Part shown: in pieces, positions 1 through 59,406 of the stretch
Layout of the letters: every line of letters begins with the position of its first letter
How positions within the stretch are numbered: the first letter of the stretch is position 1
Assembly: GCA_964014485.1 (NCBI GenBank)
Contig: CAXHAT010000016.1
Span: forward strand, 1 to 59,406
Reading direction: 5' to 3'
DNA from: an uncultured Deferribacteres bacterium
Lineage (GTDB): Bacteria > Zhuqueibacterota > Zhuqueibacteria > Zhuqueibacterales > Geothermadaptataceae
DNA: 59,406 nucleotides
Made by a program: the position numbers and the translations under genes
Notes under the pieces: generated by a model
Database searches by the model: none
What the model was told of the DNA's origin: nothing
Seen by the model: only the letters and a program-made list of their open reading frames with translations

Positions 1-106
1 AAGGTGCAAGTTATCCACAACCTTTTTATCGCGCGTGCGCCTGCGCGGGAATGACCTTAAATGAACATTTTTGATGTTTTCGGATAGCTCCAACAGCAAC
101 ATCAGT
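1..106. mobile_element. Right part of a WCTGATGTTACGC-family MITE-like element, truncated by the window edge
   Basis: Right terminus GCAACATCAGT at 96-106. The interior GGGAATGACCTT.. resembles AGGAATGACCTT.. of the copy at 38560-38795. Confidence 0.5.
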
Positions 107-137
107 TAAACTTTTAATTTCGAATTTGACGATACTT

Positions 138-2909
138 ATGCCTGAATCTTTGAGTCTTTTTGAGCGCATGAGGCGTCCGCCTTCCTTTTTGGACGCCGGG
201 ACGGCGGAGCAAAAGATTTTTTTTCGGTTAGGTTTTGACGACGCCGGCGCCTTTGTCGAAGTGGTCAATGCAAAAGGCGCGGCGGTGGAAACCAATCACC
301 GTTTTTACAGCGGGCCTGAGCGCGACGTTTTAAAGACGCTGGAGTTTATCGAAGAACAGCAAAGTTTTGTCATCGATTGGGAGCAGTCCGGCGAAGGTTT
401 TTATCTCGCCGATCATGACGTGCTGATTTGGCAATTGCGCCGCTGTCCCAATTTCGTCGATCAAAAATTTCAACCGGTTCGGTTTTCGGAAAAGGCCGGG
501 AAGATTGTCGTGCGCATTTCCGGCGGAGAATCGCTCCAAAGCCGGGCGCTTCTTCTCCACGAAGGCGCGGCATTGGACGACTTGCAATTTCTCAGCGAAA
601 AATTCGTTTTCGCGAAAGGAGAAGTTTGCGAAATTGCCGCAATCGGTGAAAATTTCAGTCATTTGAAACACTTCAGCACGACTTTCCCGGCGGCGGATCT
701 GGAAAAATACTTCTCGCTGCTGTTCTCGTATTTTGAAAACGTCAAGGTGGAATTTGAAGATTACGCCATCGTCTCCGGCGAGCCGAAAATTGCGCAGACG
801 GCGCTGATTTTTGAAAAAGTTGACGACGGCGACGCGCTCTATATGCGCCTGACTTCGCACCTGCCCGGGTTTGGACTTGATCTGCTGGATCAGTACGACG
901 TCCGCAAGGCGGCGGCGGTCAATGAAATGGAGAAAAAAGTCGTGGTCAGCGGCGTCGCCCACGCCGATGTTCTTGCCGCAGTTCAAAAAATCAGCGCCAG
1001 TTTGGACAAGCACCGCAATAAACTGGACGAAATCTCCGACTATATTCTCGACCACAATCTGTTTATTGTTGATGAAGCTTTGAGCAAGGAGTTCATCTAC
1101 AAGGAACTGGCGTTTCTCCTGCAAAACTACGTCGTTTTCGGCGCGGAAAAACTCAAGGCCTACAAAATCCGCGCGGCTTCGCCCAAGTTGAATTTGACGC
1201 TCGATCACGGCATCGATTTTCTGGAAGGCGACGCGGCGCTGGAAATCGAGGGCCAGAGCATTCCGCTGTTCGAAGCGCTCAATCAATTTTCCAGCCACGC
1301 CTACATTCCGCTGAACGACGGCACGCACGCTGTGATCAATCCGGCCTATATTTCCCGCCTGCAGCGTCTTTTCAAGAAGAAGAAAGACAAGATTCGCGTG
1401 TCGTTTTTCGATTTGCCTATTGTTGAAGAGATGATCGACGAAAAAGTGGCGCAGGCATCGTTTCAGCGTTCGCGCGAGGTTTTTCTGGGATTTAATGATC
1501 TCGAAAAAGCGTCTCTGAAACTGCCGGAATTGCAGGCGGAGCTGCGGCCTTACCAGAAGCAGGGCTTCAAGTGGCTGCGCTACCTGCACCAAAACAGTTT
1601 AGGCGGCTGTCTGGCGGACGACATGGGGCTGGGGAAAACTTTGCAAGCAATCTCCATGCTGGCGGAAATTTACCCAAAAGAAAAAATGAATTCGCTGGTG
1701 GTGATGCCGCGCAGTCTGCTTTTTAATTGGGAAAATGAAATTCAACGTTTTGCGCCGCAGCTCTCTTGCTGCCTTTACTACGGGCAGGACCGCGATTTCG
1801 AACAGGCGCGAAAAAACCAGGTCATCCTGACGACTTACGCGCTGGTGCGCAATGACATTGAGAAGCTGAAGGAAATCGATTTTTACTACGTGATTCTCGA
1901 CGAATCGCAAAACATCAAAAATCTCAACTCGCAGATTTCCCGCGCCGTCATGCTTTTGAACGCCAAGCGGCGGATGGCTTTGAGCGGCACGCCGATTGAG
2001 AACAATTTGGGCGAACTTTACGCGCTGTTTCGTTTTCTCAATCCGGCGATGTTCGGCTCGGTCGACGATTTTAACCGCAGCTATGCGACGCCGATCCAGA
2101 AATTCAACGAAAAGGACGTGGCGCGTGAGCTGAAGAAAAAAATCTACCCGTTCATTCTGCGCCGCCTGAAGCGCGACGTCTTGAAAGACCTGCCGGAAAA
2201 AGTCGAGCAGACCCTGTTTGTTGAAATGAGCAAAGCGCAAAAACAGCTTTATGAATCGCGTCGGCTCTATTTCAAACAGTTTGTTCAGGACGAGATCGAG
2301 CGCATCGGCTTGAAAAAGTCGCAATTCATTTTGTTGCAGGCCTTAAGCGAGCTGCGCCAGATCGCCAGCATTCCTGAGGCGAAAAGTGATGATAAGGTGA
2401 TTTCTCCGAAGCGCGAAATGCTGATCCAGCACGTTGAAGACGCGGTTGCGAACGGTCACAAAGTGCTCGTTTTCGCCAATTTTCTGAGCGTGCTGGAACA
2501 CGTCGGGAATGATTTACAAAAAAGCGGCCTGGACTATCTGACCATGACTGGCGCCACGCGTGACCGCAAAACGCTGGTGGAGTCATTCCAGAACGATCCG
2601 CAATACAAGGTTTTTCTGATGACGCTGAAAACCGGCGGGCTCGGTCTCAATTTGACGGCGGCGGATACGATTTTTATTTTCGATCCCTGGTGGAACAAGT
2701 CGGCGGAAAATCAGGCGATTGACCGTGCGCACCGCATCGGGCAGGATAAAACGGTTTTTGCTTACAAGCTCATTACCAAAGGCACGATTGAAGAGAAAAT
2801 GCTGCAATTGCAGGAACAAAAATCAGCGCTTTTCGATGAGATCATCGCCAGCGACGGCGCTTCGCTCAAATCGCTTAGCGAACGCGACGTTGAATTTATT
2901 TTTGACTGA
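138..2909 (+). CDS. SNF2-family (SF2) helicase/ATPase
   Basis: Motifs LADDMGLGKT (Walker A), ILDESQ (DExx), LSGTPIENN, GGLGLNLT and QAIDRAHRIGQ. ATG at 138 preferred over TTG at 126. Confidence 0.95.
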   Translation: MPESLSLFERMRRPPSFLDAGTAEQKIFFRLGFDDAGAFVEVVNAKGAAVETNHRFYSGPERDVLKTLEFIEEQQSFVIDWEQSGEGFYLADHDVLIWQLRRCPNFVDQKFQPVRFSEKAGKIVVRISGGESLQSRALLLHEGAALDDLQFLSEKFVFAKGEVCEIAAIGENFSHLKHFSTTFPAADLEKYFSLLFSYFENVKVEFEDYAIVSGEPKIAQTALIFEKVDDGDALYMRLTSHLPGFGLDLLDQYDVRKAAAVNEMEKKVVVSGVAHADVLAAVQKISASLDKHRNKLDEISDYILDHNLFIVDEALSKEFIYKELAFLLQNYVVFGAEKLKAYKIRAASPKLNLTLDHGIDFLEGDAALEIEGQSIPLFEALNQFSSHAYIPLNDGTHAVINPAYISRLQRLFKKKKDKIRVSFFDLPIVEEMIDEKVAQASFQRSREVFLGFNDLEKASLKLPELQAELRPYQKQGFKWLRYLHQNSLGGCLADDMGLGKTLQAISMLAEIYPKEKMNSLVVMPRSLLFNWENEIQRFAPQLSCCLYYGQDRDFEQARKNQVILTTYALVRNDIEKLKEIDFYYVILDESQNIKNLNSQISRAVMLLNAKRRMALSGTPIENNLGELYALFRFLNPAMFGSVDDFNRSYATPIQKFNEKDVARELKKKIYPFILRRLKRDVLKDLPEKVEQTLFVEMSKAQKQLYESRRLYFKQFVQDEIERIGLKKSQFILLQALSELRQIASIPEAKSDDKVISPKREMLIQHVEDAVANGHKVLVFANFLSVLEHVGNDLQKSGLDYLTMTGATRDRKTLVESFQNDPQYKVFLMTLKTGGLGLNLTAADTIFIFDPWWNKSAENQAIDRAHRIGQDKTVFAYKLITKGTIEEKMLQLQEQKSALFDEIIASDGASLKSLSERDVEFIFD

Positions 2910-2914
2910 TCGTC

Positions 2915-4720
2915 ATGACCGCTGCTGATAAAAAACTGATTCGCGAAGAAATCGCCGAAAGCTACACCAAGCACATGTTGAGCGTGCTGTACAAGCAGCA
3001 ATTAAAGCCGTTTCTTGAGCAAACGCCGGAGTTCAGCAAATTGACGAAGATGATCCCGGAAGATAAAACGCCGAACAAGGAAAGTTTGGTGCGGCTCCTG
3101 ACCCGCGTTTATACGGATGACGAAATTTTTAAACGGCTGCTTGAGTTTGCGCCCAAGCCGATTGCCGAAATGTTTAATTTGCTGGTCTGGGAAGGGGCGG
3201 CGCGAACCGATTTTCTCGAAGAAATGTTCAAAGTCGCCATCGTTAAGCAGAAAAAGAATCTCTATGGCAGCCCGGCGACGAAAATAAACCCGTTGTATTA
3301 CTTTTTCGGTCTTTCACACAGCTATGTTTACGGTTATAGCTGGCAGCGTGAGCAGGAATTCGTCGTTTTCGTTCCCGATGCTCTGCGCAAGAGATTGAAA
3401 CAGATCATCGCCCCGCCCGAAGGCTATCACCTTGTTCCTGAAACGTCCGAGCCTGATACAGCCGTCATCTTCTCGGATTACGAAAAAATCTTGCAGGATT
3501 TACCGATTATCACTGAATATTTCTACCTCGGCGATATTTCTTTTCTCAAAAACGGCAGTCCAAGCAAAGCGTCGCTCCGAAATACGCAGGCTTATTGCGA
3601 CATTCGCGAATTCTATCCGGGGCGCGACAAGGATTTGGCGCTCCTGCGCACCAGCCTGATGCTCAATTATTTCATCGCCGAAGCCCAGGACTCCGATATG
3701 GAGCCGGTGAGCGCACTGAAGGAGCTCTTTGCGGCGCGGTTTGCGGCGGGCGGAAGTTATTCGCCGCTCAAAACTTTGTTGGATCACCTGAAGGGCAGGC
3801 ATCAATTCAGCGGCTACCGCGCTGAAGAAAATCCCGTTGAAGACAATTTGATAGCGCTTTTTTCGTTCCTGCCTCCGGGCGAGTGGATTGACGTCGACAA
3901 ACTGGAGAGATTTGCCTTTTTGCGCGATATCGATCTCAAAGTCGTCGACTATTATGCTGCCGAACGGTATCTGTATTACAGAAAAAAGGCGGACAAAAGC
4001 GATTATTGGGGAGATCAAAACGTCTGGATCAGCCAAGAACTCTATCCTGACTTTATCACCAAACCGCTCATCCAGGGAATATGCTTTTTGTTTGCCGCGT
4101 TCGGCTTGCTCGATCTGGCCTACAACAAGCCGATCAATAAGAAATTTCAGGACGGCAAAAAAAACTATCTCTCTAAGTACGACGGCTTGAAATATATTCG
4201 GCTCAACGCTTTGGGCGCTTATGTTCTCGGCGTTTCGAAAGCGTTTACTTCCACGAGCGAAGTTGAGCGGGCGAAGGTTTTTCTCGATGACGTACATCTT
4301 ATTATAACGCTTTCCATGGAAGACCGGCTTATGGAAATGGTGGTGCAGCAATTCGGCGCGAAAATCGGGAAAAACCGCTTCAAGGTCGATTTCGGCGCTT
4401 TTCTCAAAGGATGCAATTCTCACGAGGCCGTTGTCGATAAAATCAGTTTGTTTAAGGAACGCGTTGAGCCGGATCCGCCGAAAATTTGGCTCGATTTCTT
4501 TAACAGCGCTTTGGATCGTGTTGATCCGTTGGCGCCGGAAGAAGATTTTGAAGTATTTAAGTTGAGGCCAAACAAAGAACTGCGGCTGCTCATCGCCCGT
4601 GATCCCGAGATTTCCAAATTGATTCTGAAGGCCGAGGATTACCATATTCTGGTCAAAAAACGACACGTGAGTATTTTGAAAAAGCGCTTGGAAGCGCACG
4701 GCTACTTGCTGACGCTTTGA
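2915..4720 (+). CDS. Hypothetical 601-aa protein; C-terminal part resembles the XPB/Ssl2 N-terminal (Helicase_C_3-like) helicase-associated domain
   Basis: Long ORF starting 5 nt after the SNF2 stop. The segments LFAAFGLLDL, IRLNALGAYVLG and FLKGC..SLFKE resemble helicase-associated proteins (by eye). Confidence 0.7.
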   Translation: MTAADKKLIREEIAESYTKHMLSVLYKQQLKPFLEQTPEFSKLTKMIPEDKTPNKESLVRLLTRVYTDDEIFKRLLEFAPKPIAEMFNLLVWEGAARTDFLEEMFKVAIVKQKKNLYGSPATKINPLYYFFGLSHSYVYGYSWQREQEFVVFVPDALRKRLKQIIAPPEGYHLVPETSEPDTAVIFSDYEKILQDLPIITEYFYLGDISFLKNGSPSKASLRNTQAYCDIREFYPGRDKDLALLRTSLMLNYFIAEAQDSDMEPVSALKELFAARFAAGGSYSPLKTLLDHLKGRHQFSGYRAEENPVEDNLIALFSFLPPGEWIDVDKLERFAFLRDIDLKVVDYYAAERYLYYRKKADKSDYWGDQNVWISQELYPDFITKPLIQGICFLFAAFGLLDLAYNKPINKKFQDGKKNYLSKYDGLKYIRLNALGAYVLGVSKAFTSTSEVERAKVFLDDVHLIITLSMEDRLMEMVVQQFGAKIGKNRFKVDFGAFLKGCNSHEAVVDKISLFKERVEPDPPKIWLDFFNSALDRVDPLAPEEDFEVFKLRPNKELRLLIARDPEISKLILKAEDYHILVKKRHVSILKKRLEAHGYLLTL

Positions 4721-4729
4721 CGACAAATC

Positions 4730-4757
4730 GTAGAGCCGCGATGCATCACGTCTCTAC
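4730..4757. repeat. GTAG-type REP palindrome
   Basis: GTAGAGCCGCGATGCATCACGTCTCTAC; near-identical copy at 36109-36136. Confidence 0.8.
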
Positions 4758-4803
4758 ACCTTGAGCATGTCTGTTGAAAGACAATCACACACAACATCCA
4801 AAA

Positions 4804-6036
4804 ATGAAACCACTCAACGAAAAAGACCTGATCTACGACTGGAACCTGCACCAGAAAACTGCGACGCGCCCGGATAAGCCTCTGGAATTTGATGACGAAA
4901 CTTTGCGTGACGGACTGCAATCGCCGTCAGCGATCGATCCTCCGATTGGCGACAAACTTGAATTGATTCATCTGATGGCCGAGCTTGGCATTCAAGGCGC
5001 TGACATAAGTTTGCCGGCTGCGGGCAAGCGCGCCTTTGATGATGCGGATCGTATCGTCCAGGAAATCGTCTCGGCTAAACTGCCGATTTTTCCCAATTGC
5101 GCCGCACGAACGGTGGTGAAAGACGTTGAGCCGATTGTCGAGCTGTCGCAGAAGCACGGCGTTCCGATTGAAGTTGCGACTTTTATCGGCTCGAGCCCGA
5201 TCCGGCAGTTTTCTGAATCGTGGGATTTGGATTTTCTTTTAAAATGCATCGAAGAGACGGTGGCTTTTTCAGTCAAAAATAATCTGCCGGTGATGTTTGT
5301 CACCGAGGATTCCATCCGCGCCCAGCCCGAAGAATTGAAGCGCATGTACCAGACGGCGATTCGCGCCGGAGCCAAACGAATTTGCTGCACCGACACGGTC
5401 GGCCACGCCACGCCCGACGGCGCGCGCGCTTTAACGAAATTTCTCCGCGGCGTCGCCGATGAAATCGACCCGGAGGTCAAGCTGGACTGGCATGGTCACG
5501 AAGACCGCAATTTGGGCGTCGCGAATACGCTCGCGGCGGCGGAAGCAGGGGCGGATCGCATTCACGGTACGGCGCTTGGCATTGGCGAACGCTGCGGCAA
5601 CACGCCGATGGATATTTTGCTGGTGAATTGCAAGCTGATCGGTTGGATTGACCAGGATTTGAGCGCGCTGAATCGGTATGTGGAAAAAGCTTCGCAAGTC
5701 ATCGGCGCGGAAATTCCGCACAATTACCCGGTGCTTGGGCATGACGCTTTTCGCACGACGACCGGCGTTCACGCTTCGGCAATTATTAAAGCGAAAAAAA
5801 AGGGCGACGCCTGGCTTGCGGATCGCGTGTACAGCGGCGTTCCGGCAAGTTGGGTCGGGCGCGAGCAGTTGATTGAAATTGGCCCGATGAGCGGCGTTTC
5901 AAACGTCGTTTTTTGGCTGGAGTCGCGTGGATTTGAGGCGAAAAATGAGTGGGTGGACGCCATTTTTTCTAAAGCCAAGCAGGGCGAGCGTACGCTGACC
6001 GATGATGAAATCAAAGCCGTCATACAAGCAATTTAG
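4804..6036 (+). CDS. LeuA-family (DRE-TIM/HMGL-like) acetyl-CoA condensing synthase lacking the C-terminal regulatory domain
   Basis: Motifs DETLRDGLQ, CCTDTVG, HGHEDR and GIGERCGN; about 410 aa. Confidence 0.85.
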   Translation: MKPLNEKDLIYDWNLHQKTATRPDKPLEFDDETLRDGLQSPSAIDPPIGDKLELIHLMAELGIQGADISLPAAGKRAFDDADRIVQEIVSAKLPIFPNCAARTVVKDVEPIVELSQKHGVPIEVATFIGSSPIRQFSESWDLDFLLKCIEETVAFSVKNNLPVMFVTEDSIRAQPEELKRMYQTAIRAGAKRICCTDTVGHATPDGARALTKFLRGVADEIDPEVKLDWHGHEDRNLGVANTLAAAEAGADRIHGTALGIGERCGNTPMDILLVNCKLIGWIDQDLSALNRYVEKASQVIGAEIPHNYPVLGHDAFRTTTGVHASAIIKAKKKGDAWLADRVYSGVPASWVGREQLIEIGPMSGVSNVVFWLESRGFEAKNEWVDAIFSKAKQGERTLTDDEIKAVIQAI

Positions 6037-6059
6037 TTTTTAATCACGGAGGATGAAAA

Positions 6060-7526
6060 ATGAAGTTATTCTATTTGGGGAAATGTCAAAAGCTGTTGTT
6101 GGCCGTTTTCTTAACAACGATGTTTGCGGCGTCAGGATTTGCGCAGTATTCCAAGAAACTCAAGAAAGAAGCTATCGAGACGGCTGGCGCGTTGACCGAC
6201 CAAATCGACGCGATGTCGAAGGAGCTTTGGGAGTTTTCGGAAACAGCTTTAAAAGAATCGAAATCGGCGGCGCTATTGATTCAACATCTTGAAGAAGCCG
6301 GGTTTACGGTTGAAAAAGGCGTGGCGGACATGCCGACGGCGTTTGTCGCAACCTACGGCGGTGGTTCTCCGATGATCGGCGTCCTGGCGGAATATGACGC
6401 GCTTCCCGGCGTAGGCAATGAACCTGTGCCGGAACGCAGAGCGCGCACGGACGGCGTAACTTCGGGCCATGGCTGCGGCCACAATTTGTTTGGAGCAGGC
6501 AGCGTCGGCGGCGCTATTGCGCTGAAGCAGTTGATGGAAAAACGAAATATTTCAGGGACGATCAAACTTTTTGGCACGCCCGCCGAAGAAACCGTGGTCG
6601 GCAAAGTTTACATGGCCAAAGCCGGCGTTTTTGACGGACTCGACGCGGTAATAGACTGGCATCCCGGAACCGAGACCGCCGTCCGCAACCGAGCCGGGCA
6701 GGCCATGAACAATTTTGAGATAGAATTTTTCGGGCAAGCGGCTCACTCCGCTGCTGACCCCTGGAACGGTCGCAGCGCTTTGGACGCTGTGGAAATGATG
6801 AACTACGGCGTGAATTTGATGCGCGAACACGTCAAGCCGACGACGCGCATTCATTACGTTATTCCCAGCGCTGGTGAAGCGCCAAACGTGGTGCCGGAAT
6901 ATGCAAAAGTTTGGTACTACGTCCGCGACGTGAATCGTACTGAAGTTGAAATGTACTACGACCGCATCTTGAACATCGCCAAAGGCTCGGCGCTGGCGAC
7001 CGGCACGACTCACGAAGTTTTTTTGATTACCGGCGTGCATGAATACTTGCTTATCCGTCCCCTGCAAGAAGCGATGCAGGAAAATTTGGAATTGGTCGGC
7101 GCGCCGAGTTTTACCGAAGAAGAACAGGTTTTCGCCAAGGAATTGCAAAGATTTTGCGAGAAGGAGGAGAAAGGCTTTAACGCTGAAATCAAGCCGTTGG
7201 CGGAAGGCGCCGAGCCTCCGAGCGGCGGTTCAACGGACGCCGCCGAGGTGAGCTACATGACGCCCATCGTTGCTTTCAGCGTAGCGACGGCGGCGGAAGG
7301 CGTGCCCTGGCATAGCTGGGCGACAAGTTCTTGTCACGGCACGGCGGCGGGACGAAAAGGCGCTGTTGTCGCGGCAAAAGTGATTGCCGCGACGGGCGTA
7401 GATATGCTGACGCGCCCGAAATTGATGCAGGCCGCGAAAGACGCTTTTATGGAAGCGACGAAGGGCAAGCCGTACAAATCGCCGCTGCCGAAGCAGCAAA
7501 AACCGCCGTTGCCAACATCGGAATAA
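6060..7526 (+). CDS. Secreted M20 amidohydrolase (AbgB-like)
   Basis: Signal-peptide-like N-terminus; motifs EYDALPG, GHGCGHN, GTPAEE and GGSTD. Confidence 0.9.
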   Translation: MKLFYLGKCQKLLLAVFLTTMFAASGFAQYSKKLKKEAIETAGALTDQIDAMSKELWEFSETALKESKSAALLIQHLEEAGFTVEKGVADMPTAFVATYGGGSPMIGVLAEYDALPGVGNEPVPERRARTDGVTSGHGCGHNLFGAGSVGGAIALKQLMEKRNISGTIKLFGTPAEETVVGKVYMAKAGVFDGLDAVIDWHPGTETAVRNRAGQAMNNFEIEFFGQAAHSAADPWNGRSALDAVEMMNYGVNLMREHVKPTTRIHYVIPSAGEAPNVVPEYAKVWYYVRDVNRTEVEMYYDRILNIAKGSALATGTTHEVFLITGVHEYLLIRPLQEAMQENLELVGAPSFTEEEQVFAKELQRFCEKEEKGFNAEIKPLAEGAEPPSGGSTDAAEVSYMTPIVAFSVATAAEGVPWHSWATSSCHGTAAGRKGAVVAAKVIAATGVDMLTRPKLMQAAKDAFMEATKGKPYKSPLPKQQKPPLPTSE

Positions 7527-7666
7527 GCGACTAACCGTTGAGATTCATTAGTAGCATATTTATCAGAACAACAGCGGTTAAAATGAGCGCTTTGATAAAA
7601 AATTCTTTCAGACGACTCATCAATTTCTCTCGATGTTTTGGATTTTAGATAAAGCTGAATTTAAGT

Positions 7667-7705
7667 GAAAGCGCCGCGACGGATTAACTCTGCCGCGGCG
7701 CTTTC
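7667..7705. terminator. Hairpin between convergent genes (likely terminator)
   Basis: 12-bp inverted repeat GAAAGCGCCGCG / CGCGGCGCTTTC. Confidence 0.7.
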
Positions 7706-7775
7706 GTTTGTCGGGGAGGAGGAAGCGAAGGATTAAATTTCGGTTAAGCGAGGCTTCTGGGAGCCAGTTGATTTT

Positions 7776-8564
7776 TTAACAACCGCATCCGTCAAAGTCC
7801 GTCTCCAAGCTTTTTTCGATGCGTTTTTCTACACGCTCCAAGCTGGTCCTGGCTTTGTCATAGTCCGGGTTCAATTCCAGCGCTTTGGCGAATGCGTCGG
7901 CCGCTTCGTCAAAGTCGCCAAGTCGTTCTTGCGCAACGCCCAAATTGTTGCAAAACCAGGCAACGTCGCTTTTTTGCGCAACGGCTTTTTCCAAGGCGTC
8001 TCGCGCTTTTTCATATTCACCAAGCTCAATGTGTAAGAAACCAAGATTGTTCCAAGCGTAGGGATTGTGTTCTTTGAGCGAGATCGCTTTTTTATAATCG
8101 CTGACGGCTTTGACGGTTTCGCCAATTTCGTGCATGGCGCGCCCGCGCACAAACCAGGCGTCCGAATAGGTTGAGTCGAGTTCCAGAGCCTTTTCAAGCG
8201 CATCCAATGCCTCGCCGAAATGGGATAATTTGATCTTTGTCCGTGCAAGGTTGACCCAAGCTTTGATGTGTCGCGGGTTTTGCTGGATCACTTCTTTGAA
8301 ACTGCCTGCTGCGTCGGAGTATTCGCCGTTTTTGTACTGTTTCCAGGCTTCAGCGTACCACTTGTGCGCCGGTTTGGATGCGTCGCGCATTTTCTCAGAC
8401 TTAGAGATAGACGTGTCGTTTTTTACGTGCTCAGGAATGAAGATTTTTTTGGTAGAGCCGATGGCGGCTGTTGCGAGAATAAGACCGGAAATAACGCTCA
8501 AGCTGAACAAAGTCTTGATTGAATTGCCATAAGACGTCTTTTCTTGATTGATGCGAGTATTCAT
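7776..8564 (-). CDS. TPR-repeat protein with an N-terminal signal/TM segment
   Basis: Repeated 34-aa TPR units (AWVNLA, AWFVRG, AWNNLG, FCNNLG); upstream GAGGA RBS; ends ..DGCGC. Confidence 0.9.
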   Translation of the reverse strand: MNTRINQEKTSYGNSIKTLFSLSVISGLILATAAIGSTKKIFIPEHVKNDTSISKSEKMRDASKPAHKWYAEAWKQYKNGEYSDAAGSFKEVIQQNPRHIKAWVNLARTKIKLSHFGEALDALEKALELDSTYSDAWFVRGRAMHEIGETVKAVSDYKKAISLKEHNPYAWNNLGFLHIELGEYEKARDALEKAVAQKSDVAWFCNNLGVAQERLGDFDEAADAFAKALELNPDYDKARTSLERVEKRIEKSLETDFDGCGC

Positions 8565-8614
8565 GATTCTTCCTCATAGTTTTGGTGAAAGCTGCTGTGT
8601 TTGCTTGGGTCTAA

Positions 8615-8630
8615 ATCAATTGACGTGCCA
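8615..8630 (-). promoter_or_regulatory. Putative sigma-54 (-24/-12) promoter of the TPR gene
   Basis: Minus strand TGGCACG-TCAA-TTGAT, about 50 nt upstream of the ATG. Confidence 0.65.
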
Positions 8631-8967
8631 TAATTTTCTCCTGTATTTAAAGCTATCTTAAGTGTTTGTAAAGTATAGCTTTAAATTGTGTGTTTGTTTT
8701 GGGCGAATAATCCACCGAACGAAGCGACGTGTCTGTGTGGACACGCATTGGCGAGCGCTTCGGCGATTCAGCGGCGAAGCGCTGTGTCTCGCCGAACACA
8801 TGCCGTGTCTTTTACGACACGCTGCGATTGGAAGTGCGCCATTCGTTGAGGTGCGGTTGTATGCGAAGTCACGGTTGAGTTTATTCTGGAAAAGAAGAAA
8901 GAGAGACGTTGCTTGCTTTGATAGCTTCAGAAGGCTGTATAAAAATTCAAAAATTGTGAGCATAAAA

Positions 8968-11256
8968 ATGATACTTGGTTTGATGATCATGGCAGTTTGG
9001 GCAAGCGGGGCGGAAGGCAAGGTTGAAAACAAGATTTTGTCGGCGGACATAGAATCAAAGGAAAAGATCGTGATTCGATATTCCGGCGAGATGGATTTGC
9101 CGGCGTCGGTGCAAGCGTATTCGGTTACGCCCGCCGTGAAAATCCGTGAGGTTGTTCACGAGAAAAACAGTGTGACTTTGCAGACTGCGACGCTTTCGAT
9201 TCAGCAAAACTACACGCTAAAAATCGACGACGCCGGTGAGTTCCCGCTGCGTCACATGGGGATTTTAGACGGATTGTATTCCGACAAGGAGCTCGGCGTA
9301 AGTTTCGATGAAGAACACACGATTTTTCGTTTGTTTGCGCCAAGAGCGACGGAAGTGAAGCTGGAAATCTTCGACAAGTTTACCGATACGCGCGGCGGGC
9401 GATATTTCATGCGCAAAGATGAAAACGGCGTTTGGGAATATTCGACGCGCCGCCCGACGGTTGGAAAATATTACGGCTACCGCGTAAAAGGGCCGGGCGG
9501 CAATGGCGAAATGTTTGATGAAAATCGTTTGCTGATTGATCCTTACGCGAAAGCGGTCAAAACCGAAAATCACTATCTGCATCGCGGTAAGGCGTTGATT
9601 TTTAAGGACGAGTATGATTGGGAAGGCGATACGTTTCTGGAAATTCAGCCTGAAGATTTGGTCATTTTAGAGGCGCACGTGCGTGACTTGACGGCGCATT
9701 CTTCAGCGGGCGGAAACCCGGACTTGCGCGGCAGCTATCTCGGGGTGATTGACGAAAGTTCACGCGGCGGGATAAATTATCTTCGTGATTTGGGCGTGAA
9801 TGCCGTTGAACTGCTGCCGGTTCAGGACTTCGGCAATATTGAAATTCCCTATGAAAGCGATGAGACTGAGGTCAGAAATACGTGGAATCCCTACGAACGC
9901 AACCATTGGGGCTATATGACGGCGCATTTTTTTGCACCGGAAACTTACTACGCCAGCAAAGGCACGTTGCAGCGCGGCGCCTTTTCCGTTGACGGAGAAG
10001 AAACGGTGCGAGAATTCAAAGATATGGTGAAAGCGCTGCACCGGAACGGGATCGCGGTCATTCTCGACGTGGTTTATAATCATGTTGCGCAGTATGAACA
10101 AAACGCCTTCAAATTCATTGACAAAAAATACTACTTTCGACTAAACGGGGATTTGAATTTTTCTTCCTATTCCGGCTGCGGCAACGATTTCAAAACCGAG
10201 CGACCGATGGCGCGGCGTTTGATTTTCGACAGCATAAAATATTGGCTGGAAACCTATCACGTTGACGGTTTCCGTTTTGATCTTGCAGCGTTGTTTGACT
10301 GGGAAACGCTCGATTTTCTGCGCGAGGAAGCGCGCAAAATCAACCCAAATGTAATTTTGATCGCTGAGCCGTGGGGCGGGGGAGAGTACGAACCAAAAGA
10401 GATGTCTGAGCATGGGTTTTCTGCGTGGAATGATCAGTTTCGCAACGGGGTGAAGGGCCAGAACCCGCACGACGGCCTCGGATTTATTTTTGGAGAATGG
10501 CAGGGAAGCAATGACGCCAAGACACTAAAGAGCTATGTGCTCGGCACTCGCGTTCAGGACGGCGGGCTTTTCCAGAGTAAGGCGCATTCGGTAAATTATC
10601 TCGAATCGCACGATGATCATACATTGGGAGATTTCATCCGAATCGGATCGAAGCGCGTTGATGACTTGGAAGTCGTGCGGGACGTGCTGGAAAATGCGAA
10701 ACTATCGGAAAGAGAGCTAAAAATGCACAAGCTGGCGGCGATGTTTTTATTGACCAGCCAGGGAAGCGTGATGCTGGCGCAAGGACAGGATTGGGGACGG
10801 AGCAAAGTGATCGCCCGAACCTCGGCGCCGGACGTCATCGCCGGGAGGATCGATCACAACAGCTATGAAAAGGACGACGAGACCAATTGGTTGAATTACT
10901 TGCATCGAGAGATGAATCGAAGCCTGACCGACTATTACAAAGGCATGATCGCGCTTAGGAAAAAACAAGCCTTGTTCCGCCGCGCCAGCGATGAACAGGT
11001 CGAGTTTATCGAAACGGGAACGCCGTTTTCTATGGCGTATTCGCTGAAGAATGACCGTGAGCGCGTTCTTGTCATTCTCAACGGCAATGCGAAAACTGAT
11101 TTGAAATTTGATTTGCCGGTAGGACGTTGGGAAGTTTTTGCCGATGATTCGCGCGCAGGGACTGAAGCATTGTATGAAATAGATGGAAGCAACGATTTGA
11201 TCGTACCGCCGACCACGGGGGCTGTTCTGTCCAAGAAAGTCACATCTGCTCAATAA
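8968..11256 (+). CDS. Secreted GH13 type I pullulanase / debranching enzyme
   Basis: CBM48-like FRLFAPRA; NHWGY, DVVYNH, DGFRFD (Asp), IAEPW (Glu) and ESHDD. A signal peptide from Met at 8968 places the likely start there. Confidence 0.88.
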   Translation: MILGLMIMAVWASGAEGKVENKILSADIESKEKIVIRYSGEMDLPASVQAYSVTPAVKIREVVHEKNSVTLQTATLSIQQNYTLKIDDAGEFPLRHMGILDGLYSDKELGVSFDEEHTIFRLFAPRATEVKLEIFDKFTDTRGGRYFMRKDENGVWEYSTRRPTVGKYYGYRVKGPGGNGEMFDENRLLIDPYAKAVKTENHYLHRGKALIFKDEYDWEGDTFLEIQPEDLVILEAHVRDLTAHSSAGGNPDLRGSYLGVIDESSRGGINYLRDLGVNAVELLPVQDFGNIEIPYESDETEVRNTWNPYERNHWGYMTAHFFAPETYYASKGTLQRGAFSVDGEETVREFKDMVKALHRNGIAVILDVVYNHVAQYEQNAFKFIDKKYYFRLNGDLNFSSYSGCGNDFKTERPMARRLIFDSIKYWLETYHVDGFRFDLAALFDWETLDFLREEARKINPNVILIAEPWGGGEYEPKEMSEHGFSAWNDQFRNGVKGQNPHDGLGFIFGEWQGSNDAKTLKSYVLGTRVQDGGLFQSKAHSVNYLESHDDHTLGDFIRIGSKRVDDLEVVRDVLENAKLSERELKMHKLAAMFLLTSQGSVMLAQGQDWGRSKVIARTSAPDVIAGRIDHNSYEKDDETNWLNYLHREMNRSLTDYYKGMIALRKKQALFRRASDEQVEFIETGTPFSMAYSLKNDRERVLVILNGNAKTDLKFDLPVGRWEVFADDSRAGTEALYEIDGSNDLIVPPTTGAVLSKKVTSAQ

Positions 11257-11580
11257 TCGGTTACATTGTGTCGCGATTGTTGAGCAAGCGTTTCTTTGGA
11301 TGTACGGTTTTTTGACAAAAATGAATTATTATGAATTTTAAGATTTTTAATGAAAAAGACGCTTTTGTAATGACGACGTCAAAACGTTAAAAGTCGGCGG
11401 AAAAGTTGGGTTTCTTCGTCGCAGAAGATACTCAAATGATTACGTTTGCGCTTAAATACTGGTCTCACGTCATGCGGACGGTGGGGAATTGAGGGATCAC
11501 GGACGACAGACCATATTTCTTTGGGCGCAGTGTAAACAGAGGGCAAACTTATGACTTCCGCATGGAAAGCCATCCAATGC

Positions 11581-12591
11581 ATGCCGGAATCGGAGTTTTC
11601 ATCGAATTATCTATTTATGGGGATGGTCAGCCAGTCGCCGAAAATGCGTGAAGTTTGGGAGCTGCTTCACAAGATTACATCTTCGAACGCCCCGGCGATT
11701 ATTGAAGGCGAAAGCGGGGTAGGAAAAGAATTGATTGCTCACACGATTCATGCGTTGGGCAAGAGAAAAGACGGTCCTTTTATCCCGGTTGATTGCGGCG
11801 CTTTGCCTGCAACGCTTATGGAGAGCGAGTTGTTCGGGTATGAAAAGGGCGCATTTACCGGCGCTTCACAGAGCAAGGCCGGTTTGCTTGAGTACGCGGA
11901 AGGCGGAACGTTTTTCATGGACGAGCTTACCAATTTGGACATGTCGTTACAATCGAAATTGCTGCGTGTTTTGCAGGAGCGGCGTTTCAGACGGCTGGGA
12001 GGGGCGGAGCTCAATCCATTCAACGCACGCGTTGTGGCGGCGACGAATGACGATCCCAAGAGAGCAATCGACGAAAAATTCTTGCGCTTAGATTTGTACT
12101 ATCGGCTAAGTACGGTGACGATCAGAATTCCGCCTTTGAGGCAGCGTCTGGAAGACATTCCATTATTGGCGCGGCATTTTTCCGCCGCTTTCGCAAAAAA
12201 GGAGAATGTTAGGTTTAAGCATTTTTCTAACGACGCTTTTCATTTGCTTCTGAGCTATGACTGGCCCGGCAACGTCCGCGAGCTTAAAAACGTGGTCGAA
12301 AGACTTCAGCTCTTAGGTGAAAATGATCAAATTTCGGCTGAGGAGATTTACAAGTTTTCGCAATTGCCGTTGCGTTCGGACAATCACTTCCGCGCACGGG
12401 ACTTCATCTATAACGAAAAACGTAAAAAGTCCATCGATCAGTTCGAAGAAAAGTACATTCGTCGTTTGATGCGCGTTTCCGGAAACAATATCTCTCGTGC
12501 GGCAAAAATTTCGTTATTGAGCCGCCCGACGATTTACCGCTTGATCAAGAAGCACGCACCGCTTGAAAATAAGACCATGACGAGCGCTTAA
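11581..12591 (+). CDS. Sigma-54-dependent enhancer-binding protein (AAA+ and Fis HTH) without an N-terminal sensor domain
   Basis: Motifs GESGVGKE, GAFTGA, FMDE, DLYYRL, WPGNVREL and HTH NISRAAK..SRPTIYRL. Start uncertain (11551 or 11581). Confidence 0.92.
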   Translation: MPESEFSSNYLFMGMVSQSPKMREVWELLHKITSSNAPAIIEGESGVGKELIAHTIHALGKRKDGPFIPVDCGALPATLMESELFGYEKGAFTGASQSKAGLLEYAEGGTFFMDELTNLDMSLQSKLLRVLQERRFRRLGGAELNPFNARVVAATNDDPKRAIDEKFLRLDLYYRLSTVTIRIPPLRQRLEDIPLLARHFSAAFAKKENVRFKHFSNDAFHLLLSYDWPGNVRELKNVVERLQLLGENDQISAEEIYKFSQLPLRSDNHFRARDFIYNEKRKKSIDQFEEKYIRRLMRVSGNNISRAAKISLLSRPTIYRLIKKHAPLENKTMTSA

Positions 12592-12759
12592 AGTATCGCT
12601 CCAAGCATGGTCGTCAGTCTATTTTAGAATTTCTTACCTTTTCGCGAGTTTTGTTGCTCTCGCTTGCACGATTTCCCAGCCCCGTTTAGTCTGGCAATTC
12701 ATCGAGTCGCCGGGCTGAGTGGGGCAGGGGGGCTCGCAATTCTTTTCCTCGCCTTAATA

Positions 12760-13010
12760 AATGATCTTACGCGCAGCAAAGCATTTCTGAAGCCAAACCA
12801 AAAGCAGTGTCTCATTGCGGCTCGTTTCCAAACTGCGGTTTGGGAATGGAGATGGGCTCGAAACTGGAGTTTCGAGTGCAATTGCGATCCCAATCCAGAG
12901 ATTGGGAACGAGAATTTTGGCGTCCCGAAATTAGGTTGATGGTAGTGCGCCTCCGCGGAATGGCGTTGATAAACAGTTGCTGTATTATGAAGCTGGCGCG
13001 TACCATCAGT
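12760..13010. mobile_element. MITE-like element carrying CTCGTTCCCAA..TTGGGAA-type REP hairpins
   Basis: Degenerate termini AATGATCTTACGC and GCGTACCATCAGT; interior homologous to 13729-13970. Confidence 0.6.
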
Positions 13011-13360
13011 CAATAACTGATGGTAGGCTAATCTGGCGATGCCGGATTATTGTTTGCTCCCGCCGTAGACCATTCTCTCGCCAATTCAATTTTCACTTCT
13101 TACCAACTGACGTCACGCATCGGTCTAATGACGTTTCGCTGACCCAGACCATTGCTTTTTGCATTATTTTCGCGCAGACGGGACGGGAATGCCGATACTT
13201 TGCTCGCAAATTTGGATGTGAAGAAGCATTCGTGCCAGGCCGCCATTCAGCTTCCTAGTCGCACTTGCGGTCTTTAGCGAGAACTCATTCACTCTGGGGC
13301 CAAGCGCCTTAGCGTTTGAGTGTGGCTTGCCGTCACAGCGGGCTGTCTTTAAACATAGTA

Positions 13361-13605
13361 TCTGATGTTACGCACGCATCGTCTGGCACGTGCGATCAAA
13401 GCCTGCGGGCAACTTTTGATTCTCATTAGCTCCGCTCTTCAGAGCGGAGTTTTTTTGAAGACGACTATCTCCTCTCTTCCGCCGCGCTGGCGCGGCGGAA
13501 GAGAGAAAAATGGGCGTTTTATGCGTCACCGGACTGAAGTCCGGCGCTAATGAGACGAGATTTGCTTTAAGACTCAGGATGTGCGTTGCCGCGCGTAACA
13601 TCAGA
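13361..13605. mobile_element. MITE-like element with perfect 13-bp inverted termini and a TAGC..CTTCAG REP pair
   Basis: TCTGATGTTACGC ... GCGTAACATCAGA, flanked on both sides by TAGTA. Inner inverted pair CTCATTAGCTCCGCTCTTCAG / CTGAAGTCCGGCGCTAATGAG. Confidence 0.75.
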
Positions 13606-13728
13606 TAGTATTTTTAAAGCGTCGCACGATAGATCGTAGGGGTTCAAGATTTTGAACCTCGGCATGCGGCATGCATTTTATTCAGAGACCATGTTTTTGG
13701 ACAATTCCACTCCGAAAAAGAGGCGCCC

Positions 13729-14006
13729 CTGATGTTGCACACAGCAAAGCTTTTCCGAAACTTTACCGCAAACAGGGCCTCGCTAAGGCTCATTCCCAAG
13801 CTTCGGTTTGGAAATGAAGATGGGCGAGAAATTCCAGTTTCGAGTGAATTCCTTGGCTCGAAACTGGAGTTTCGAATGCAATTGCGCTCCCAATCCAGAG
13901 ATTGGGAGCGAGAGTTTGTAGCGTCCCGAAATTAGGTTGACCGTAATGCGCCTCCGCGAGAATGGCGGATATTCTATTCGCAAATTTGAGGGTAAAGAAA
14001 CATCGT
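13729..14006. mobile_element. Second copy of the CTCGTTCCCAA-cargo element (right end degenerate)
   Basis: Left end CTGATGTTGCAC. Shares GGCTCGAAACTGGAGTTTCGA..GCAATTGCG..CCCAATCCAGAGATTGGGA..GCGTCCCGAAATTAGGTTGA with 12760-13010. Confidence 0.6.
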
Positions 14007-14046
14007 GTTATGAATCCTTGCCAAAATCGGGCGGTGAGATGCGGTC

Positions 14047-14096
14047 AAAAAAAACGCCTGTAAGTTATGGGCTGCATGCTCAAACTTACAGGCGTT
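14047..14096 (-). terminator. Rho-independent terminator after the sulfotransferase
   Basis: Stem AACGCCTGTAAGTT / AACTTACAGGCGTT followed by a T run on the minus strand. Confidence 0.8.
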
Positions 14097-14167
14097 AAGA
14101 TGTCGCTGTTGTGTTGTTAGTTATAGCGGTTTGTAAAAGGATTGCTCGCTTGATACAGAACGATGAT

Positions 14168-15055
14168 TTACGACAAGGAGAAAACCGGCTCCATTCTTGA
14201 CGAAAACGGTATGCGCGATTTCTTGCTCAACTCTGCGACTAACGCCGTCATCTTTGGTTGGCCGGCAAAGTCTTGATCGTATTCGTGCGCTTTGATGAAG
14301 CTTTCAAGGCGGCCTCGCAAAATAGGCTCGTCAAAAAGCTTGTCGAGGTGCGCTTGTTTGCGTTCATCGTTGCGCCAACGCCCAATCGAATTTGGATCGA
14401 AATTTCTGAGCTTGTGCATGTACTTGACCATGTTCATCGACACGCCGCCGTTTTCGACATTGTCCTTCATTCTGTCAATGCCAGTCACATTGCGCCTCAA
14501 TTGAAGGCCGCAATTTACTTTGAACAGCAACTCGACATAGCGCGGCATCCGAACAAGGTCTTCGTAGCGAATCGTAAACATGCGTCCGCGGGGTTCGAGT
14601 GCCTCGGCAAGCCGCTCATTTGCTTCCGCGCTGAGCCTCCAAAGCTCTGGTTCTACGTAAAACTTACCTTCGGTATAAGGGTGTTTGCTTGTTAGGACGT
14701 CGCGAGGATCTCGAACGATGTTGATGATCGTCGCCTGATTTTGAAGAGCGTATTGAATCGTGGTTTTCACATTTTCCGGCGAGCACCATTGCCGATGACG
14801 TTTCGTGATGTAATTTACGCCCTGCCAGTGCTGCGATGGATTGCTGACGATCTCCATACTTTCCTTTAAATCAGGTTGGCTCCACGGAGTGGTTTCCTTG
14901 TCGTAGAGACGCGTTTTTTCGAATGCGCTCATCGCATAAAACAACATGGTCGTTCCTGAGCGTGAGCAGCCAACAATGTGAAATCGCTTAATGCCGGAGA
15001 GACGGAGCAGGTGATTTTTGCAGGTTAATTTGACGTTCATGGTATGCAGCCTCAT
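14168..15055 (-). CDS. Sulfotransferase-family protein
   Basis: 5'-PSB loop GCSRSGTTML; 3'-PB motif IVRDPRDVLTS; IRYEDLV; SIGRWR. Confidence 0.85.
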   Translation of the reverse strand: MRLHTMNVKLTCKNHLLRLSGIKRFHIVGCSRSGTTMLFYAMSAFEKTRLYDKETTPWSQPDLKESMEIVSNPSQHWQGVNYITKRHRQWCSPENVKTTIQYALQNQATIINIVRDPRDVLTSKHPYTEGKFYVEPELWRLSAEANERLAEALEPRGRMFTIRYEDLVRMPRYVELLFKVNCGLQLRRNVTGIDRMKDNVENGGVSMNMVKYMHKLRNFDPNSIGRWRNDERKQAHLDKLFDEPILRGRLESFIKAHEYDQDFAGQPKMTALVAELSKKSRIPFSSRMEPVFSLS

Positions 15056-15101
15056 TTGGGTTCAAATATATTGTTTTGATTTTGTTATTCAAATTTGAGT
15101 T

Positions 15102-15488
15102 TTATTGCCAAAGCGCCTTACTCAAAATCGGAAACGCCGTCCCGCCGCTGGCGAGAACGATCATTGAAAGTACGGCCAAATCCGATTTCTTTGGCGCGGC
15201 GCCGCCGTATATAAACCAGGTGATGATCAAGCTTAGAAAAAAGGACCACTGGAGAAAAATGCTGTTATCTCTTGCGATAGCGTAGGAGATGACGCCGATT
15301 ATTGCCCAAATAATCGTTACTAGCATATTTAAGCACATCATTCCGGCCACAGCGTTATTTTGCCTTTCTTCGGTTGCTGAAAAACACTGTTCTTTTTTGC
15401 TTATAATTCCAATCCGAACAAGCAAGTAGCTTGCGCATATGAGTCCGATCACATAGCTTGTCGCGAATACAGATAATATTTCGTTCAT
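15102..15488 (-). CDS. Hypothetical membrane protein (about 4 TM)
   Basis: Four hydrophobic stretches; AGGGG RBS-like sequence upstream. Confidence 0.65.
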   Translation of the reverse strand: MNEILSVFATSYVIGLICASYLLVRIGIISKKEQCFSATEERQNNAVAGMMCLNMLVTIIWAIIGVISYAIARDNSIFLQWSFFLSLIITWFIYGGAAPKKSDLAVLSMIVLASGGTAFPILSKALWQ

Positions 15489-15528
15489 AATAGTACCCCT
15501 ATTTTTTGTGCCCTACACGTTTTTGAGT

Positions 15529-15570
15529 AAAAATGAGCGGCCCGCGGTTAAGAGGTGAGTCGGGCCGCTC
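15529..15570 (-). terminator. Terminator-like hairpin downstream of the small-peptide cluster
   Basis: 10-bp stem GAGCGGCCCG / CGGGCCGCTC followed by ATTTTT on the minus strand. Confidence 0.65.
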
Positions 15571-15794
15571 GTTGCTGTGGAGAGGTAGATTCTATATGTG
15601 AGCGTTCACCGCTCGTCTCTCCACACTTGTGCACCCTGTCGATCATCAACTAACATGGTCAAACATATCTCGATTCCATTTTAAAAGTCGGTTTCCTCTC
15701 CACAAGGAAAGCTTCTGCTCCACAAAGAATAGTCCAGGAGTTGTTAGGTGACAGATAGACGGGGTTGAATACTGAAATCACGAATACCAAGAAC

Positions 15795-15980
15795 TCAGTT
15801 AAACAAAATCGGAGCCAATGCCGCGAGGCTAAGGCATGGAAAAGCGACCATGAGTGCGAGCCTTTCCCCGCTCGAAAAAGTATGGATTTTATAACGGTAT
15901 ACTCTTTTGCGCGCAAGATTGCGTCGATGGTCTTGGCCCAGGCGCCTTAGCTCTCGGTTGAAATCATTGTTAGGAAACAT
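15795..15980 (-). CDS. Small protein (61 aa) with a C-terminal TM helix
   Basis: Strong RBS TAAGGAG upstream; C-terminus ERLALMVAFPCLSLAALAPILFN. Confidence 0.65.
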   Translation of the reverse strand: MFPNNDFNRELRRLGQDHRRNLARKRVYRYKIHTFSSGERLALMVAFPCLSLAALAPILFN

Positions 15981-16091
15981 AATACTATCTCCTTACGATT
16001 AGTTTTCACGCGCTGAAAAGATAGAAGCGTCAGCACGAAATTAGAAGTTGACGGTAGATTCATTTAAGAAAACTGAGACAGCTCCGCAAAA

Positions 16092-16250
16092 TTACGGCAG
16101 GATGGGAGCTGCGCCTGCTGTTATGGCCAGCGTGAGCGTTACCAGGATAAGCGTGGCCTGCAGCAGTTCTTCAAAAGCAAGACTGTTCGGCAAAAATTCG
16201 ATTGGGTTGTTTGCGTTTTGAGACGAGATGAATTGCTTGAGCTTTTTCAT
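16092..16250 (-). CDS. Small protein (52 aa) with a C-terminal TM helix; not in the ORF track
   Basis: RBS TAAGGA; MKKLKQFISSQNANNPIEFLPNSLAFEELLQATLILVTLTLAITAGAAPILP*. Confidence 0.6.
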   Translation of the reverse strand: MKKLKQFISSQNANNPIEFLPNSLAFEELLQATLILVTLTLAITAGAAPILP

Positions 16251-16270
16251 GATAGATTTTCCTTAGATTT

Positions 16271-16396
16271 TTAGATGAGTTTGTAAACGAATGAAGACAA
16301 TGTTGCCAGGGCGATGGGCGGGTAAGCAACCCAAATGGCGACTCTAGCGACGACCCATTTGATAGATTCTTTTTCCAGGTTTTCAGAAGTGTTCAT
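16271..16396 (-). CDS. Small protein (41 aa) with a TM helix; not in the ORF track
   Basis: MNTSENLEKESIKWVVARVAIWVAYPPIALATLSSFVYKLI*; similar to the C-terminus of 15795-15980. Confidence 0.55.
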   Translation of the reverse strand: MNTSENLEKESIKWVVARVAIWVAYPPIALATLSSFVYKLI

Positions 16397-16500
16397 GTCA
16401 GTTCCGGCCTCATGTTGGGTATTGGTATGGAAAGAGTGATAGTTTTATGCGCGTTCTGGCGCCTTATTTTTAAGAGTGCTTGTCGTTATTGCTAAACGTG

Positions 16501-16977
16501 CTAAGGACTGCGCGCAGAAGAAACTGAACCTCTGTTTTTTGTGCGTTGTTGCAGCCGCTTGCTGCGCCGCCTAAAATGGTCGAAATAGGTCATGAGTTGC
16601 GAAGTCTGAATTGGTTTTGTAAGCGTTAATGAAACGCGGTTCATTGCAAGCTCACGCCCCGTTTCAAATGGTATTTCTGAAGCGAGCACCATGACTTCCG
16701 CGTCTGGTTTTAGGCTTCGGATTGTAGGTACGATACTTTGGTTGAGTTTATTCTTAATGTCCAGATCAACGATAACCAATTTCACGCTGAACTCGATCGC
16801 TCGTTTCATAAACTCACCGAAGTCTGATAAGATTTTCACTGACGTTTGCGTTTTTTCTAACACTGGCGCGAACTTGCTGAGCGTCTCTTGATCATTGCAA
16901 ACAATGAAAATTTCGTCGTTCTTTGCTCTTTCAGTCGCGATTTTTGAACTCAATTCTCGAATAGCGTTTGGCTTCAT
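16501..16977 (-). CDS. Stand-alone, atypical response-regulator receiver domain
   Basis: IFIVCND (beta1), LVIVDLD (phospho-Asp position), VMVLAS and LTKP. Confidence 0.75.
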   Translation of the reverse strand: MKPNAIRELSSKIATERAKNDEIFIVCNDQETLSKFAPVLEKTQTSVKILSDFGEFMKRAIEFSVKLVIVDLDIKNKLNQSIVPTIRSLKPDAEVMVLASEIPFETGRELAMNRVSLTLTKPIQTSQLMTYFDHFRRRSKRLQQRTKNRGSVSSARSP

Positions 16978-17039
16978 GACTTAAGCAATTTTGTGTTTAG
17001 TAAGTTGTCAGTTTCGTTGTTGCTTTCGGTCTCGGCTTA

Positions 17040-17055
17040 TTCAAAGCGCGTGCCA
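17040..17055 (-). promoter_or_regulatory. Putative sigma-54 promoter for the receiver/small-peptide transcript
   Basis: Minus strand TGGCACG-CGCT-TTGAA, about 60 nt upstream of the ATG. Confidence 0.65.
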
Positions 17056-17282
17056 CTTTTCAATTTTGGCGCTTTTAGGGCCGTGTTTCTCTGAGAAATA
17101 TGACGGTTTAAGGGACTGTTTTTTAGACGCTTGTGTGAGTTGGTGATGTGTTCGAGGTTTTGGATAAGCCGTCCCGGGGCGGCAAATTATGATGCGCGAA
17201 GAGAAGAAAAATGTAAAGCTGATGTAAATCTTAACTCTTTGATTCTAAGCTAAAGACATGGTTCTAAACTTCTTGGATGAAA

Positions 17283-17367
17283 TGTCAAGCCATGTTTACA
17301 GAAAGGATTCTCGTTTTCTTAAGTTGCTGTTAATTATGGCCTTGAAGTATGTCAACTTTTCTTTACA
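17283..17367. promoter_or_regulatory. Two TGTCAA-N6-TTTACA palindromes (candidate activator binding sites)
   Basis: TGTCAAGCCATGTTTACA (17283-17300) and TGTCAACTTTTCTTTACA (17350-17367). Confidence 0.45.
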
Positions 17368-17512
17368 CGGAAGAAATCCACGCATGTTTGCTCATTAAGG
17401 ATGGCGGTAGACTTTCAGATTCGTTCTTGGAATAAAGGCTCTGAAAGGGTGTGGCTTTTTGGGGAGGGTTTTCAGCGCTTGAAGGAAATTACCCAATCGT
17501 TCTGTGTTAGCA

Positions 17513-17622
17513 TCTGACGCTACGCACGCGTCGTCTGGCACGCGCGGTCAGAGTCTGAAGCCCGGCGCTAATGATACGATGTTCATATTTGGGCAACAGG
17601 AGATGTCTTGGCATGCGTCAGT
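17513..17622. mobile_element. Internally deleted derivative of the 13361-13605 element
   Basis: TCTGACGCTACGCACGCGTCGTCTGGCACGCGCG joined directly to CTGAAGCCCGGCGCTAATGA; right end GCGTCAGT. Confidence 0.65.
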
Positions 17623-17758
17623 TATATAGAGAGAAAGCCGATGTTTTCCCTTGCGATCTGAACGCTTAATCAAAGGAGAAATGCAAAGCCCCGCACAACA
17701 AAGATGAAACGCACGTTCGCTTCTCGTCAAATACTTGTCAAGATTTTTATTTTTTTTC

Positions 17759-17896
17759 TTGCGTCATATACCCCGTTTTGATATTTTAACCGCCCCATAT
17801 GGAAAGCGCGTTTAGCTTACGATGTAAACTTCGAGACGTCCCCCAATTCTCGAATGTTTAGACCGGGTTGTCGTTGAGCAAACGCGCTTTTATTTT
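17759..17896 (+). ncRNA. Candidate ~100-nt hairpin sRNA or attenuator with a sigma-70-like promoter
   Basis: TTGCGT-N17-TATTTT, then nested stems AAAGCGCGTTT/AAACGCGCTTT, TAAAC/GTTTA and TTCGAGA/TCTCGAA, then a T-rich tail. Confidence 0.4.
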
Positions 17897-18276
17897 GTTG
17901 TGCAGGATGCACGTATAAAGATGCTCTTTTGTATTCTTGCATCAAGACTTAAACTGGACGTTGATAGGCGAAAAGGAGAATAGCTGTTGAGGAATAATGG
18001 CGAATATTCTGCAAGGATTGTTATCGCTCTATTGCGCATTGAAAGGAGTTCTTTCAGTTTCTCGCTTCACTCCTTTATTTCTTTTCCTGTATTTAAAATC
18101 AGTGAAAACCGCGCTACCATCCTTCCCAATTTCCTTCAGAATTATTTGTTAACGAAACGGCAAAACTTTTTCTGTAATCACTGCTCTTAGCCTGTACAGC
18201 TTGTCTTTAAGGGCTTAATGGGCGCAGGAGTGCGCTCAAAGCAAGTCTTCATGCAAAAACTGGGGCACGGAAAAAC

Positions 18277-19881
18277 ATGTTAAACTTATGGAGACGTCTC
18301 ATGGATCGTGATGTCGCAGCGAAACTACTCGCCTTGATGATCTTGTTCGTTACGTTCCTGGCGATTCCGGCTATTGGACAGGAAGTGCAACCGCCGGAAC
18401 AATCGACGACGCAGAATCCCCAAACTGCCGCAGCTTCTCTTTCCCAACCTCAAGAAAAAATTGACTTCGAGGATTTCGGATCATTGTGGAAGCTAACCGA
18501 ATTAGGCGGCGGCATTCGTTGGGCGATTTTCTTCGTCTTCGGCTTGGCCATCCTTTTTATCGTTAATAAACTCTACGAAATTTGGCGGGACGCGATTCGT
18601 TCCAAGAAGCTGGAAAACATCAACTTTGATGAAGCCAGCCTGGAAGCTGTACGCGATCTCCGCAAAGCATCGAAGAAAAGCTTGCTTTCAGAACTTTTGA
18701 GCAAGCAATTTGATGTATATAAGAACACCCAAAAGCCTGAAATTCTCCACGAAGAACTCAACGCTTTTGTCACGCTGCAACAAGAGAATTTCAATCGCTT
18801 TAAGAATCGAATGAACTTTCTTTCCGACACGGCCGGCGCTCTGGGGCTGCTCGGAACTGTCTATGGGATGTTCATTACTTTCTACGGCGGCGACTTGGAC
18901 ACGCAGCGCATTCTCAACGGCATGGGCGTCGCTCTGATTACGACGCTTCTTGGCTTGGTTGTGAGTATTGTGATCAATTTCGCAAGTACGGAAGTTTCAA
19001 ACTTCTTCAGTCGCAGACTTTCCCGTATTTTCACCATCGCCGATTTTATCAGAATGCGATTCTTCGCCAATGTCGAAGATTCTTCGACCTATGAAACGGC
19101 TGTTGCAAACGGGGCAACCGCAAAGTCACTTCCCGGCAGAGCGGAACCTATCGATTTGCGCCTTAAAAGCGTGACCAAATTGGTGCAATCAGCTCCAGTC
19201 GGAAAACACCTTTCAAAGCCTTTCACGGTTCAAACAATCAACAAATTCGGCGTGCCGATTTCCGGCGCTGAAGTGGTTTTTGAAGTTCAAGGCTCTGGAG
19301 GTCTCTTCGCTGACAACCAGAAAAGCATTAAGATCATTTCTAATAAAAAGGGGCATGCAGAGGCTACTTTTCTCCTCAGTCCTGACGTTGGTAAAAGAAC
19401 CGTCGTTGCTCACGCCGCCAAAAATCCGAAAAGTGAAATCGTCTTTCAGGTTCATGGCATTGCCGGGCCTCCCGCTAAACTCGATCATGAAGAAGGCAAC
19501 CACCAAACAGCGAAAGTCAATCAGGCGTTGAATCGACCGTTTGTCATTTCGTTAAGCGACGCTTTTGGCAACCCAATTAGCGATAAAAAGATTGCTTTTA
19601 CGATTGTTCAGGGAGATGGCCAATTTGCCAATCTGGACAACAATGAAGTTGACGACACGAATGGACACAGCCAGGGCTTGAAAAGCGTGTTCAAAAAGAA
19701 AAACGCTCACAACGAAAATGTATTTGAGGTTGAAACGGATGATTTTGGCCGTGCGGAAGCGCAATTGATTCTTGGGCCGGATCCCGGCGTTAACCAGGTT
19801 TCAGCGGTTGCTCGCAGCCTGCCGAAATCACCGGTTACTTTTGAAGCCATGGGGCAAGCCGAGGAGGCGGTTCACGTATGA
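18277..19881 (+). CDS. MotA/TolQ/ExbB proton-channel protein fused to two C-terminal Big_1-like Ig domains
   Basis: Signal peptide and 3 TM with GALGLLGTVYG and GVALITTLLGL. C-terminal repeats Q.A.V...L..PF.V...FG.PIS...F.V..G.G and TDDFGRAEAQLILG. Confidence 0.88.
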   Translation: MLNLWRRLMDRDVAAKLLALMILFVTFLAIPAIGQEVQPPEQSTTQNPQTAAASLSQPQEKIDFEDFGSLWKLTELGGGIRWAIFFVFGLAILFIVNKLYEIWRDAIRSKKLENINFDEASLEAVRDLRKASKKSLLSELLSKQFDVYKNTQKPEILHEELNAFVTLQQENFNRFKNRMNFLSDTAGALGLLGTVYGMFITFYGGDLDTQRILNGMGVALITTLLGLVVSIVINFASTEVSNFFSRRLSRIFTIADFIRMRFFANVEDSSTYETAVANGATAKSLPGRAEPIDLRLKSVTKLVQSAPVGKHLSKPFTVQTINKFGVPISGAEVVFEVQGSGGLFADNQKSIKIISNKKGHAEATFLLSPDVGKRTVVAHAAKNPKSEIVFQVHGIAGPPAKLDHEEGNHQTAKVNQALNRPFVISLSDAFGNPISDKKIAFTIVQGDGQFANLDNNEVDDTNGHSQGLKSVFKKKNAHNENVFEVETDDFGRAEAQLILGPDPGVNQVSAVARSLPKSPVTFEAMGQAEEAVHV

Positions 19882-20288
19882 GCAGGGGCGGAATGATGAT
19901 TCGTTTGATCGACGTCGTCTTTATTCTGCTCTTTGGGTTCATCGCGATCTCCGAAGTTACCGACCGCAGTAAGATAGAATTGCCAAAAAGCGAAAATACG
20001 CCAAAGACGCCGCCGGATCGAGAAAAGCTTTTGATTGTCGGCGTCGCGGATGACGGTTCATACCTCGTCGATAATGAGATGGTTCGGCTCACCAGTCCCA
20101 AGGAGCTGTACAATTATCTCGCGACTAAAAAAGAAAAAGCTGGCGGGGATGCTGCCGGACTCTTGGTTCGGGTGCGCCCCAACTGGAATACGCCAATAAA
20201 ATACACGATGTTGGTCGCTTCCATTTGCGACAAACTGAACATCGTTAAAGGCATGGATGTTAAGCGGACAGGACGTTCCGGGATATAA
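19878..20288 (+). CDS. ExbD/TolR-family protein 1
   Basis: TM segment RLIDVVFILLFGF with the conserved Asp; IELP; ATGA overlap with exbB. Confidence 0.85.
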   Translation: MSRGGMMIRLIDVVFILLFGFIAISEVTDRSKIELPKSENTPKTPPDREKLLIVGVADDGSYLVDNEMVRLTSPKELYNYLATKKEKAGGDAAGLLVRVRPNWNTPIKYTMLVASICDKLNIVKGMDVKRTGRSGI

Positions 20289-20293
20289 TTGTT

Positions 20294-20704
20294 ATGACGC
20301 AAGGCGGAATTATCATCAGATTGATCGATATCGCATTGATCATATTGTTCGGGTTTATCGCGATCAGCGACGTCAACGTTAAAGCGCAAATCAAGCTGCC
20401 GACCCCGATCAAACAGAAAGCTAAAGAAAGTCGCAATCTTTTCCTGATTGTTGAAGTCAAGAACGAAGGCGTTTTTGAACTGGTTGAAGACAAGGAAAGA
20501 TATCGGCTGGAAACGCTTGAGGAATTGGAGCTGAAACTCGTCGAGCTTCGAAACAAGTATTCAGACGAAAAGTTTTCTCTCTACGTCCTCATCAAGCCGG
20601 AAGAAGAGTCCATCGTTCAGCTAACCGTGAGCGTTATGGATCTTTGCACACGACTGGAGCTCCCCAAAAACATAGCGTACAACTATGACGACCTTAACTT
20701 CTAA
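20294..20704 (+). CDS. ExbD/TolR-family protein 2
   Basis: TM segment RLIDIALIILFGF with Asp; IKLP; VSVMDLC. Confidence 0.85.
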   Translation: MTQGGIIIRLIDIALIILFGFIAISDVNVKAQIKLPTPIKQKAKESRNLFLIVEVKNEGVFELVEDKERYRLETLEELELKLVELRNKYSDEKFSLYVLIKPEEESIVQLTVSVMDLCTRLELPKNIAYNYDDLNF

Positions 20705-21758
20705 AAAAGATCGCCTCCGCCAGACTGCGGCGAGCTGGAGCATTACACTCTTGCTCCTGTTATTCTTCTATGTCTTTCTGCGTTTTTTTACGCTGCCGAA
20801 CGACACGGTGGAAGCAAAAGAATATGAGCTTTTGCCCATCGATATTGTTGACATTGAGACGCTGCAAAATCAGGAACAGGCGATTCCGGAACCCAAACCT
20901 GACGTTTCGAAAGTAGATGAGGTGGAAAAGCACAAAACGGTTCAGGAAGAAGAGCCTGAGCCCGAAGCTGATGATGAATTGGTCAAAATGTTTGAAAGCT
21001 CTCTTGCCAGCCAACCTGCTGAGCGCGAGATCGCGCCAGTGTTGGTGAGCACGCAGCAAAATGACGAGAGTATGCAAATAACGGCGTTGCAATCAAGTCT
21101 GAATGCGTTGAGCGCAATAGAATCGTCGGAAACGCCGAATACGCTGGATTTGCCAAGTTTTCCGAATTTGCAAAAAAACCCGACTTCGGCGATTGAAGTT
21201 TCCCTTTCAGAGTCGAACGCCGTTGAGGTGCACGAGAGTCGCAGTAACAATTTGCCGAAAAAACGCAAAAGCCTCGTGAAGCAAAATCCCGTGGCGGAAA
21301 AAGTTGACGTCCCGCTCAAAAAAGCGGACGACTTGGGCAACGATTTTGAAAACTTAAAACCGATATATAAAGCGCTGGTTGAGTGGATGAAAAAAAATCC
21401 GCGCGAACTTAGCAACGTCGTCAGGACGTTTATGGGTTACAAAGCCGGTGATTTAACCTCAAAAGTCGATATCACGCTTTCTGGAACTCCTTGCGAAATC
21501 TTCTTGATCGTTAACGAAGAGCAGTATGAAGTTCGCGTATGTATCGTACAAAACAATGAAGCGACTTTGTTGATCGACAAAGGATTTCGACAACAGAGTA
21601 ATTATTTTCGGATAGGTTCTGTGGTTCGCGCTGCGGAACGGAGAATCGCGAGTTTTGGCACCTCGCAAGAATCCGCTTCCGCTGAAAAGACGACGCAGTT
21701 TTACAGAATCTTCCTTTCATGGTGGGAACAGGTGAATAAAGATGATCAGGACGAATAG
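20685..21758 (+). CDS. TonB/TolA-like energy transducer candidate (N-terminal TM, acidic/Pro linker, unrecognised C-terminal domain)
   Basis: Single TM near the N-terminus; PEPKP and EEEPEPE linker; located directly after exbDD. Confidence 0.6.
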   Translation: MTTLTSKKDRLRQTAASWSITLLLLLFFYVFLRFFTLPNDTVEAKEYELLPIDIVDIETLQNQEQAIPEPKPDVSKVDEVEKHKTVQEEEPEPEADDELVKMFESSLASQPAEREIAPVLVSTQQNDESMQITALQSSLNALSAIESSETPNTLDLPSFPNLQKNPTSAIEVSLSESNAVEVHESRSNNLPKKRKSLVKQNPVAEKVDVPLKKADDLGNDFENLKPIYKALVEWMKKNPRELSNVVRTFMGYKAGDLTSKVDITLSGTPCEIFLIVNEEQYEVRVCIVQNNEATLLIDKGFRQQSNYFRIGSVVRAAERRIASFGTSQESASAEKTTQFYRIFLSWWEQVNKDDQDE

Positions 21759-23286
21759 ATTCTTGGGGCTGCTGCTTGCGGTCGCCCTTTATGGTTTTTT
21801 ATATAGCTGCGCCGGGGGCGGCGGATCAGCTAAAATGAGAAAATTTGACGTTCCTCCAGGTGTGGACAGTACGGTTGCGCGCCAGGCGGACTCGGTCAAG
21901 ATTTTCCTTTTTGCCGAGCCAAAAACGGAAAAAGAAATCAACAAGCTGAAGGAAAAAGCGCGAGAGCGTTTTCAGCGGAGTGATTCGCTCTGGGCGAGAA
22001 TCGCTGAGCGAACCGCAATTTCTCAGCTTGATTCCAACGAAGCGCAAAAGCATGTTGGCAAAGGCAAAGAAGCCCTGAAAGAAATTGCTAGCCATAACGA
22101 TAAGGGCCAAGCGAAGCGCTTAGACCCGGAAACCAACAAGAAGATCGCCCGCTTGCTCGATGAAGCGATCGCCGCTTTTGAGAAAGCGATTTTGTTGAAT
22201 CCGTACGATCTGGATGCAAAAAGCTGGCTCGCACGCGTCTACCGTGTAAAGGCGGATCGTTTACAAAACGAGAAGGATTATGAAAACGCGGCTCGTGTGT
22301 TAGAAGACTTCGTCAAAATTGACAAAAGTCAGCACGACGCTTACTACCGGCTGGGCCAGAATTATTTCCGGATCAGAGCGTGGAAAGCGGCCTATGATTC
22401 GTTTATTGAAGCCGAAAACGTTTTGAAGCAAACCGCTTTCGTAAAAGTAGAAAATCCAGGCGCGACGATGCGCGAACTCGAAGATGCGCCGGTCGACACC
22501 TCGGATTTGTTTTTCTATCGTTACTATCAAGGCGTTACGCAGGCGCGTTTGTATCATGCCGAAAAGTCTCTCGCCATTTTGGCCACTGCGGAAACTCTCG
22601 CGAGTAACGCGGAACAAGCCAAGAGCGTGACTGATTTTATCGATTGGATCAATTGGGACGACGGCAACATCCGCGCTTCCGAAATCCGGGACTCGCTTGT
22701 GGTCTTGCAAAATCGCGAGCAGTTTTCAGGCGCGGCTTCCGGTTTTCTCAGGTTGGTCAAATTCTTGAAAACGCAGCGTGCTCAAGACGAAATCGAATGG
22801 CGCGCTAGCGTGATCGAATATGAAAAGCTGAACAAAAAAGACAATGCTGTCGAACGATTGCAAAAGCTTGCTGCTCGCAGCGGAAAAGCGGGCAACGGCG
22901 CCGTTGCGGACAGTTCCTATCAAAAATATTTTGAGCACTATGCTACGATGTGTTATAACCTTGGCGCTGAAAACGGCGCTGCGCGCAAGTGGCAGACGGC
23001 TTACTCTTACTTTTTGCAAGCGACCAAGATTCCCTGGAAAGGTCGCGCCAAGAGCCACATTGAAATCGCCAAGATTGTGCAAAATAAGCCGGACATGGTG
23101 ATTGAACACGCCCTCGAAGCTCAAAAAGACGAATCATCGCTTTCGTTTGAAGAACGCAAACAGCTTTATCAATTGCTTTCTCTCGCTTACCTGAAGAAGG
23201 GCAAGTCGGAAGAAGCCCGAAAGACAAGAAAGCAATGGCTCGAACTGCAAAAGGAGAATCACCGCAATGCATCTTCACAAATATAG
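21742..23286 (+). CDS. TPR lipoprotein
   Basis: Lipobox FLYS-C; TPR-like units (AIAAFEKAILLNP, AYYRLGQNY). Confidence 0.8.
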   Translation: MIRTNRFLGLLLAVALYGFLYSCAGGGGSAKMRKFDVPPGVDSTVARQADSVKIFLFAEPKTEKEINKLKEKARERFQRSDSLWARIAERTAISQLDSNEAQKHVGKGKEALKEIASHNDKGQAKRLDPETNKKIARLLDEAIAAFEKAILLNPYDLDAKSWLARVYRVKADRLQNEKDYENAARVLEDFVKIDKSQHDAYYRLGQNYFRIRAWKAAYDSFIEAENVLKQTAFVKVENPGATMRELEDAPVDTSDLFFYRYYQGVTQARLYHAEKSLAILATAETLASNAEQAKSVTDFIDWINWDDGNIRASEIRDSLVVLQNREQFSGAASGFLRLVKFLKTQRAQDEIEWRASVIEYEKLNKKDNAVERLQKLAARSGKAGNGAVADSSYQKYFEHYATMCYNLGAENGAARKWQTAYSYFLQATKIPWKGRAKSHIEIAKIVQNKPDMVIEHALEAQKDESSLSFEERKQLYQLLSLAYLKKGKSEEARKTRKQWLELQKENHRNASSQI

Positions 23287-23881
23287 ATTGAATTTGACAA
23301 TTCTCGGCTGCCTGCTTTGGGCGGGCGCAGTTTCCGCGCAGAACATGCCGAGCAAAGTCTCTGTTGAGCGCGTGCATGTGCCGAAAGTTACTCTGACCGA
23401 TACGTCGCTGATTAAATTCTTTGTTCAGGAGTTTTTTATCGACGAAACGCAAGTTGATAAGATTGACATTATCGATGCGACCGGCAACGGCTTCGGCGAC
23501 AAAGACCTTGCGATAACTTATCCCTCGCGTGAAATATATTTCGTTTTTCCTTCAGACACCGCCCAAACGATTATGAACAACTGGCGTTTCACCGCCAACT
23601 TTCAAATTGTTGGCGGCACGGAAAAATCTGAATTTTATGAAAACGCCGAATCCCGCCGTGCGGAAAACGGCATTTTCGCCGCCCTCTTGCGCGGACTTAC
23701 CCGCAATTACAAAGGCGACCCGATGAAAATCAGATTTGAAAAGAAGGACGGCAGCATCGTTTTCGAAATGTGGGGGTATGACGAAGAAAAGCTACAGTAC
23801 TCGCCGCGCGAATTACCAGGCGGTCGAGACGCGATGTTCATTTATACAACCGTAAGCGATACGCTCTATACTGGAAAATAA
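23267..23881 (+). CDS. Hypothetical exported protein
   Basis: Signal peptide ..AVSA-Q; overlaps the upstream stop codon. Confidence 0.75.
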   Translation: MHLHKYRLNLTILGCLLWAGAVSAQNMPSKVSVERVHVPKVTLTDTSLIKFFVQEFFIDETQVDKIDIIDATGNGFGDKDLAITYPSREIYFVFPSDTAQTIMNNWRFTANFQIVGGTEKSEFYENAESRRAENGIFAALLRGLTRNYKGDPMKIRFEKKDGSIVFEMWGYDEEKLQYSPRELPGGRDAMFIYTTVSDTLYTGK

Positions 23882-24183
23882 ATAAAGCCGACAGTCTTGT
23901 CGGCTCAAGCTGCGCATGCCCAGGACGGGTAGTGCCAGGCTGCATATTTTGTTGGACGCAACATAGATAAACTCCTCGCCGACGCCAACTTTATGCTCCA
24001 ATACGGCTGGACGGAAAATTGAATTTTGCATCGTTCCCGGGCAATCGGGAATGGCGAAACATACACTTGCTGACAGCCTTTACAGTCCGTTACTCGCGAT
24101 CATCGAGATTTTCGAAGATCGTTAGAAGTTGCAATCTTCTGTTGGTACGTTTTTAATACATAAGACTTTAGGAGTGAAGTCTG

Positions 24184-26388
24184 ATGATGCAGCGACGCGT
24201 AAAAAATTTCTTTAAAAGCGCCATTTTTGCATCGGCGTTTCTTCTCACGGCAACGGCTTTTGCTGAAACAGAGGGCGAACCCGAATTCGTCTTGCAAGAG
24301 CCCGCTTGCACCGATTCCATTCACATTGTCATTTCCGCCGACACCATCCGCGCGGGCGTGGAAAGCTTCTGGGTCGATATCTACGTCGGTTCAGAGACCA
24401 TGCCGGTGGACAGTTTGTTTGGCGTTAGCTTTGAATTAAACTTCAATTTCGCCGATTACTTGCGTCTGGCCGGACTGGAGAAAGAAAGTCTGTTTCCCGG
24501 CCCGCTCTTGGGCGATGAACAAGATTTGGCCTGGCTGGCCGTACCAGATTTTCCGAACGGCGTGATCCGCACCGGCGTTACGCGAAAATCCGAGGCTGGG
24601 AACACCGAAGGACACGGTTTGCTGTTCCGGATGAACTTTTTCCCGACCAGCGACATGCCGGATTTTTCCGAAGTCGAATTTTCCCTTTCAAATATCGCCT
24701 GGCGCGACGCAAACGGCGACACGCTCTACTTTTGCCATGACGTTCAGAAAACGCTCATTCTTCGACCGAAAGATTTTACACTTACGGTCACGCCCGACTC
24801 AACGCGAATCGGCAAAGGCGAGCAGACGCAATATGAAATCAATCTGGAACCGATTGGCGGCTTTGCACGGGAAGTCAATCTTGGTCTGGTCGAAAATCAC
24901 CTTGGCGTGAGCGCAGAATTTTCCAGCCCTACCATTTCGCCCGACACGAGCCCGGTATTTTTGAACCTGGCTACGAACGGGCAAAGCAGCGAAGGCGTCT
25001 ATCCGATCACGGTCACTGCAGCCGTCGATACATTTTTTCAGCAAGATGCAACGATTCTCGCAATTTACGAAATCCCGTTATTCCCAAGCTCGGCTTCATC
25101 GGAGTATATGTCGGGGGCGGAATTTACCATCGACCTGGAAATCGGCGGAATCGATCGGGAAGTTGTTGACTTGAAACGGCTGGCATTTACGCTGCAATAC
25201 TCGGATCCGCAGTACATACAACCGGCAACGGAAGCCGCTGATTTTGTGAGCGCCGGAGAATTTGTCGGACGGCGTGATGACATTACGGTTGAACGTTCGG
25301 ACAATGAAGGCTTGGTTTCGCTCGACTTTGATTTGCCGAGCGGCGTTTCCGGGCTTGGCTCGCTGGCGCACCTGCGTTTTACAAGTGTTATTGAAACGCC
25401 GGACGGGCGTGACGTTAACTTTGCGTTAAGCGATATTTCTGCATTTAACTCGAAAGGGGATACAATATTCCTGAGGCCTGAAGCATTTTCTGTGACCATT
25501 CTTGAACAGATCGATTTTGTTTTGCATATCAACCCGACTGACACGAGCGTTTTGGCCGGGAATGCCGCGCAATATGAAATCAGCCTCACTGGAAGCCGGT
25601 CTTTTGATACTGACGTCCCGCTGAGAATTTTGGGACTTCCGACCGAATTTCTACCAGATTTACAACCAAACTTTGTTTCCCGTACTTCTCCTGCGCTGTT
25701 GACAATTCCAACGGATACGTCGACGGCTGAAGGAGAATATCCGTTCACCGTTCAGGGACAAGCGGACGATATAGAACGCGAAGTCGCAGGGCTTTTGCGC
25801 GTTGTTCCGGCAGCGCTGTTTACCTTGCAGATTTCACCTGAACGACGCGATATATTTCCGGGAGACTCCGCACTTTTTGTAGTTTCGGTGCTCGATGCGG
25901 AACACCTGGACGTTCCCGTCGAACTCGAGTTTGTTGGCTTTGAAGGGTTAGCTTGGGCTGTTCCCCAACTTTCACCGCAAAGGATTGCACCGGAATCGCC
26001 TGCCGAATTGATATTGTCCACGTCGAACCAGGCACGGGTCGGACAATACTCCTTTCGCGTTATTGGCAGGAGTGGGAACTCCACGCGTGATGCAAGCGCC
26101 GAGGTTCATATCCTCGAGCCGCCGCCGCGCGTGCGCCCAAATCCGTTTACGCCAAATAACGACGGTTTCAATGATCATGTGATTTTCGATTTTGACGAAC
26201 TAAGAACCGGCGGCGGAGAAATCATTATTTTCGACGTCAACGGAAGAAAAGTAAAGCAGCTCTCCGGAGCGCAGCGTTGGGACGGGACGGACAACAATGG
26301 AAAAGACTTAAAACCCGGCGCCTACCTTTATGTTGTCAGATTTGGTGAAGACACGCTAGATAAAGGCGTTATCGGTCTGGCAAGATAA
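24184..26388 (+). CDS. T9SS type B (gliding-motility/CHU_C) CTD protein with cohesin-like and Ig-like repeats
   Basis: Signal peptide; C-terminal PNPFTPNNDGFND..IFDVNG..WDG..GAYLY; two cohesin-like segments; three F.L.[VI].P Ig repeats. Confidence 0.82.
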   Translation: MMQRRVKNFFKSAIFASAFLLTATAFAETEGEPEFVLQEPACTDSIHIVISADTIRAGVESFWVDIYVGSETMPVDSLFGVSFELNFNFADYLRLAGLEKESLFPGPLLGDEQDLAWLAVPDFPNGVIRTGVTRKSEAGNTEGHGLLFRMNFFPTSDMPDFSEVEFSLSNIAWRDANGDTLYFCHDVQKTLILRPKDFTLTVTPDSTRIGKGEQTQYEINLEPIGGFAREVNLGLVENHLGVSAEFSSPTISPDTSPVFLNLATNGQSSEGVYPITVTAAVDTFFQQDATILAIYEIPLFPSSASSEYMSGAEFTIDLEIGGIDREVVDLKRLAFTLQYSDPQYIQPATEAADFVSAGEFVGRRDDITVERSDNEGLVSLDFDLPSGVSGLGSLAHLRFTSVIETPDGRDVNFALSDISAFNSKGDTIFLRPEAFSVTILEQIDFVLHINPTDTSVLAGNAAQYEISLTGSRSFDTDVPLRILGLPTEFLPDLQPNFVSRTSPALLTIPTDTSTAEGEYPFTVQGQADDIEREVAGLLRVVPAALFTLQISPERRDIFPGDSALFVVSVLDAEHLDVPVELEFVGFEGLAWAVPQLSPQRIAPESPAELILSTSNQARVGQYSFRVIGRSGNSTRDASAEVHILEPPPRVRPNPFTPNNDGFNDHVIFDFDELRTGGGEIIIFDVNGRKVKQLSGAQRWDGTDNNGKDLKPGAYLYVVRFGEDTLDKGVIGLAR

Positions 26389-26438
26389 TTGTTTTAAGCA
26401 GTTCCATTCCTGTCCAACTCAAAGCATCTCAACGCACT

Positions 26439-28160
26439 ATGAAAACGAATATTCGAAATACATTTGGGACGTTATGTCTCATTCTCGCTGGCTTTGCGCC
26501 GCGGTCGTCCGAAGCGCAAACCTATCAGGAAGCCAGCCCGGTTGATCTTTACGAATCGCAAATTGCGTTCATCAATCCTGCGGCAATTGCGTTTCAGGAC
26601 GCTCAATTCGTTGTTGGTTCGCGAATTCTGCACTACGGATTCGTCTCGAACAATTCAGACGGTTTGAGCAACAGTTTTATGAACGTTTCTTTTCCTTCGC
26701 TGACGCCTTTAAACATCGGAGCCGGACTGATCGCTTCGAACTTGAAAGCGTCGATTTACAGCGAAAACCGGTTGAACCTGATTACATCTTTGAAATTTGA
26801 TGACAAAATCGGCGTCGGCGTACAAGTCGGACTCTACTCAAGATCATTCGATCTGAGCGGAGCTGTCATTGTCGATCCAGGCGATCCGATTCTTGAAGAC
26901 GGCGCGTCAAAGTTGCTCTTTAACATGGGCGCGGGCGTTTTCTACCAAGTCAACGATCAGCTCCAGCTCGGTCTTGGCGTGGAAAATATCAATCGTCCGG
27001 ACATTTCTCTTGAAAATTTAAGCATTCGCCAAAACAGCGTTATGAACATCGCCGCCAATTACAATTTCAAAAACTGGGGAGAAGCCAGTCTCGGTTATCT
27101 CTGGAATGGCGACAGGTTTCTGCCCATGCTTGGCCTCACGACTTCAGTTCAAGGCATTGGCGCGCTTAAATTCGGTTTGCTCACCGGCAATTTTGATGTT
27201 GGCACGCAGTTGCACATAACTGAGAAGATCAGCTTTGATTATCGGTACAGCATGCCGATTTCTGATATAAATTCGTACAGCAACGGCTCGCACCGCGTCA
27301 GCTTCGCCTATCGTTTTGGCGACATTCCGACGGTTGACTTTGAAATTAGCGCGTCGGAAGATTCTCTGCGAATCGTTGAGAGAAAACTTGCTCAACGTTT
27401 TGAAGACGGGCTTGGGCCGGATGCGACCGGGAGCTTCGATTTGATGCGCGGTTTGAAGGACGCGTTGGACCCGATCAATCACTATTATCGATTTACGCCT
27501 TTCGCCGATCCGCGCACGGTAACGGAAGCTGATGTTGAATCTTATGTAAGAGCTTTTGGTTATGTGATCGAGCCGCTTGCGGAAAAGCTGGCTGCAAACG
27601 CGACGATGCGCGCGCGAATCATTGCATCCAAAAACAAGACGCACGTCGCCAAAGCCTTGTGCGGCTATTTGAGCGAAAAGTATGGCGTCGCGCAGCATCG
27701 TCTGGAGTACGGTTTTATTGAAAACAAAACACACGCCTTACTGCACAACGGAACAAATGGAGACGCTCATGAAAAAAACGTGACTACACAGCCGAATGAA
27801 ATGACCATGTTTTCCATCACGCCGATCATCAAGCGGAAATACAACCGTATGAATGGAATCAAGTCATGGAAATTCATCATTGAGAATAGCCGCGGCGAGC
27901 CGGTGCGTGTATTTCAGGGCAAGGAAGCGCCTCCGGAGAAGCTGTTTTGGGACTGGACTGGATCGGACGGAAAGACCGTCGGCGTTGGCAAGTACGGCTA
28001 TTATTTGCAATGGCAGAGCAAGGGAAGCAGCGTTCAAAAATCAAGGAAGAATTTTGTACACGTTTCCAAATTTGTTCGAGAAATCGACGTTTTGTTTTCA
28101 AGAAAAATCTTAATTCAAGAGGCAGAGCCTCAGAGAGTGGACTTGCATCTGGGCATATAA
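26439..28160 (+). CDS. PorP/SprF-family T9SS outer-membrane beta-barrel with a ~280-aa C-terminal extension
   Basis: Motifs NPAA, DPGDP, NINRPDIS and GSHRVSFAYRFG; adjacent to the type B CTD gene. Confidence 0.82.
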   Translation: MKTNIRNTFGTLCLILAGFAPRSSEAQTYQEASPVDLYESQIAFINPAAIAFQDAQFVVGSRILHYGFVSNNSDGLSNSFMNVSFPSLTPLNIGAGLIASNLKASIYSENRLNLITSLKFDDKIGVGVQVGLYSRSFDLSGAVIVDPGDPILEDGASKLLFNMGAGVFYQVNDQLQLGLGVENINRPDISLENLSIRQNSVMNIAANYNFKNWGEASLGYLWNGDRFLPMLGLTTSVQGIGALKFGLLTGNFDVGTQLHITEKISFDYRYSMPISDINSYSNGSHRVSFAYRFGDIPTVDFEISASEDSLRIVERKLAQRFEDGLGPDATGSFDLMRGLKDALDPINHYYRFTPFADPRTVTEADVESYVRAFGYVIEPLAEKLAANATMRARIIASKNKTHVAKALCGYLSEKYGVAQHRLEYGFIENKTHALLHNGTNGDAHEKNVTTQPNEMTMFSITPIIKRKYNRMNGIKSWKFIIENSRGEPVRVFQGKEAPPEKLFWDWTGSDGKTVGVGKYGYYLQWQSKGSSVQKSRKNFVHVSKFVREIDVLFSRKILIQEAEPQRVDLHLGI

Positions 28161-28164
28161 GGCC

Positions 28165-30993
28165 ATGAGGAAAATTGGGCTAATATTCGGGGCATTCGTG
28201 CTTTTCCTTTGTTGTGCTTCAGGAATTGCGCAACAGGCGGACACGACGGCCTGGTACAAACACGCAGGATATACGGGCGTAGACCAAGGGAATGGTCTGG
28301 CCGTAGACAATAATGGCGCTGTCATAGTCGCCGGGCAATTCGAGCGTACGCTGGCGATGAACCCTTTGACGGTGACAAGCCGAGGGCGCAGTGATATTTT
28401 TATCGCAAAATACTCTGCGGCTGGAGAAATACAGTTTTTGAGTCGCGCGGGCGGGCCGGGAAATGACCGCGCCTACGACGTTGCAACTGACTCGGACGGA
28501 AACATCATCATCGCGGGTGCGCTTGACGGCGACGGTGTGGATTTTGGACATGTAACGCTGAGTTCAAATGGCGGCAACGACGCTTTTGTTGCAAAATACA
28601 ACGGCAGCGGCGACTTGCTTTGGGCCAGAAATTTCGGCGATCAGTTCTATGATCAAGCTTACGAAGTGACCGTCGATGAAGAAGACAATATTGTTATCAC
28701 GGGATGGTTCTACGGCGAGCTTGCTTTCGATGCTGAGACATTAAACAGCGGCGGCGAAAGCGATGCGTTTATTGCGAAGCTGAGCCCTGACGGTTCAACG
28801 CTATGGGCGCGCCAAGGCATGGGCAACGCCGCGGACCTTGGATACGGCGTGGCGTGCGGCGAAAATGGTGAAGTTTTCGCCTGCGGCATTTTTCGTGGAG
28901 AAATCTCCTTCAACGATTTGAGCTTAACCAGCAACGGCTTGACGGACATGTTCATCGTCAAATATGATCGTGACGGCGAACTGGTGTGGGGAAAGAATTT
29001 TGGCGGTGAAGCGTCTGACCGCGCGTACGCGCTCGCTTTCGATCAAACGAACGGCGTTGTCGGACTGGCCGGATATCACGAAGGTCGCGGCAGTTTTAAT
29101 GACGCACCGGAGCGTGTTTTTGAATCGCCAAACGGTGACCGCAATATTTTCATCGCTTCAATGGATCGTGACGGCAACCTGCTCTGGGGACGGTCGGAAG
29201 GCAGTCCGCTTGACGATCAGGGACGAGGAATCGCGATTGATGATGAAGGCTTTTTCTATGTCACCGGCGCATTTGCGAGCGTCGCAACCATCGCCGAGAG
29301 TTCGATGAAGAGCAGCGGCACTTTGGACGTATTTCTGGCGAAATATACAAAAACCGGTCATCCGGTTTGGGCGGATCACGTTGGCGGAGGCCCCGATCTT
29401 GATTGGGGCTTGGACATTGAACCTGACGCCAGCGGCAACGCTATTGTGGCGGGGCACTTCAAAAAGACGGCGTTTTTCGGTGGGAATCGATTTATAAGCC
29501 GGGGCAATCAGGACATTTTTCTGGCGAAAGTCGCTCAGCCATTCAATCTTGGCGGCGTAAAGCTTTCAGCGCCGAAGCAGCACTTTATCGATAGCGAATT
29601 CAGCCTGGACATTAAATTTGACCAAGCGGACAATATTCACGAAATTGAAGTGGACGTCACTTTTTCGAACCTAAATGACGTCTTTGCAGTGGAAGATTCC
29701 GTCTTCCCTGAAAAATACTTCGGTGACAATCCGGAGTTTAGCTACAGTGTGGACAACGCCGCCGGGAAAATTCATCTGCGCGCCAAAAAGCGACGGAAAG
29801 GCGGAGACAAAAACGCCGCGTTTGCTCGCATCGTTTTCAATACTCGGCGATCCACGCCCTTTGAAGCGCGGAGCGATTTTCATGTCGAAAATATTTTTGC
29901 GCGCGACGAATTGGGGCGCTACGTTTTTCTGAGAATGGATCAAGTCGACGTACAATTTGTCGGCGTTTCGGTTTGGCCTGGAGACGCCAACAACGACGGC
30001 CAGGTGAATGAGCGGGATATTTTACCGATAGGACAATATTTTGATTCTGAAGGCCCGGCCCGCGCAAGCGCTTCCGGAGACTGGGAACCGCAGAAAGTGG
30101 TTCCGTGGAAACCGCCTGCCGCGAGCTATGCTGATGCAAACGGCGACGGCGTCGTCAACCAGGAAGACCTCCTGCCCATTGGTCTAAATTGGATGAAGGT
30201 ATGGGATAATCAGACGACAGCTGCAAAACGGCGTGGAGTATCAAGGCATGGCTTTGTCCAATCTTCCGGCACGGGAGATATTGGAATGCAGGCGGCAAAT
30301 CTCGACACAACGACGGACGCGGTGTGGATCGAAGTCGCCGTGGACAGCGTCGAAGACCTTTATGGCCTTTCCTTCGAAGTTCATTACCCTCAAAACGGCT
30401 TCACTGACGCCCTGCAAATTGATGTCGGCCCCATGTTCGATGACCCGATTTTCTTTTCGAATAACAATGAGGACGAAGGCGTTATTGGCGTCGCCATGAC
30501 GCAAAAAGGGACGCCTGTCGGCGTTTTCGGTGAAGGCGTTGTGACAAGAATTCTGTTCGCGCTCAACGGTGTTAGCTCGGAAGAGCTTCTTGACAGCCTG
30601 CGGATGGAAGGCGTTACAGGCAATGACTCAGAAGGCCGAACGATTGAGTTCAGGCTAAAGCAACGCGGAGTGGTCACAAGTATCGCAGACGACGAAAACT
30701 CCTCTATTCTCCCGGAAAGCTTCCACCTTTATCAAAACATGCCGAATCCGTTCAACCCGGAAACGCGCATCCGTTTTTCTCTGGCTCAGGCGGGAAACGT
30801 CCAACTGCTGATTTATAACGAATTTGGCCAGTTGGTTCGCGCCCTGGTTGACGAATTCCGCGGCCCCGGTCAACACAGCGTTAATTGGGACGGGCGCGAC
30901 TCCAGAGGAACGCAAGTCGCAACTGGAATTTATTTCTATCTTTTGCGCTCGGAGCAAACTTCTCAAACGAGAAAAATGCTTCTCATTCGGTGA
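28165..30993 (+). CDS. Secreted beta-propeller (SBBP-like repeat) protein with cohesin-like and dockerin domains and a T9SS type A/FlgD CTD
   Basis: Repeats D.F[IV]AKY...G..LW; dockerin-like WPGDANNDGQVNERDIL and ADANGDGVVNQEDLL; CTD LYQNMPNPFNP..WDGRD..RKMLLIR. Confidence 0.88.
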   Translation: MRKIGLIFGAFVLFLCCASGIAQQADTTAWYKHAGYTGVDQGNGLAVDNNGAVIVAGQFERTLAMNPLTVTSRGRSDIFIAKYSAAGEIQFLSRAGGPGNDRAYDVATDSDGNIIIAGALDGDGVDFGHVTLSSNGGNDAFVAKYNGSGDLLWARNFGDQFYDQAYEVTVDEEDNIVITGWFYGELAFDAETLNSGGESDAFIAKLSPDGSTLWARQGMGNAADLGYGVACGENGEVFACGIFRGEISFNDLSLTSNGLTDMFIVKYDRDGELVWGKNFGGEASDRAYALAFDQTNGVVGLAGYHEGRGSFNDAPERVFESPNGDRNIFIASMDRDGNLLWGRSEGSPLDDQGRGIAIDDEGFFYVTGAFASVATIAESSMKSSGTLDVFLAKYTKTGHPVWADHVGGGPDLDWGLDIEPDASGNAIVAGHFKKTAFFGGNRFISRGNQDIFLAKVAQPFNLGGVKLSAPKQHFIDSEFSLDIKFDQADNIHEIEVDVTFSNLNDVFAVEDSVFPEKYFGDNPEFSYSVDNAAGKIHLRAKKRRKGGDKNAAFARIVFNTRRSTPFEARSDFHVENIFARDELGRYVFLRMDQVDVQFVGVSVWPGDANNDGQVNERDILPIGQYFDSEGPARASASGDWEPQKVVPWKPPAASYADANGDGVVNQEDLLPIGLNWMKVWDNQTTAAKRRGVSRHGFVQSSGTGDIGMQAANLDTTTDAVWIEVAVDSVEDLYGLSFEVHYPQNGFTDALQIDVGPMFDDPIFFSNNNEDEGVIGVAMTQKGTPVGVFGEGVVTRILFALNGVSSEELLDSLRMEGVTGNDSEGRTIEFRLKQRGVVTSIADDENSSILPESFHLYQNMPNPFNPETRIRFSLAQAGNVQLLIYNEFGQLVRALVDEFRGPGQHSVNWDGRDSRGTQVATGIYFYLLRSEQTSQTRKMLLIR

Positions 30994-31015
30994 TTGAACG
31001 GTCAAGCTTCGCGCG

Positions 31016-31054
31016 AAAAAGCGCGGCATTCTATAAGGATGCCGCGCTTTTTTT
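31016..31054. terminator. Bidirectional rho-independent terminator
   Basis: AAAAA-GCGCGGCAT..ATGCCGCGC-TTTTTTT between convergent genes. Confidence 0.85.
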
Positions 31055-31072
31055 GTTTACATTCGATTAGGT

Positions 31073-31447
31073 TTATATGCTGGCGTCAGAATTTTTGGGG
31101 ATGCTGAAACTGCGGCGTAAATGCGCTGCGCGTTTTCTGAGTCGCGCACGGTAAAGCAGCCAAGCCAACATGCTCAAATAGACGCCCGTGAGGATGAAGG
31201 TTGTCAACGGGTAAGGATAAGCCCAAAAAGTATTGGCGATTTCTGTGGAAGCCGTTGTCGGCGCTGTGTGTTGAGAAAATTCGGGGGTGAGGGGAATGGC
31301 GGCGAAAGCGGAAAATGGGTAAAGAAAAATCAGAAGCACTCCCAAGCGAGGGGCGAACTTGGAAAAGAAATCAGTAAAATAAGATTTGATTGAAAAGCGC
31401 CGTGCATGACGCTTCTGACTTCGGGGTGATGAATGATCAGATTCCAT
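31073..31447 (-). CDS. Hypothetical membrane protein
   Basis: AAGGAG RBS; two hydrophobic segments. Confidence 0.65.
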   Translation of the reverse strand: MESDHSSPRSQKRHARRFSIKSYFTDFFSKFAPRLGVLLIFLYPFSAFAAIPLTPEFSQHTAPTTASTEIANTFWAYPYPLTTFILTGVYLSMLAWLLYRARLRKRAAHLRRSFSIPKNSDASI

Positions 31448-31522
31448 TTTTCTCCTTCGATTTTGTTAAACAAACCTTAGCGTCGGAAAAGAAGACCTGC
31501 AGTTAGGACGATTGCTCTACTC

Positions 31523-33052
31523 TTATGGCCCCAATCTTTTTGCCATCCGCGCGGCGTACTTATCAATAATATCGGAAATTGGGTTCTCCATGTCAAACCC
31601 AAAATATTCCGGATCTTCCCCGATGACGGCGGCGGAGAAAATATAGAAAACATAATCCTTCGTTTGCTTCGGAATGTCGAACGTCGTCATCAAATTCCAA
31701 AAATTACGCTCACGCGGATTCTTGCCAAGCTGGCGCGTCAACTGGCGAACGCGATTTTCACCGTAATTGTAGGAAGCCAAAACGAGCAGGCCTGACGCTT
31801 GCGCTTCCGTCGTATAGATCGTTTTTAGGTACCTGGAAGCCGCCGTGGTCGCTTTTTGAAAATGGTGACGCTCGTCGCGCGGATCCGCCACGCGCGCTTT
31901 TACAAGCGGGCCGAGTTTCAGACCGTACTGCAAAGCTGTCGGCGGCATAAATTGCCACATGCCTTTCGCGATGCCAAAACGCGTTCGAGGGCCGCACTTG
32001 CTGGTGTCGAAATCGCTTTCCTGCAAAGCGATATAATAGAAATGCGGCGGAATGTTTTGCTCAAGCATGGCTTGAATAATGTGATCGATATATTCTTTTT
32101 GCTCGGATCGCTCAATCGCATTGCTATATCGATTGGTGACCTGCCACTTTTTTATATAGGATTTTACAGTGGCGGCAAACTCTTCCGGCATCGTAAGTTC
32201 GCTTTCTCCGAAAGCCCGCGCCATGCGCAGAATGAGCTTGTCTTCATAATCCTTACGACCGCTCATAACGTCGAGTTCTTCGAGGTAGCGGTCGTAGCTT
32301 TTACTAAGCTGAGCAAGTTGGGCTTGCGACGTGCTGGTATCGAGGCTGTCGAGCTCTTGTTCGGCAATGTGAACCTCGATCTCTTTCATTTGAAAAAAGA
32401 TGTTGCCGGCGATTTCACGAAGATCATCAATTTTCTGGCTTTGATAATAAACCGCTCCCATGCCAATAATTGAAACGATCACAAGTCCGGCGAAAGCCCA
32501 GCGGTAACGTGTTGTTTCGCGGCGTTGAATACGCTCCAACGCACGATGATACCACTCCTGCTGCCGATTCATTTCTTCAGTAACACGCGCCGCTGCAGCG
32601 CTGACCATGCGTCCTTGTCTGCCGCCCCTCTCCAGCAGCATAGCCAGCGTTCGTCGGCTGATTTTGACTTCCGTCTGGCCGAAAACGCGAATTCCGGCGC
32701 CCATTGGCTTACCAAAGAAAAGCATCGCGCCATTGGGCACTTCAACATACTTTTTGACTTCCTGATCATTGATCCAGATTTTGCAATCCGGTTCAGGAGC
32801 AATGTACCATTTGCCGTTTGTGTAGATTAACGTGCCGTGATACCCCATGACGTCGGCGTCGGTTTCCGCGTCGAAACGAATCTCACATTTGCTGCGCGTA
32901 CCGATTTTGAAGGCGTCCCCATCAAGCGTTGCCACCTCATCCTGACGTGAACTAAGAAGATATTCTACGGAGACTCGTCCGATTGTCTCCGGCGCGTCTT
33001 TCTTGTGTGTCACGATTTCGATTTCTGCTTTTTCATACTGGTTAACCGGCAA
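31523..33052 (-). CDS. FHA-like domain + TM + coiled coil + SLT lytic transglycosylase
   Basis: SLT motifs IALQESDF, AKGMWQFMP and LASYNYGE; central TM WAFAGLVIVSIIGMGAVYY; N-terminal FHA-like beta domain. Confidence 0.85.
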   Translation of the reverse strand: MPVNQYEKAEIEIVTHKKDAPETIGRVSVEYLLSSRQDEVATLDGDAFKIGTRSKCEIRFDAETDADVMGYHGTLIYTNGKWYIAPEPDCKIWINDQEVKKYVEVPNGAMLFFGKPMGAGIRVFGQTEVKISRRTLAMLLERGGRQGRMVSAAAARVTEEMNRQQEWYHRALERIQRRETTRYRWAFAGLVIVSIIGMGAVYYQSQKIDDLREIAGNIFFQMKEIEVHIAEQELDSLDTSTSQAQLAQLSKSYDRYLEELDVMSGRKDYEDKLILRMARAFGESELTMPEEFAATVKSYIKKWQVTNRYSNAIERSEQKEYIDHIIQAMLEQNIPPHFYYIALQESDFDTSKCGPRTRFGIAKGMWQFMPPTALQYGLKLGPLVKARVADPRDERHHFQKATTAASRYLKTIYTTEAQASGLLVLASYNYGENRVRQLTRQLGKNPRERNFWNLMTTFDIPKQTKDYVFYIFSAAVIGEDPEYFGFDMENPISDIIDKYAARMAKRLGP

Positions 33053-33073
33053 CTTTTTGAAAGCGGGCGAAAT

Positions 33074-33871
33074 TTAACAGCAGGGTAACAAACATGCAAG
33101 AATTAAAGACGATGACGCTTGGACGATAAGAACAAGAGCAATGATGAGCAGCGCTTTTTTGAGCCAATTCCGCCATGTAAAAGCCGTTATTTTTTTTCTT
33201 AAATTTATTCCTGACCAGAGCGCGGCCAGCGCGAAAAACAGCAGCGGCGTGTGTTGGAAAATCTCCGCTGATTGAAAAGCCCCGTCATCAATGAACAGCG
33301 CCAATTGCACGATTTTACCCAAAAGAAAACAGAAATTCAAACCAACGACCGCGGATTTTGGCTCAGCGTCGATTTCGATAAAATAAATCACCAGAACCGG
33401 CGCCATAACATTGGTCATGCCCCCTAGCAACCCGGCAAACATGCCGAAAATTATTTTGGCTATTAGCGGATGGGGTTTGATCCAGGCAATGCGTTTTTTC
33501 CTGAATTTTTCGATAGAAAGATAAAACAAAATTGCAAAAGCGAGCAGCAACCTGAAAGGTTCCGGGGATGACGCCAGGAGCGCTGTCGTACCCCAAAAAC
33601 TGCCAAAAGATGCGATCAACGAGACCGGCAGAAAGCGCTGAAGGGAGCGCCATGCATCCTGTTCTCGCAAGATGCTAATTACGTTTATGAAAAGGCCGGG
33701 GATCAGCGTTAAAAAAATGGCTTGTTTGACCCCGAAAGACATAGCCAGAATCGGCGTTGCGATCATGGGGAAGCCCAACCCGACGGCGCCGTGAACAAAC
33801 GCGGCAAGCACAAAGACTGCGAGAGCAAAAAGAAAATGTGCAAGACTCACGTCGGAGAAAATATCGCTCAT
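33074..33871 (-). CDS. TauE/SafE (TSUP) family transporter
   Basis: AAFVHGAVGLG and AGLLGGMT duplicated motifs; about 8 TM. Confidence 0.88.
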   Translation of the reverse strand: MSDIFSDVSLAHFLFALAVFVLAAFVHGAVGLGFPMIATPILAMSFGVKQAIFLTLIPGLFINVISILREQDAWRSLQRFLPVSLIASFGSFWGTTALLASSPEPFRLLLAFAILFYLSIEKFRKKRIAWIKPHPLIAKIIFGMFAGLLGGMTNVMAPVLVIYFIEIDAEPKSAVVGLNFCFLLGKIVQLALFIDDGAFQSAEIFQHTPLLFFALAALWSGINLRKKITAFTWRNWLKKALLIIALVLIVQASSSLILACLLPCC

Positions 33872-33980
33872 CTCGTCACGAACGATAGCGCCGGATTAAA
33901 TTGCCGCTGCGTTTTTAGGAGGAAAATCAGTCCTGTGGGGTAAGGCGGCGTTTCACCGCCTCGGTTTTGGTCTGAATCTT

Positions 33981-35819
33981 TTAGTTCCGCCATAATTTTC
34001 CGGAACGCGAATCAATCAGCTCACGCACTTGCGCAACAAATTCTTTCGTTGCGAGACCGTTTTGGCGTTTGTTATCCCGGCGGCGCAACGAAATGGTTTC
34101 ACTTTCGATTTCCTGATCGCCCACAATCGCCATGTATGGAATTTGCATCATTTGCGCTTGGCGGATTTTGGCGTTCATGCGTTCGTTGTTTAAGTCGGCG
34201 CTTGCTCGCAAACCAGCCTCACGAAACTGCTTTTCAAGCTTGAGAGCATATTCATGATGATCGTCAGTAATGGGAATCACGCGAACTTGTTCCGGGGCCA
34301 GCCAAACCGGGAATTTGCCGGCGTAGTGCTCAATCAAAAAGCCGATAAAACGTTCGTGCGTGCTTAACGGCGCCCGATGGATGCACAGCGGCGTTTGCTC
34401 CTCGCCGTTCGCGTCCATGTAGGTCAAATCAAAACGAGCGGGTTGGGCAAAATCAACCTGGTTGGTCGCCAGAGTAAATTCCCGACCAATGGCGCTCCAG
34501 ATTTGAACGTCAATCTTTGGGCCGTAAAACGCCGCTTCGTCCGGAATTTCGACGTAGGGCACGTCATTTTTCTCCATCACCTCGCGAACCATTTGCTCAG
34601 TTTTTAACCAAAGTTCAAGATTATCGACGTACTTTTTCCCGAGGCCGCGCTTATGATGCGTGCTCAGCCGCATGACGTATTTTTCAATGTCAAAGAGTTT
34701 GAAATATTTCATGTACAAATCGATGACGCCGATAAATTCCTGTTCGAACTGATCTTCGCGCAAGTAGAGGTGTGCGTCGTTCATTTGCAGCGAACGCACC
34801 CGCATCAGCCCGAAAAGCTGACCGCTTTTTTCGTAGCGATAACATGTGCCGTACTCGCCCAGGCGTATCGGCAGATCGCGATAACTGCGCGGCTTGCTGT
34901 CGTAAATTTTGTGATGAAACGGGCAGTTCATCGGCTTCATGTAATATGTCACGCCTTCCATTTGCATCGGCGGATACATGCCGTCGGCGTAGTAGGGGAG
35001 ATGCCCGCTGCGCAAAAAGAGCGCTTCCTTGCTCAGGTGCGGCGTGCGCACGCGATCATACCCGGCGGCGATTTCGACCTCCTTAGCCAAGGTTTCCAAT
35101 TGATCGATAATTATGCCGCCATTAGGCAGCCAGAGCGGCAAGCCCGGCCCGACTTCTTCATCAAAAGTAAAGATTTCCAGTTCTTTGCCGAGTTTTCTAT
35201 GGTCGCGTTTTTTGGCTTCTTCTAAAAAGCGAAGGTGGGCTTTTAGTTCTTTGCGATTGCGCCACGCCGTGCCGTAAATGCGTTGCATCATCGGCTTGTT
35301 TTCATCACCGCGCCAATATGCTCCGGCCACGGACATGAGTTTGAAGCCGTCGGAAGGAATTTTTTTCGTCGATTCCATGTGCGGCCCTTTGCACAAATCT
35401 TCGAAACTGTCCTGACGATAAGTGCTGATGGCAGCGGCTTCGTCTGTTTCGTTGCCGTCTTCGTCAACGCCGCCCTGGGCCAGACCTTCAATAAGTTCGA
35501 GCTTGTAAGGCTGATCTTCAAAAAACGTCTGCGCTTCTTCCGCGCTCACCTCGCGGTAGTGAAATTCGTGGTCGCCGCCGATGATTTGGCGCATTCTTTT
35601 TTCAATCGTCGCAAGATCTTCCGGCGTGAAGGTTTTGAGCGTACCGTCGTCGTTTTTGCCGAGATCAAAATCATAGTAAAAACCCGTGTCGATGGGCGGG
35701 CCAATACCGAATTTTGTTTCCGGATAAAGCTCCTGCACCGCCTGGGCCATCACATGAGCCAGACTATGTCGAATTCGATACAGATGTTGTTGTTCCTTTT
35801 CGCTCAATTCCAATTGCAT
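33981..35819 (-). CDS. thrS: Threonine--tRNA ligase (no N-terminal TGS domain)
   Basis: Motifs RHSLAH, DLCKGPH, RDHRKLG, KPMNCP, GLMRVR and FYGPKID; GGAG RBS before the ATG at 35819. Confidence 0.96.
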   Translation of the reverse strand: MQLELSEKEQQHLYRIRHSLAHVMAQAVQELYPETKFGIGPPIDTGFYYDFDLGKNDDGTLKTFTPEDLATIEKRMRQIIGGDHEFHYREVSAEEAQTFFEDQPYKLELIEGLAQGGVDEDGNETDEAAAISTYRQDSFEDLCKGPHMESTKKIPSDGFKLMSVAGAYWRGDENKPMMQRIYGTAWRNRKELKAHLRFLEEAKKRDHRKLGKELEIFTFDEEVGPGLPLWLPNGGIIIDQLETLAKEVEIAAGYDRVRTPHLSKEALFLRSGHLPYYADGMYPPMQMEGVTYYMKPMNCPFHHKIYDSKPRSYRDLPIRLGEYGTCYRYEKSGQLFGLMRVRSLQMNDAHLYLREDQFEQEFIGVIDLYMKYFKLFDIEKYVMRLSTHHKRGLGKKYVDNLELWLKTEQMVREVMEKNDVPYVEIPDEAAFYGPKIDVQIWSAIGREFTLATNQVDFAQPARFDLTYMDANGEEQTPLCIHRAPLSTHERFIGFLIEHYAGKFPVWLAPEQVRVIPITDDHHEYALKLEKQFREAGLRASADLNNERMNAKIRQAQMMQIPYMAIVGDQEIESETISLRRRDNKRQNGLATKEFVAQVRELIDSRSGKLWRN

Positions 35820-35988
35820 GATTTGATCTCCGGAAGAAACGGTGCTTTGAAAGTTAAAAGAATCTCCATTTGTCATTCTGAAAGAATCTTTGTTATCGCC
35901 CGGTACAGAATCGACTTGAAGCACAAGGGTTAGGTCAAAAAAGATGCTTACAGCATGACAAAAGGAAGGAAGTTGAAAAATGGCTGTT

Positions 35989-36017
35989 AGTATAACATTT
36001 CTGCCTATACAAGTCAA
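35989..36017 (-). promoter_or_regulatory. Sigma-70-type promoter of thrS
   Basis: TTGACT-N17-TATACT with an extended TG. Confidence 0.65.
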
Positions 36018-36061
36018 CAGCCGCATACGGCGGACGGAGCGTTTCGAAGGCGCTTCGTTGC

Positions 36062-36090
36062 TTGACATTCCAGGTGGTGTTGAATAGGTT
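36062..36090 (+). promoter_or_regulatory. Possible sigma-70 promoter of the GH95 gene
   Basis: TTGACA-N17-TAGGTT. Confidence 0.45.
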
Positions 36091-36108
36091 TTAATATTCA
36101 AAAGTAGC

Positions 36109-36136
36109 GTAGAGACGTGATGCATCGCGTCTCTAC
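36109..36136. repeat. GTAG-type REP palindrome
   Basis: GTAGAGACGTGATGCATCGCGTCTCTAC. Confidence 0.8.
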
Positions 36137-36170
36137 CAAATGCGTTGACTCATAACCAGCCTAGAATCTG

Positions 36171-38555
36171 ATGAAGAAAAGTTTTCTCGTTTTTCCTTTT
36201 CTGTGGATTTCTTGTTACGCTCCAACGGAAGAGACGACAAATTCCTCCGAAGGCGATCTCAAATTATGGCATGGACAGCCCGCCGAAGACTGGATGCAGG
36301 AAGCCTTGCCCATTGGCAACGCATACCTGGCGGCGATGACTTTTGGCGGCGTTCCGCAAGAGCGCATTCAGTTTAACGAAGAAAGTCTCTGGGCGGGCGG
36401 AAAAGGCGAATGGGCAGAATACAACGGCGGCAATCGGGAAAACGCGCATCGCCACTTGCCCGAAATTCGGCGTTTGCTGCGGGAAGGCAAATTTGATGAA
36501 GCGCATGCGTTGGCGAACAAAGAACTCACCGGGATCATTAAAGCGAACAAAGGCAACAGCGTTTGGGAAGGCTACGGCGCGTACCAATCCTTCGGTGATT
36601 TGCTGGTGGAGGTTGGTCATCGCGGAGAAGTCAAAAATTATCGGCGTGAGCTCAATATTTCAAAAGCGCTTTCAACGGTTTCCTATACTTCAGGCGCAGT
36701 AAAACATCAACGCACCTATTTTGCCAGCTACCCAAAACGCGTGCTGGTTTTTCGTTTTGAAAACGATGCGACAAATGGGACGGATTACGTCATTCGCCAA
36801 ACTTCGCTGCACAAGCAAATCTCCTTTTCTCGCGAAGGCGACCAGCTTGTCATGCGCGGCGCTCTCGAGAACAACGGCATGGGTTTCGAGAGCCGCGTTC
36901 TCGTACAAACGGACGGCGAAGAATGGACGATTGAAGATAACGAAATTCACGTCCGCGCCGCCAATGAAGTCACGTTGTATCTGACCGCCGCAACCGATTA
37001 TCTCAATGAATACCCGCACTACAAAGGCAGGGATTTTGTCAAGCTCAATTCCCAGACATTGGGCGCACTCTTCGGCGTAAAATATCAGGAAATTCTTGCC
37101 GAACATCTGGCGGATTACACTGCGCTTTTTGACCGCGTCAGCCTCAAATTGCCCAGTGGAGAAAACAACGCTCTTCCTACAAATGAGCGATTGAAGAAGT
37201 ATGGCGAAGGCGCAGTAGATCCGGATTTGGAAGCGCTTTATTTTCAATACGGGCGCTATCTGCTGATCAGTTCTTCACGACCCGGCTCGATGCCAGCCAA
37301 TCTACAAGGAAAATGGAATCACTCCAACAATCCGCCCTGGGCTGCTGATTATCACGCAAATATCAATATCCAAATGATTTATTGGCCGGCGGAAGTCACC
37401 AATTTGGCGGAATGCCATGAACCGCTGATTGAGTTCGTGGACCGCCTGCGCGTGCCGGGCCGAAAGTCTGCGAAAGATTTTTTCAACGCCGACGGGTGGA
37501 TCGTTAACACGATGAACAACACGTTTGGCTTCACTGCTCCAGGGTGGGAGTTTCCCTGGGGCTTTTTTCCGGCGGGCGCGGCGTGGTATGGTCAGCACGT
37601 TTGGGAGCACTACGCTTTTCAGCCTGATTTGCAATATTTGAGAAAAAAGGCGTTCCCGATCATGAAAGAAGCCGCACGCTTTTGGCTGGATTACTTAACC
37701 GAAGACGAAGACGGCCTTCTCGTTTCCTCGCCTTCTTATTCGCCGGAGCACGGCGGCATTTCTCAGGGGGCGTTCATGGACATTCAGATCGTCCAGGATT
37801 TGTTTTCGAATTGCATTGCCGCCTGCGAAATATTGGGAATCGACGATGAATTCAAGTGCAGGGTTGTTGCAGCAAAGGAAAAGCTTCTGCCTTTAAAAAT
37901 CGGACGATGGGGACAATTGCAGGAGTGGAAGGAAGACGTTGATGATCCGGAGAACAAGCATCGCCACGTCTCGCATTTGTTCGCGCTCCATCCCGGAAAC
38001 CAAATTACACCCGAACGAACGCCGGAACTTGCGGAAGCGGCGAAAGTCTCCCTGGAAGCACGAGGTGATGACGGCACGGGCTGGTCATTGGCGTGGAAAA
38101 TAAACTTTTGGGCGCGTCTCAAGGATGGTGATCGCGCACATAAATTACTCCGGCGAGCGCTGCGAATTACTGGGCAAGAAGGATTTGATTACATGGACGG
38201 CGGCGGGGTGTACGAAAATTTGCTTTCCACGCATCCGCCGTTTCAATTGGACGGCAACATGGGAGCGACGGCGGGAATCGCGGAAATGTTGCTGCAATCT
38301 CACGGCGACGTGATCGAGCTTCTCCCGGCTTTGCCCCAAGCGTGGCCGGACGGCGCGATTCGAGGCCTACGAGCGCGCGGCGGCTATGCGGTCGACATAA
38401 ATTGGCGATCAGGCGAATTGGTGGAAGCTGTGATTAAATCAATTTCAGAAAATAGCGTGGTCAAAATACGCTACAAAGATTTGATTGCAACCATTGAAAC
38501 TGGCCGCCAAAGAACAGTGACTGTCAATACAAAGCTTGAAAAACAAGGCGATTAA
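36171..38555 (+). CDS. GH95 alpha-L-fucosidase-like lipoprotein
   Basis: Motifs ALPIGN, FQYGRYLLISSSR, ANLQG, SPEHG, HRHVSHL and PPFQLDGN; lipobox WISC. Confidence 0.93.
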   Translation: MKKSFLVFPFLWISCYAPTEETTNSSEGDLKLWHGQPAEDWMQEALPIGNAYLAAMTFGGVPQERIQFNEESLWAGGKGEWAEYNGGNRENAHRHLPEIRRLLREGKFDEAHALANKELTGIIKANKGNSVWEGYGAYQSFGDLLVEVGHRGEVKNYRRELNISKALSTVSYTSGAVKHQRTYFASYPKRVLVFRFENDATNGTDYVIRQTSLHKQISFSREGDQLVMRGALENNGMGFESRVLVQTDGEEWTIEDNEIHVRAANEVTLYLTAATDYLNEYPHYKGRDFVKLNSQTLGALFGVKYQEILAEHLADYTALFDRVSLKLPSGENNALPTNERLKKYGEGAVDPDLEALYFQYGRYLLISSSRPGSMPANLQGKWNHSNNPPWAADYHANINIQMIYWPAEVTNLAECHEPLIEFVDRLRVPGRKSAKDFFNADGWIVNTMNNTFGFTAPGWEFPWGFFPAGAAWYGQHVWEHYAFQPDLQYLRKKAFPIMKEAARFWLDYLTEDEDGLLVSSPSYSPEHGGISQGAFMDIQIVQDLFSNCIAACEILGIDDEFKCRVVAAKEKLLPLKIGRWGQLQEWKEDVDDPENKHRHVSHLFALHPGNQITPERTPELAEAAKVSLEARGDDGTGWSLAWKINFWARLKDGDRAHKLLRRALRITGQEGFDYMDGGGVYENLLSTHPPFQLDGNMGATAGIAEMLLQSHGDVIELLPALPQAWPDGAIRGLRARGGYAVDINWRSGELVEAVIKSISENSVVKIRYKDLIATIETGRQRTVTVNTKLEKQGD

Positions 38556-38559
38556 AATA

Positions 38560-38795
38560 ACTGATGTTACGCAACTGGGCAATGATATGACATTTGACTA
38601 AAAACTTTGCTCTACGCGTCATTCCTGCGGAAGCAGGAATCCAGGGGCAGTGCACCATTTTCTGGATTCCTGCCTCCGCAGGAATGACCTTGAAAAACGT
38701 TTTGGAGGTCAAACGACTCCATTTTCAATTGCAATATCTGACTCGGCTGGAAACCAACTTGCGACATGCGTTATTGTCAAGCGTGTAACATCAGT
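38560..38795. mobile_element. MITE-like element carrying a GTCATTCC..GGAATCCA palindrome pair
   Basis: Termini ACTGATGTTACGC and GTGTAACATCAGT, flanked by AATA on both sides. Cargo GTCATTCCTGCGGAAGCAGGAATCCA ... TGGATTCCTGCCTCCGCAGGAATGAC. Confidence 0.75.
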
Positions 38796-38826
38796 AATAT
38801 AAATCACATTCGCATGGAAAGCCCCG

Positions 38827-38857
38827 GCAGCCGGAATGTTGTTAGGCTTCCGGCTGC
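38827..38857. terminator. Hairpin between convergent genes
   Basis: GCAGCCGGAA / TTCCGGCTGC. Confidence 0.55.
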
Positions 38858-38881
38858 TTCCCAGCACATAAATTTTGAAGT

Positions 38882-41800
38882 TTATCTCACCACTGTCATC
38901 CGCAAACTCTTCACAAAATCTTGGCTTCTGAGCACATAATAATAAATCCCTGAACTCACCGGTAAGCCGGATTCATTGCGGCCGTCCCAGGCGATTTGAT
39001 AGAATCCGGCGGGCTTTGCGTCGTTGACCAAGGTGCGTACGCGACGGCCAAGCAGGTCGTAAACTTCAAGCACTGTGGTCGCGTCTTTGGCAAGCTGGAA
39101 TTTGATCCAGGTGTGCTGCGAGCGCGCCGAGAACGGGTTTGGGTAATTCTGCGAAAGCTTGAATTCTATCGGGGTTAAGACTTCGGCCACGTCTTCCATC
39201 CTCCGTCTCCCATCTTTCGCTGCAAGGATCGCGGCGGATTCAACGCCAATGACGGCGGCGTAAGCGTCAAACCAAGTCTCGGCCATCACGTCATAACCGC
39301 GGTCGTTCGGATGCAGGTCTTCGACCATGTAGTCATTGCCGTTGCCGGTGAAAAGATCGGGATTGCTGTCGAACGGCGTGTGATGATCAACTAAGCGAAC
39401 CGGCTCCGGCGCTCCGGTGATCGCACCATTTGCGAAATCATTGATGAGTCGAGCGATTTCATCATTCAATTCCGCCGTCTGGCTCTCGCGGTCGCCGCGC
39501 GGGATGATTCGGCTGACGAAGACGTGCTCGACGAAATTGCCTTTTATGCCGTTGCGCCATTGCAAAACATAATTTACCAGATCGCCCATTTCACCGGAAG
39601 TCGTCAGAGCCATCGTCTGGCCGCCGTCTTCGGAATAAGGCGTGAGACTCGTTTCATTGCTCAGATCATTCGTCCCGAGATGAATCATAACAAATTGCGG
39701 CTGGTACAAGCCCATCGTTCCGGCGAGGTCTTTTTCACCGCTGCCAGAACCGTTGCCGAAACTGGACGGGTAAAAATCTTCGATGCTTTTTCCTGAATAG
39801 AAATGCCCTTCGTACGGCGCGACGCCTTCCGGCCCGATGAATTCGACGTCTTCTCCCGCCGAATTCAGTAAGTTGTACAATTCCGGACGGAAGCCCAAAC
39901 CGTCGGAACTGCCGACGCCGTCGGTGATGGAGTTGCCGACCAAGAGAATGCGCTTTGCTTGCGAGTCGCTTTCTTTTTGGGCGACCTCAATTGCTGAAAT
40001 CAGCGGATTCTCCAAAACGCGCCCGAATTCAATTTCTAACACGCCGTCGTCGACGAAGACTTCAAAATTATAGACCAGCGCCGCGTCGTGCCCGGCGACG
40101 GCGTGAATATCAAGACCATTCAGTACCCGCTCGCCTTCAATATCCACATCGAACCTACGCTTGCCGGATTCCTTGTAATAGGTCTCTGCAAAACAGAGTT
40201 GCACCGCGTAAGTCGCCGCTTCCGGCACGGTGAAATGATAGCCGTCCAGCCGATAGCGATTGGTTTGGTAGAGCGCGTCGTCGCTGGCGTTGGCAATATT
40301 GTCGTTGGTTGAGCTTAGGCCGGTGCGTGAGCCGTCGTAGCCCCACGAACCGTCTGAAAATTCCTGATCCGCTTGCCAAAAACGGCCGTCGCTGCCGGTG
40401 TAGCTGCCGCCGCCCGCGTTGACGCGCTGTGCCCAACTTGCTCTTTCTGCGGTAGCAAAAGTAAAATCTCCACTTATCGCCGTATTGCCCGCAGCATCGG
40501 TTGAAATGACGCGATAATGATAAATCGTATTGGCTTCCAGGCCGGTGATTGCTTGGTTGTGCGCGGTGACAAGCGCCGGATCAAGCGCGGTAGAATTTCC
40601 ATAACCGTCATCAAGACCGTGTTCGATTTGAGAATCTGAAGCTTCGTCGGTGCCCCACGAGACGGTTGCGCTCGAAGAGGTCACGCCGTTGACGATCACG
40701 TTTGAAATGACCGGCGGCGTTTCATCCGGCGGGAGCGTCGTGAAGGTGAAGTCCGAACTTGCGGCTGCGTTGCCGCTCGCATCTTTCGAATGCACGCGAA
40801 AATGATAGGTTGTGTTTGGCTGTAAGCCGCTGAGTTGCTGGCCGTGAGAATTGGTCAGCGCCGGATTGAGCGAGCTCTCATTGCCGTAGCCTGCGTCCAG
40901 ACCGTATTCGACCTGAGAATCGGCCGGCTCGTTTGTCAACCAGGAAATCGTCGCACTCGATTGCGTCACGCCGTTTGCTGTAACGTTGGAAATCACCGGC
41001 GGTGCGTCATCGATTTCCGAGCGTACTTCAATCGCGCAAATGAGCGGATTTTCCAACACGCGGTTAAATTCAATTTTTAGCTCGCCGTCGCTCACTTCAG
41101 TCGTGAAATTGAAAACGAACGCCGCGTCATGACCAACTTCCTCGATTAAATCGAGATCACTTAAAACCACCTGATCTTCAATCTCGACGTCAAATTTGCG
41201 CTTGCCGGATTCAGCGTAATAAGTCTCCGCAAAATGCAGCTCCACGAAATAAACGCCGTTTTCCAGCTCAAAACGATAACGATCCAGGCGGTAGCGATTT
41301 GACTGATACAGCGCATCGTCGTTGGTGTTGGAAATAGCGTCATTTGCGGAGCCGACGCCGGTGCGGGCGCCTTCGTGCCCCCAAGTATTGCCGGACTTGG
41401 CTTGGTCGGCGTCCCAAACGCGCCCGTCGTCGCCGGTAAACGCCTCGCCGCCGACATTCACGCGTTGCACAAAAGTAGGCGTCGGTTCAACGGCCGTCGT
41501 GAAGGTGAAATTCGCGCTTACGGCACGATTCCCGCTTTCATCCTTCGAAATGACGCGATAATGATAAGTCCTGTTTGGCGACAAGCCGCTTAAATTTTGG
41601 CTGTGGCTGGAGACCAAATTTGCGTTGAGCGGGGTCAAATCGCCGTAGTTCTCGTCCAGACCGTACTCGATTTGTGAATCAGACGGTTCGTCCGTGTCCC
41701 ATGAAATCGTCGCACTGGACGAAGTAACATTGTCTTCGGAAACATTGGAAATGCTTGGCGGCGTTGCGTCGATATCGTGGGTCGTGAAAGTAAAATCTCG

Positions 41801-44800
41801 ACTCATCCCGAGATTGCGGCTTTCGTCTCTGGACAATGCTCGGAAATGATAGATCGTCCCGGGAATTAAGCCGCCGACTCCGTGAGCGTGCGTCGTTACC
41901 AGATCGGGGTCTGGTAAAGTCAAGTTCCCGTAATTTACATCTTGGCCAAACTCAATTTGTGAATCGGACGCTTCGTCAGTTTCCCAGGTCACGGAAACGC
42001 TGTCGGTAAAAATTTCGATAACGGTGACATTCGAAAGTGTTGGCGGCGTTTCATCCGGCGGCAAGGTGGTAAAAGTGAAATCTTTGCTGGTTGCCTGATT
42101 GCCGCGCGCGTCTTTTGAATGCACGCGATAGTGGTAGGTCGTCCCGGCTGTCAGGTTGGTTAAACTTTGCCCGTGATTGGTCACAAGGGCTGGATTGAGC
42201 GCAGTCAGATTGCCGTAATTCGTATCGACTCCATACTCAATCTGCGAATCAGCCGCTTCATCGGTGGCCCAGGTAATCTTCGCTGACGCAACGCTGATCT
42301 GTCCGGCCGAGACCTCGGTGATCACCGGCGGCGCAACGTCCGGCGCCGTTGTCGTGAATGTGAAATCGCCGCTCGTCGCCAAATTTCCGTTAGCGTCGCG
42401 CGAAAATACGCGAAAATGGTAGGTCACACCCGGTTGTAAGCCGCTCAATGCGTGACTGTGTGAAACGACCAGGGCGGGATCGAGCGCAGAAATGTTGCCG
42501 TAATTTGCATCAAGCCCGTATTCCACGTGCGAGTCCGCCGGTTCGTCGGTGCGCCACGAAATCGTCGCCGTTGTTTCGCCGATGTTCTCCGATGAGACGT
42601 TCGAGATCAGCGGCGGCGTACCGTCCGTTTCCGAGCGCACTTCGATGGCGCTGATTAGCGGGTTTTCGAGCACACGTTCAAATTCGATGGTTAATTCGCC
42701 GTCGTTCACCTGCGTCGTAAAATTGAAGACGAGCGCCGCATCATGTCCCGCTTCTGCGACAATGTCGAGCGCGCCGATCACTTGTTGATTTTCAATTTCG
42801 ACGTTGAATTTACGCTTGCCGGTTTCTGCGTAATAAGTCTCAGCAAAGAGCAGTTGGACAAAATAAGTTCCGTTTTCCAATTCGAAACGATAACGGTCGA
42901 GACGATAGCGATTCGTGTGGTAGAGCGCGTCGTCGTTGGTGTCGGAAATTGGGTCGTCTGCGCTGCCGATTCCGGTGCGTGCGCCTTCGTAGCCCCACGA
43001 ATTGCCGGACTTGGGTTGATCAGCGTCCCAAACGCGCCCGTCGCTGCCGGTGAATGCGTCGCCGCCAACGTTGACTCGCTGAACAAAAGTCGACTGTGGT
43101 TCCGGCAAAGTTGTGAAAGTGAAATCGCCGCTCTCCGCCAAATTGCCGCTTTCATCACTTGAAATCACGCGATAATGATAGACGGCGTTTGGAGCGAGGC
43201 CGCTCAGAGCATGGCTATGAGAAGTTTTCAAGGCGGCGCCAACGATCGTCGAATTGCCGTAGTTTGCGTCGAGACCATACTCCACTTGCGTATCTGCGGG
43301 TTCGTCAGTATTCCACGAAATCGTTGCGCTCGCCGAGGTGATGTTATCTGCCGCAACATTGGAAATCACGGGAGGCGTTTCGTCGCTTTGCAACGTGGCA
43401 AAGGTAAAATCTGCGCTCGTTCCAAGATTGCCGCCGGCGTCTTGAGAGCGGATGCGAAAATGGTAGAGCGTGTTGGAAGTCAGCCCGCCGACGCCGTGAA
43501 CATGATTCGATACGAGCGCCGGATCCAGGTCTGTCAGCGCGCCATAGTTTTCATCCAGACCAAACTCAATTTGAGAATCGGCGATTTCATCGGTGTTCCA
43601 TGAGACCGTGACGCTGTCGGTGAAAATTTTCAGAATAGCGACGTCTGAAATCACCGGCGGCGTTTCATCCGGGGGCAGGGTGGTAAAAGTAAAAGCGCCG
43701 CTGGATGAAAGGTTGCCCTCAGCGTCTCTTGAAAACACGCGATAGTGATAAGTCGTCGCCGGTTGCAGGCTGTTTAGATCCTGAGCATGATCTGTGACCA
43801 GCGCTGGATCGAGAGCTGTCACATTGCCGAAGTTCGAACTCAGGCCGTATTCAATTTGCGAATCCGAAGCTTCGTCCGTGTCCCAGATAATCCTCGCGCT
43901 GGTTGGAGAAATGTCAATCTCTTGAACGTTTGCAATAACCGGCGGCGTTTCGTCGTCGCCTTCCAATTTAACTTCGATGGCTGAGATCATCGCGTTTTCA
44001 ACGACGTTCCGGAATGTAACGTCCAGACGTCCGTCCGTGACTTCAACATCGAAAGTTCTCACAAGCGCAACGTCATGCCCCGCTTCTGCGATAACGTCGA
44101 GATCATCCAAGACTTTCACGCCTTCCAAACTGACGTCAAAAACCCGTTTCCCGGGTTCGTCGTAGTAAGTTTCAGCGAAGTGCAATTCTACCGTGTAAAT
44201 GTCGCTGCTTGGAACTGTAAAGCGATAATTTTTAATGCGATAGCGATTGGTGTGATAGAGCACGTCGGCTTTTGTGTTTGCGACTGCGTCTGAAGATGAT
44301 CCAACGCCGGTTTTGTTGTCGTCATAGCCCCAGGAACCGGAAACGTATTTTTGATCAGCCTCCCAGACTTGATTCTGCGGGTCAACGTAGGAGTCGCCGC
44401 CCACATTGACGCGTTGGAGAAAGAGCGGCGCGTCCGGTTCCGCCGACGTGAACGTGTATTCGTCGCTTACCGCGAGATTCCCGGCGACGTCCCGTGACAA
44501 AACGCGATAATGATAAATTGTATTTGGGGTCAAATTATTCAAATCTATCGTGTGATCAACTTCGAACGTTGGATCGAGTACGCTTGCTTGACCATAATCC
44601 GTCGTTAAGCCGTACTCAACTTGCGAATCGGCGTTGTCGTCAGTCAGCCATGTGATTGTCGCGCTTGTGCCTGTGACGTTGACGTGCTCCACAGCCGAAA
44701 TTTGCGGCGGATTCTCGTCTGAAACATTCAAGCCGGGCAGTTTCAAGGTGGGATCGCCGATAATGAGCGCCGCATAAAACGCCTGCGTCAGTCTTTCCGC

Positions 44801-45964
44801 CGCGCCGCCCGGATCCCAGTCCGGGCACCACTCCGTCGACGTGTTGCCTTCCGCGTTAAAGATTTCCGTAAACGCATTCATGTCACGGCGGTAGGCTTCC
44901 CCAAAAGTCAAGCCCGCGCCAAACTCATCATAAAAATGATCGCCGACAATCGTGTGCTGCGTGGCGGCAAGTGCGGCCAGGGCATAGTTCGAACTGAAAA
45001 TGTAATGCCCGCTCAGGTTGTTTTCCTGGTCGAAACGCCCCGTCTCAGAAGTCGCCAGATGATAAAAGAGAATCTTTGGGTCGGCGCTGAGAATGTCCTG
45101 GTAGTCAATGTCGCAATCGCCGTCAGGACAATCGATGGGCGTGTCAGGGCAATTCGCATCAACGTCGCCGTCTTTATGGTCGGTCGTCCAATATTCTTCG
45201 GACAACGGCCAGCACGGCTGTTTGTGAAAATGATGCACGCTCGAACCGGAGGAAGTGTTGATCACCGCCATTTCGTAACCTTGAGCGTCATTGAAGCGCT
45301 GCAACAGTCCGGCGGCGTCGGTTTCGCAGCCGGAATCATCAATATCGTCGTATATTTGTTCGAGGTCTTCGTAATTGGGCAAAATGGTTTGATAAAACCT
45401 GAACGCGCGTTTTGGCGGGGCGTAATGCAGTCCGTTTCGATAATTGTGGATTCGGGTGAAATACTGACGCAGCAGGCTCGCTTCATCTTCTGCCGCCGGC
45501 AATGATTCAGCGCGAATCAAGCCAACCCAAATTTCCGCTTCGGTATCGCCGGTGTGCGTCGTATAAACGCCGTCGTCGAGCCCGCCCCAGTCGCCGTCCA
45601 AATCCATGTAATACATCGGCGTGTAAAAATCATGACGGTAGCTCTCATGCAATTTTTCCGGAATATTGAATTGAACGAGCGGAATTTGACCAATCAGTAC
45701 GCTGCCGATCAGCCCGTTTTCTTGCTCGTCTTGCAACAAAACGCGAATGTCGGCGGGATCGCTCCAGGAGCCTATCGAAAGAGAAATCGCATACCCTTCG
45801 GTCTGTAAATCATCGAGGTATTGGTTGATTTCGGGAGTGATGTTGTTGTAGAGATTTTCTTCGGCGATGACTTTGACAAGCTGGCGAGCTTGAAGAGCGG
45901 AGAATGGAACTAACCAACACGAGAGAGCGGCGAGGCAGGTAATGCAAGCGCGTTTAACGTTCAT
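38882..45964 (-). CDS. 2360-aa secreted multidomain protein: C25-like domain, 10 FN3-like repeats, 4 malectin domains, SGNH esterase, T9SS type A/FlgD CTD
   Basis: DxxPP..S.V..W.T.E.AD repeats x10; QRVN[VA]GG..L.FAETY malectin x4; SGNH motifs GNSIT, GTND and DLHPN; CTD LSQNYPNPF..WDGRN. Confidence 0.9.
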   Translation of the reverse strand: MNVKRACITCLAALSCWLVPFSALQARQLVKVIAEENLYNNITPEINQYLDDLQTEGYAISLSIGSWSDPADIRVLLQDEQENGLIGSVLIGQIPLVQFNIPEKLHESYRHDFYTPMYYMDLDGDWGGLDDGVYTTHTGDTEAEIWVGLIRAESLPAAEDEASLLRQYFTRIHNYRNGLHYAPPKRAFRFYQTILPNYEDLEQIYDDIDDSGCETDAAGLLQRFNDAQGYEMAVINTSSGSSVHHFHKQPCWPLSEEYWTTDHKDGDVDANCPDTPIDCPDGDCDIDYQDILSADPKILFYHLATSETGRFDQENNLSGHYIFSSNYALAALAATQHTIVGDHFYDEFGAGLTFGEAYRRDMNAFTEIFNAEGNTSTEWCPDWDPGGAAERLTQAFYAALIIGDPTLKLPGLNVSDENPPQISAVEHVNVTGTSATITWLTDDNADSQVEYGLTTDYGQASVLDPTFEVDHTIDLNNLTPNTIYHYRVLSRDVAGNLAVSDEYTFTSAEPDAPLFLQRVNVGGDSYVDPQNQVWEADQKYVSGSWGYDDNKTGVGSSSDAVANTKADVLYHTNRYRIKNYRFTVPSSDIYTVELHFAETYYDEPGKRVFDVSLEGVKVLDDLDVIAEAGHDVALVRTFDVEVTDGRLDVTFRNVVENAMISAIEVKLEGDDETPPVIANVQEIDISPTSARIIWDTDEASDSQIEYGLSSNFGNVTALDPALVTDHAQDLNSLQPATTYHYRVFSRDAEGNLSSSGAFTFTTLPPDETPPVISDVAILKIFTDSVTVSWNTDEIADSQIEFGLDENYGALTDLDPALVSNHVHGVGGLTSNTLYHFRIRSQDAGGNLGTSADFTFATLQSDETPPVISNVAADNITSASATISWNTDEPADTQVEYGLDANYGNSTIVGAALKTSHSHALSGLAPNAVYHYRVISSDESGNLAESGDFTFTTLPEPQSTFVQRVNVGGDAFTGSDGRVWDADQPKSGNSWGYEGARTGIGSADDPISDTNDDALYHTNRYRLDRYRFELENGTYFVQLLFAETYYAETGKRKFNVEIENQQVIGALDIVAEAGHDAALVFNFTTQVNDGELTIEFERVLENPLISAIEVRSETDGTPPLISNVSSENIGETTATISWRTDEPADSHVEYGLDANYGNISALDPALVVSHSHALSGLQPGVTYHFRVFSRDANGNLATSGDFTFTTTAPDVAPPVITEVSAGQISVASAKITWATDEAADSQIEYGVDTNYGNLTALNPALVTNHGQSLTNLTAGTTYHYRVHSKDARGNQATSKDFTFTTLPPDETPPTLSNVTVIEIFTDSVSVTWETDEASDSQIEFGQDVNYGNLTLPDPDLVTTHAHGVGGLIPGTIYHFRALSRDESRNLGMSRDFTFTTHDIDATPPSISNVSEDNVTSSSATISWDTDEPSDSQIEYGLDENYGDLTPLNANLVSSHSQNLSGLSPNRTYHYRVISKDESGNRAVSANFTFTTAVEPTPTFVQRVNVGGEAFTGDDGRVWDADQAKSGNTWGHEGARTGVGSANDAISNTNDDALYQSNRYRLDRYRFELENGVYFVELHFAETYYAESGKRKFDVEIEDQVVLSDLDLIEEVGHDAAFVFNFTTEVSDGELKIEFNRVLENPLICAIEVRSEIDDAPPVISNVTANGVTQSSATISWLTNEPADSQVEYGLDAGYGNESSLNPALTNSHGQQLSGLQPNTTYHFRVHSKDASGNAAASSDFTFTTLPPDETPPVISNVIVNGVTSSSATVSWGTDEASDSQIEHGLDDGYGNSTALDPALVTAHNQAITGLEANTIYHYRVISTDAAGNTAISGDFTFATAERASWAQRVNAGGGSYTGSDGRFWQADQEFSDGSWGYDGSRTGLSSTNDNIANASDDALYQTNRYRLDGYHFTVPEAATYAVQLCFAETYYKESGKRRFDVDIEGERVLNGLDIHAVAGHDAALVYNFEVFVDDGVLEIEFGRVLENPLISAIEVAQKESDSQAKRILLVGNSITDGVGSSDGLGFRPELYNLLNSAGEDVEFIGPEGVAPYEGHFYSGKSIEDFYPSSFGNGSGSGEKDLAGTMGLYQPQFVMIHLGTNDLSNETSLTPYSEDGGQTMALTTSGEMGDLVNYVLQWRNGIKGNFVEHVFVSRIIPRGDRESQTAELNDEIARLINDFANGAITGAPEPVRLVDHHTPFDSNPDLFTGNGNDYMVEDLHPNDRGYDVMAETWFDAYAAVIGVESAAILAAKDGRRRMEDVAEVLTPIEFKLSQNYPNPFSARSQHTWIKFQLAKDATTVLEVYDLLGRRVRTLVNDAKPAGFYQIAWDGRNESGLPVSSGIYYYVLRSQDFVKSLRMTVVR

Positions 45965-46458
45965 GCGACCTTTTCAGATGATGAAGATTTTGTGGCCAGA
46001 CAGACCGCGTCTGCCGCGCACGGCGGCGTCTTGCGGGCTGCAAAAGCATAGACTGGCCTTTGATTTAGAATGTCCCGAGCAGATTGAAAATCGCTGACAA
46101 GACATTCAATGCCCGTTCTGAAAGCCTTCAATTCGGCGGCCGTTAAAACTTTCGCCCTCTCGCCTTGTGAACCGCCGCACCAACAACAGATCGAGCTTTT
46201 CAAGTCTCCTTATAATATCGCCATTATGCTGGTTTGCGCATCAAAGCAGTCGTCAGGAAGATGCGCCTGTTTGGCTGTTTTTCCTGTTTCTTGCTGAATT
46301 CCATGTCAATATTTATTGAAAACGGATGTTACGCGTCGGTGCAAAAATGCAAGGAAATGGCTGGCCAAAAACGTGGTCTCTGAACGAAAAGTATACGGCC
46401 ATTCTTTTCGAAAAAGTCATTCAGAGATGATGATCAATTATCGCTTTTGAGGTAAAAA

Positions 46459-47817
46459 ATGAATATACGACAGCGGATTTTTAGTAAAATTATTTTCGCC
46501 GCGTTTTTGCTTGGCGGCGTTTTGAGCGCTCAGGACAAAGACGTGAATTGGCCTTCGTTTCGGGGAAACTACGCTTCCGGCGTTGCTGACGGACAGAACT
46601 TGCCGGACGAGTGGGACGGCGCTTCCGGTAAAAACGTCAAATGGAAAACGCTGATTCCCGGATTGGCGCACTCAAGCCCGATTATCTGGGGTGATAAATT
46701 ATTCATTACAACGGCGGTTAGCGGCAAAGGCAAGGCGGACTTCAGGCACGGCCTTTACGGCGACGGCGACGCTTCGGATGATCGTTCGGTTCACAAATGG
46801 CTGGTCTATTGCTTGAACAAGCGGAACGGCGAAGTTTTGTGGAAGAGCCTTGCTCATGAAGGCAAGCCCGTCGATAAACGTCACATCAAATCGACCTATG
46901 CCAATTCCACGCCTGCAACCGACGGCAAGTACGTCGTCGCGTTTTTCGGCTCCCAGGGCGTTTTTGCGTTTGATATGGACGGACGGCTTTTGTGGAGCAA
47001 GGATGTTGGACGCCTGGACGTCGGAGCCTACGATGCGCCGACTTACGAATGGGGGCCTGCCAGCTCTCCGATTATTCACAACGGTCTGGTGTACGTACAA
47101 TGCGACACGCAAAATGAAGATTTCCTTTTGGCGCTTGATGCAAAAACCGGCGAGACCGTTTGGAAAGCGACGCGCGACGAAGACCCGACCTGGGGCACGC
47201 CGACCATTTTTCCAGACGAGAATCGCGAGCAGCTTTTAACCAACGGTTCGAACTTCATTCGCAGCTACAACCCCAAGACCGGCGATGAATTGTGGCGGCT
47301 TGGCGGCAGTTCAAAAATTACCGCCCCAACCCCGATTTTCAAGGATGATATTCTGGTTGTCGCCAGCGGACGCCGCCCGGAAAAACCAATTTTTGCCGTT
47401 CGCGCGAGCGCATCCGGCGATATAACCTTGGCGGAAGGCGAAAATTCAAATCAGCATGTTTTGTGGAACAAACGGGGACGCGGTCCCTACATGCCGACCC
47501 CGATTATTTACGGCGATTACCTTTACACTCTGCAAAACCAGGGCGTGCTCGACGCTTATGATCTGAAAACGGGCGAAGAATTTTACCGTCAACGTATTTC
47601 CCACAGCGGCGGCGGTTTTAGCGCCTCGCCGGTTGCCGCTGACGGCAAGCTCTACTTGTCCGGCGAAGACGGCGACGTTTTTGTGGTGAAAGCCGGAAAA
47701 ACTTACGAGCAGGTCGCCAAAAATGATATGGGCGAACGCTTGATGTCCTCTCCCGCATTGTCCGAGGGCGTGTTGTACATTCGCGCGCAAAATCATCTCT
47801 TTGCGATTGGGAAATGA
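46459..47817 (+). CDS. PQQ-binding-like beta-propeller protein (exported)
   Basis: NWPSFRG; SSPII repeats; G...W repeats; signal peptide. Confidence 0.88.
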
Positions 47818-48542
47818 TTCTCGCCGCACACACGCCGGATTTTTTTCCTGCTCTTGCAGTGTTCCAAAAAATGCTGTCCGCCGACGTTTTTGTATTCGGC
47901 GATGACGTGCAGTTCAGCACGCACGCTCAGACAAACCGCGCGCGCATCAACACGTCCGAAGGTCCGAAATGGCTGACGGTTCCCGTTTTAACCAAAGGAT
48001 TGGGGCCGCAGCCCGTCAAGGACATCCGCATCGCGAACCACATTGATTGGCGCAAGAACCACTGGCGAACGCTTGCCGTCAACTATCAACAATCCGCGTA
48101 TTTTGAAAAGTTTGACCTTTACCTCGAACAAATTTACCGAAAAGAATGGCGTTTCCTGATCGATCTCAATTTTGAGTTGTTGGAATTTGCCCGCCGCGAG
48201 TTGGAGATCGATATTCAAAATCGATTAAGCTCAGAAATATCTCCGGGCGGTTCCGGCACTCCGAAAATCCTTCAAATAGCAAGAAAATTGAAATGCAAAA
48301 CCTACCTTTGTGAAGCCGATAGTTTGCGTTTTCTGGACAGCGCGATGTTCTTGCGAGAAAACATGCGTCTGCAATCGTCGGAGTTTCGGGTTCCACAATA
48401 CCACCAGCAGTTCGGCGGCTTTCAACCGGGTTTGTCAATTCTTGATTTGCTGCTGAACGAAGGCGAAGTTTCAAGGAAATTGCTTGAGCACGGGATCATT
48501 GTTGCTGATCGTCATTCAAAAATTACAGAGGAATCTCGTTGA
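47814..48542 (+). CDS. WbqC-family protein
   Basis: Motifs DDVQF, NRARI, WLTVPV, YHQ and [11 protein letters not shown]. Confidence 0.88.
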
Positions 48543-49348
48543 AAAAAATCTTCCATGAATTGCTCGACTTTGCCGTTGAAACGGCTCACGAAGCCGGAAA
48601 AATTACTTTGAAATATTTTCGGGCGGGCGTGCAGGCGGAGTTTAAGACGGACGATACGCCGATAACGATTGCCGATCATGAAGCGGAGAAGGCAATTCGA
48701 GCGCGAATAGAAAAAAAATACCCGACCCATGCCATTTGCGGTGAAGAGTTTGGCGACGCCGGAGATGAAAAGGCCAGCCATCGTTGGTTCATCGATCCGA
48801 TTGACGGCACAAAAGTGTTTATGCGCGGCGTACCGCTTTACGGCGTTTTGATAGGCTTGGAAATTGAAGGAAGAGTCGAAGTCGGCGCGGCATATTTCCC
48901 CGCTCTGGATGAAATGGTTTACGCGGCGACCGGAACCGGCTGTTTCTGGAACGGCCGTCCGGCGCAGGTTTCACAAACCCAGACCATTGACCGCGCTTTT
49001 GTCTCTTTTACGGATCCTGGAACTTTTGAAGAATTTGACAGGGGGGAAGAATGGGCTCGCATTCAGAAAGCGGTTTATCATCGCGTCGGCTGGTCAGACG
49101 CCTACGGGCACGCGTTGGTCGCCATTGGCGCAACGGACGTCATGCTCGATCCAATCATGAATCCTTGGGACTGCGGCCCGTTCCCCGTGATCTTGCGCGA
49201 AGCGGGCGGCTACTTCGGTGATTGGTGTGGAAACGAGACAATTTATGCAAGCGAGGCCTTGAGCACGACGCGCCGACTTTTGCCGGATGTTTTGCGAGTC
49301 CTTGACGGAAACATGAATGCTTCAAGCGACCGCGCTAATATAAAATGA
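48539..49348 (+). CDS. hisN: Inositol monophosphatase family; probable histidinol-phosphatase
   Basis: Motifs GEEFG, WFIDPIDGT and MNPWD; ADHEAE. Confidence 0.75.
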   Translation: MKKIFHELLDFAVETAHEAGKITLKYFRAGVQAEFKTDDTPITIADHEAEKAIRARIEKKYPTHAICGEEFGDAGDEKASHRWFIDPIDGTKVFMRGVPLYGVLIGLEIEGRVEVGAAYFPALDEMVYAATGTGCFWNGRPAQVSQTQTIDRAFVSFTDPGTFEEFDRGEEWARIQKAVYHRVGWSDAYGHALVAIGATDVMLDPIMNPWDCGPFPVILREAGGYFGDWCGNETIYASEALSTTRRLLPDVLRVLDGNMNASSDRANIK

Positions 49349-49350
49349 AA

Positions 49351-49398
49351 AACCCTTCGCCTAAAACTGAGATCAAACTCAGTTTTGAGCGAAGGGTT
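49351..49398. terminator. Hairpin between convergent genes
   Basis: AACCCTTCGC..AAAACTGAG / CTCAGTTTT..GCGAAGGGTT. Confidence 0.7.
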
Positions 49399-49441
49399 GT
49401 CAACAGGGCGGGGTAAGACGATTGTCTCAGATAACCGAGAG

Positions 49442-49708
49442 CTATCCGGCGTTTCCGTCGTGGGCTGGAACTTTAGCCAGGATTTCACGAAATCGTCCCG
49501 CTACGGCTTCGCCGTCTGAATTTGCCGATTCGTTCGCGGCCTTGTTTTCCTGGACGATTCGGTCGTAAATCTCGCCGCGATAAACGCTCACATCCGGGGG
49601 AGCTTCGATGCCCACGCGGATTTGTTTGCCGTGAATGTCAACAATCTTAATGACAATGTCGTCGCCGATCACAATTGTCTCGCCCAACCTCCGTGTCAGG
49701 ACCAGCAT
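49442..49708 (-). CDS. csrA: Carbon storage regulator CsrA (long, FliW-associated type)
   Basis: [36 protein letters not shown]. Confidence 0.95.
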
Positions 49709-49729
49709 AGGTATTCCCTCTCTCGTTTC

Positions 49730-50206
49730 TTATTCAGCTCTGAGGATCCGGTGCTTTGTCGAATAGCTATCATCAAGAAGTACCAACTGCTTTCCGAGTT
49801 TTTTCGCCGCGTTCAGAAGAATGGGCCCGCTCAGATTGGAAGTGGATTGATATATATCCTGCTTAAGAGTTACTATAACATACATTTTTGGTCTTTGCGG
49901 ATGCTCAATCTCAAGCTCTTTTAAATCGCGTCGGGAGACGTTCGGCTTGTAAGACGGCAAAAATATGGAGGGATCCGCAAGCAAAAAATCAACATCGGGG
50001 TCGTCGATGCTGATCATCCAGATAAAAGGCAAGTAACTCTCTCTCTCAACCAGAATATAGCGCTTCTTCTTATCAAAACCAAGAATGCCCTGGGCAAAAA
50101 AAATTATATCTTCTTCATTATATTGAATAGTCCCCAATTTTTTGTGTGACAACTCAAAGTCTTTTTTTGCTTCAAAGGAATGCGCTTTGAGAACTGATGA
50201 ACTCAT
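49730..50206 (-). CDS. fliW: Flagellar assembly factor FliW
   Basis: IIFFAQGILGF, PFIWMIS and TSNLSGPILLN..GKQLVL; AGGAG RBS before the ATG at 50206; adjacent to csrA. Confidence 0.88.
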   Translation of the reverse strand: MSSSVLKAHSFEAKKDFELSHKKLGTIQYNEEDIIFFAQGILGFDKKKRYILVERESYLPFIWMISIDDPDVDFLLADPSIFLPSYKPNVSRRDLKELEIEHPQRPKMYVIVTLKQDIYQSTSNLSGPILLNAAKKLGKQLVLLDDSYSTKHRILRAE

Positions 50207-50460
50207 TTTTTCTCCTAAATCAACAAGCTCTACGACGCTGTCAGGCGTAGAGTGGAATGCGGCTGCGACATAAACATGCAACTCCTCTGATCAATGCCGG
50301 GCAAAGAAAAGAAAGTTCGCTTGTATGTGCAAGAAGTATAAAACCAAAAAAACGCGATAAATTGTACAGAATCAGGCGTCTTCAGCGAGAAACGTACAAA
50401 CTTTGAGCTACGAAAACAAAGAGAATGTGAACATGTTGTCAAAAAAACTGAGGACGACGC

Positions 50461-50685
50461 TTATCGATTAAGTTCACGGATTCTTTGCGGACGACGGGCA
50501 AAGAAATAGATCAACGCGCCAATGAAATGCGTGAGCAAAATAACCAATATCCAAACGATCTTGTCATTGCCCTCGCTGGATTCTTTCGTGGCGCAATCCA
50601 CGATCATCCAAATCCAAAAAATCGTGCCTATAAAGCCGATTCCCAATACTGTCAGCACAATTGAAAACTCTGCTAAACCTGCCAT
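50461..50685 (-). CDS. Small PLDc_N-domain membrane protein
   Basis: FWIWMIVDC..KIVWILVILLTHFIGALIYFF; GGAGG RBS. Confidence 0.85.
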   Translation of the reverse strand: MAGLAEFSIVLTVLGIGFIGTIFWIWMIVDCATKESSEGNDKIVWILVILLTHFIGALIYFFARRPQRIRELNR

Positions 50686-50705
50686 TTTCGCCCTCCATTC
50701 TTTTT

Positions 50706-52859
50706 TTACTCGACGACAATTTCGTCAAGAAAAATCCACGCTTTGCCGCCCGCCCCGTGATGCCATTCCGGGCACAATCCGATGTTTGTGACTTTCACTC
50801 TGATGAATCGCGCCTCGGTTTTGTCAAAAGTAAGCACAAAATTCTTGTGCGAAGCTTCCGAGCCTTCCGTCGGATAGGTGATTTCCTGTTTCGCAATCGC
50901 GGAAAACGCTTCGCCGTCAACAGACGCTTCCACCTCAATCGCCGTCGGATAAAAAATCCATGCGTCCATGTCTTCCAGGCAGCCAACGAAAACGGATTGC
51001 ACCGAATCAACTTCGCCCAAATCGAGCGTCGCAATGCAGTCGTCGCGCTCGAAACCGAGCCATTTGCCGTCACGGAAATTCTGTGTGCCCTTGGCCTTGT
51101 CGATCAATGATTTTGGGCCGTCGCCGGGATATTTCTCGCTGGCTTGAATTTGCAACACGGCGTCTGCAATTTGGCGCGGCGCAAAAATAAACTCCGCTCG
51201 CACCGGTTCACTTGTTTCCCAGCCTTCTTTTAAAGCAATCGCCGTCAACACAGTAGATTTTTCAATGAGCAATGGTTCCGCATAAATAAGAGAAGAATCC
51301 GTCGGCGCGGCGCCGTCCAGCGTATAGCGAATTTCGACGTCCTGGAATCCTCCCGTGATCGAAACTTCTTCCGGTTCGGATAAAATCGTATTCTCAAAAT
51401 TGATTTGCGGTCTGGAAAGCTTGCTGCCGCCAAGCAGCAGGGAATCGCTCGCTTTGAATCCGAGATTCACTTCAAGATCGGCAATTTCGCCCTGCAAAGC
51501 TTCCGCGCCTTCCTCGGTAACGTCGGTTTCCCAGAGATAGAGTTTTTGCAAAGTGGATAATTCCGACAATTGCGCCAAGCCGGAATCCGTCACCGCCGTG
51601 CCGTAGAGGTTGAGATATTCAAGCTTTTCGAGCGGTTTCAGGTAAGCCAAACCAGCGTCGGTGATGTCAGTGTTTTCGAGATGAAGTCTGGTGAGATTTT
51701 TCAAACCGCCGATATTTTGCAAATGTGCGTTAGCAATTTCAGTATTGCCGAGATCAAGCCATGTTAATTGCTGAGAAATCGGCGCTAAATTTTGCAGTGC
51801 ATTGTCATAGGCGGAATCCTGGACAGCCGTAAAGCTTGCCTGCAAAAATCCTGTGTTTTGGGCGATGGGCGAGATGGAAACTCCGAGCGCTTTCAGAGAA
51901 GCAAGGTCGTTTTCACTGACCGGAGAAACTTCGAGGTCAAAAATCGATTTTTTCGGCGGAGGCGGGGTCGCTTTTTGTACCAGGAAGCTTTGCACATCGT
52001 CCGGCGGATTCGACGAGGCAACCGTCGCATTGAACGAAGCGCCGCTACTGATCCACCATTCGATCAGCCTGGTTTCTTCGGCGGTCAGTTGCTTTTTGCC
52101 TTCCGGCGGCATACGTTCGTCGTCGTCTTCCGGAAGTGTTATCCGAACAAAAAGTTCACTTTCGTCGGCTTTAGAAGGAACAATCACTTCTCCGTTATCG
52201 CCGCCTGCAAGAATTCCAGCCTGCGTCGCCAGAAGCAATCCGCCACGCTGTTTTTCCAGATTGTGGCAGCTCAAACATTTGGCTTCAAAAACAGGCTGAA
52301 TGAAATCAGTAAAAACAACGGCGTCGTCCACTTTGACGATTGCTTTTGGTTCCGCTTTTTCAGCGCGTTCCGGCAGTCCCAGAACCGTCCGCATTTCCCC
52401 GGGCATGTAGCGGGTCAAATAATCCGAGCCGTGCGTTAGCGAGCCGCCAAAATGCGCGCCGACCGCCAATGTACCGAGCGCCATCAGAAAGACAACCCAA
52501 TACATTTGCCCGTATCGCGCCCGTCCGGTTTTCACGCGTTTGCGTTTGAAAAAGGTCGCGAAGAAAGCCAGAACGGTCGTGCCGACGCCGAGCCACTGGT
52601 GCCAAAAGAGCGTGTCTTCGTCATAGCCGCCGTCAAGACTGAGCAAAAAGCCGCATACCGCTGAGACAATCGCGCTCAAAACGCCCAAAACCAGCACGAA
52701 CGACACCGACGCCCGCAGATGCGCCAATCGCCGAAAGCGCGAAAAAATCTCCAGCAAAAACGCCAGCAGTAAAAATCCAATCGGCAGGTGCAAAATCATT
52801 GGATGAAACCTGCCGATGAACATGGTCAGGTCATTGGGTTGTAATTGAAGGAATTCCAT
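50706..52859 (-). CDS. DUF2231-like membrane domain + planctomycete cytochrome c + LRR + FN3-associated + discoidin-like domain
   Basis: GRFHPMILHLPIG; CLSCH..MPP; LxxLxLxxT repeats; IRYTLDG. Confidence 0.85.
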   Translation of the reverse strand: MEFLQLQPNDLTMFIGRFHPMILHLPIGFLLLAFLLEIFSRFRRLAHLRASVSFVLVLGVLSAIVSAVCGFLLSLDGGYDEDTLFWHQWLGVGTTVLAFFATFFKRKRVKTGRARYGQMYWVVFLMALGTLAVGAHFGGSLTHGSDYLTRYMPGEMRTVLGLPERAEKAEPKAIVKVDDAVVFTDFIQPVFEAKCLSCHNLEKQRGGLLLATQAGILAGGDNGEVIVPSKADESELFVRITLPEDDDERMPPEGKKQLTAEETRLIEWWISSGASFNATVASSNPPDDVQSFLVQKATPPPPKKSIFDLEVSPVSENDLASLKALGVSISPIAQNTGFLQASFTAVQDSAYDNALQNLAPISQQLTWLDLGNTEIANAHLQNIGGLKNLTRLHLENTDITDAGLAYLKPLEKLEYLNLYGTAVTDSGLAQLSELSTLQKLYLWETDVTEEGAEALQGEIADLEVNLGFKASDSLLLGGSKLSRPQINFENTILSEPEEVSITGGFQDVEIRYTLDGAAPTDSSLIYAEPLLIEKSTVLTAIALKEGWETSEPVRAEFIFAPRQIADAVLQIQASEKYPGDGPKSLIDKAKGTQNFRDGKWLGFERDDCIATLDLGEVDSVQSVFVGCLEDMDAWIFYPTAIEVEASVDGEAFSAIAKQEITYPTEGSEASHKNFVLTFDKTEARFIRVKVTNIGLCPEWHHGAGGKAWIFLDEIVVE

Positions 52860-52875
52860 GGTGAATCATTGATCT

Positions 52876-53484
52876 TCAGTTTGATTCCGTTTTCTCGGCA
52901 TTCTCAGATTTCTGATTATCCGAGGAAGACGTTTTAAACAATTTTTGAATTAAGTCCCCCAACCATCCGACAACGTCGCGCATTCCAAAGCCAACCAAGG
53001 CTCCTGTGCCGAACGAAGCAAAATTCGTTGCCGGGGTTATTTCCGCACTCGCTCCGCCGAAAGGGGACAAGCCGCCGCGAATAAGCGCGAGAACAATCAG
53101 CGCGAGCGCAGCGCCCTCCCAAGGAGCTGTGACGTACTTGCCGATCCAGCGAGGGTGATAGGTGTATGTTTTGCAATAATGTCGAAATAGCGCGCGGATT
53201 TGATAAAGGATGCTGCCAAAAATGCCCGCAATGATCGTGAAGCCAATCGTCCTGAGCGCCGGCGATTCAAATATTTTTTCAGGCAAACCGAAAAAGCGCA
53301 GATGGTTAAAAGTTGCGCTCCAAACGTCGATCAGCAGCCAAAAAGAAAAGAACAACAACGCCAGATAGTAGAGTATCAAAAAGAAAACATGCTTCGAATA
53401 TTGTTTATGGTAAGCTTCTTTTTCGGTGCGATTCATCGTATTGGCGTCACTTTTGGGGTTGTTCCTGGAATCGTCCGTTGCCAT
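52876..53484 (-). CDS. Hypothetical membrane protein (about 4 TM)
   Basis: GGGAGG RBS; four hydrophobic segments; lies inside the operon. Confidence 0.75.
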   Translation of the reverse strand: MATDDSRNNPKSDANTMNRTEKEAYHKQYSKHVFFLILYYLALLFFSFWLLIDVWSATFNHLRFFGLPEKIFESPALRTIGFTIIAGIFGSILYQIRALFRHYCKTYTYHPRWIGKYVTAPWEGAALALIVLALIRGGLSPFGGASAEITPATNFASFGTGALVGFGMRDVVGWLGDLIQKLFKTSSSDNQKSENAEKTESN

Positions 53485-53494
53485 AGCGCCTCCC

Positions 53495-54979
53495 TTAAGC
53501 CAAAATATTCTTTACGACATGTCCATGCACGTCGGTTAAACGGAATTCGCGGCCCTGAAAATGATATGTCAAACGCTCGTGATCCAAGCCGAGCAAGTGC
53601 AGCATCGTCGCTTGCAAATCGTGAACGTGGACGCGCTCCTTGGTCGGAAAATAGCCAAGATCGTCGGTTTCGCCGTAGGTAAATCCCTGTTTGAGTCCGC
53701 CGCCCGCCATGAAAATAGTAAACGCCTCGGTGTGGTGGTCACGCCCTTCGTACTGCATGGTTTTGCCGCCGCGATTCTCGCGCATTGGCGTGCGGCCAAA
53801 CTCACCGCCCCAAACCACGAGCGTATTTTCCAGCAAACCACGCTGTTTTAAATCATTGATCAACGCCCATGTCGCTTTGTCCGTTTCCTTGCAGCGATCC
53901 AGAAAACCGTGCCCCAGCGCTTCGTTTTTTGTAGCGCCATGCGAGTCCCAGCCCCAATGAAAAAGCTGCACAAAACGTACGCCGCGTTCGACCAGGCGAC
54001 GCGCCAACAAGCAATTGTTCGCGTAGCTTTCCGCGCCCGGCTCGACGCCGTACATTTGCTTAATGTACTCTGGCTCATCATGGATGTCCATCGCTTCAGG
54101 CACGGACATTTGCATTTTGAAAGCCATTTCATATTGCGAAATGCGCGACAAGATTTCCGGATCGCCGATTTCCTCGTAGGATTTTTGGTTGATCTCATTG
54201 ATCGCGTCGATGGAGCGACGGCGCAAATCGCGCGACACGCCCTTTGGATCGGAAGCGTAGAGCACGGGATCGCCTTTGGAACGGCATTGCACGCCCTGGT
54301 AAACCGTCGGCAGGAAACCGCTGCCCCAGACACTTTTACCCGCGCTGGGCGTGATGCCGCCGGAAACGAGCACGACGAATCCGGGCAAATTTTCGTTTTC
54401 CGAGCCGAGGCCGTAAGTCACCCACGAACCCATGCTCGGCCTTCCCAAACGCGGCGAGCCGGAATAGAGCAAAAGCTGTGCAGGCGCGTGATTGAACTGG
54501 TCGGTATGCACCGCTTTCAAAAAAGTCAGGTCGTCGACGCTTTTCGAGATGAACGGCAGCTTGTCCGAGACGTAAGCGCCGGACTCGCCGTGCTGCTGAA
54601 ACGTGGCGCGCGGCCCCATCATTTTCGGCGTGCCTTGAATGAAAGCGAAGCGGCGGCCTTCGAGCAATGATTCCGGGCAGTCCAGCCCGTCAAGCTCATG
54701 CAATTTCGGCTTGTAATCAAACAATTCCAACTGAGACGGCGAACCGGCCATGTGCAGATAAATGATATTCTTCACCTTCGGCGCAAAATGCGGCGCTCTC
54801 GGCGCCAGCGGGTGCGCCCCGCCCAAAACGCCCGGAGTTGACGCTTTCGCTCCCGGCAATTTACCGCCGAACATGGAAAGCAAAGCCATGCCGCCGAGTC
54901 CGGTCGTGCAGTCTTTTAAAAAATGCCGACGGGTAACATGGCGCAGTTTCGTCTCACGGGCTTCTTCAAAAATCTTCAT
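53495..54979 (-). CDS. DUF1501 protein (Tat-exported, sulfatase-like fold)
   Basis: Tat motif TRRHFL; MAGSPSQLELFD, LARRLVERGVRFVQ, GEFGRTP and GRDH. Confidence 0.92.
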   Translation of the reverse strand: MKIFEEARETKLRHVTRRHFLKDCTTGLGGMALLSMFGGKLPGAKASTPGVLGGAHPLAPRAPHFAPKVKNIIYLHMAGSPSQLELFDYKPKLHELDGLDCPESLLEGRRFAFIQGTPKMMGPRATFQQHGESGAYVSDKLPFISKSVDDLTFLKAVHTDQFNHAPAQLLLYSGSPRLGRPSMGSWVTYGLGSENENLPGFVVLVSGGITPSAGKSVWGSGFLPTVYQGVQCRSKGDPVLYASDPKGVSRDLRRRSIDAINEINQKSYEEIGDPEILSRISQYEMAFKMQMSVPEAMDIHDEPEYIKQMYGVEPGAESYANNCLLARRLVERGVRFVQLFHWGWDSHGATKNEALGHGFLDRCKETDKATWALINDLKQRGLLENTLVVWGGEFGRTPMRENRGGKTMQYEGRDHHTEAFTIFMAGGGLKQGFTYGETDDLGYFPTKERVHVHDLQATMLHLLGLDHERLTYHFQGREFRLTDVHGHVVKNILA

Positions 54980-55011
54980 CTCAAATTCTCAATCGTAGAA
55001 TGTTAAAACTC

Positions 55012-55078
55012 AACGCGGAGGCGCAAAGAACGCAGAAAAAAAATCCAAAAAACTCTGCGTCTCGGCGCACTCTGCGTT
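55012..55078. repeat. AACGCAGAG..CTCTGCGTT-type intergenic palindromic repeat
   Basis: AACGCGGAGGCGCAAAGAACGCAGA ... CTCTGCGTCTCGGCGCACTCTGCGTT. Confidence 0.6.
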
Positions 55079-55084
55079 AAAAAA

Positions 55085-57433
55085 TCAACTCTTCATAATC
55101 ACCGCGTCCAAATTCAAAATCACATTGGCGACCATCGTCAGGGCGGCGATTTCGACAACATTTTCATCATCGGAATTCGCGAATTCCTTGGCCGCTTCCA
55201 GATTTTGGGAAAATTCCTTTTTCGCTTGATGGTAAATTTCATTCAGCGAAGCAAAACGTTCGCTATCGGGATCAGCCAACAGTGCGCGGCGGTAAGCGTA
55301 GCGGATTTGGTCCTCGGCGTTATCGCCGCCTTTCGCTATCATCCGTCGTGCGAGTGCTTGCGCCGCTTCGACGTAGACGGGATCGTTCAACGTCACCAGC
55401 GCTTGCAGCGGCGTGTTGGTGCGGATGCGGCGGGAGACGCAGAATTCCCGACTCGGACTGTCGAATGAGACCATCGACGGGTACGGGCTGGTGCGCCGCC
55501 AAAACGTGTAGAGTCCGCGACGATGGCTGTCTTCGTCCGGGCTGGTTTTCCACTCGTAGCCGCTGTAAACGATTTGCCACACGCCGTCCGGCTGGTAGGG
55601 CTTCACGCTCGGGCCGTACATTTTTTTTGATAACAGCCCGCTGATGGCCAGCGCCTGATCGCGAATTTGCTCCGCCGACAAACGAAAACGCGGCCCGCGC
55701 GCCAGCAAGCGATTTCTGGGGTCTTTTTCCAATAATTCGGGCGTCACTGCTGAATTCTGGCGGTAAGCCGACGAGGTCAAAATTGTTTTCAACAAGCCCT
55801 TCACGCTCCACAGAAGATCGTTTTGAAAATGCAGCGCCAGCCAATCGAGCAGTTCGGGATGAGAAGGCGGCAAACCTTGCGAGCCGAAGTCTTCCGTCGT
55901 TTCGATCAGGCCAATGCCAAAAATCTGCTCCCAAAAGCGATTGACAACGACGCGAGCAGTCAACGGATTGTCCTGGCTGACGAGCCATTTCGCAAAACCG
56001 AGCCGATCTTGCGGCGCGTCTGGCGGTAAAGGATTCAAGACCGGCGGCGGCCCCGGCGATACTTTTTCGCCTTTGGTTAAAAAACTTCCGCGTTCGAAAA
56101 CAAACGTTTCGCGCGACGAATCCGGCGGCAACTCCCGCATGATCGGCGTTTTGACCGGCCTGATCTTGGCCAACTCACCCTCTTTGAGTTTGACCAAACT
56201 ATCCGCCGGGACGCTTTCGATTTCGACGATTTGCAGCGAATCCTGATCGTCGTTTTGCAGATTTTTGAGGGAATCGATCTGGGCTAAAATGCGCTCACGT
56301 TCGAGATTTTGCGCTTCGGTGAAGTACGGCAAGGTCGGCTCTTCGCTCGGCTGGTCAGCGTCGCGCGTGTTGTTGAGAAAAGCGTAGGAACGATAATAAT
56401 CTTCGTGCTTAAATGGATCGTACGGATGGCTGTGGCACTGCACGCAAGCCATCGTCGTGCCTTGCCAAACTTCCCACGTCGTGTTGACGCGGTCGATGAC
56501 GGCGGCGGTGCGGAACTCCTCGTCGTCCGTGCCGCCCTCGTCGTTGGTCATGGTGTTGCGATGAAAAGCGGTGGCGAGTAACTGGTTTTCCGTTGGCTCC
56601 GGCAGCATGTCCCCGGCGATTTGCTCGACGGTGAATCGATCGAAAGGCATGTCCGCGTTGAAAGCGTCGATGACCCAATCACGGTAGCGCCAGATCGTGC
56701 GAAAATCGTCTTTTTCGTAGCCTTTGGAATCGGCGTAGCGGGCAAGATCGAGCCACATCGCCGCCCAGCGTTCACCGAAAGCCGGTGAGTCGAGCAGGTC
56801 ATCGAGCATTTTTTCATAGGCGTTTTCGCTGGAATCGGCAAAAAACGCCTCGGCTTGTTCGAGCGTCGGCGGCAGGCCAGTCAAATCGAGACTGGCGCGG
56901 CGGATGAGCGCGGCTTTTTCCGCTTGCTCCGACGGCTGGAGATTGTTTTGCGAAAGCTTGCGCAAGATAAAATTGTCGATGGGATTTTGCGGCCAATCTG
57001 AAATCGTCTCAGGCGGCGTGATCGGTTCCGGTTTGACATAGGCCCAATGAACGCCCCATTTCGCGCCGTCGGCGACCCAGCGGCGCAGCACGTCGATTTC
57101 CTCGTCGGAAAGCGCGTCTTTGTCTTGCGGCATGCGCATTTCAGGATCGTGATGCTCGATGCGGCGGATGAATTCGCTGGAATCGGGAAAGCCGGGGATG
57201 ATCGCCGGGACGCCGGATTTGGTCGCGGCCAGCGCTTCTTCCTCAAAAAGCAAACTGAATCCGGCGTTTTTGCGCACGCCGCCGTGGCAGGGCAGACAAT
57301 TGGCGTTCAGAATCGGACGGATGTCGGTGTTAAAATCGACAGGTTGCGCCGCTTCTTTTTCGCAACCTGTTGAAAGGCCTCCAAACGAAATCGCAATTAA
57401 GATTTTGATGAAGAGCTTTCTGGATTCCGGCAT
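55085..57433 (-). CDS. Planctomycete cytochrome c + DUF1549 (PSCyt2) + DUF1553 (PSD1) lipoprotein
   Basis: CLPCH, CVQCH, WLDLARYADS, NPLTARVVVNRFW and TPLQAL; lipobox LSTGC supports the start at Met 57433. Confidence 0.92.
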   Translation of the reverse strand: MPESRKLFIKILIAISFGGLSTGCEKEAAQPVDFNTDIRPILNANCLPCHGGVRKNAGFSLLFEEEALAATKSGVPAIIPGFPDSSEFIRRIEHHDPEMRMPQDKDALSDEEIDVLRRWVADGAKWGVHWAYVKPEPITPPETISDWPQNPIDNFILRKLSQNNLQPSEQAEKAALIRRASLDLTGLPPTLEQAEAFFADSSENAYEKMLDDLLDSPAFGERWAAMWLDLARYADSKGYEKDDFRTIWRYRDWVIDAFNADMPFDRFTVEQIAGDMLPEPTENQLLATAFHRNTMTNDEGGTDDEEFRTAAVIDRVNTTWEVWQGTTMACVQCHSHPYDPFKHEDYYRSYAFLNNTRDADQPSEEPTLPYFTEAQNLERERILAQIDSLKNLQNDDQDSLQIVEIESVPADSLVKLKEGELAKIRPVKTPIMRELPPDSSRETFVFERGSFLTKGEKVSPGPPPVLNPLPPDAPQDRLGFAKWLVSQDNPLTARVVVNRFWEQIFGIGLIETTEDFGSQGLPPSHPELLDWLALHFQNDLLWSVKGLLKTILTSSAYRQNSAVTPELLEKDPRNRLLARGPRFRLSAEQIRDQALAISGLLSKKMYGPSVKPYQPDGVWQIVYSGYEWKTSPDEDSHRRGLYTFWRRTSPYPSMVSFDSPSREFCVSRRIRTNTPLQALVTLNDPVYVEAAQALARRMIAKGGDNAEDQIRYAYRRALLADPDSERFASLNEIYHQAKKEFSQNLEAAKEFANSDDENVVEIAALTMVANVILNLDAVIMKS

Positions 57434-57543
57434 AAATCGACTCAGGTTTTTTTTGTTGTAGACATGAACAAAAAGAGTGTAAGCCTGGAATGAAGTTTTT
57501 GGAAGAAATATTGGACTAATGAGCAGACAGTTCTCGCAAACGA

Positions 57544-59220
57544 TCATTTGTAATAAACTTGCGGCGCTTGCCGTTCAACGAGTTGTTCGGCGACCAGCGC
57601 CAGACGCAGAAGCGTTTTTTCGTCCCAGGCGCGCCCCATCGCCTGCATTCCGATTGGCAGCCCGCTTGAATTGTATCCTACGGGGAAAGATATTCCCGGC
57701 AGGCCAGTCAAGTTACCCGGCGTTGCGAAGCGCATGATTTCCGTCATCAGTGATAGGTCAGACTCACCGTCCGGAATTGCATCTTTCGGAATCGGCGGCG
57801 CGGTGATTCCTGTGGGCGGGGTGACGATGACGTCGACCTGCTGTAGAACATCGTTGAAATCCGCCATGAGTTGCGTCCGCGCGCGCTGCGCCTGGATGTA
57901 ATCCATCGAGGTGAGCGAACGCGCCAGGGCAAAGTTGAGCCGAACGTCCAAGCCGTGTTCGCGATAGTGATTCTTGTAATGGCGGTCGACCGCTTGCGCC
58001 ATTTCGCTGGCAATGGTGACGGCGTGAGCGACGCGCGCCGCTTCTAAATTCGGAATTTCGATTTCCTTGATTTTTGCCCCTGCACTCTCAAACTCGCCGA
58101 GCATTTTTTCACACGCTGAGACAATTTCTTCTTGAGCATGGCGGAACCATTCGCGGTAAATCCCGATGGTCAAGTCGCTCAAATTCGCGCGATCCCAGCC
58201 TTCAAGTTCCGGTGCAGGCTGATGCAGCGAAACGGGGTCTTTTTTGTCTGGCCCGGCCATGACGGCGTAAGCCAATGCGGCATCCGTCGCCGTTGCCGCC
58301 AGCGGGCCGAGATGCGCGACGCTCCAACAAAGCGGTGCAGCGCCGAATTCGCTGAGACGGCCATAAGTTGGCTTTAAACCAACGACGCCGCAAAAAGCCG
58401 CCGGAATTCTAATGGATCCTCCGCCGTCTGCGCCAATCGCAACAGGACAAAATCCCGCCGCGACCGCCGCCCCGGAACCGCTGGAACTGCCGCCGGTGTA
58501 ATGGCCGAGCGCATATGGATTGCGCGGCGTGCCATGTACGGGATTCAAGCCGGTTACGCCGATACCGATTTCGTGCATGTTGGTCTTGCCTATGAGCAAA
58601 GCTCCGGCGGCGCGCATCTTGGCCACGACCGTCGCGTCCTCTGTGTATGGCTTTGTTCCGAGAAACGCCGTGCCGACGGTTGTGGGGTAGGGGAGCATGT
58701 CCAATTCGTCTTTCACAGCGACCGGCACGCCGTCGAAAATGCTCAGTGCGTTTCCGGATTGGATGCGTTCCGTCGCAGCCTTGGCTTGCTGCAAAACATT
58801 ATCTTCATTAACTGCTATGAACGCGCGCAAAGGCGGATCAATCTGATCGCTCGCTTCGATGCTTTGCAAGACTTTTTCAGCGACAGACTCTGGCGTCAAG
58901 TCTCCGCTTCGGTAGGCTTCAGCGTAATCGTGGGCTGACATGAATTTGAAGCCAGACGGTGATTGAGCCGATGCCTTCGGCCATTTTTCTTGCGGAATGG
59001 TCGGGGCGTCGGCGGAATAAGTTCCAGAGAAATGGATTGGCTGGTTGGTCGGCGGCGCATCAATTTCTAATTCGCGAAACCAGGCGATTCCGGCGTCCTT
59101 GAGCAGTTTGGGTAAGATCAATTTGCGGGCGGGGCTTTCAAGAAGGCTTGTAAATGCACGCAATCCGGTTCCGGCAAGGCGTGGAAGATTTAAGGATTTG
59201 AGATCGTAATTCGTGGACAT
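57544..59220 (-). CDS. Amidase-signature family protein (FAAH-like)
   Basis: Motifs VAVKD, GKTNMHE, GGSSSGS and DGGGSIRIPA. Confidence 0.93.
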   Translation of the reverse strand: MSTNYDLKSLNLPRLAGTGLRAFTSLLESPARKLILPKLLKDAGIAWFRELEIDAPPTNQPIHFSGTYSADAPTIPQEKWPKASAQSPSGFKFMSAHDYAEAYRSGDLTPESVAEKVLQSIEASDQIDPPLRAFIAVNEDNVLQQAKAATERIQSGNALSIFDGVPVAVKDELDMLPYPTTVGTAFLGTKPYTEDATVVAKMRAAGALLIGKTNMHEIGIGVTGLNPVHGTPRNPYALGHYTGGSSSGSGAAVAAGFCPVAIGADGGGSIRIPAAFCGVVGLKPTYGRLSEFGAAPLCWSVAHLGPLAATATDAALAYAVMAGPDKKDPVSLHQPAPELEGWDRANLSDLTIGIYREWFRHAQEEIVSACEKMLGEFESAGAKIKEIEIPNLEAARVAHAVTIASEMAQAVDRHYKNHYREHGLDVRLNFALARSLTSMDYIQAQRARTQLMADFNDVLQQVDVIVTPPTGITAPPIPKDAIPDGESDLSLMTEIMRFATPGNLTGLPGISFPVGYNSSGLPIGMQAMGRAWDEKTLLRLALVAEQLVERQAPQVYYK

Positions 59221-59406
59221 GGTTTCTGAGATTTAAACAGAATTAGGAACTGATTTTACGCTGCGGAAATTTGACGTACTCCAAAAGCCGTTCGAATTTG
59301 TAAACCATACTTTAAATTCGTCCGCCATATTTAAAGCCGACATTCCACACGTCAATTGTCGCATTTGAAATCATTTGTTGAAAGAGCGCTTTTTCAATAA
59401 TTTTAG

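Follow-up and report, generated by a model that had tools for sequence, protein, structure and literature searches.

Why should a bacterium encode an ExbB/ExbD-type ion motor beside genes for Type IX secretion system (T9SS) cargo proteins? The question arises from nine genes on a 59,406-nucleotide contig (the window) of an uncultured Deferribacteres bacterium. All nine open reading frames proposed in an earlier, sequence-only reading are present on the + strand (Table 1), and profile matches agree with the domains assigned there, although the type A C-terminal domain (CTD) of p9 passes only just. The junctions from p1 to p9 measure −4, +5, −20, −17, −20, +302, +50 and +4 bases; p1 to p6 thus overlap or nearly abut, as the proposed coupling of these six genes implied, and a 302-base gap separates them from three closely spaced genes, p7 to p9. 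A hairpin in this gap scored as terminator-like on the − strand only; given gap and hairpin, motor and cargo genes may be separate transcripts in this copy. The terminator closing the block, previously placed at 31016–31054, was recovered (Table 1). None of the 25 other open reading frames of at least 110 aa in the window matched a Plug/TonB-dependent receptor, TolB or Pal (E ≤ 1e-5), again as first described. The window also contains glycoside hydrolase genes (GH95 and an amylase-family gene) and, outside the module, a gene for a 2360-aa CTD protein (38882–45964).

Table 1. Features of the nine-gene block, in window coordinates
Feature	Assignment	Coordinates	Strand	Basis
p1	ExbB/TolQ-type stator subunit, three TM helices and Big_1-like Ig tail	18277..19881	+	PF01618
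p2	ExbD/TolR-type subunit, first	19878..20288	+	PF02472
p3	ExbD/TolR-type subunit, second and distinct	20294..20704	+	PF02472
p4	candidate force transducer: TM helix, linker, C-terminal domain	20685..21758	+	alignment A2, AF2 model
p5	TPR lipoprotein (predicted)	21742..23286	+	weak TPR matches, lipoprotein-like N-terminus
p6	exported protein (predicted), small unnamed family; marker of module	23267..23881	+	signal peptide
hairpin	directly 3' of p6 stop codon, no T tract on + strand	23886..23906	+	
p7	type-B-CTD surface protein (predicted cargo)	24184..26388	+	CHU_C, TIGR04131
p8	long PorP/SprF outer-membrane barrel with C-terminal extension	26439..28160	+	PF11751
p9	second predicted cargo: SBBP repeats, dockerin, CTD	28165..30993	+	domain matches
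terminator	intrinsic, closing the block	31015..31053	+	18-pair stem, 8 G-C pairs, T run

The motor subunits appear intact. MotA_ExbB matches p1 at residues 134–247 (56.5 bits, cut-off 22.9), and at least 90% of 23 sequences retain its motifs GLLGTV-x-GM and AL-x-TT. The p1 tail matches Big_1 at 316–382 (27.9 bits) and, searched alone, yields two Big_1-like stretches; these two Ig domains are probably cytoplasmic, and the range of orthologue lengths (258 to 694 aa) indicates that the tail is optional. Both p2 and p3 match ExbD (41.4 and 44.2 bits, cut-off 25.4), their transmembrane aspartates (within ‘R-x-I-D’ in p2) are likewise conserved in at least 90% of 23 sequences, and the two paralogues occur together in every complete module. 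Canonical Ton sets lie elsewhere in the genome, which holds 49 Plug matches, 12 TonB_C matches and about ten other ExbD genes; the latter score 52–106 bits, against 27–43 bits for the six module ExbDs. Judged by these sequence comparisons, the module motor is separate from the housekeeping Ton system.

The next protein, p4, has an N-terminal transmembrane helix, which a charged and disordered stretch of ∼170 residues links to a conserved domain of ∼150 residues at the C-terminus. W234, D298, W346 and W347 are invariant across the 18 sequences of alignment A2, and the AF2 model has a pLDDT of ∼90 over residues 225–357 and below 50 over 105–203. No Pfam or NCBIfam family matched p4, and its relatives carry the sole annotation ‘hypothetical protein’. 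Its earlier description as TonB-like holds for topology but not for sequence: TonB_C does not match p4, though the same model gives 12 matches elsewhere in the genome, and a histidine in the transmembrane helix is absent from every sequence of the alignment. Since TolA and TonB dock on their motors through such a histidine (PMC12204202, available portion), we treat coupling of p4 to the stator as an assumption.

Weak TPR matches (TPR_14, 27.8 bits) were the only ones found for p5 in Pfam and NCBIfam, with no TolB-like, carboxypeptidase-like or OmpA-like domain; its N-terminus (...LYSC-AGGG) has a lipobox-like motif that a strict pattern recovers in 28 of 44 relatives. p6 matched nothing in Pfam, NCBIfam or PDB, gave a low-confidence predicted model (mean pLDDT 60.7) and belongs to a family of 139 clusters (E ≤ 0.001) among 1.84 billion representatives. 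TolB and OmpA/Pal families in Pfam and NCBIfam matched none of the module proteins.

Of the two cargos, p7 scores 40.5 bits with CHU_C and, as type B, 36.6 bits with TIGR04131 (cut-off 35). The CTD of p9 passes both TIGR04183, type A, by a narrow margin (23.8 against 23) and Pfam CHU_C (30.8 against 27), so its class is not clean, and p9 is kept downstream only within the window's own family. Across module-linked large open reading frames, CHU_C is found in 18 of 19 and a catalytic domain in 0 of 19, and the passenger regions contain FG-GAP, ASH/HYDIN-type Ig, CARDB and cadherin-like domains; by this domain content the module cargos are adhesin-like. Those of one paralogous module (on contig C3) include VWA and cohesin domains. 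The p8 barrel (∼38–293) scores 57.4 bits with PorP_SprF (cut-off 22.3) and 72.3 bits with TIGR03519, under the cut-off of 90.55. It is followed by a conserved extension of ∼280 residues ending in a FlgD-Ig-like part (weak FlgD matches, E 0.018; FlgD_ig, E 1.2e-5, in the C3 paralogue), and W504, W506, G517 and Y519 are invariant in alignment A3 of the long PorP proteins. In this genome, a fourth PorP carries a fused OmpA domain.

We compared the locus with other genomes, all of them metagenome bins. Among 20 loci taken from relatives, 18 have the long PorP (569–663 aa in this first set) next to the motor block; a collection scan anchored on p6 yielded 34 loci, 23 of them with this adjacency. 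Twelve places are common to both sets, leaving 42 distinct places, and in 31 of these the ExbB/ExbD/ExbD/p4/p5/p6 block has the long PorP/SprF as a neighbour, on its upstream or its downstream side; 10 of the other 11 are broken by contig ends. Within the window's family the PorP/type-B pair lies 3' of the motor, and in the other families 5' of it, indicating that adjacency has survived rearrangement. Because it recurs in related genomes, the nine-gene arrangement is not a chance one. No TonB-dependent receptor or TolB/Pal gene adjoins the motor block in the loci examined, and the linkage to PorP/SprF and type-B-CTD genes, first noted at this single locus, is thus one that genomes keep. Three full paralogous modules are found in the window's own genome, on contigs C16, C48 and C3, and every one has a separate long PorP and a separate type-B-CTD cargo matching CHU_C; in the module on C3, two cargo genes sit between exbB and exbD.

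Presence and absence follow the same pattern. The long-PorP profile matched in 43 of 43 p6-positive KSB1 genomes and in only 6 of 78 p6-negative ones, where one match comes from a module truncated at the edge of a contig and five are barrel-only matches in open reading frames of 779–867 aa. In an order of another phylum, around genome G133, the long PorP occurs in exactly the six strongly p6-positive genomes (6/6) and in none of the 50 that gave no p6 match; in five of the six, ∼6 kb separates p6 from the long PorP, both genes being on one contig and one strand.

Profile searches of the window's genome (97% complete) detected SprA (872 bits), PorV (247.9 bits) and PorU (825 bits) and no GldL, GldM or GldN; no GldK-like gene was among the candidates inspected, and GldM was found in 0 of 121 KSB1 genomes. 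In two Bacteroidota control genomes the same models gave 450 and 342 bits for GldM and 232 and 214 bits for GldL. The suspicion that this lineage may lack GldKLMN is therefore borne out as far as these searches extend.

On balance, we think that the module is probably a proton-driven force-transduction machine acting on a PorP-anchored type-B-CTD adhesin, the nine genes being one copy of a conserved, self-contained, envelope-spanning unit. An ExbB-type pentamer around a heterodimer of the two different ExbDs would form the inner-membrane stator. The membrane-anchored p4 would be its transducer, with a disordered linker that could span the periplasm; p5 and p6 may act as adaptors; and the C-terminal extension of the long outer-membrane barrel, presumably periplasmic, would receive the force. 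The barrel would hold the adhesin-like protein at the cell surface, and mechanical work by the stator on this complex could finish secretion or deployment of the adhesin, or exert a pull on it or make it move over the surface, with each module serving its own cargo. We found no published description of an ExbB/ExbD–PorP–adhesin module in the literature, and the module suggests that uncultured KSB1-type bacteria have an as yet undescribed machine by which a surface protein is deployed or moved.

In function, the proposed machine resembles by analogy GldLM–SprF–SprB and the Myxococcus Agl–Glt system, with parts of Tol/Exb type. The accounts of these systems are cited here from their available portions. 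Type-B cargos depend on, and are anchored by, an adjacently encoded PorP/SprF protein (PMC10202324). As in the module, the PorP/SprF-family barrel gene of Flavobacterium johnsoniae adjoins that of the type-B-CTD adhesin anchored by the barrel, and GldLM, a proton-driven inner-membrane motor, is required for SprB secretion and surface movement (PMC10202324). Both systems have a supporting lipoprotein and periplasmic protein; unlike F. johnsoniae, the module has a true MotA_ExbB/ExbD-family stator in a genome without detectable GldL, GldM or GldN and with no GldK among candidates, its motor is encoded beside PorP once per cargo, and its PorP has 280 extra residues. In Porphyromonas gingivalis, porP is co-operonic with porKLMN. 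PorP is there reportedly grouped with the motor and ring proteins in a ‘PorKLMNP core complex’. Its partners in the PorP–PorE–PG1035 system are PorE, a lipoprotein with TPRs, and a type-B cargo (PMC10202324, PMC12204202). p5 differs from PorE in having the TPR part only, and the motor family is different.

Myxococcus xanthus Agl–Glt (paralogue Agl–Nfs) combines, like the module, one TolQ/ExbB-type and two different TolR/ExbD-type proteins, there an AglR pentamer with an AglQ/AglS heterodimer; the likeness extends, by described part types, to membrane-anchored transducers whose periplasmic linkers are long and disordered, and to TPR proteins, outer-membrane barrels and a surface adhesin (PMC11761067). 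However, GltG and GltJ end in TonB-CTD-like domains, which p4 does not match, and the module adhesin is a type-B cargo of the T9SS that sits on a PorP barrel. Clusters of TolQ-like, two TolR-like, TPR and TM-anchored vWA transducer proteins have been suggested to act in gliding (PMC12204202); Pfam does not identify the end domain of p4 as vWA, its helix lacks the histidine described there, and the available part of that account mentions no PorP or type-B cargo partner.

The module might instead be a tether, like Tol–Pal or PorE, that links the outer membrane with both the wall and the inner membrane around a large adhesin anchor, stabilizing the anchor and doing no work on cargo. Its genes stand in an order (TolQ-like, TolR-like, TM-linker, TPR lipoprotein, periplasmic protein) reminiscent of tolQ-tolR-tolA-tolB-pal-cpoB. 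In most non-proteobacteria CpoB is reported to be a TPR lipoprotein of the outer membrane, and PorE is described as a CpoB–TolB–Pal fusion that may take force from a TolA/TonB-like protein (PMC12204202); a P. gingivalis type-B cargo needs PorE (PMC10202324), and the OmpA-fused fourth PorP would also suit such a role. We nevertheless consider a tether unlikely: unlike Tol–Pal, the module gave no match to TolB or OmpA/Pal families and is paired with an adhesin and PorP barrel, and tight pairing with a particular adhesin gene, in several copies per genome, would be unexpected for general maintenance.

The sequence-only reading had, in its strong form, made this the lineage's T9SS motor, the module serving as both motor and ring to energize the SprA translocon for all cargo in place of GldKLMN/PorKLMN. 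The missing GldL, GldM and GldN and the presence of SprA, PorV and PorU are what such a replacement would predict, the parts match PorL, PorM, PorK and PorN one-to-one in kind (stator, TM-anchored periplasmic protein, lipoprotein, periplasmic protein), and PorP is itself counted in the P. gingivalis core complex. This claim did not survive the wider comparison and seems quite improbable, since SprA is present in 119 of 121 KSB1 genomes and the module marker p6 in only 43 of 121, with families f3, f4, f13, f17 and f21 having SprA and neither p6 nor PorP. Three paralogous copies, each with its own PorP and cargo, are unlike one shared core and fit a cargo-dedicated accessory system, and most of the genome's many CTD proteins, such as the 2360-aa protein, are encoded outside the modules. 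We therefore conclude, from the near-universal SprA and the restricted module, that the latter is an accessory system dedicated to its cargo.

We give a similarly low likelihood to energized import, in which the long PorP would be a gated channel opened by the motor like a TonB-dependent transporter and the surface proteins would capture substrate for uptake. The module shares with ExbB–ExbD–TonB the stator family, conserved channel residues and transducer topology (TM helix, spacer, globular end), with an outer-membrane barrel completing a Ton-like layout; binding modules occur in some of the cargos (dockerin and SBBP in p9, VWA and cohesin on C3), and glycoside hydrolase genes are close by. 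Yet it has two ExbD paralogues and lacks the TM-helix histidine and a nearby Plug receptor. Neither Plug nor TonB_C domains are found in it, whereas the genome has 49 Plug and 12 TonB_C matches elsewhere; the partner conserved with it is an adhesin-like, repeat-bearing type-B CTD protein, free of enzyme domains in 19 of 19 cases; and the PorP/SprF family is known as a cargo anchor (PMC10202324, available portion).

Finally, that a motor operon and a T9SS cargo operon are neighbours by chance, as the gap and hairpin between p6 and p7 and a genome rich in CTD proteins might suggest, is scarcely credible against adjacency kept across rearrangement, cargo genes inside the C3 motor operon and co-occurrence in two phyla. 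Parts of the module are not always together, however: at locus L077, p4-p5-p6 comes immediately after PorP, and neither exbB nor exbD is close by; locus L092 (11,995 bases) has only p6 and a p5-like gene; and on contig C84 an orphan p6-like gene has a peptidase and an ABC permease gene as neighbours.

The nine co-oriented open reading frames of the block (p1 to p9: an ExbB, two ExbD proteins, a transducer candidate, a TPR lipoprotein, an exported protein, a type-B cargo, a long PorP and a second cargo) begin with a tightly packed stretch. The junctions from p1/p2 to p5/p6 measure -4, +5, -20, -17 and -20 bases, meaning that the first six genes overlap or nearly abut, and intervals of 50 and 4 bases separate p7 from p8 and p8 from p9. 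Just 3' of the p6 stop codon is a hairpin that lacks a T tract. No TonB-dependent receptor, TolB or Pal was found among the 25 other window ORFs of at least 110 amino acids. The nine-gene block with its terminator and the absence of those three partners from the window, as proposed in the sequence-only reading, were therefore confirmed on the ORFs, on domain models and on the 25 other ORFs. The contig belongs to an 8.4-Mb metagenome bin (G000; 465 contigs, 97.0% complete, 0.8% contaminated), and all genomes used were metagenome bins. The motor block p1-p6, the long PorP/SprF and the type-B-CTD cargo are together termed the module, with p6 as its marker.

Coordinates of the block, of module-related features and of other genes discussed (positions in the window unless a locus or genome is given)
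Feature	Position	Strand	Score
Nine co-oriented ORFs (p1 to p9)	18277-30993	+	
p1, ExbB/TolQ-type, three TM helices	18277-19881	+	PF01618, 56.5 bits versus 22.9
Gap between p6 and p7 (302 bases)	23881-24184		
Strong terminator	31015-31053		
2360-aa multidomain protein	38882-45964	-	
FliW gene	49730-50281	-	119 bits
Cytochrome, DUF1549/DUF1553 and DUF1501 cluster	50706-57547	-	
Module set on contig C3	L223:7028-18918		
PorP/SprF-OmpA fusion, contig C185	L225:6004-8394	-	77.7 bits (barrel)
DarT gene beside macro-domain gene, contig C185	L225:10506-11971	-	
CHAT-TPR-FGE-sulfatase fusion, contig C343	L022:861-5217	-	
Cytochrome-FGE-sulfatase fusion, contig C262	L021:7179-8693	-	
Partial GldM match	G198:C6:27193-28053		58-59 bits
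Partial GldM match	G242:C149:5141-5872		58-59 bits

A search with p1 in 40 relatives recovered full-length orthologues at the levels of family, order and class. Twenty of them (one per genome, matching the ExbB part and most of the protein), each with about 20 kb of surrounding DNA, formed a first set of loci. In 18 of these the motor block has a long PorP (569-663 aa) as its immediate neighbour; in the other two (L044 and L047) the contig stops before the expected PorP position. Within the window's own family the gene order is p1 to p9, as in the window. In other families the type-B gene and PorP directly precede p1, and p2 to p6 come after it, often with a second p5-like gene behind them. 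Scanning the collection with the p6 alignment gave 34 loci, twelve of them the same places as in the first set. PorP is found beside the block in 23 of the 34, and ten of the other 11 end (contig or locus) on the side where it is expected. In one locus (L092, 11,995 bases) p6 and a p5-like gene are all that is present of the module, and in another (L077) p4-p5-p6 come straight after PorP and neither exbB nor exbD occurs within 9 kb downstream; in this variant, also present in L076 and L080, p4 is longer (412-415 aa). Across both locus sets, 31 of 42 distinct places bore out the predicted linkage of the motor block to PorP/SprF. Among the matched proteins of the related loci, in which a subset of flanking ORFs was annotated, there was no TonB-dependent receptor, TolB or Pal. 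The arrangement that would speak against the proposal, with motor blocks mostly beside such genes, is thus not what we observed; PorP is the neighbour instead.

By phmmer and Pfam annotation, G000 holds three complete module sets, on contigs C16 (the window), C48 and C3, together with an orphan p6-like gene on C84. The C48 set comprises a TPR protein, a 1183-aa FG-GAP/CARDB/CHU_C cargo, a long PorP, an ExbB with an Ig tail, two ExbD proteins, p4, p5 and p6. The C3 set comprises a long PorP, ExbB, two cargos (a 474-aa CHU_C protein and a 942-aa VWA/cohesin protein with a type-A-like tail), two ExbD proteins, p4, p5 and p6, and its cargo genes are inside the motor operon, between exbB and exbD. 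Relatives carry two to four p6 matches each, which indicates that the multiplicity of the module is old.

The p6 profile matches 43 of the 121 genomes sampled from the window's lineage (the KSB1 sample), and 39 of the 97 high-quality ones. A profile of the long PorP (E <= 1e-20) matches all 43 p6-positive genomes versus 6 of the 78 p6-negative ones; one of these six (G031) contains a module cut by a contig end (L048), and the other five are PorP-OmpA-type frames of 779-867 aa in which only the barrel is matched. With the NCBIfam PorP model, which is less sensitive, the counts were 40 of 43 versus 17 of 78. An unpublished genome (G016) is counted in the p1 search and in the KSB1 tallies, and G023 is one of the 41 genomes in the p1 search; no claim hangs on either of them alone.

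Three module-bearing bins with odd labels were looked at further. The phylum samples around two bins from outside the KSB1 sample, G135 and G133, have no genome in common with 130 KSB1 genomes, and they differ in GldM content (0 of 31 in the sample of G135 versus 7 of 31 in that of G133). We infer from these separate samples and differing contents that the module is present in at least three GTDB phyla, one of them (that of G135) represented by a single, possibly mis-binned genome. In the order of G133, p6 matches 11 of 61 genomes. The long PorP is present in exactly the six of these with strong p6 matches, and in none of the 50 genomes without any p6 match; the five genomes with weak p6-like matches have no long PorP. 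In five of the six, p6 and the long PorP share a contig and a strand, with about 6 kb between them. The long-PorP profile was used for these counts in place of TIGR03519, which is too insensitive in this order (PorP in 6 of 61 genomes, with the module PorP of G133 itself missed).

The motor proteins retain the signatures of their family. At least 90% of 23 sequences preserve the channel motifs of ExbB (GLLGTV-x-GM and AL-x-TT) and, in both ExbD paralogues, the TM Asp of the R-x-I-D motif, in agreement with MotA/TolQ/ExbB-ExbD/TolR stators. The module stator is probably active, to judge by these residues. The two ExbD/TolR-type proteins, p2 and p3, differ from one another (PF02472, 41.4 and 44.2 bits versus 25.4). 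The last 240 residues of p1 (about 300-534) bear two Big_1-like Ig domains, which are normally extracytoplasmic. Known ExbB topology and the absence of any hydrophobic stretch past the third TM helix argue that this tail is cytoplasmic. Orthologues of p1 bear none, one or two Ig domains (258 to 694 aa); under the unlikely reading of an independent adhesin machine (below), such an optional tail at the cytoplasmic end of ExbB could be a docking point for a cytoplasmic track or regulator. Ordinary Ton machinery is encoded elsewhere in G000 (49 Plug and 12 TonB_C matches, and about ten other ExbD genes), and the six module ExbD copies score 27-43 bits versus 52-106 bits for the other ExbD genes. 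Together these observations mark the module as a divergent, specialised branch.

The candidate transducer, p4, consists of a TM helix joined by a charged disordered linker to a conserved end domain, and could not be assigned to any Pfam or NCBIfam family. TonB_C (PF03544) gave no match to it even at E <= 10 with the C-domain alone, while matching 12 times elsewhere in G000. A His in the TM helix (SHLS motif) is reported, in the accessible portion of PMC12204202, to be essential for TolA and TonB docking; in 18 aligned p4 sequences this helix is devoid of His and has a nearly invariant Thr. At the level of sequence, the lack of both TonB_C and this His distinguishes the candidate transducer from that of the Ton system. 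The AF2 model shows disorder in the linker (about residues 40-203) and a confidently predicted end domain, made of short helices, a six-stranded meander and a long helix. Foldseek found no match to this domain in the PDB at E <= 0.001. Among 48,161 chains compared by VIA-align the top Z was 7.1 (6dhx, TipC2), inside the tool's stated background, with no TonB, TolA, GldM or PorM chain among the best 50 rows. The ESM Atlas returned nothing above 0.81 or a TM score of 0.45. The sole match of a p4 profile to the PDB was MotB (6ysl, E 0.0012), over the TM helix and linker. Relatives of p4 form 24 clusters, none with a name.

The remaining periplasmic or outer-membrane candidates are p5, p6 and the long PorP (p8); no TolB or Pal (OmpA-type) family was found in p4, p5, p6 or p8. 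The TPR protein p5 has a lipoprotein-type N-terminus, and first-copy p5 proteins have the lipobox Cys in 28 of 44 cases by a strict pattern, several of the misses showing Cys-[Ala/Gly]-Gly by eye. Plain signal peptides are found instead in p6 and in the second-copy p5-like proteins. The gene for such a second, TPR-bearing copy lies after p6 in one KSB1 family (L053, L058-L062, L087, L088, L090, L094 and L096). The exported protein p6 belongs to no family, a profile search of the PDB gave no match, its AF2 model is of low confidence (mean pLDDT 60.7), and its relatives make up only 139 clusters among 1.84 billion representatives. The long PorP comprises a PorP/SprF barrel (PF11751, 57.4 bits versus 22.3) and about 280 further residues. 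Its score with TIGR03519 (72.3 bits) is under the cut-off of 90.55, which marks it as a divergent member of the PorP/SprF family. The extension is conserved in length, has invariant Trp, Gly and Tyr positions towards its end, and weakly resembles FlgD-type Ig domains; it has no Pfam match, and its Atlas neighbours are FlgD_ig/OmpA families (scores <=0.82, a lead only). A complex predicted from the alignments of the long PorP (26-573), p6 (25-204) and p4 C-domain (205-357) scored 0.13 (mark 0.32), which speaks neither for nor against binding. A fourth PorP-family gene of G000, on contig C185, encodes a 796-aa barrel fused to an OmpA peptidoglycan-binding domain; it adjoins a type-A CTD protein, with no motor genes beside it. 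The same contig carries a gene for DarT (an ssDNA thymidine ADP-ribosyltransferase) beside a macro-domain gene, which looks like a DarTG toxin-antitoxin pair.

Of the two cargos in the window, p7 has a type-B CTD (CHU_C 40.5 bits; TIGR04131 36.6 bits versus 35), and p9 has SBBP repeats, a dockerin and a CTD that is type A by NCBIfam only at the cut-off. CHU_C (E <= 1e-4) is present in 18 of 19 module-linked large ORFs (L071 is the miss). Many of the 19 begin at the edge of the fetched stretch, such that the N-terminus may be cut off, and none contains a catalytic domain; their passenger regions contain FG-GAP (integrin-like) repeats, ASH/HYDIN-type Ig, CARDB, cadherin-like and Big_5 domains. 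Since a C3 cargo has a cohesin and p9 of the window a dockerin, cargos of different modules might pair through these two domains. Elsewhere in the window, a 2360-aa protein with four malectin and seven purple-acid-phosphatase N domains, fn3 repeats, a GDSL lipase domain and an FlgD_ig-like C-terminal end is probably a very large T9SS cargo.

G000 encodes other T9SS parts: SprA (a 2108-aa frame, 872 bits with its parts), PorU (825 bits) and PorV (247.9 bits, cut-off 250; about 24 paralogous matches score lower). Models of GldL, GldM and GldN (TIGR03513, TIGR03517 and TIGR03523) gave no match in G000; positive controls cover GldL and GldM only, and very divergent GldLM-like proteins may escape sequence models. 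In the controls, two Bacteroidota genomes picked via a 16S probe site, GldM scored 450 and 342 bits and GldL 232 and 214 bits. The GldK model (TIGR03525) found only FGE-sulfatase domains in G000 (best 78 bits versus 350), and no GldK-type FGE-sulfatase-fold lipoprotein was found beside the module motor. Two of roughly ten matched ORFs, on C262 and C343, were rejected as GldK candidates, being cytochrome and CHAT fusions without gldLMN-like neighbours. The former is a 504-aa fusion of a NapC/NirT-type multihaem cytochrome and an FGE-sulfatase domain; the latter, of 863 aa, lies beside a bAvd-like gene and a DDE transposase. The suggestion that the lineage may lack GldKLMN thus held for GldM across the KSB1 sample and for GldL and GldN in G000, and for GldK extends only as far as the two candidates inspected, both unrelated fusions.

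SprA is present in 119 of the 121 KSB1 genomes, including all 97 of high quality, and GldM in none of the 121. In the order of G133, GldM exceeded its cut-off in 0 of 61 genomes, so that its distribution offers no contrast with that of the module. Two partial matches there, in 343-345-aa frames and limited to model positions 228-512, may represent divergent or truncated GldM-like periplasmic proteins. A stronger reading, in which the module is the T9SS motor of the lineage, was not supported: it is absent from two thirds of the SprA-bearing KSB1 genomes, and its carriers have several copies, each with its own cargo. It is therefore unlikely to be a general T9SS motor. Because SprA is near-universal in KSB1, and GldM undetectable there and in two other sampled lineages, the power source of type IX secretion outside the class Bacteroidia has become a sharply posed question.

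To our knowledge, force delivery from inner-membrane ion motors to outer-membrane or surface proteins is understood in few systems (Ton, Tol, flagella, GldLM and Agl-Glt). The module differs from several of these. The Ton system has a Plug-domain receptor as its partner, whereas the module adjoins PorP in the window and in related loci; Tol-Pal clusters include TolB and the Pal lipoprotein, neither of which is found in the module proteins or the window; and no homology to the GldL/GldM/GldN motor and ring was found in the module proteins or G000. With T9SS it shares the PorP/SprF barrel domain and the adjacent type-B CTD gene. Type-B cargos, according to sections of PMC10202324, require and sit on an adjacent PorP/SprF protein, and both secretion and movement of SprB require the GldLM motor. 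In the Myxococcus Agl-Glt machinery, as described in sections of PMC11761067, a TolQ-type pentamer and a heterodimer of two TolR-type proteins are coupled to an adhesin and an outer-membrane platform, the links being TPR proteins and TM-anchored transducers; the composition of one TolQ-type and two different TolR-type proteins corresponds to p1, p2 and p3. The accessible portion of a recent survey (PMC12204202) describes clusters of TolQ-like, two TolR-like and TPR proteins with non-TonB (vWA) transducers, proposes PorE as a Tol-Pal-like lipoprotein that may receive force, and does not describe a PorP-linked motor. We found no description of the module in titles and abstracts of the T9SS, ExbB and PorP literature, including that on non-Bacteroidota phyla.

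Our results establish eight core genes (type-B adhesin, long PorP, ExbB, two ExbD, p4, p5 and p6) as a functional unit, in which a PorP/SprF anchor and adhesin are tied genetically to a classical ExbB/ExbD-type stator through three nameless protein families. This unit is most simply read as a force-transduction chain dedicated to its cargo, which would run from a proton-driven stator to an adhesin anchored by PorP; the work done on this adhesin would be secretion, release, tensioning or propulsion. By analogy, the module looks like a hybrid of the SprB/PorP-SprF and Myxococcus designs. An independent machine for adhesin propulsion or tensioning, a third kind of gliding or 'focal adhesion' apparatus, would join a Tol/Exb-type heterodimeric stator (as in Agl-Glt) with the Bacteroidota adhesin mounting (a type-B CTD on PorP/SprF); the module could also be a surviving relative of an evolutionary step in which Tol/Exb systems gave rise to the motors associated with T9SS. 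Taken as a whole, we consider this reading unlikely. The module supports an earlier published suggestion that accessory parts of T9SS, PorE among them, communicate with Tol/Ton-like transducers, and provides a compact eight-gene candidate system for how PorP-type anchors are energised, which is obscure even in Flavobacterium.

Two further features of the window lie outside the block. A FliW gene hints that the organism has flagella too, and a cluster at 50706-57547 encodes Planctomycete-type cytochrome C (PSCyt1), DUF1549/DUF1553 and DUF1501 proteins.
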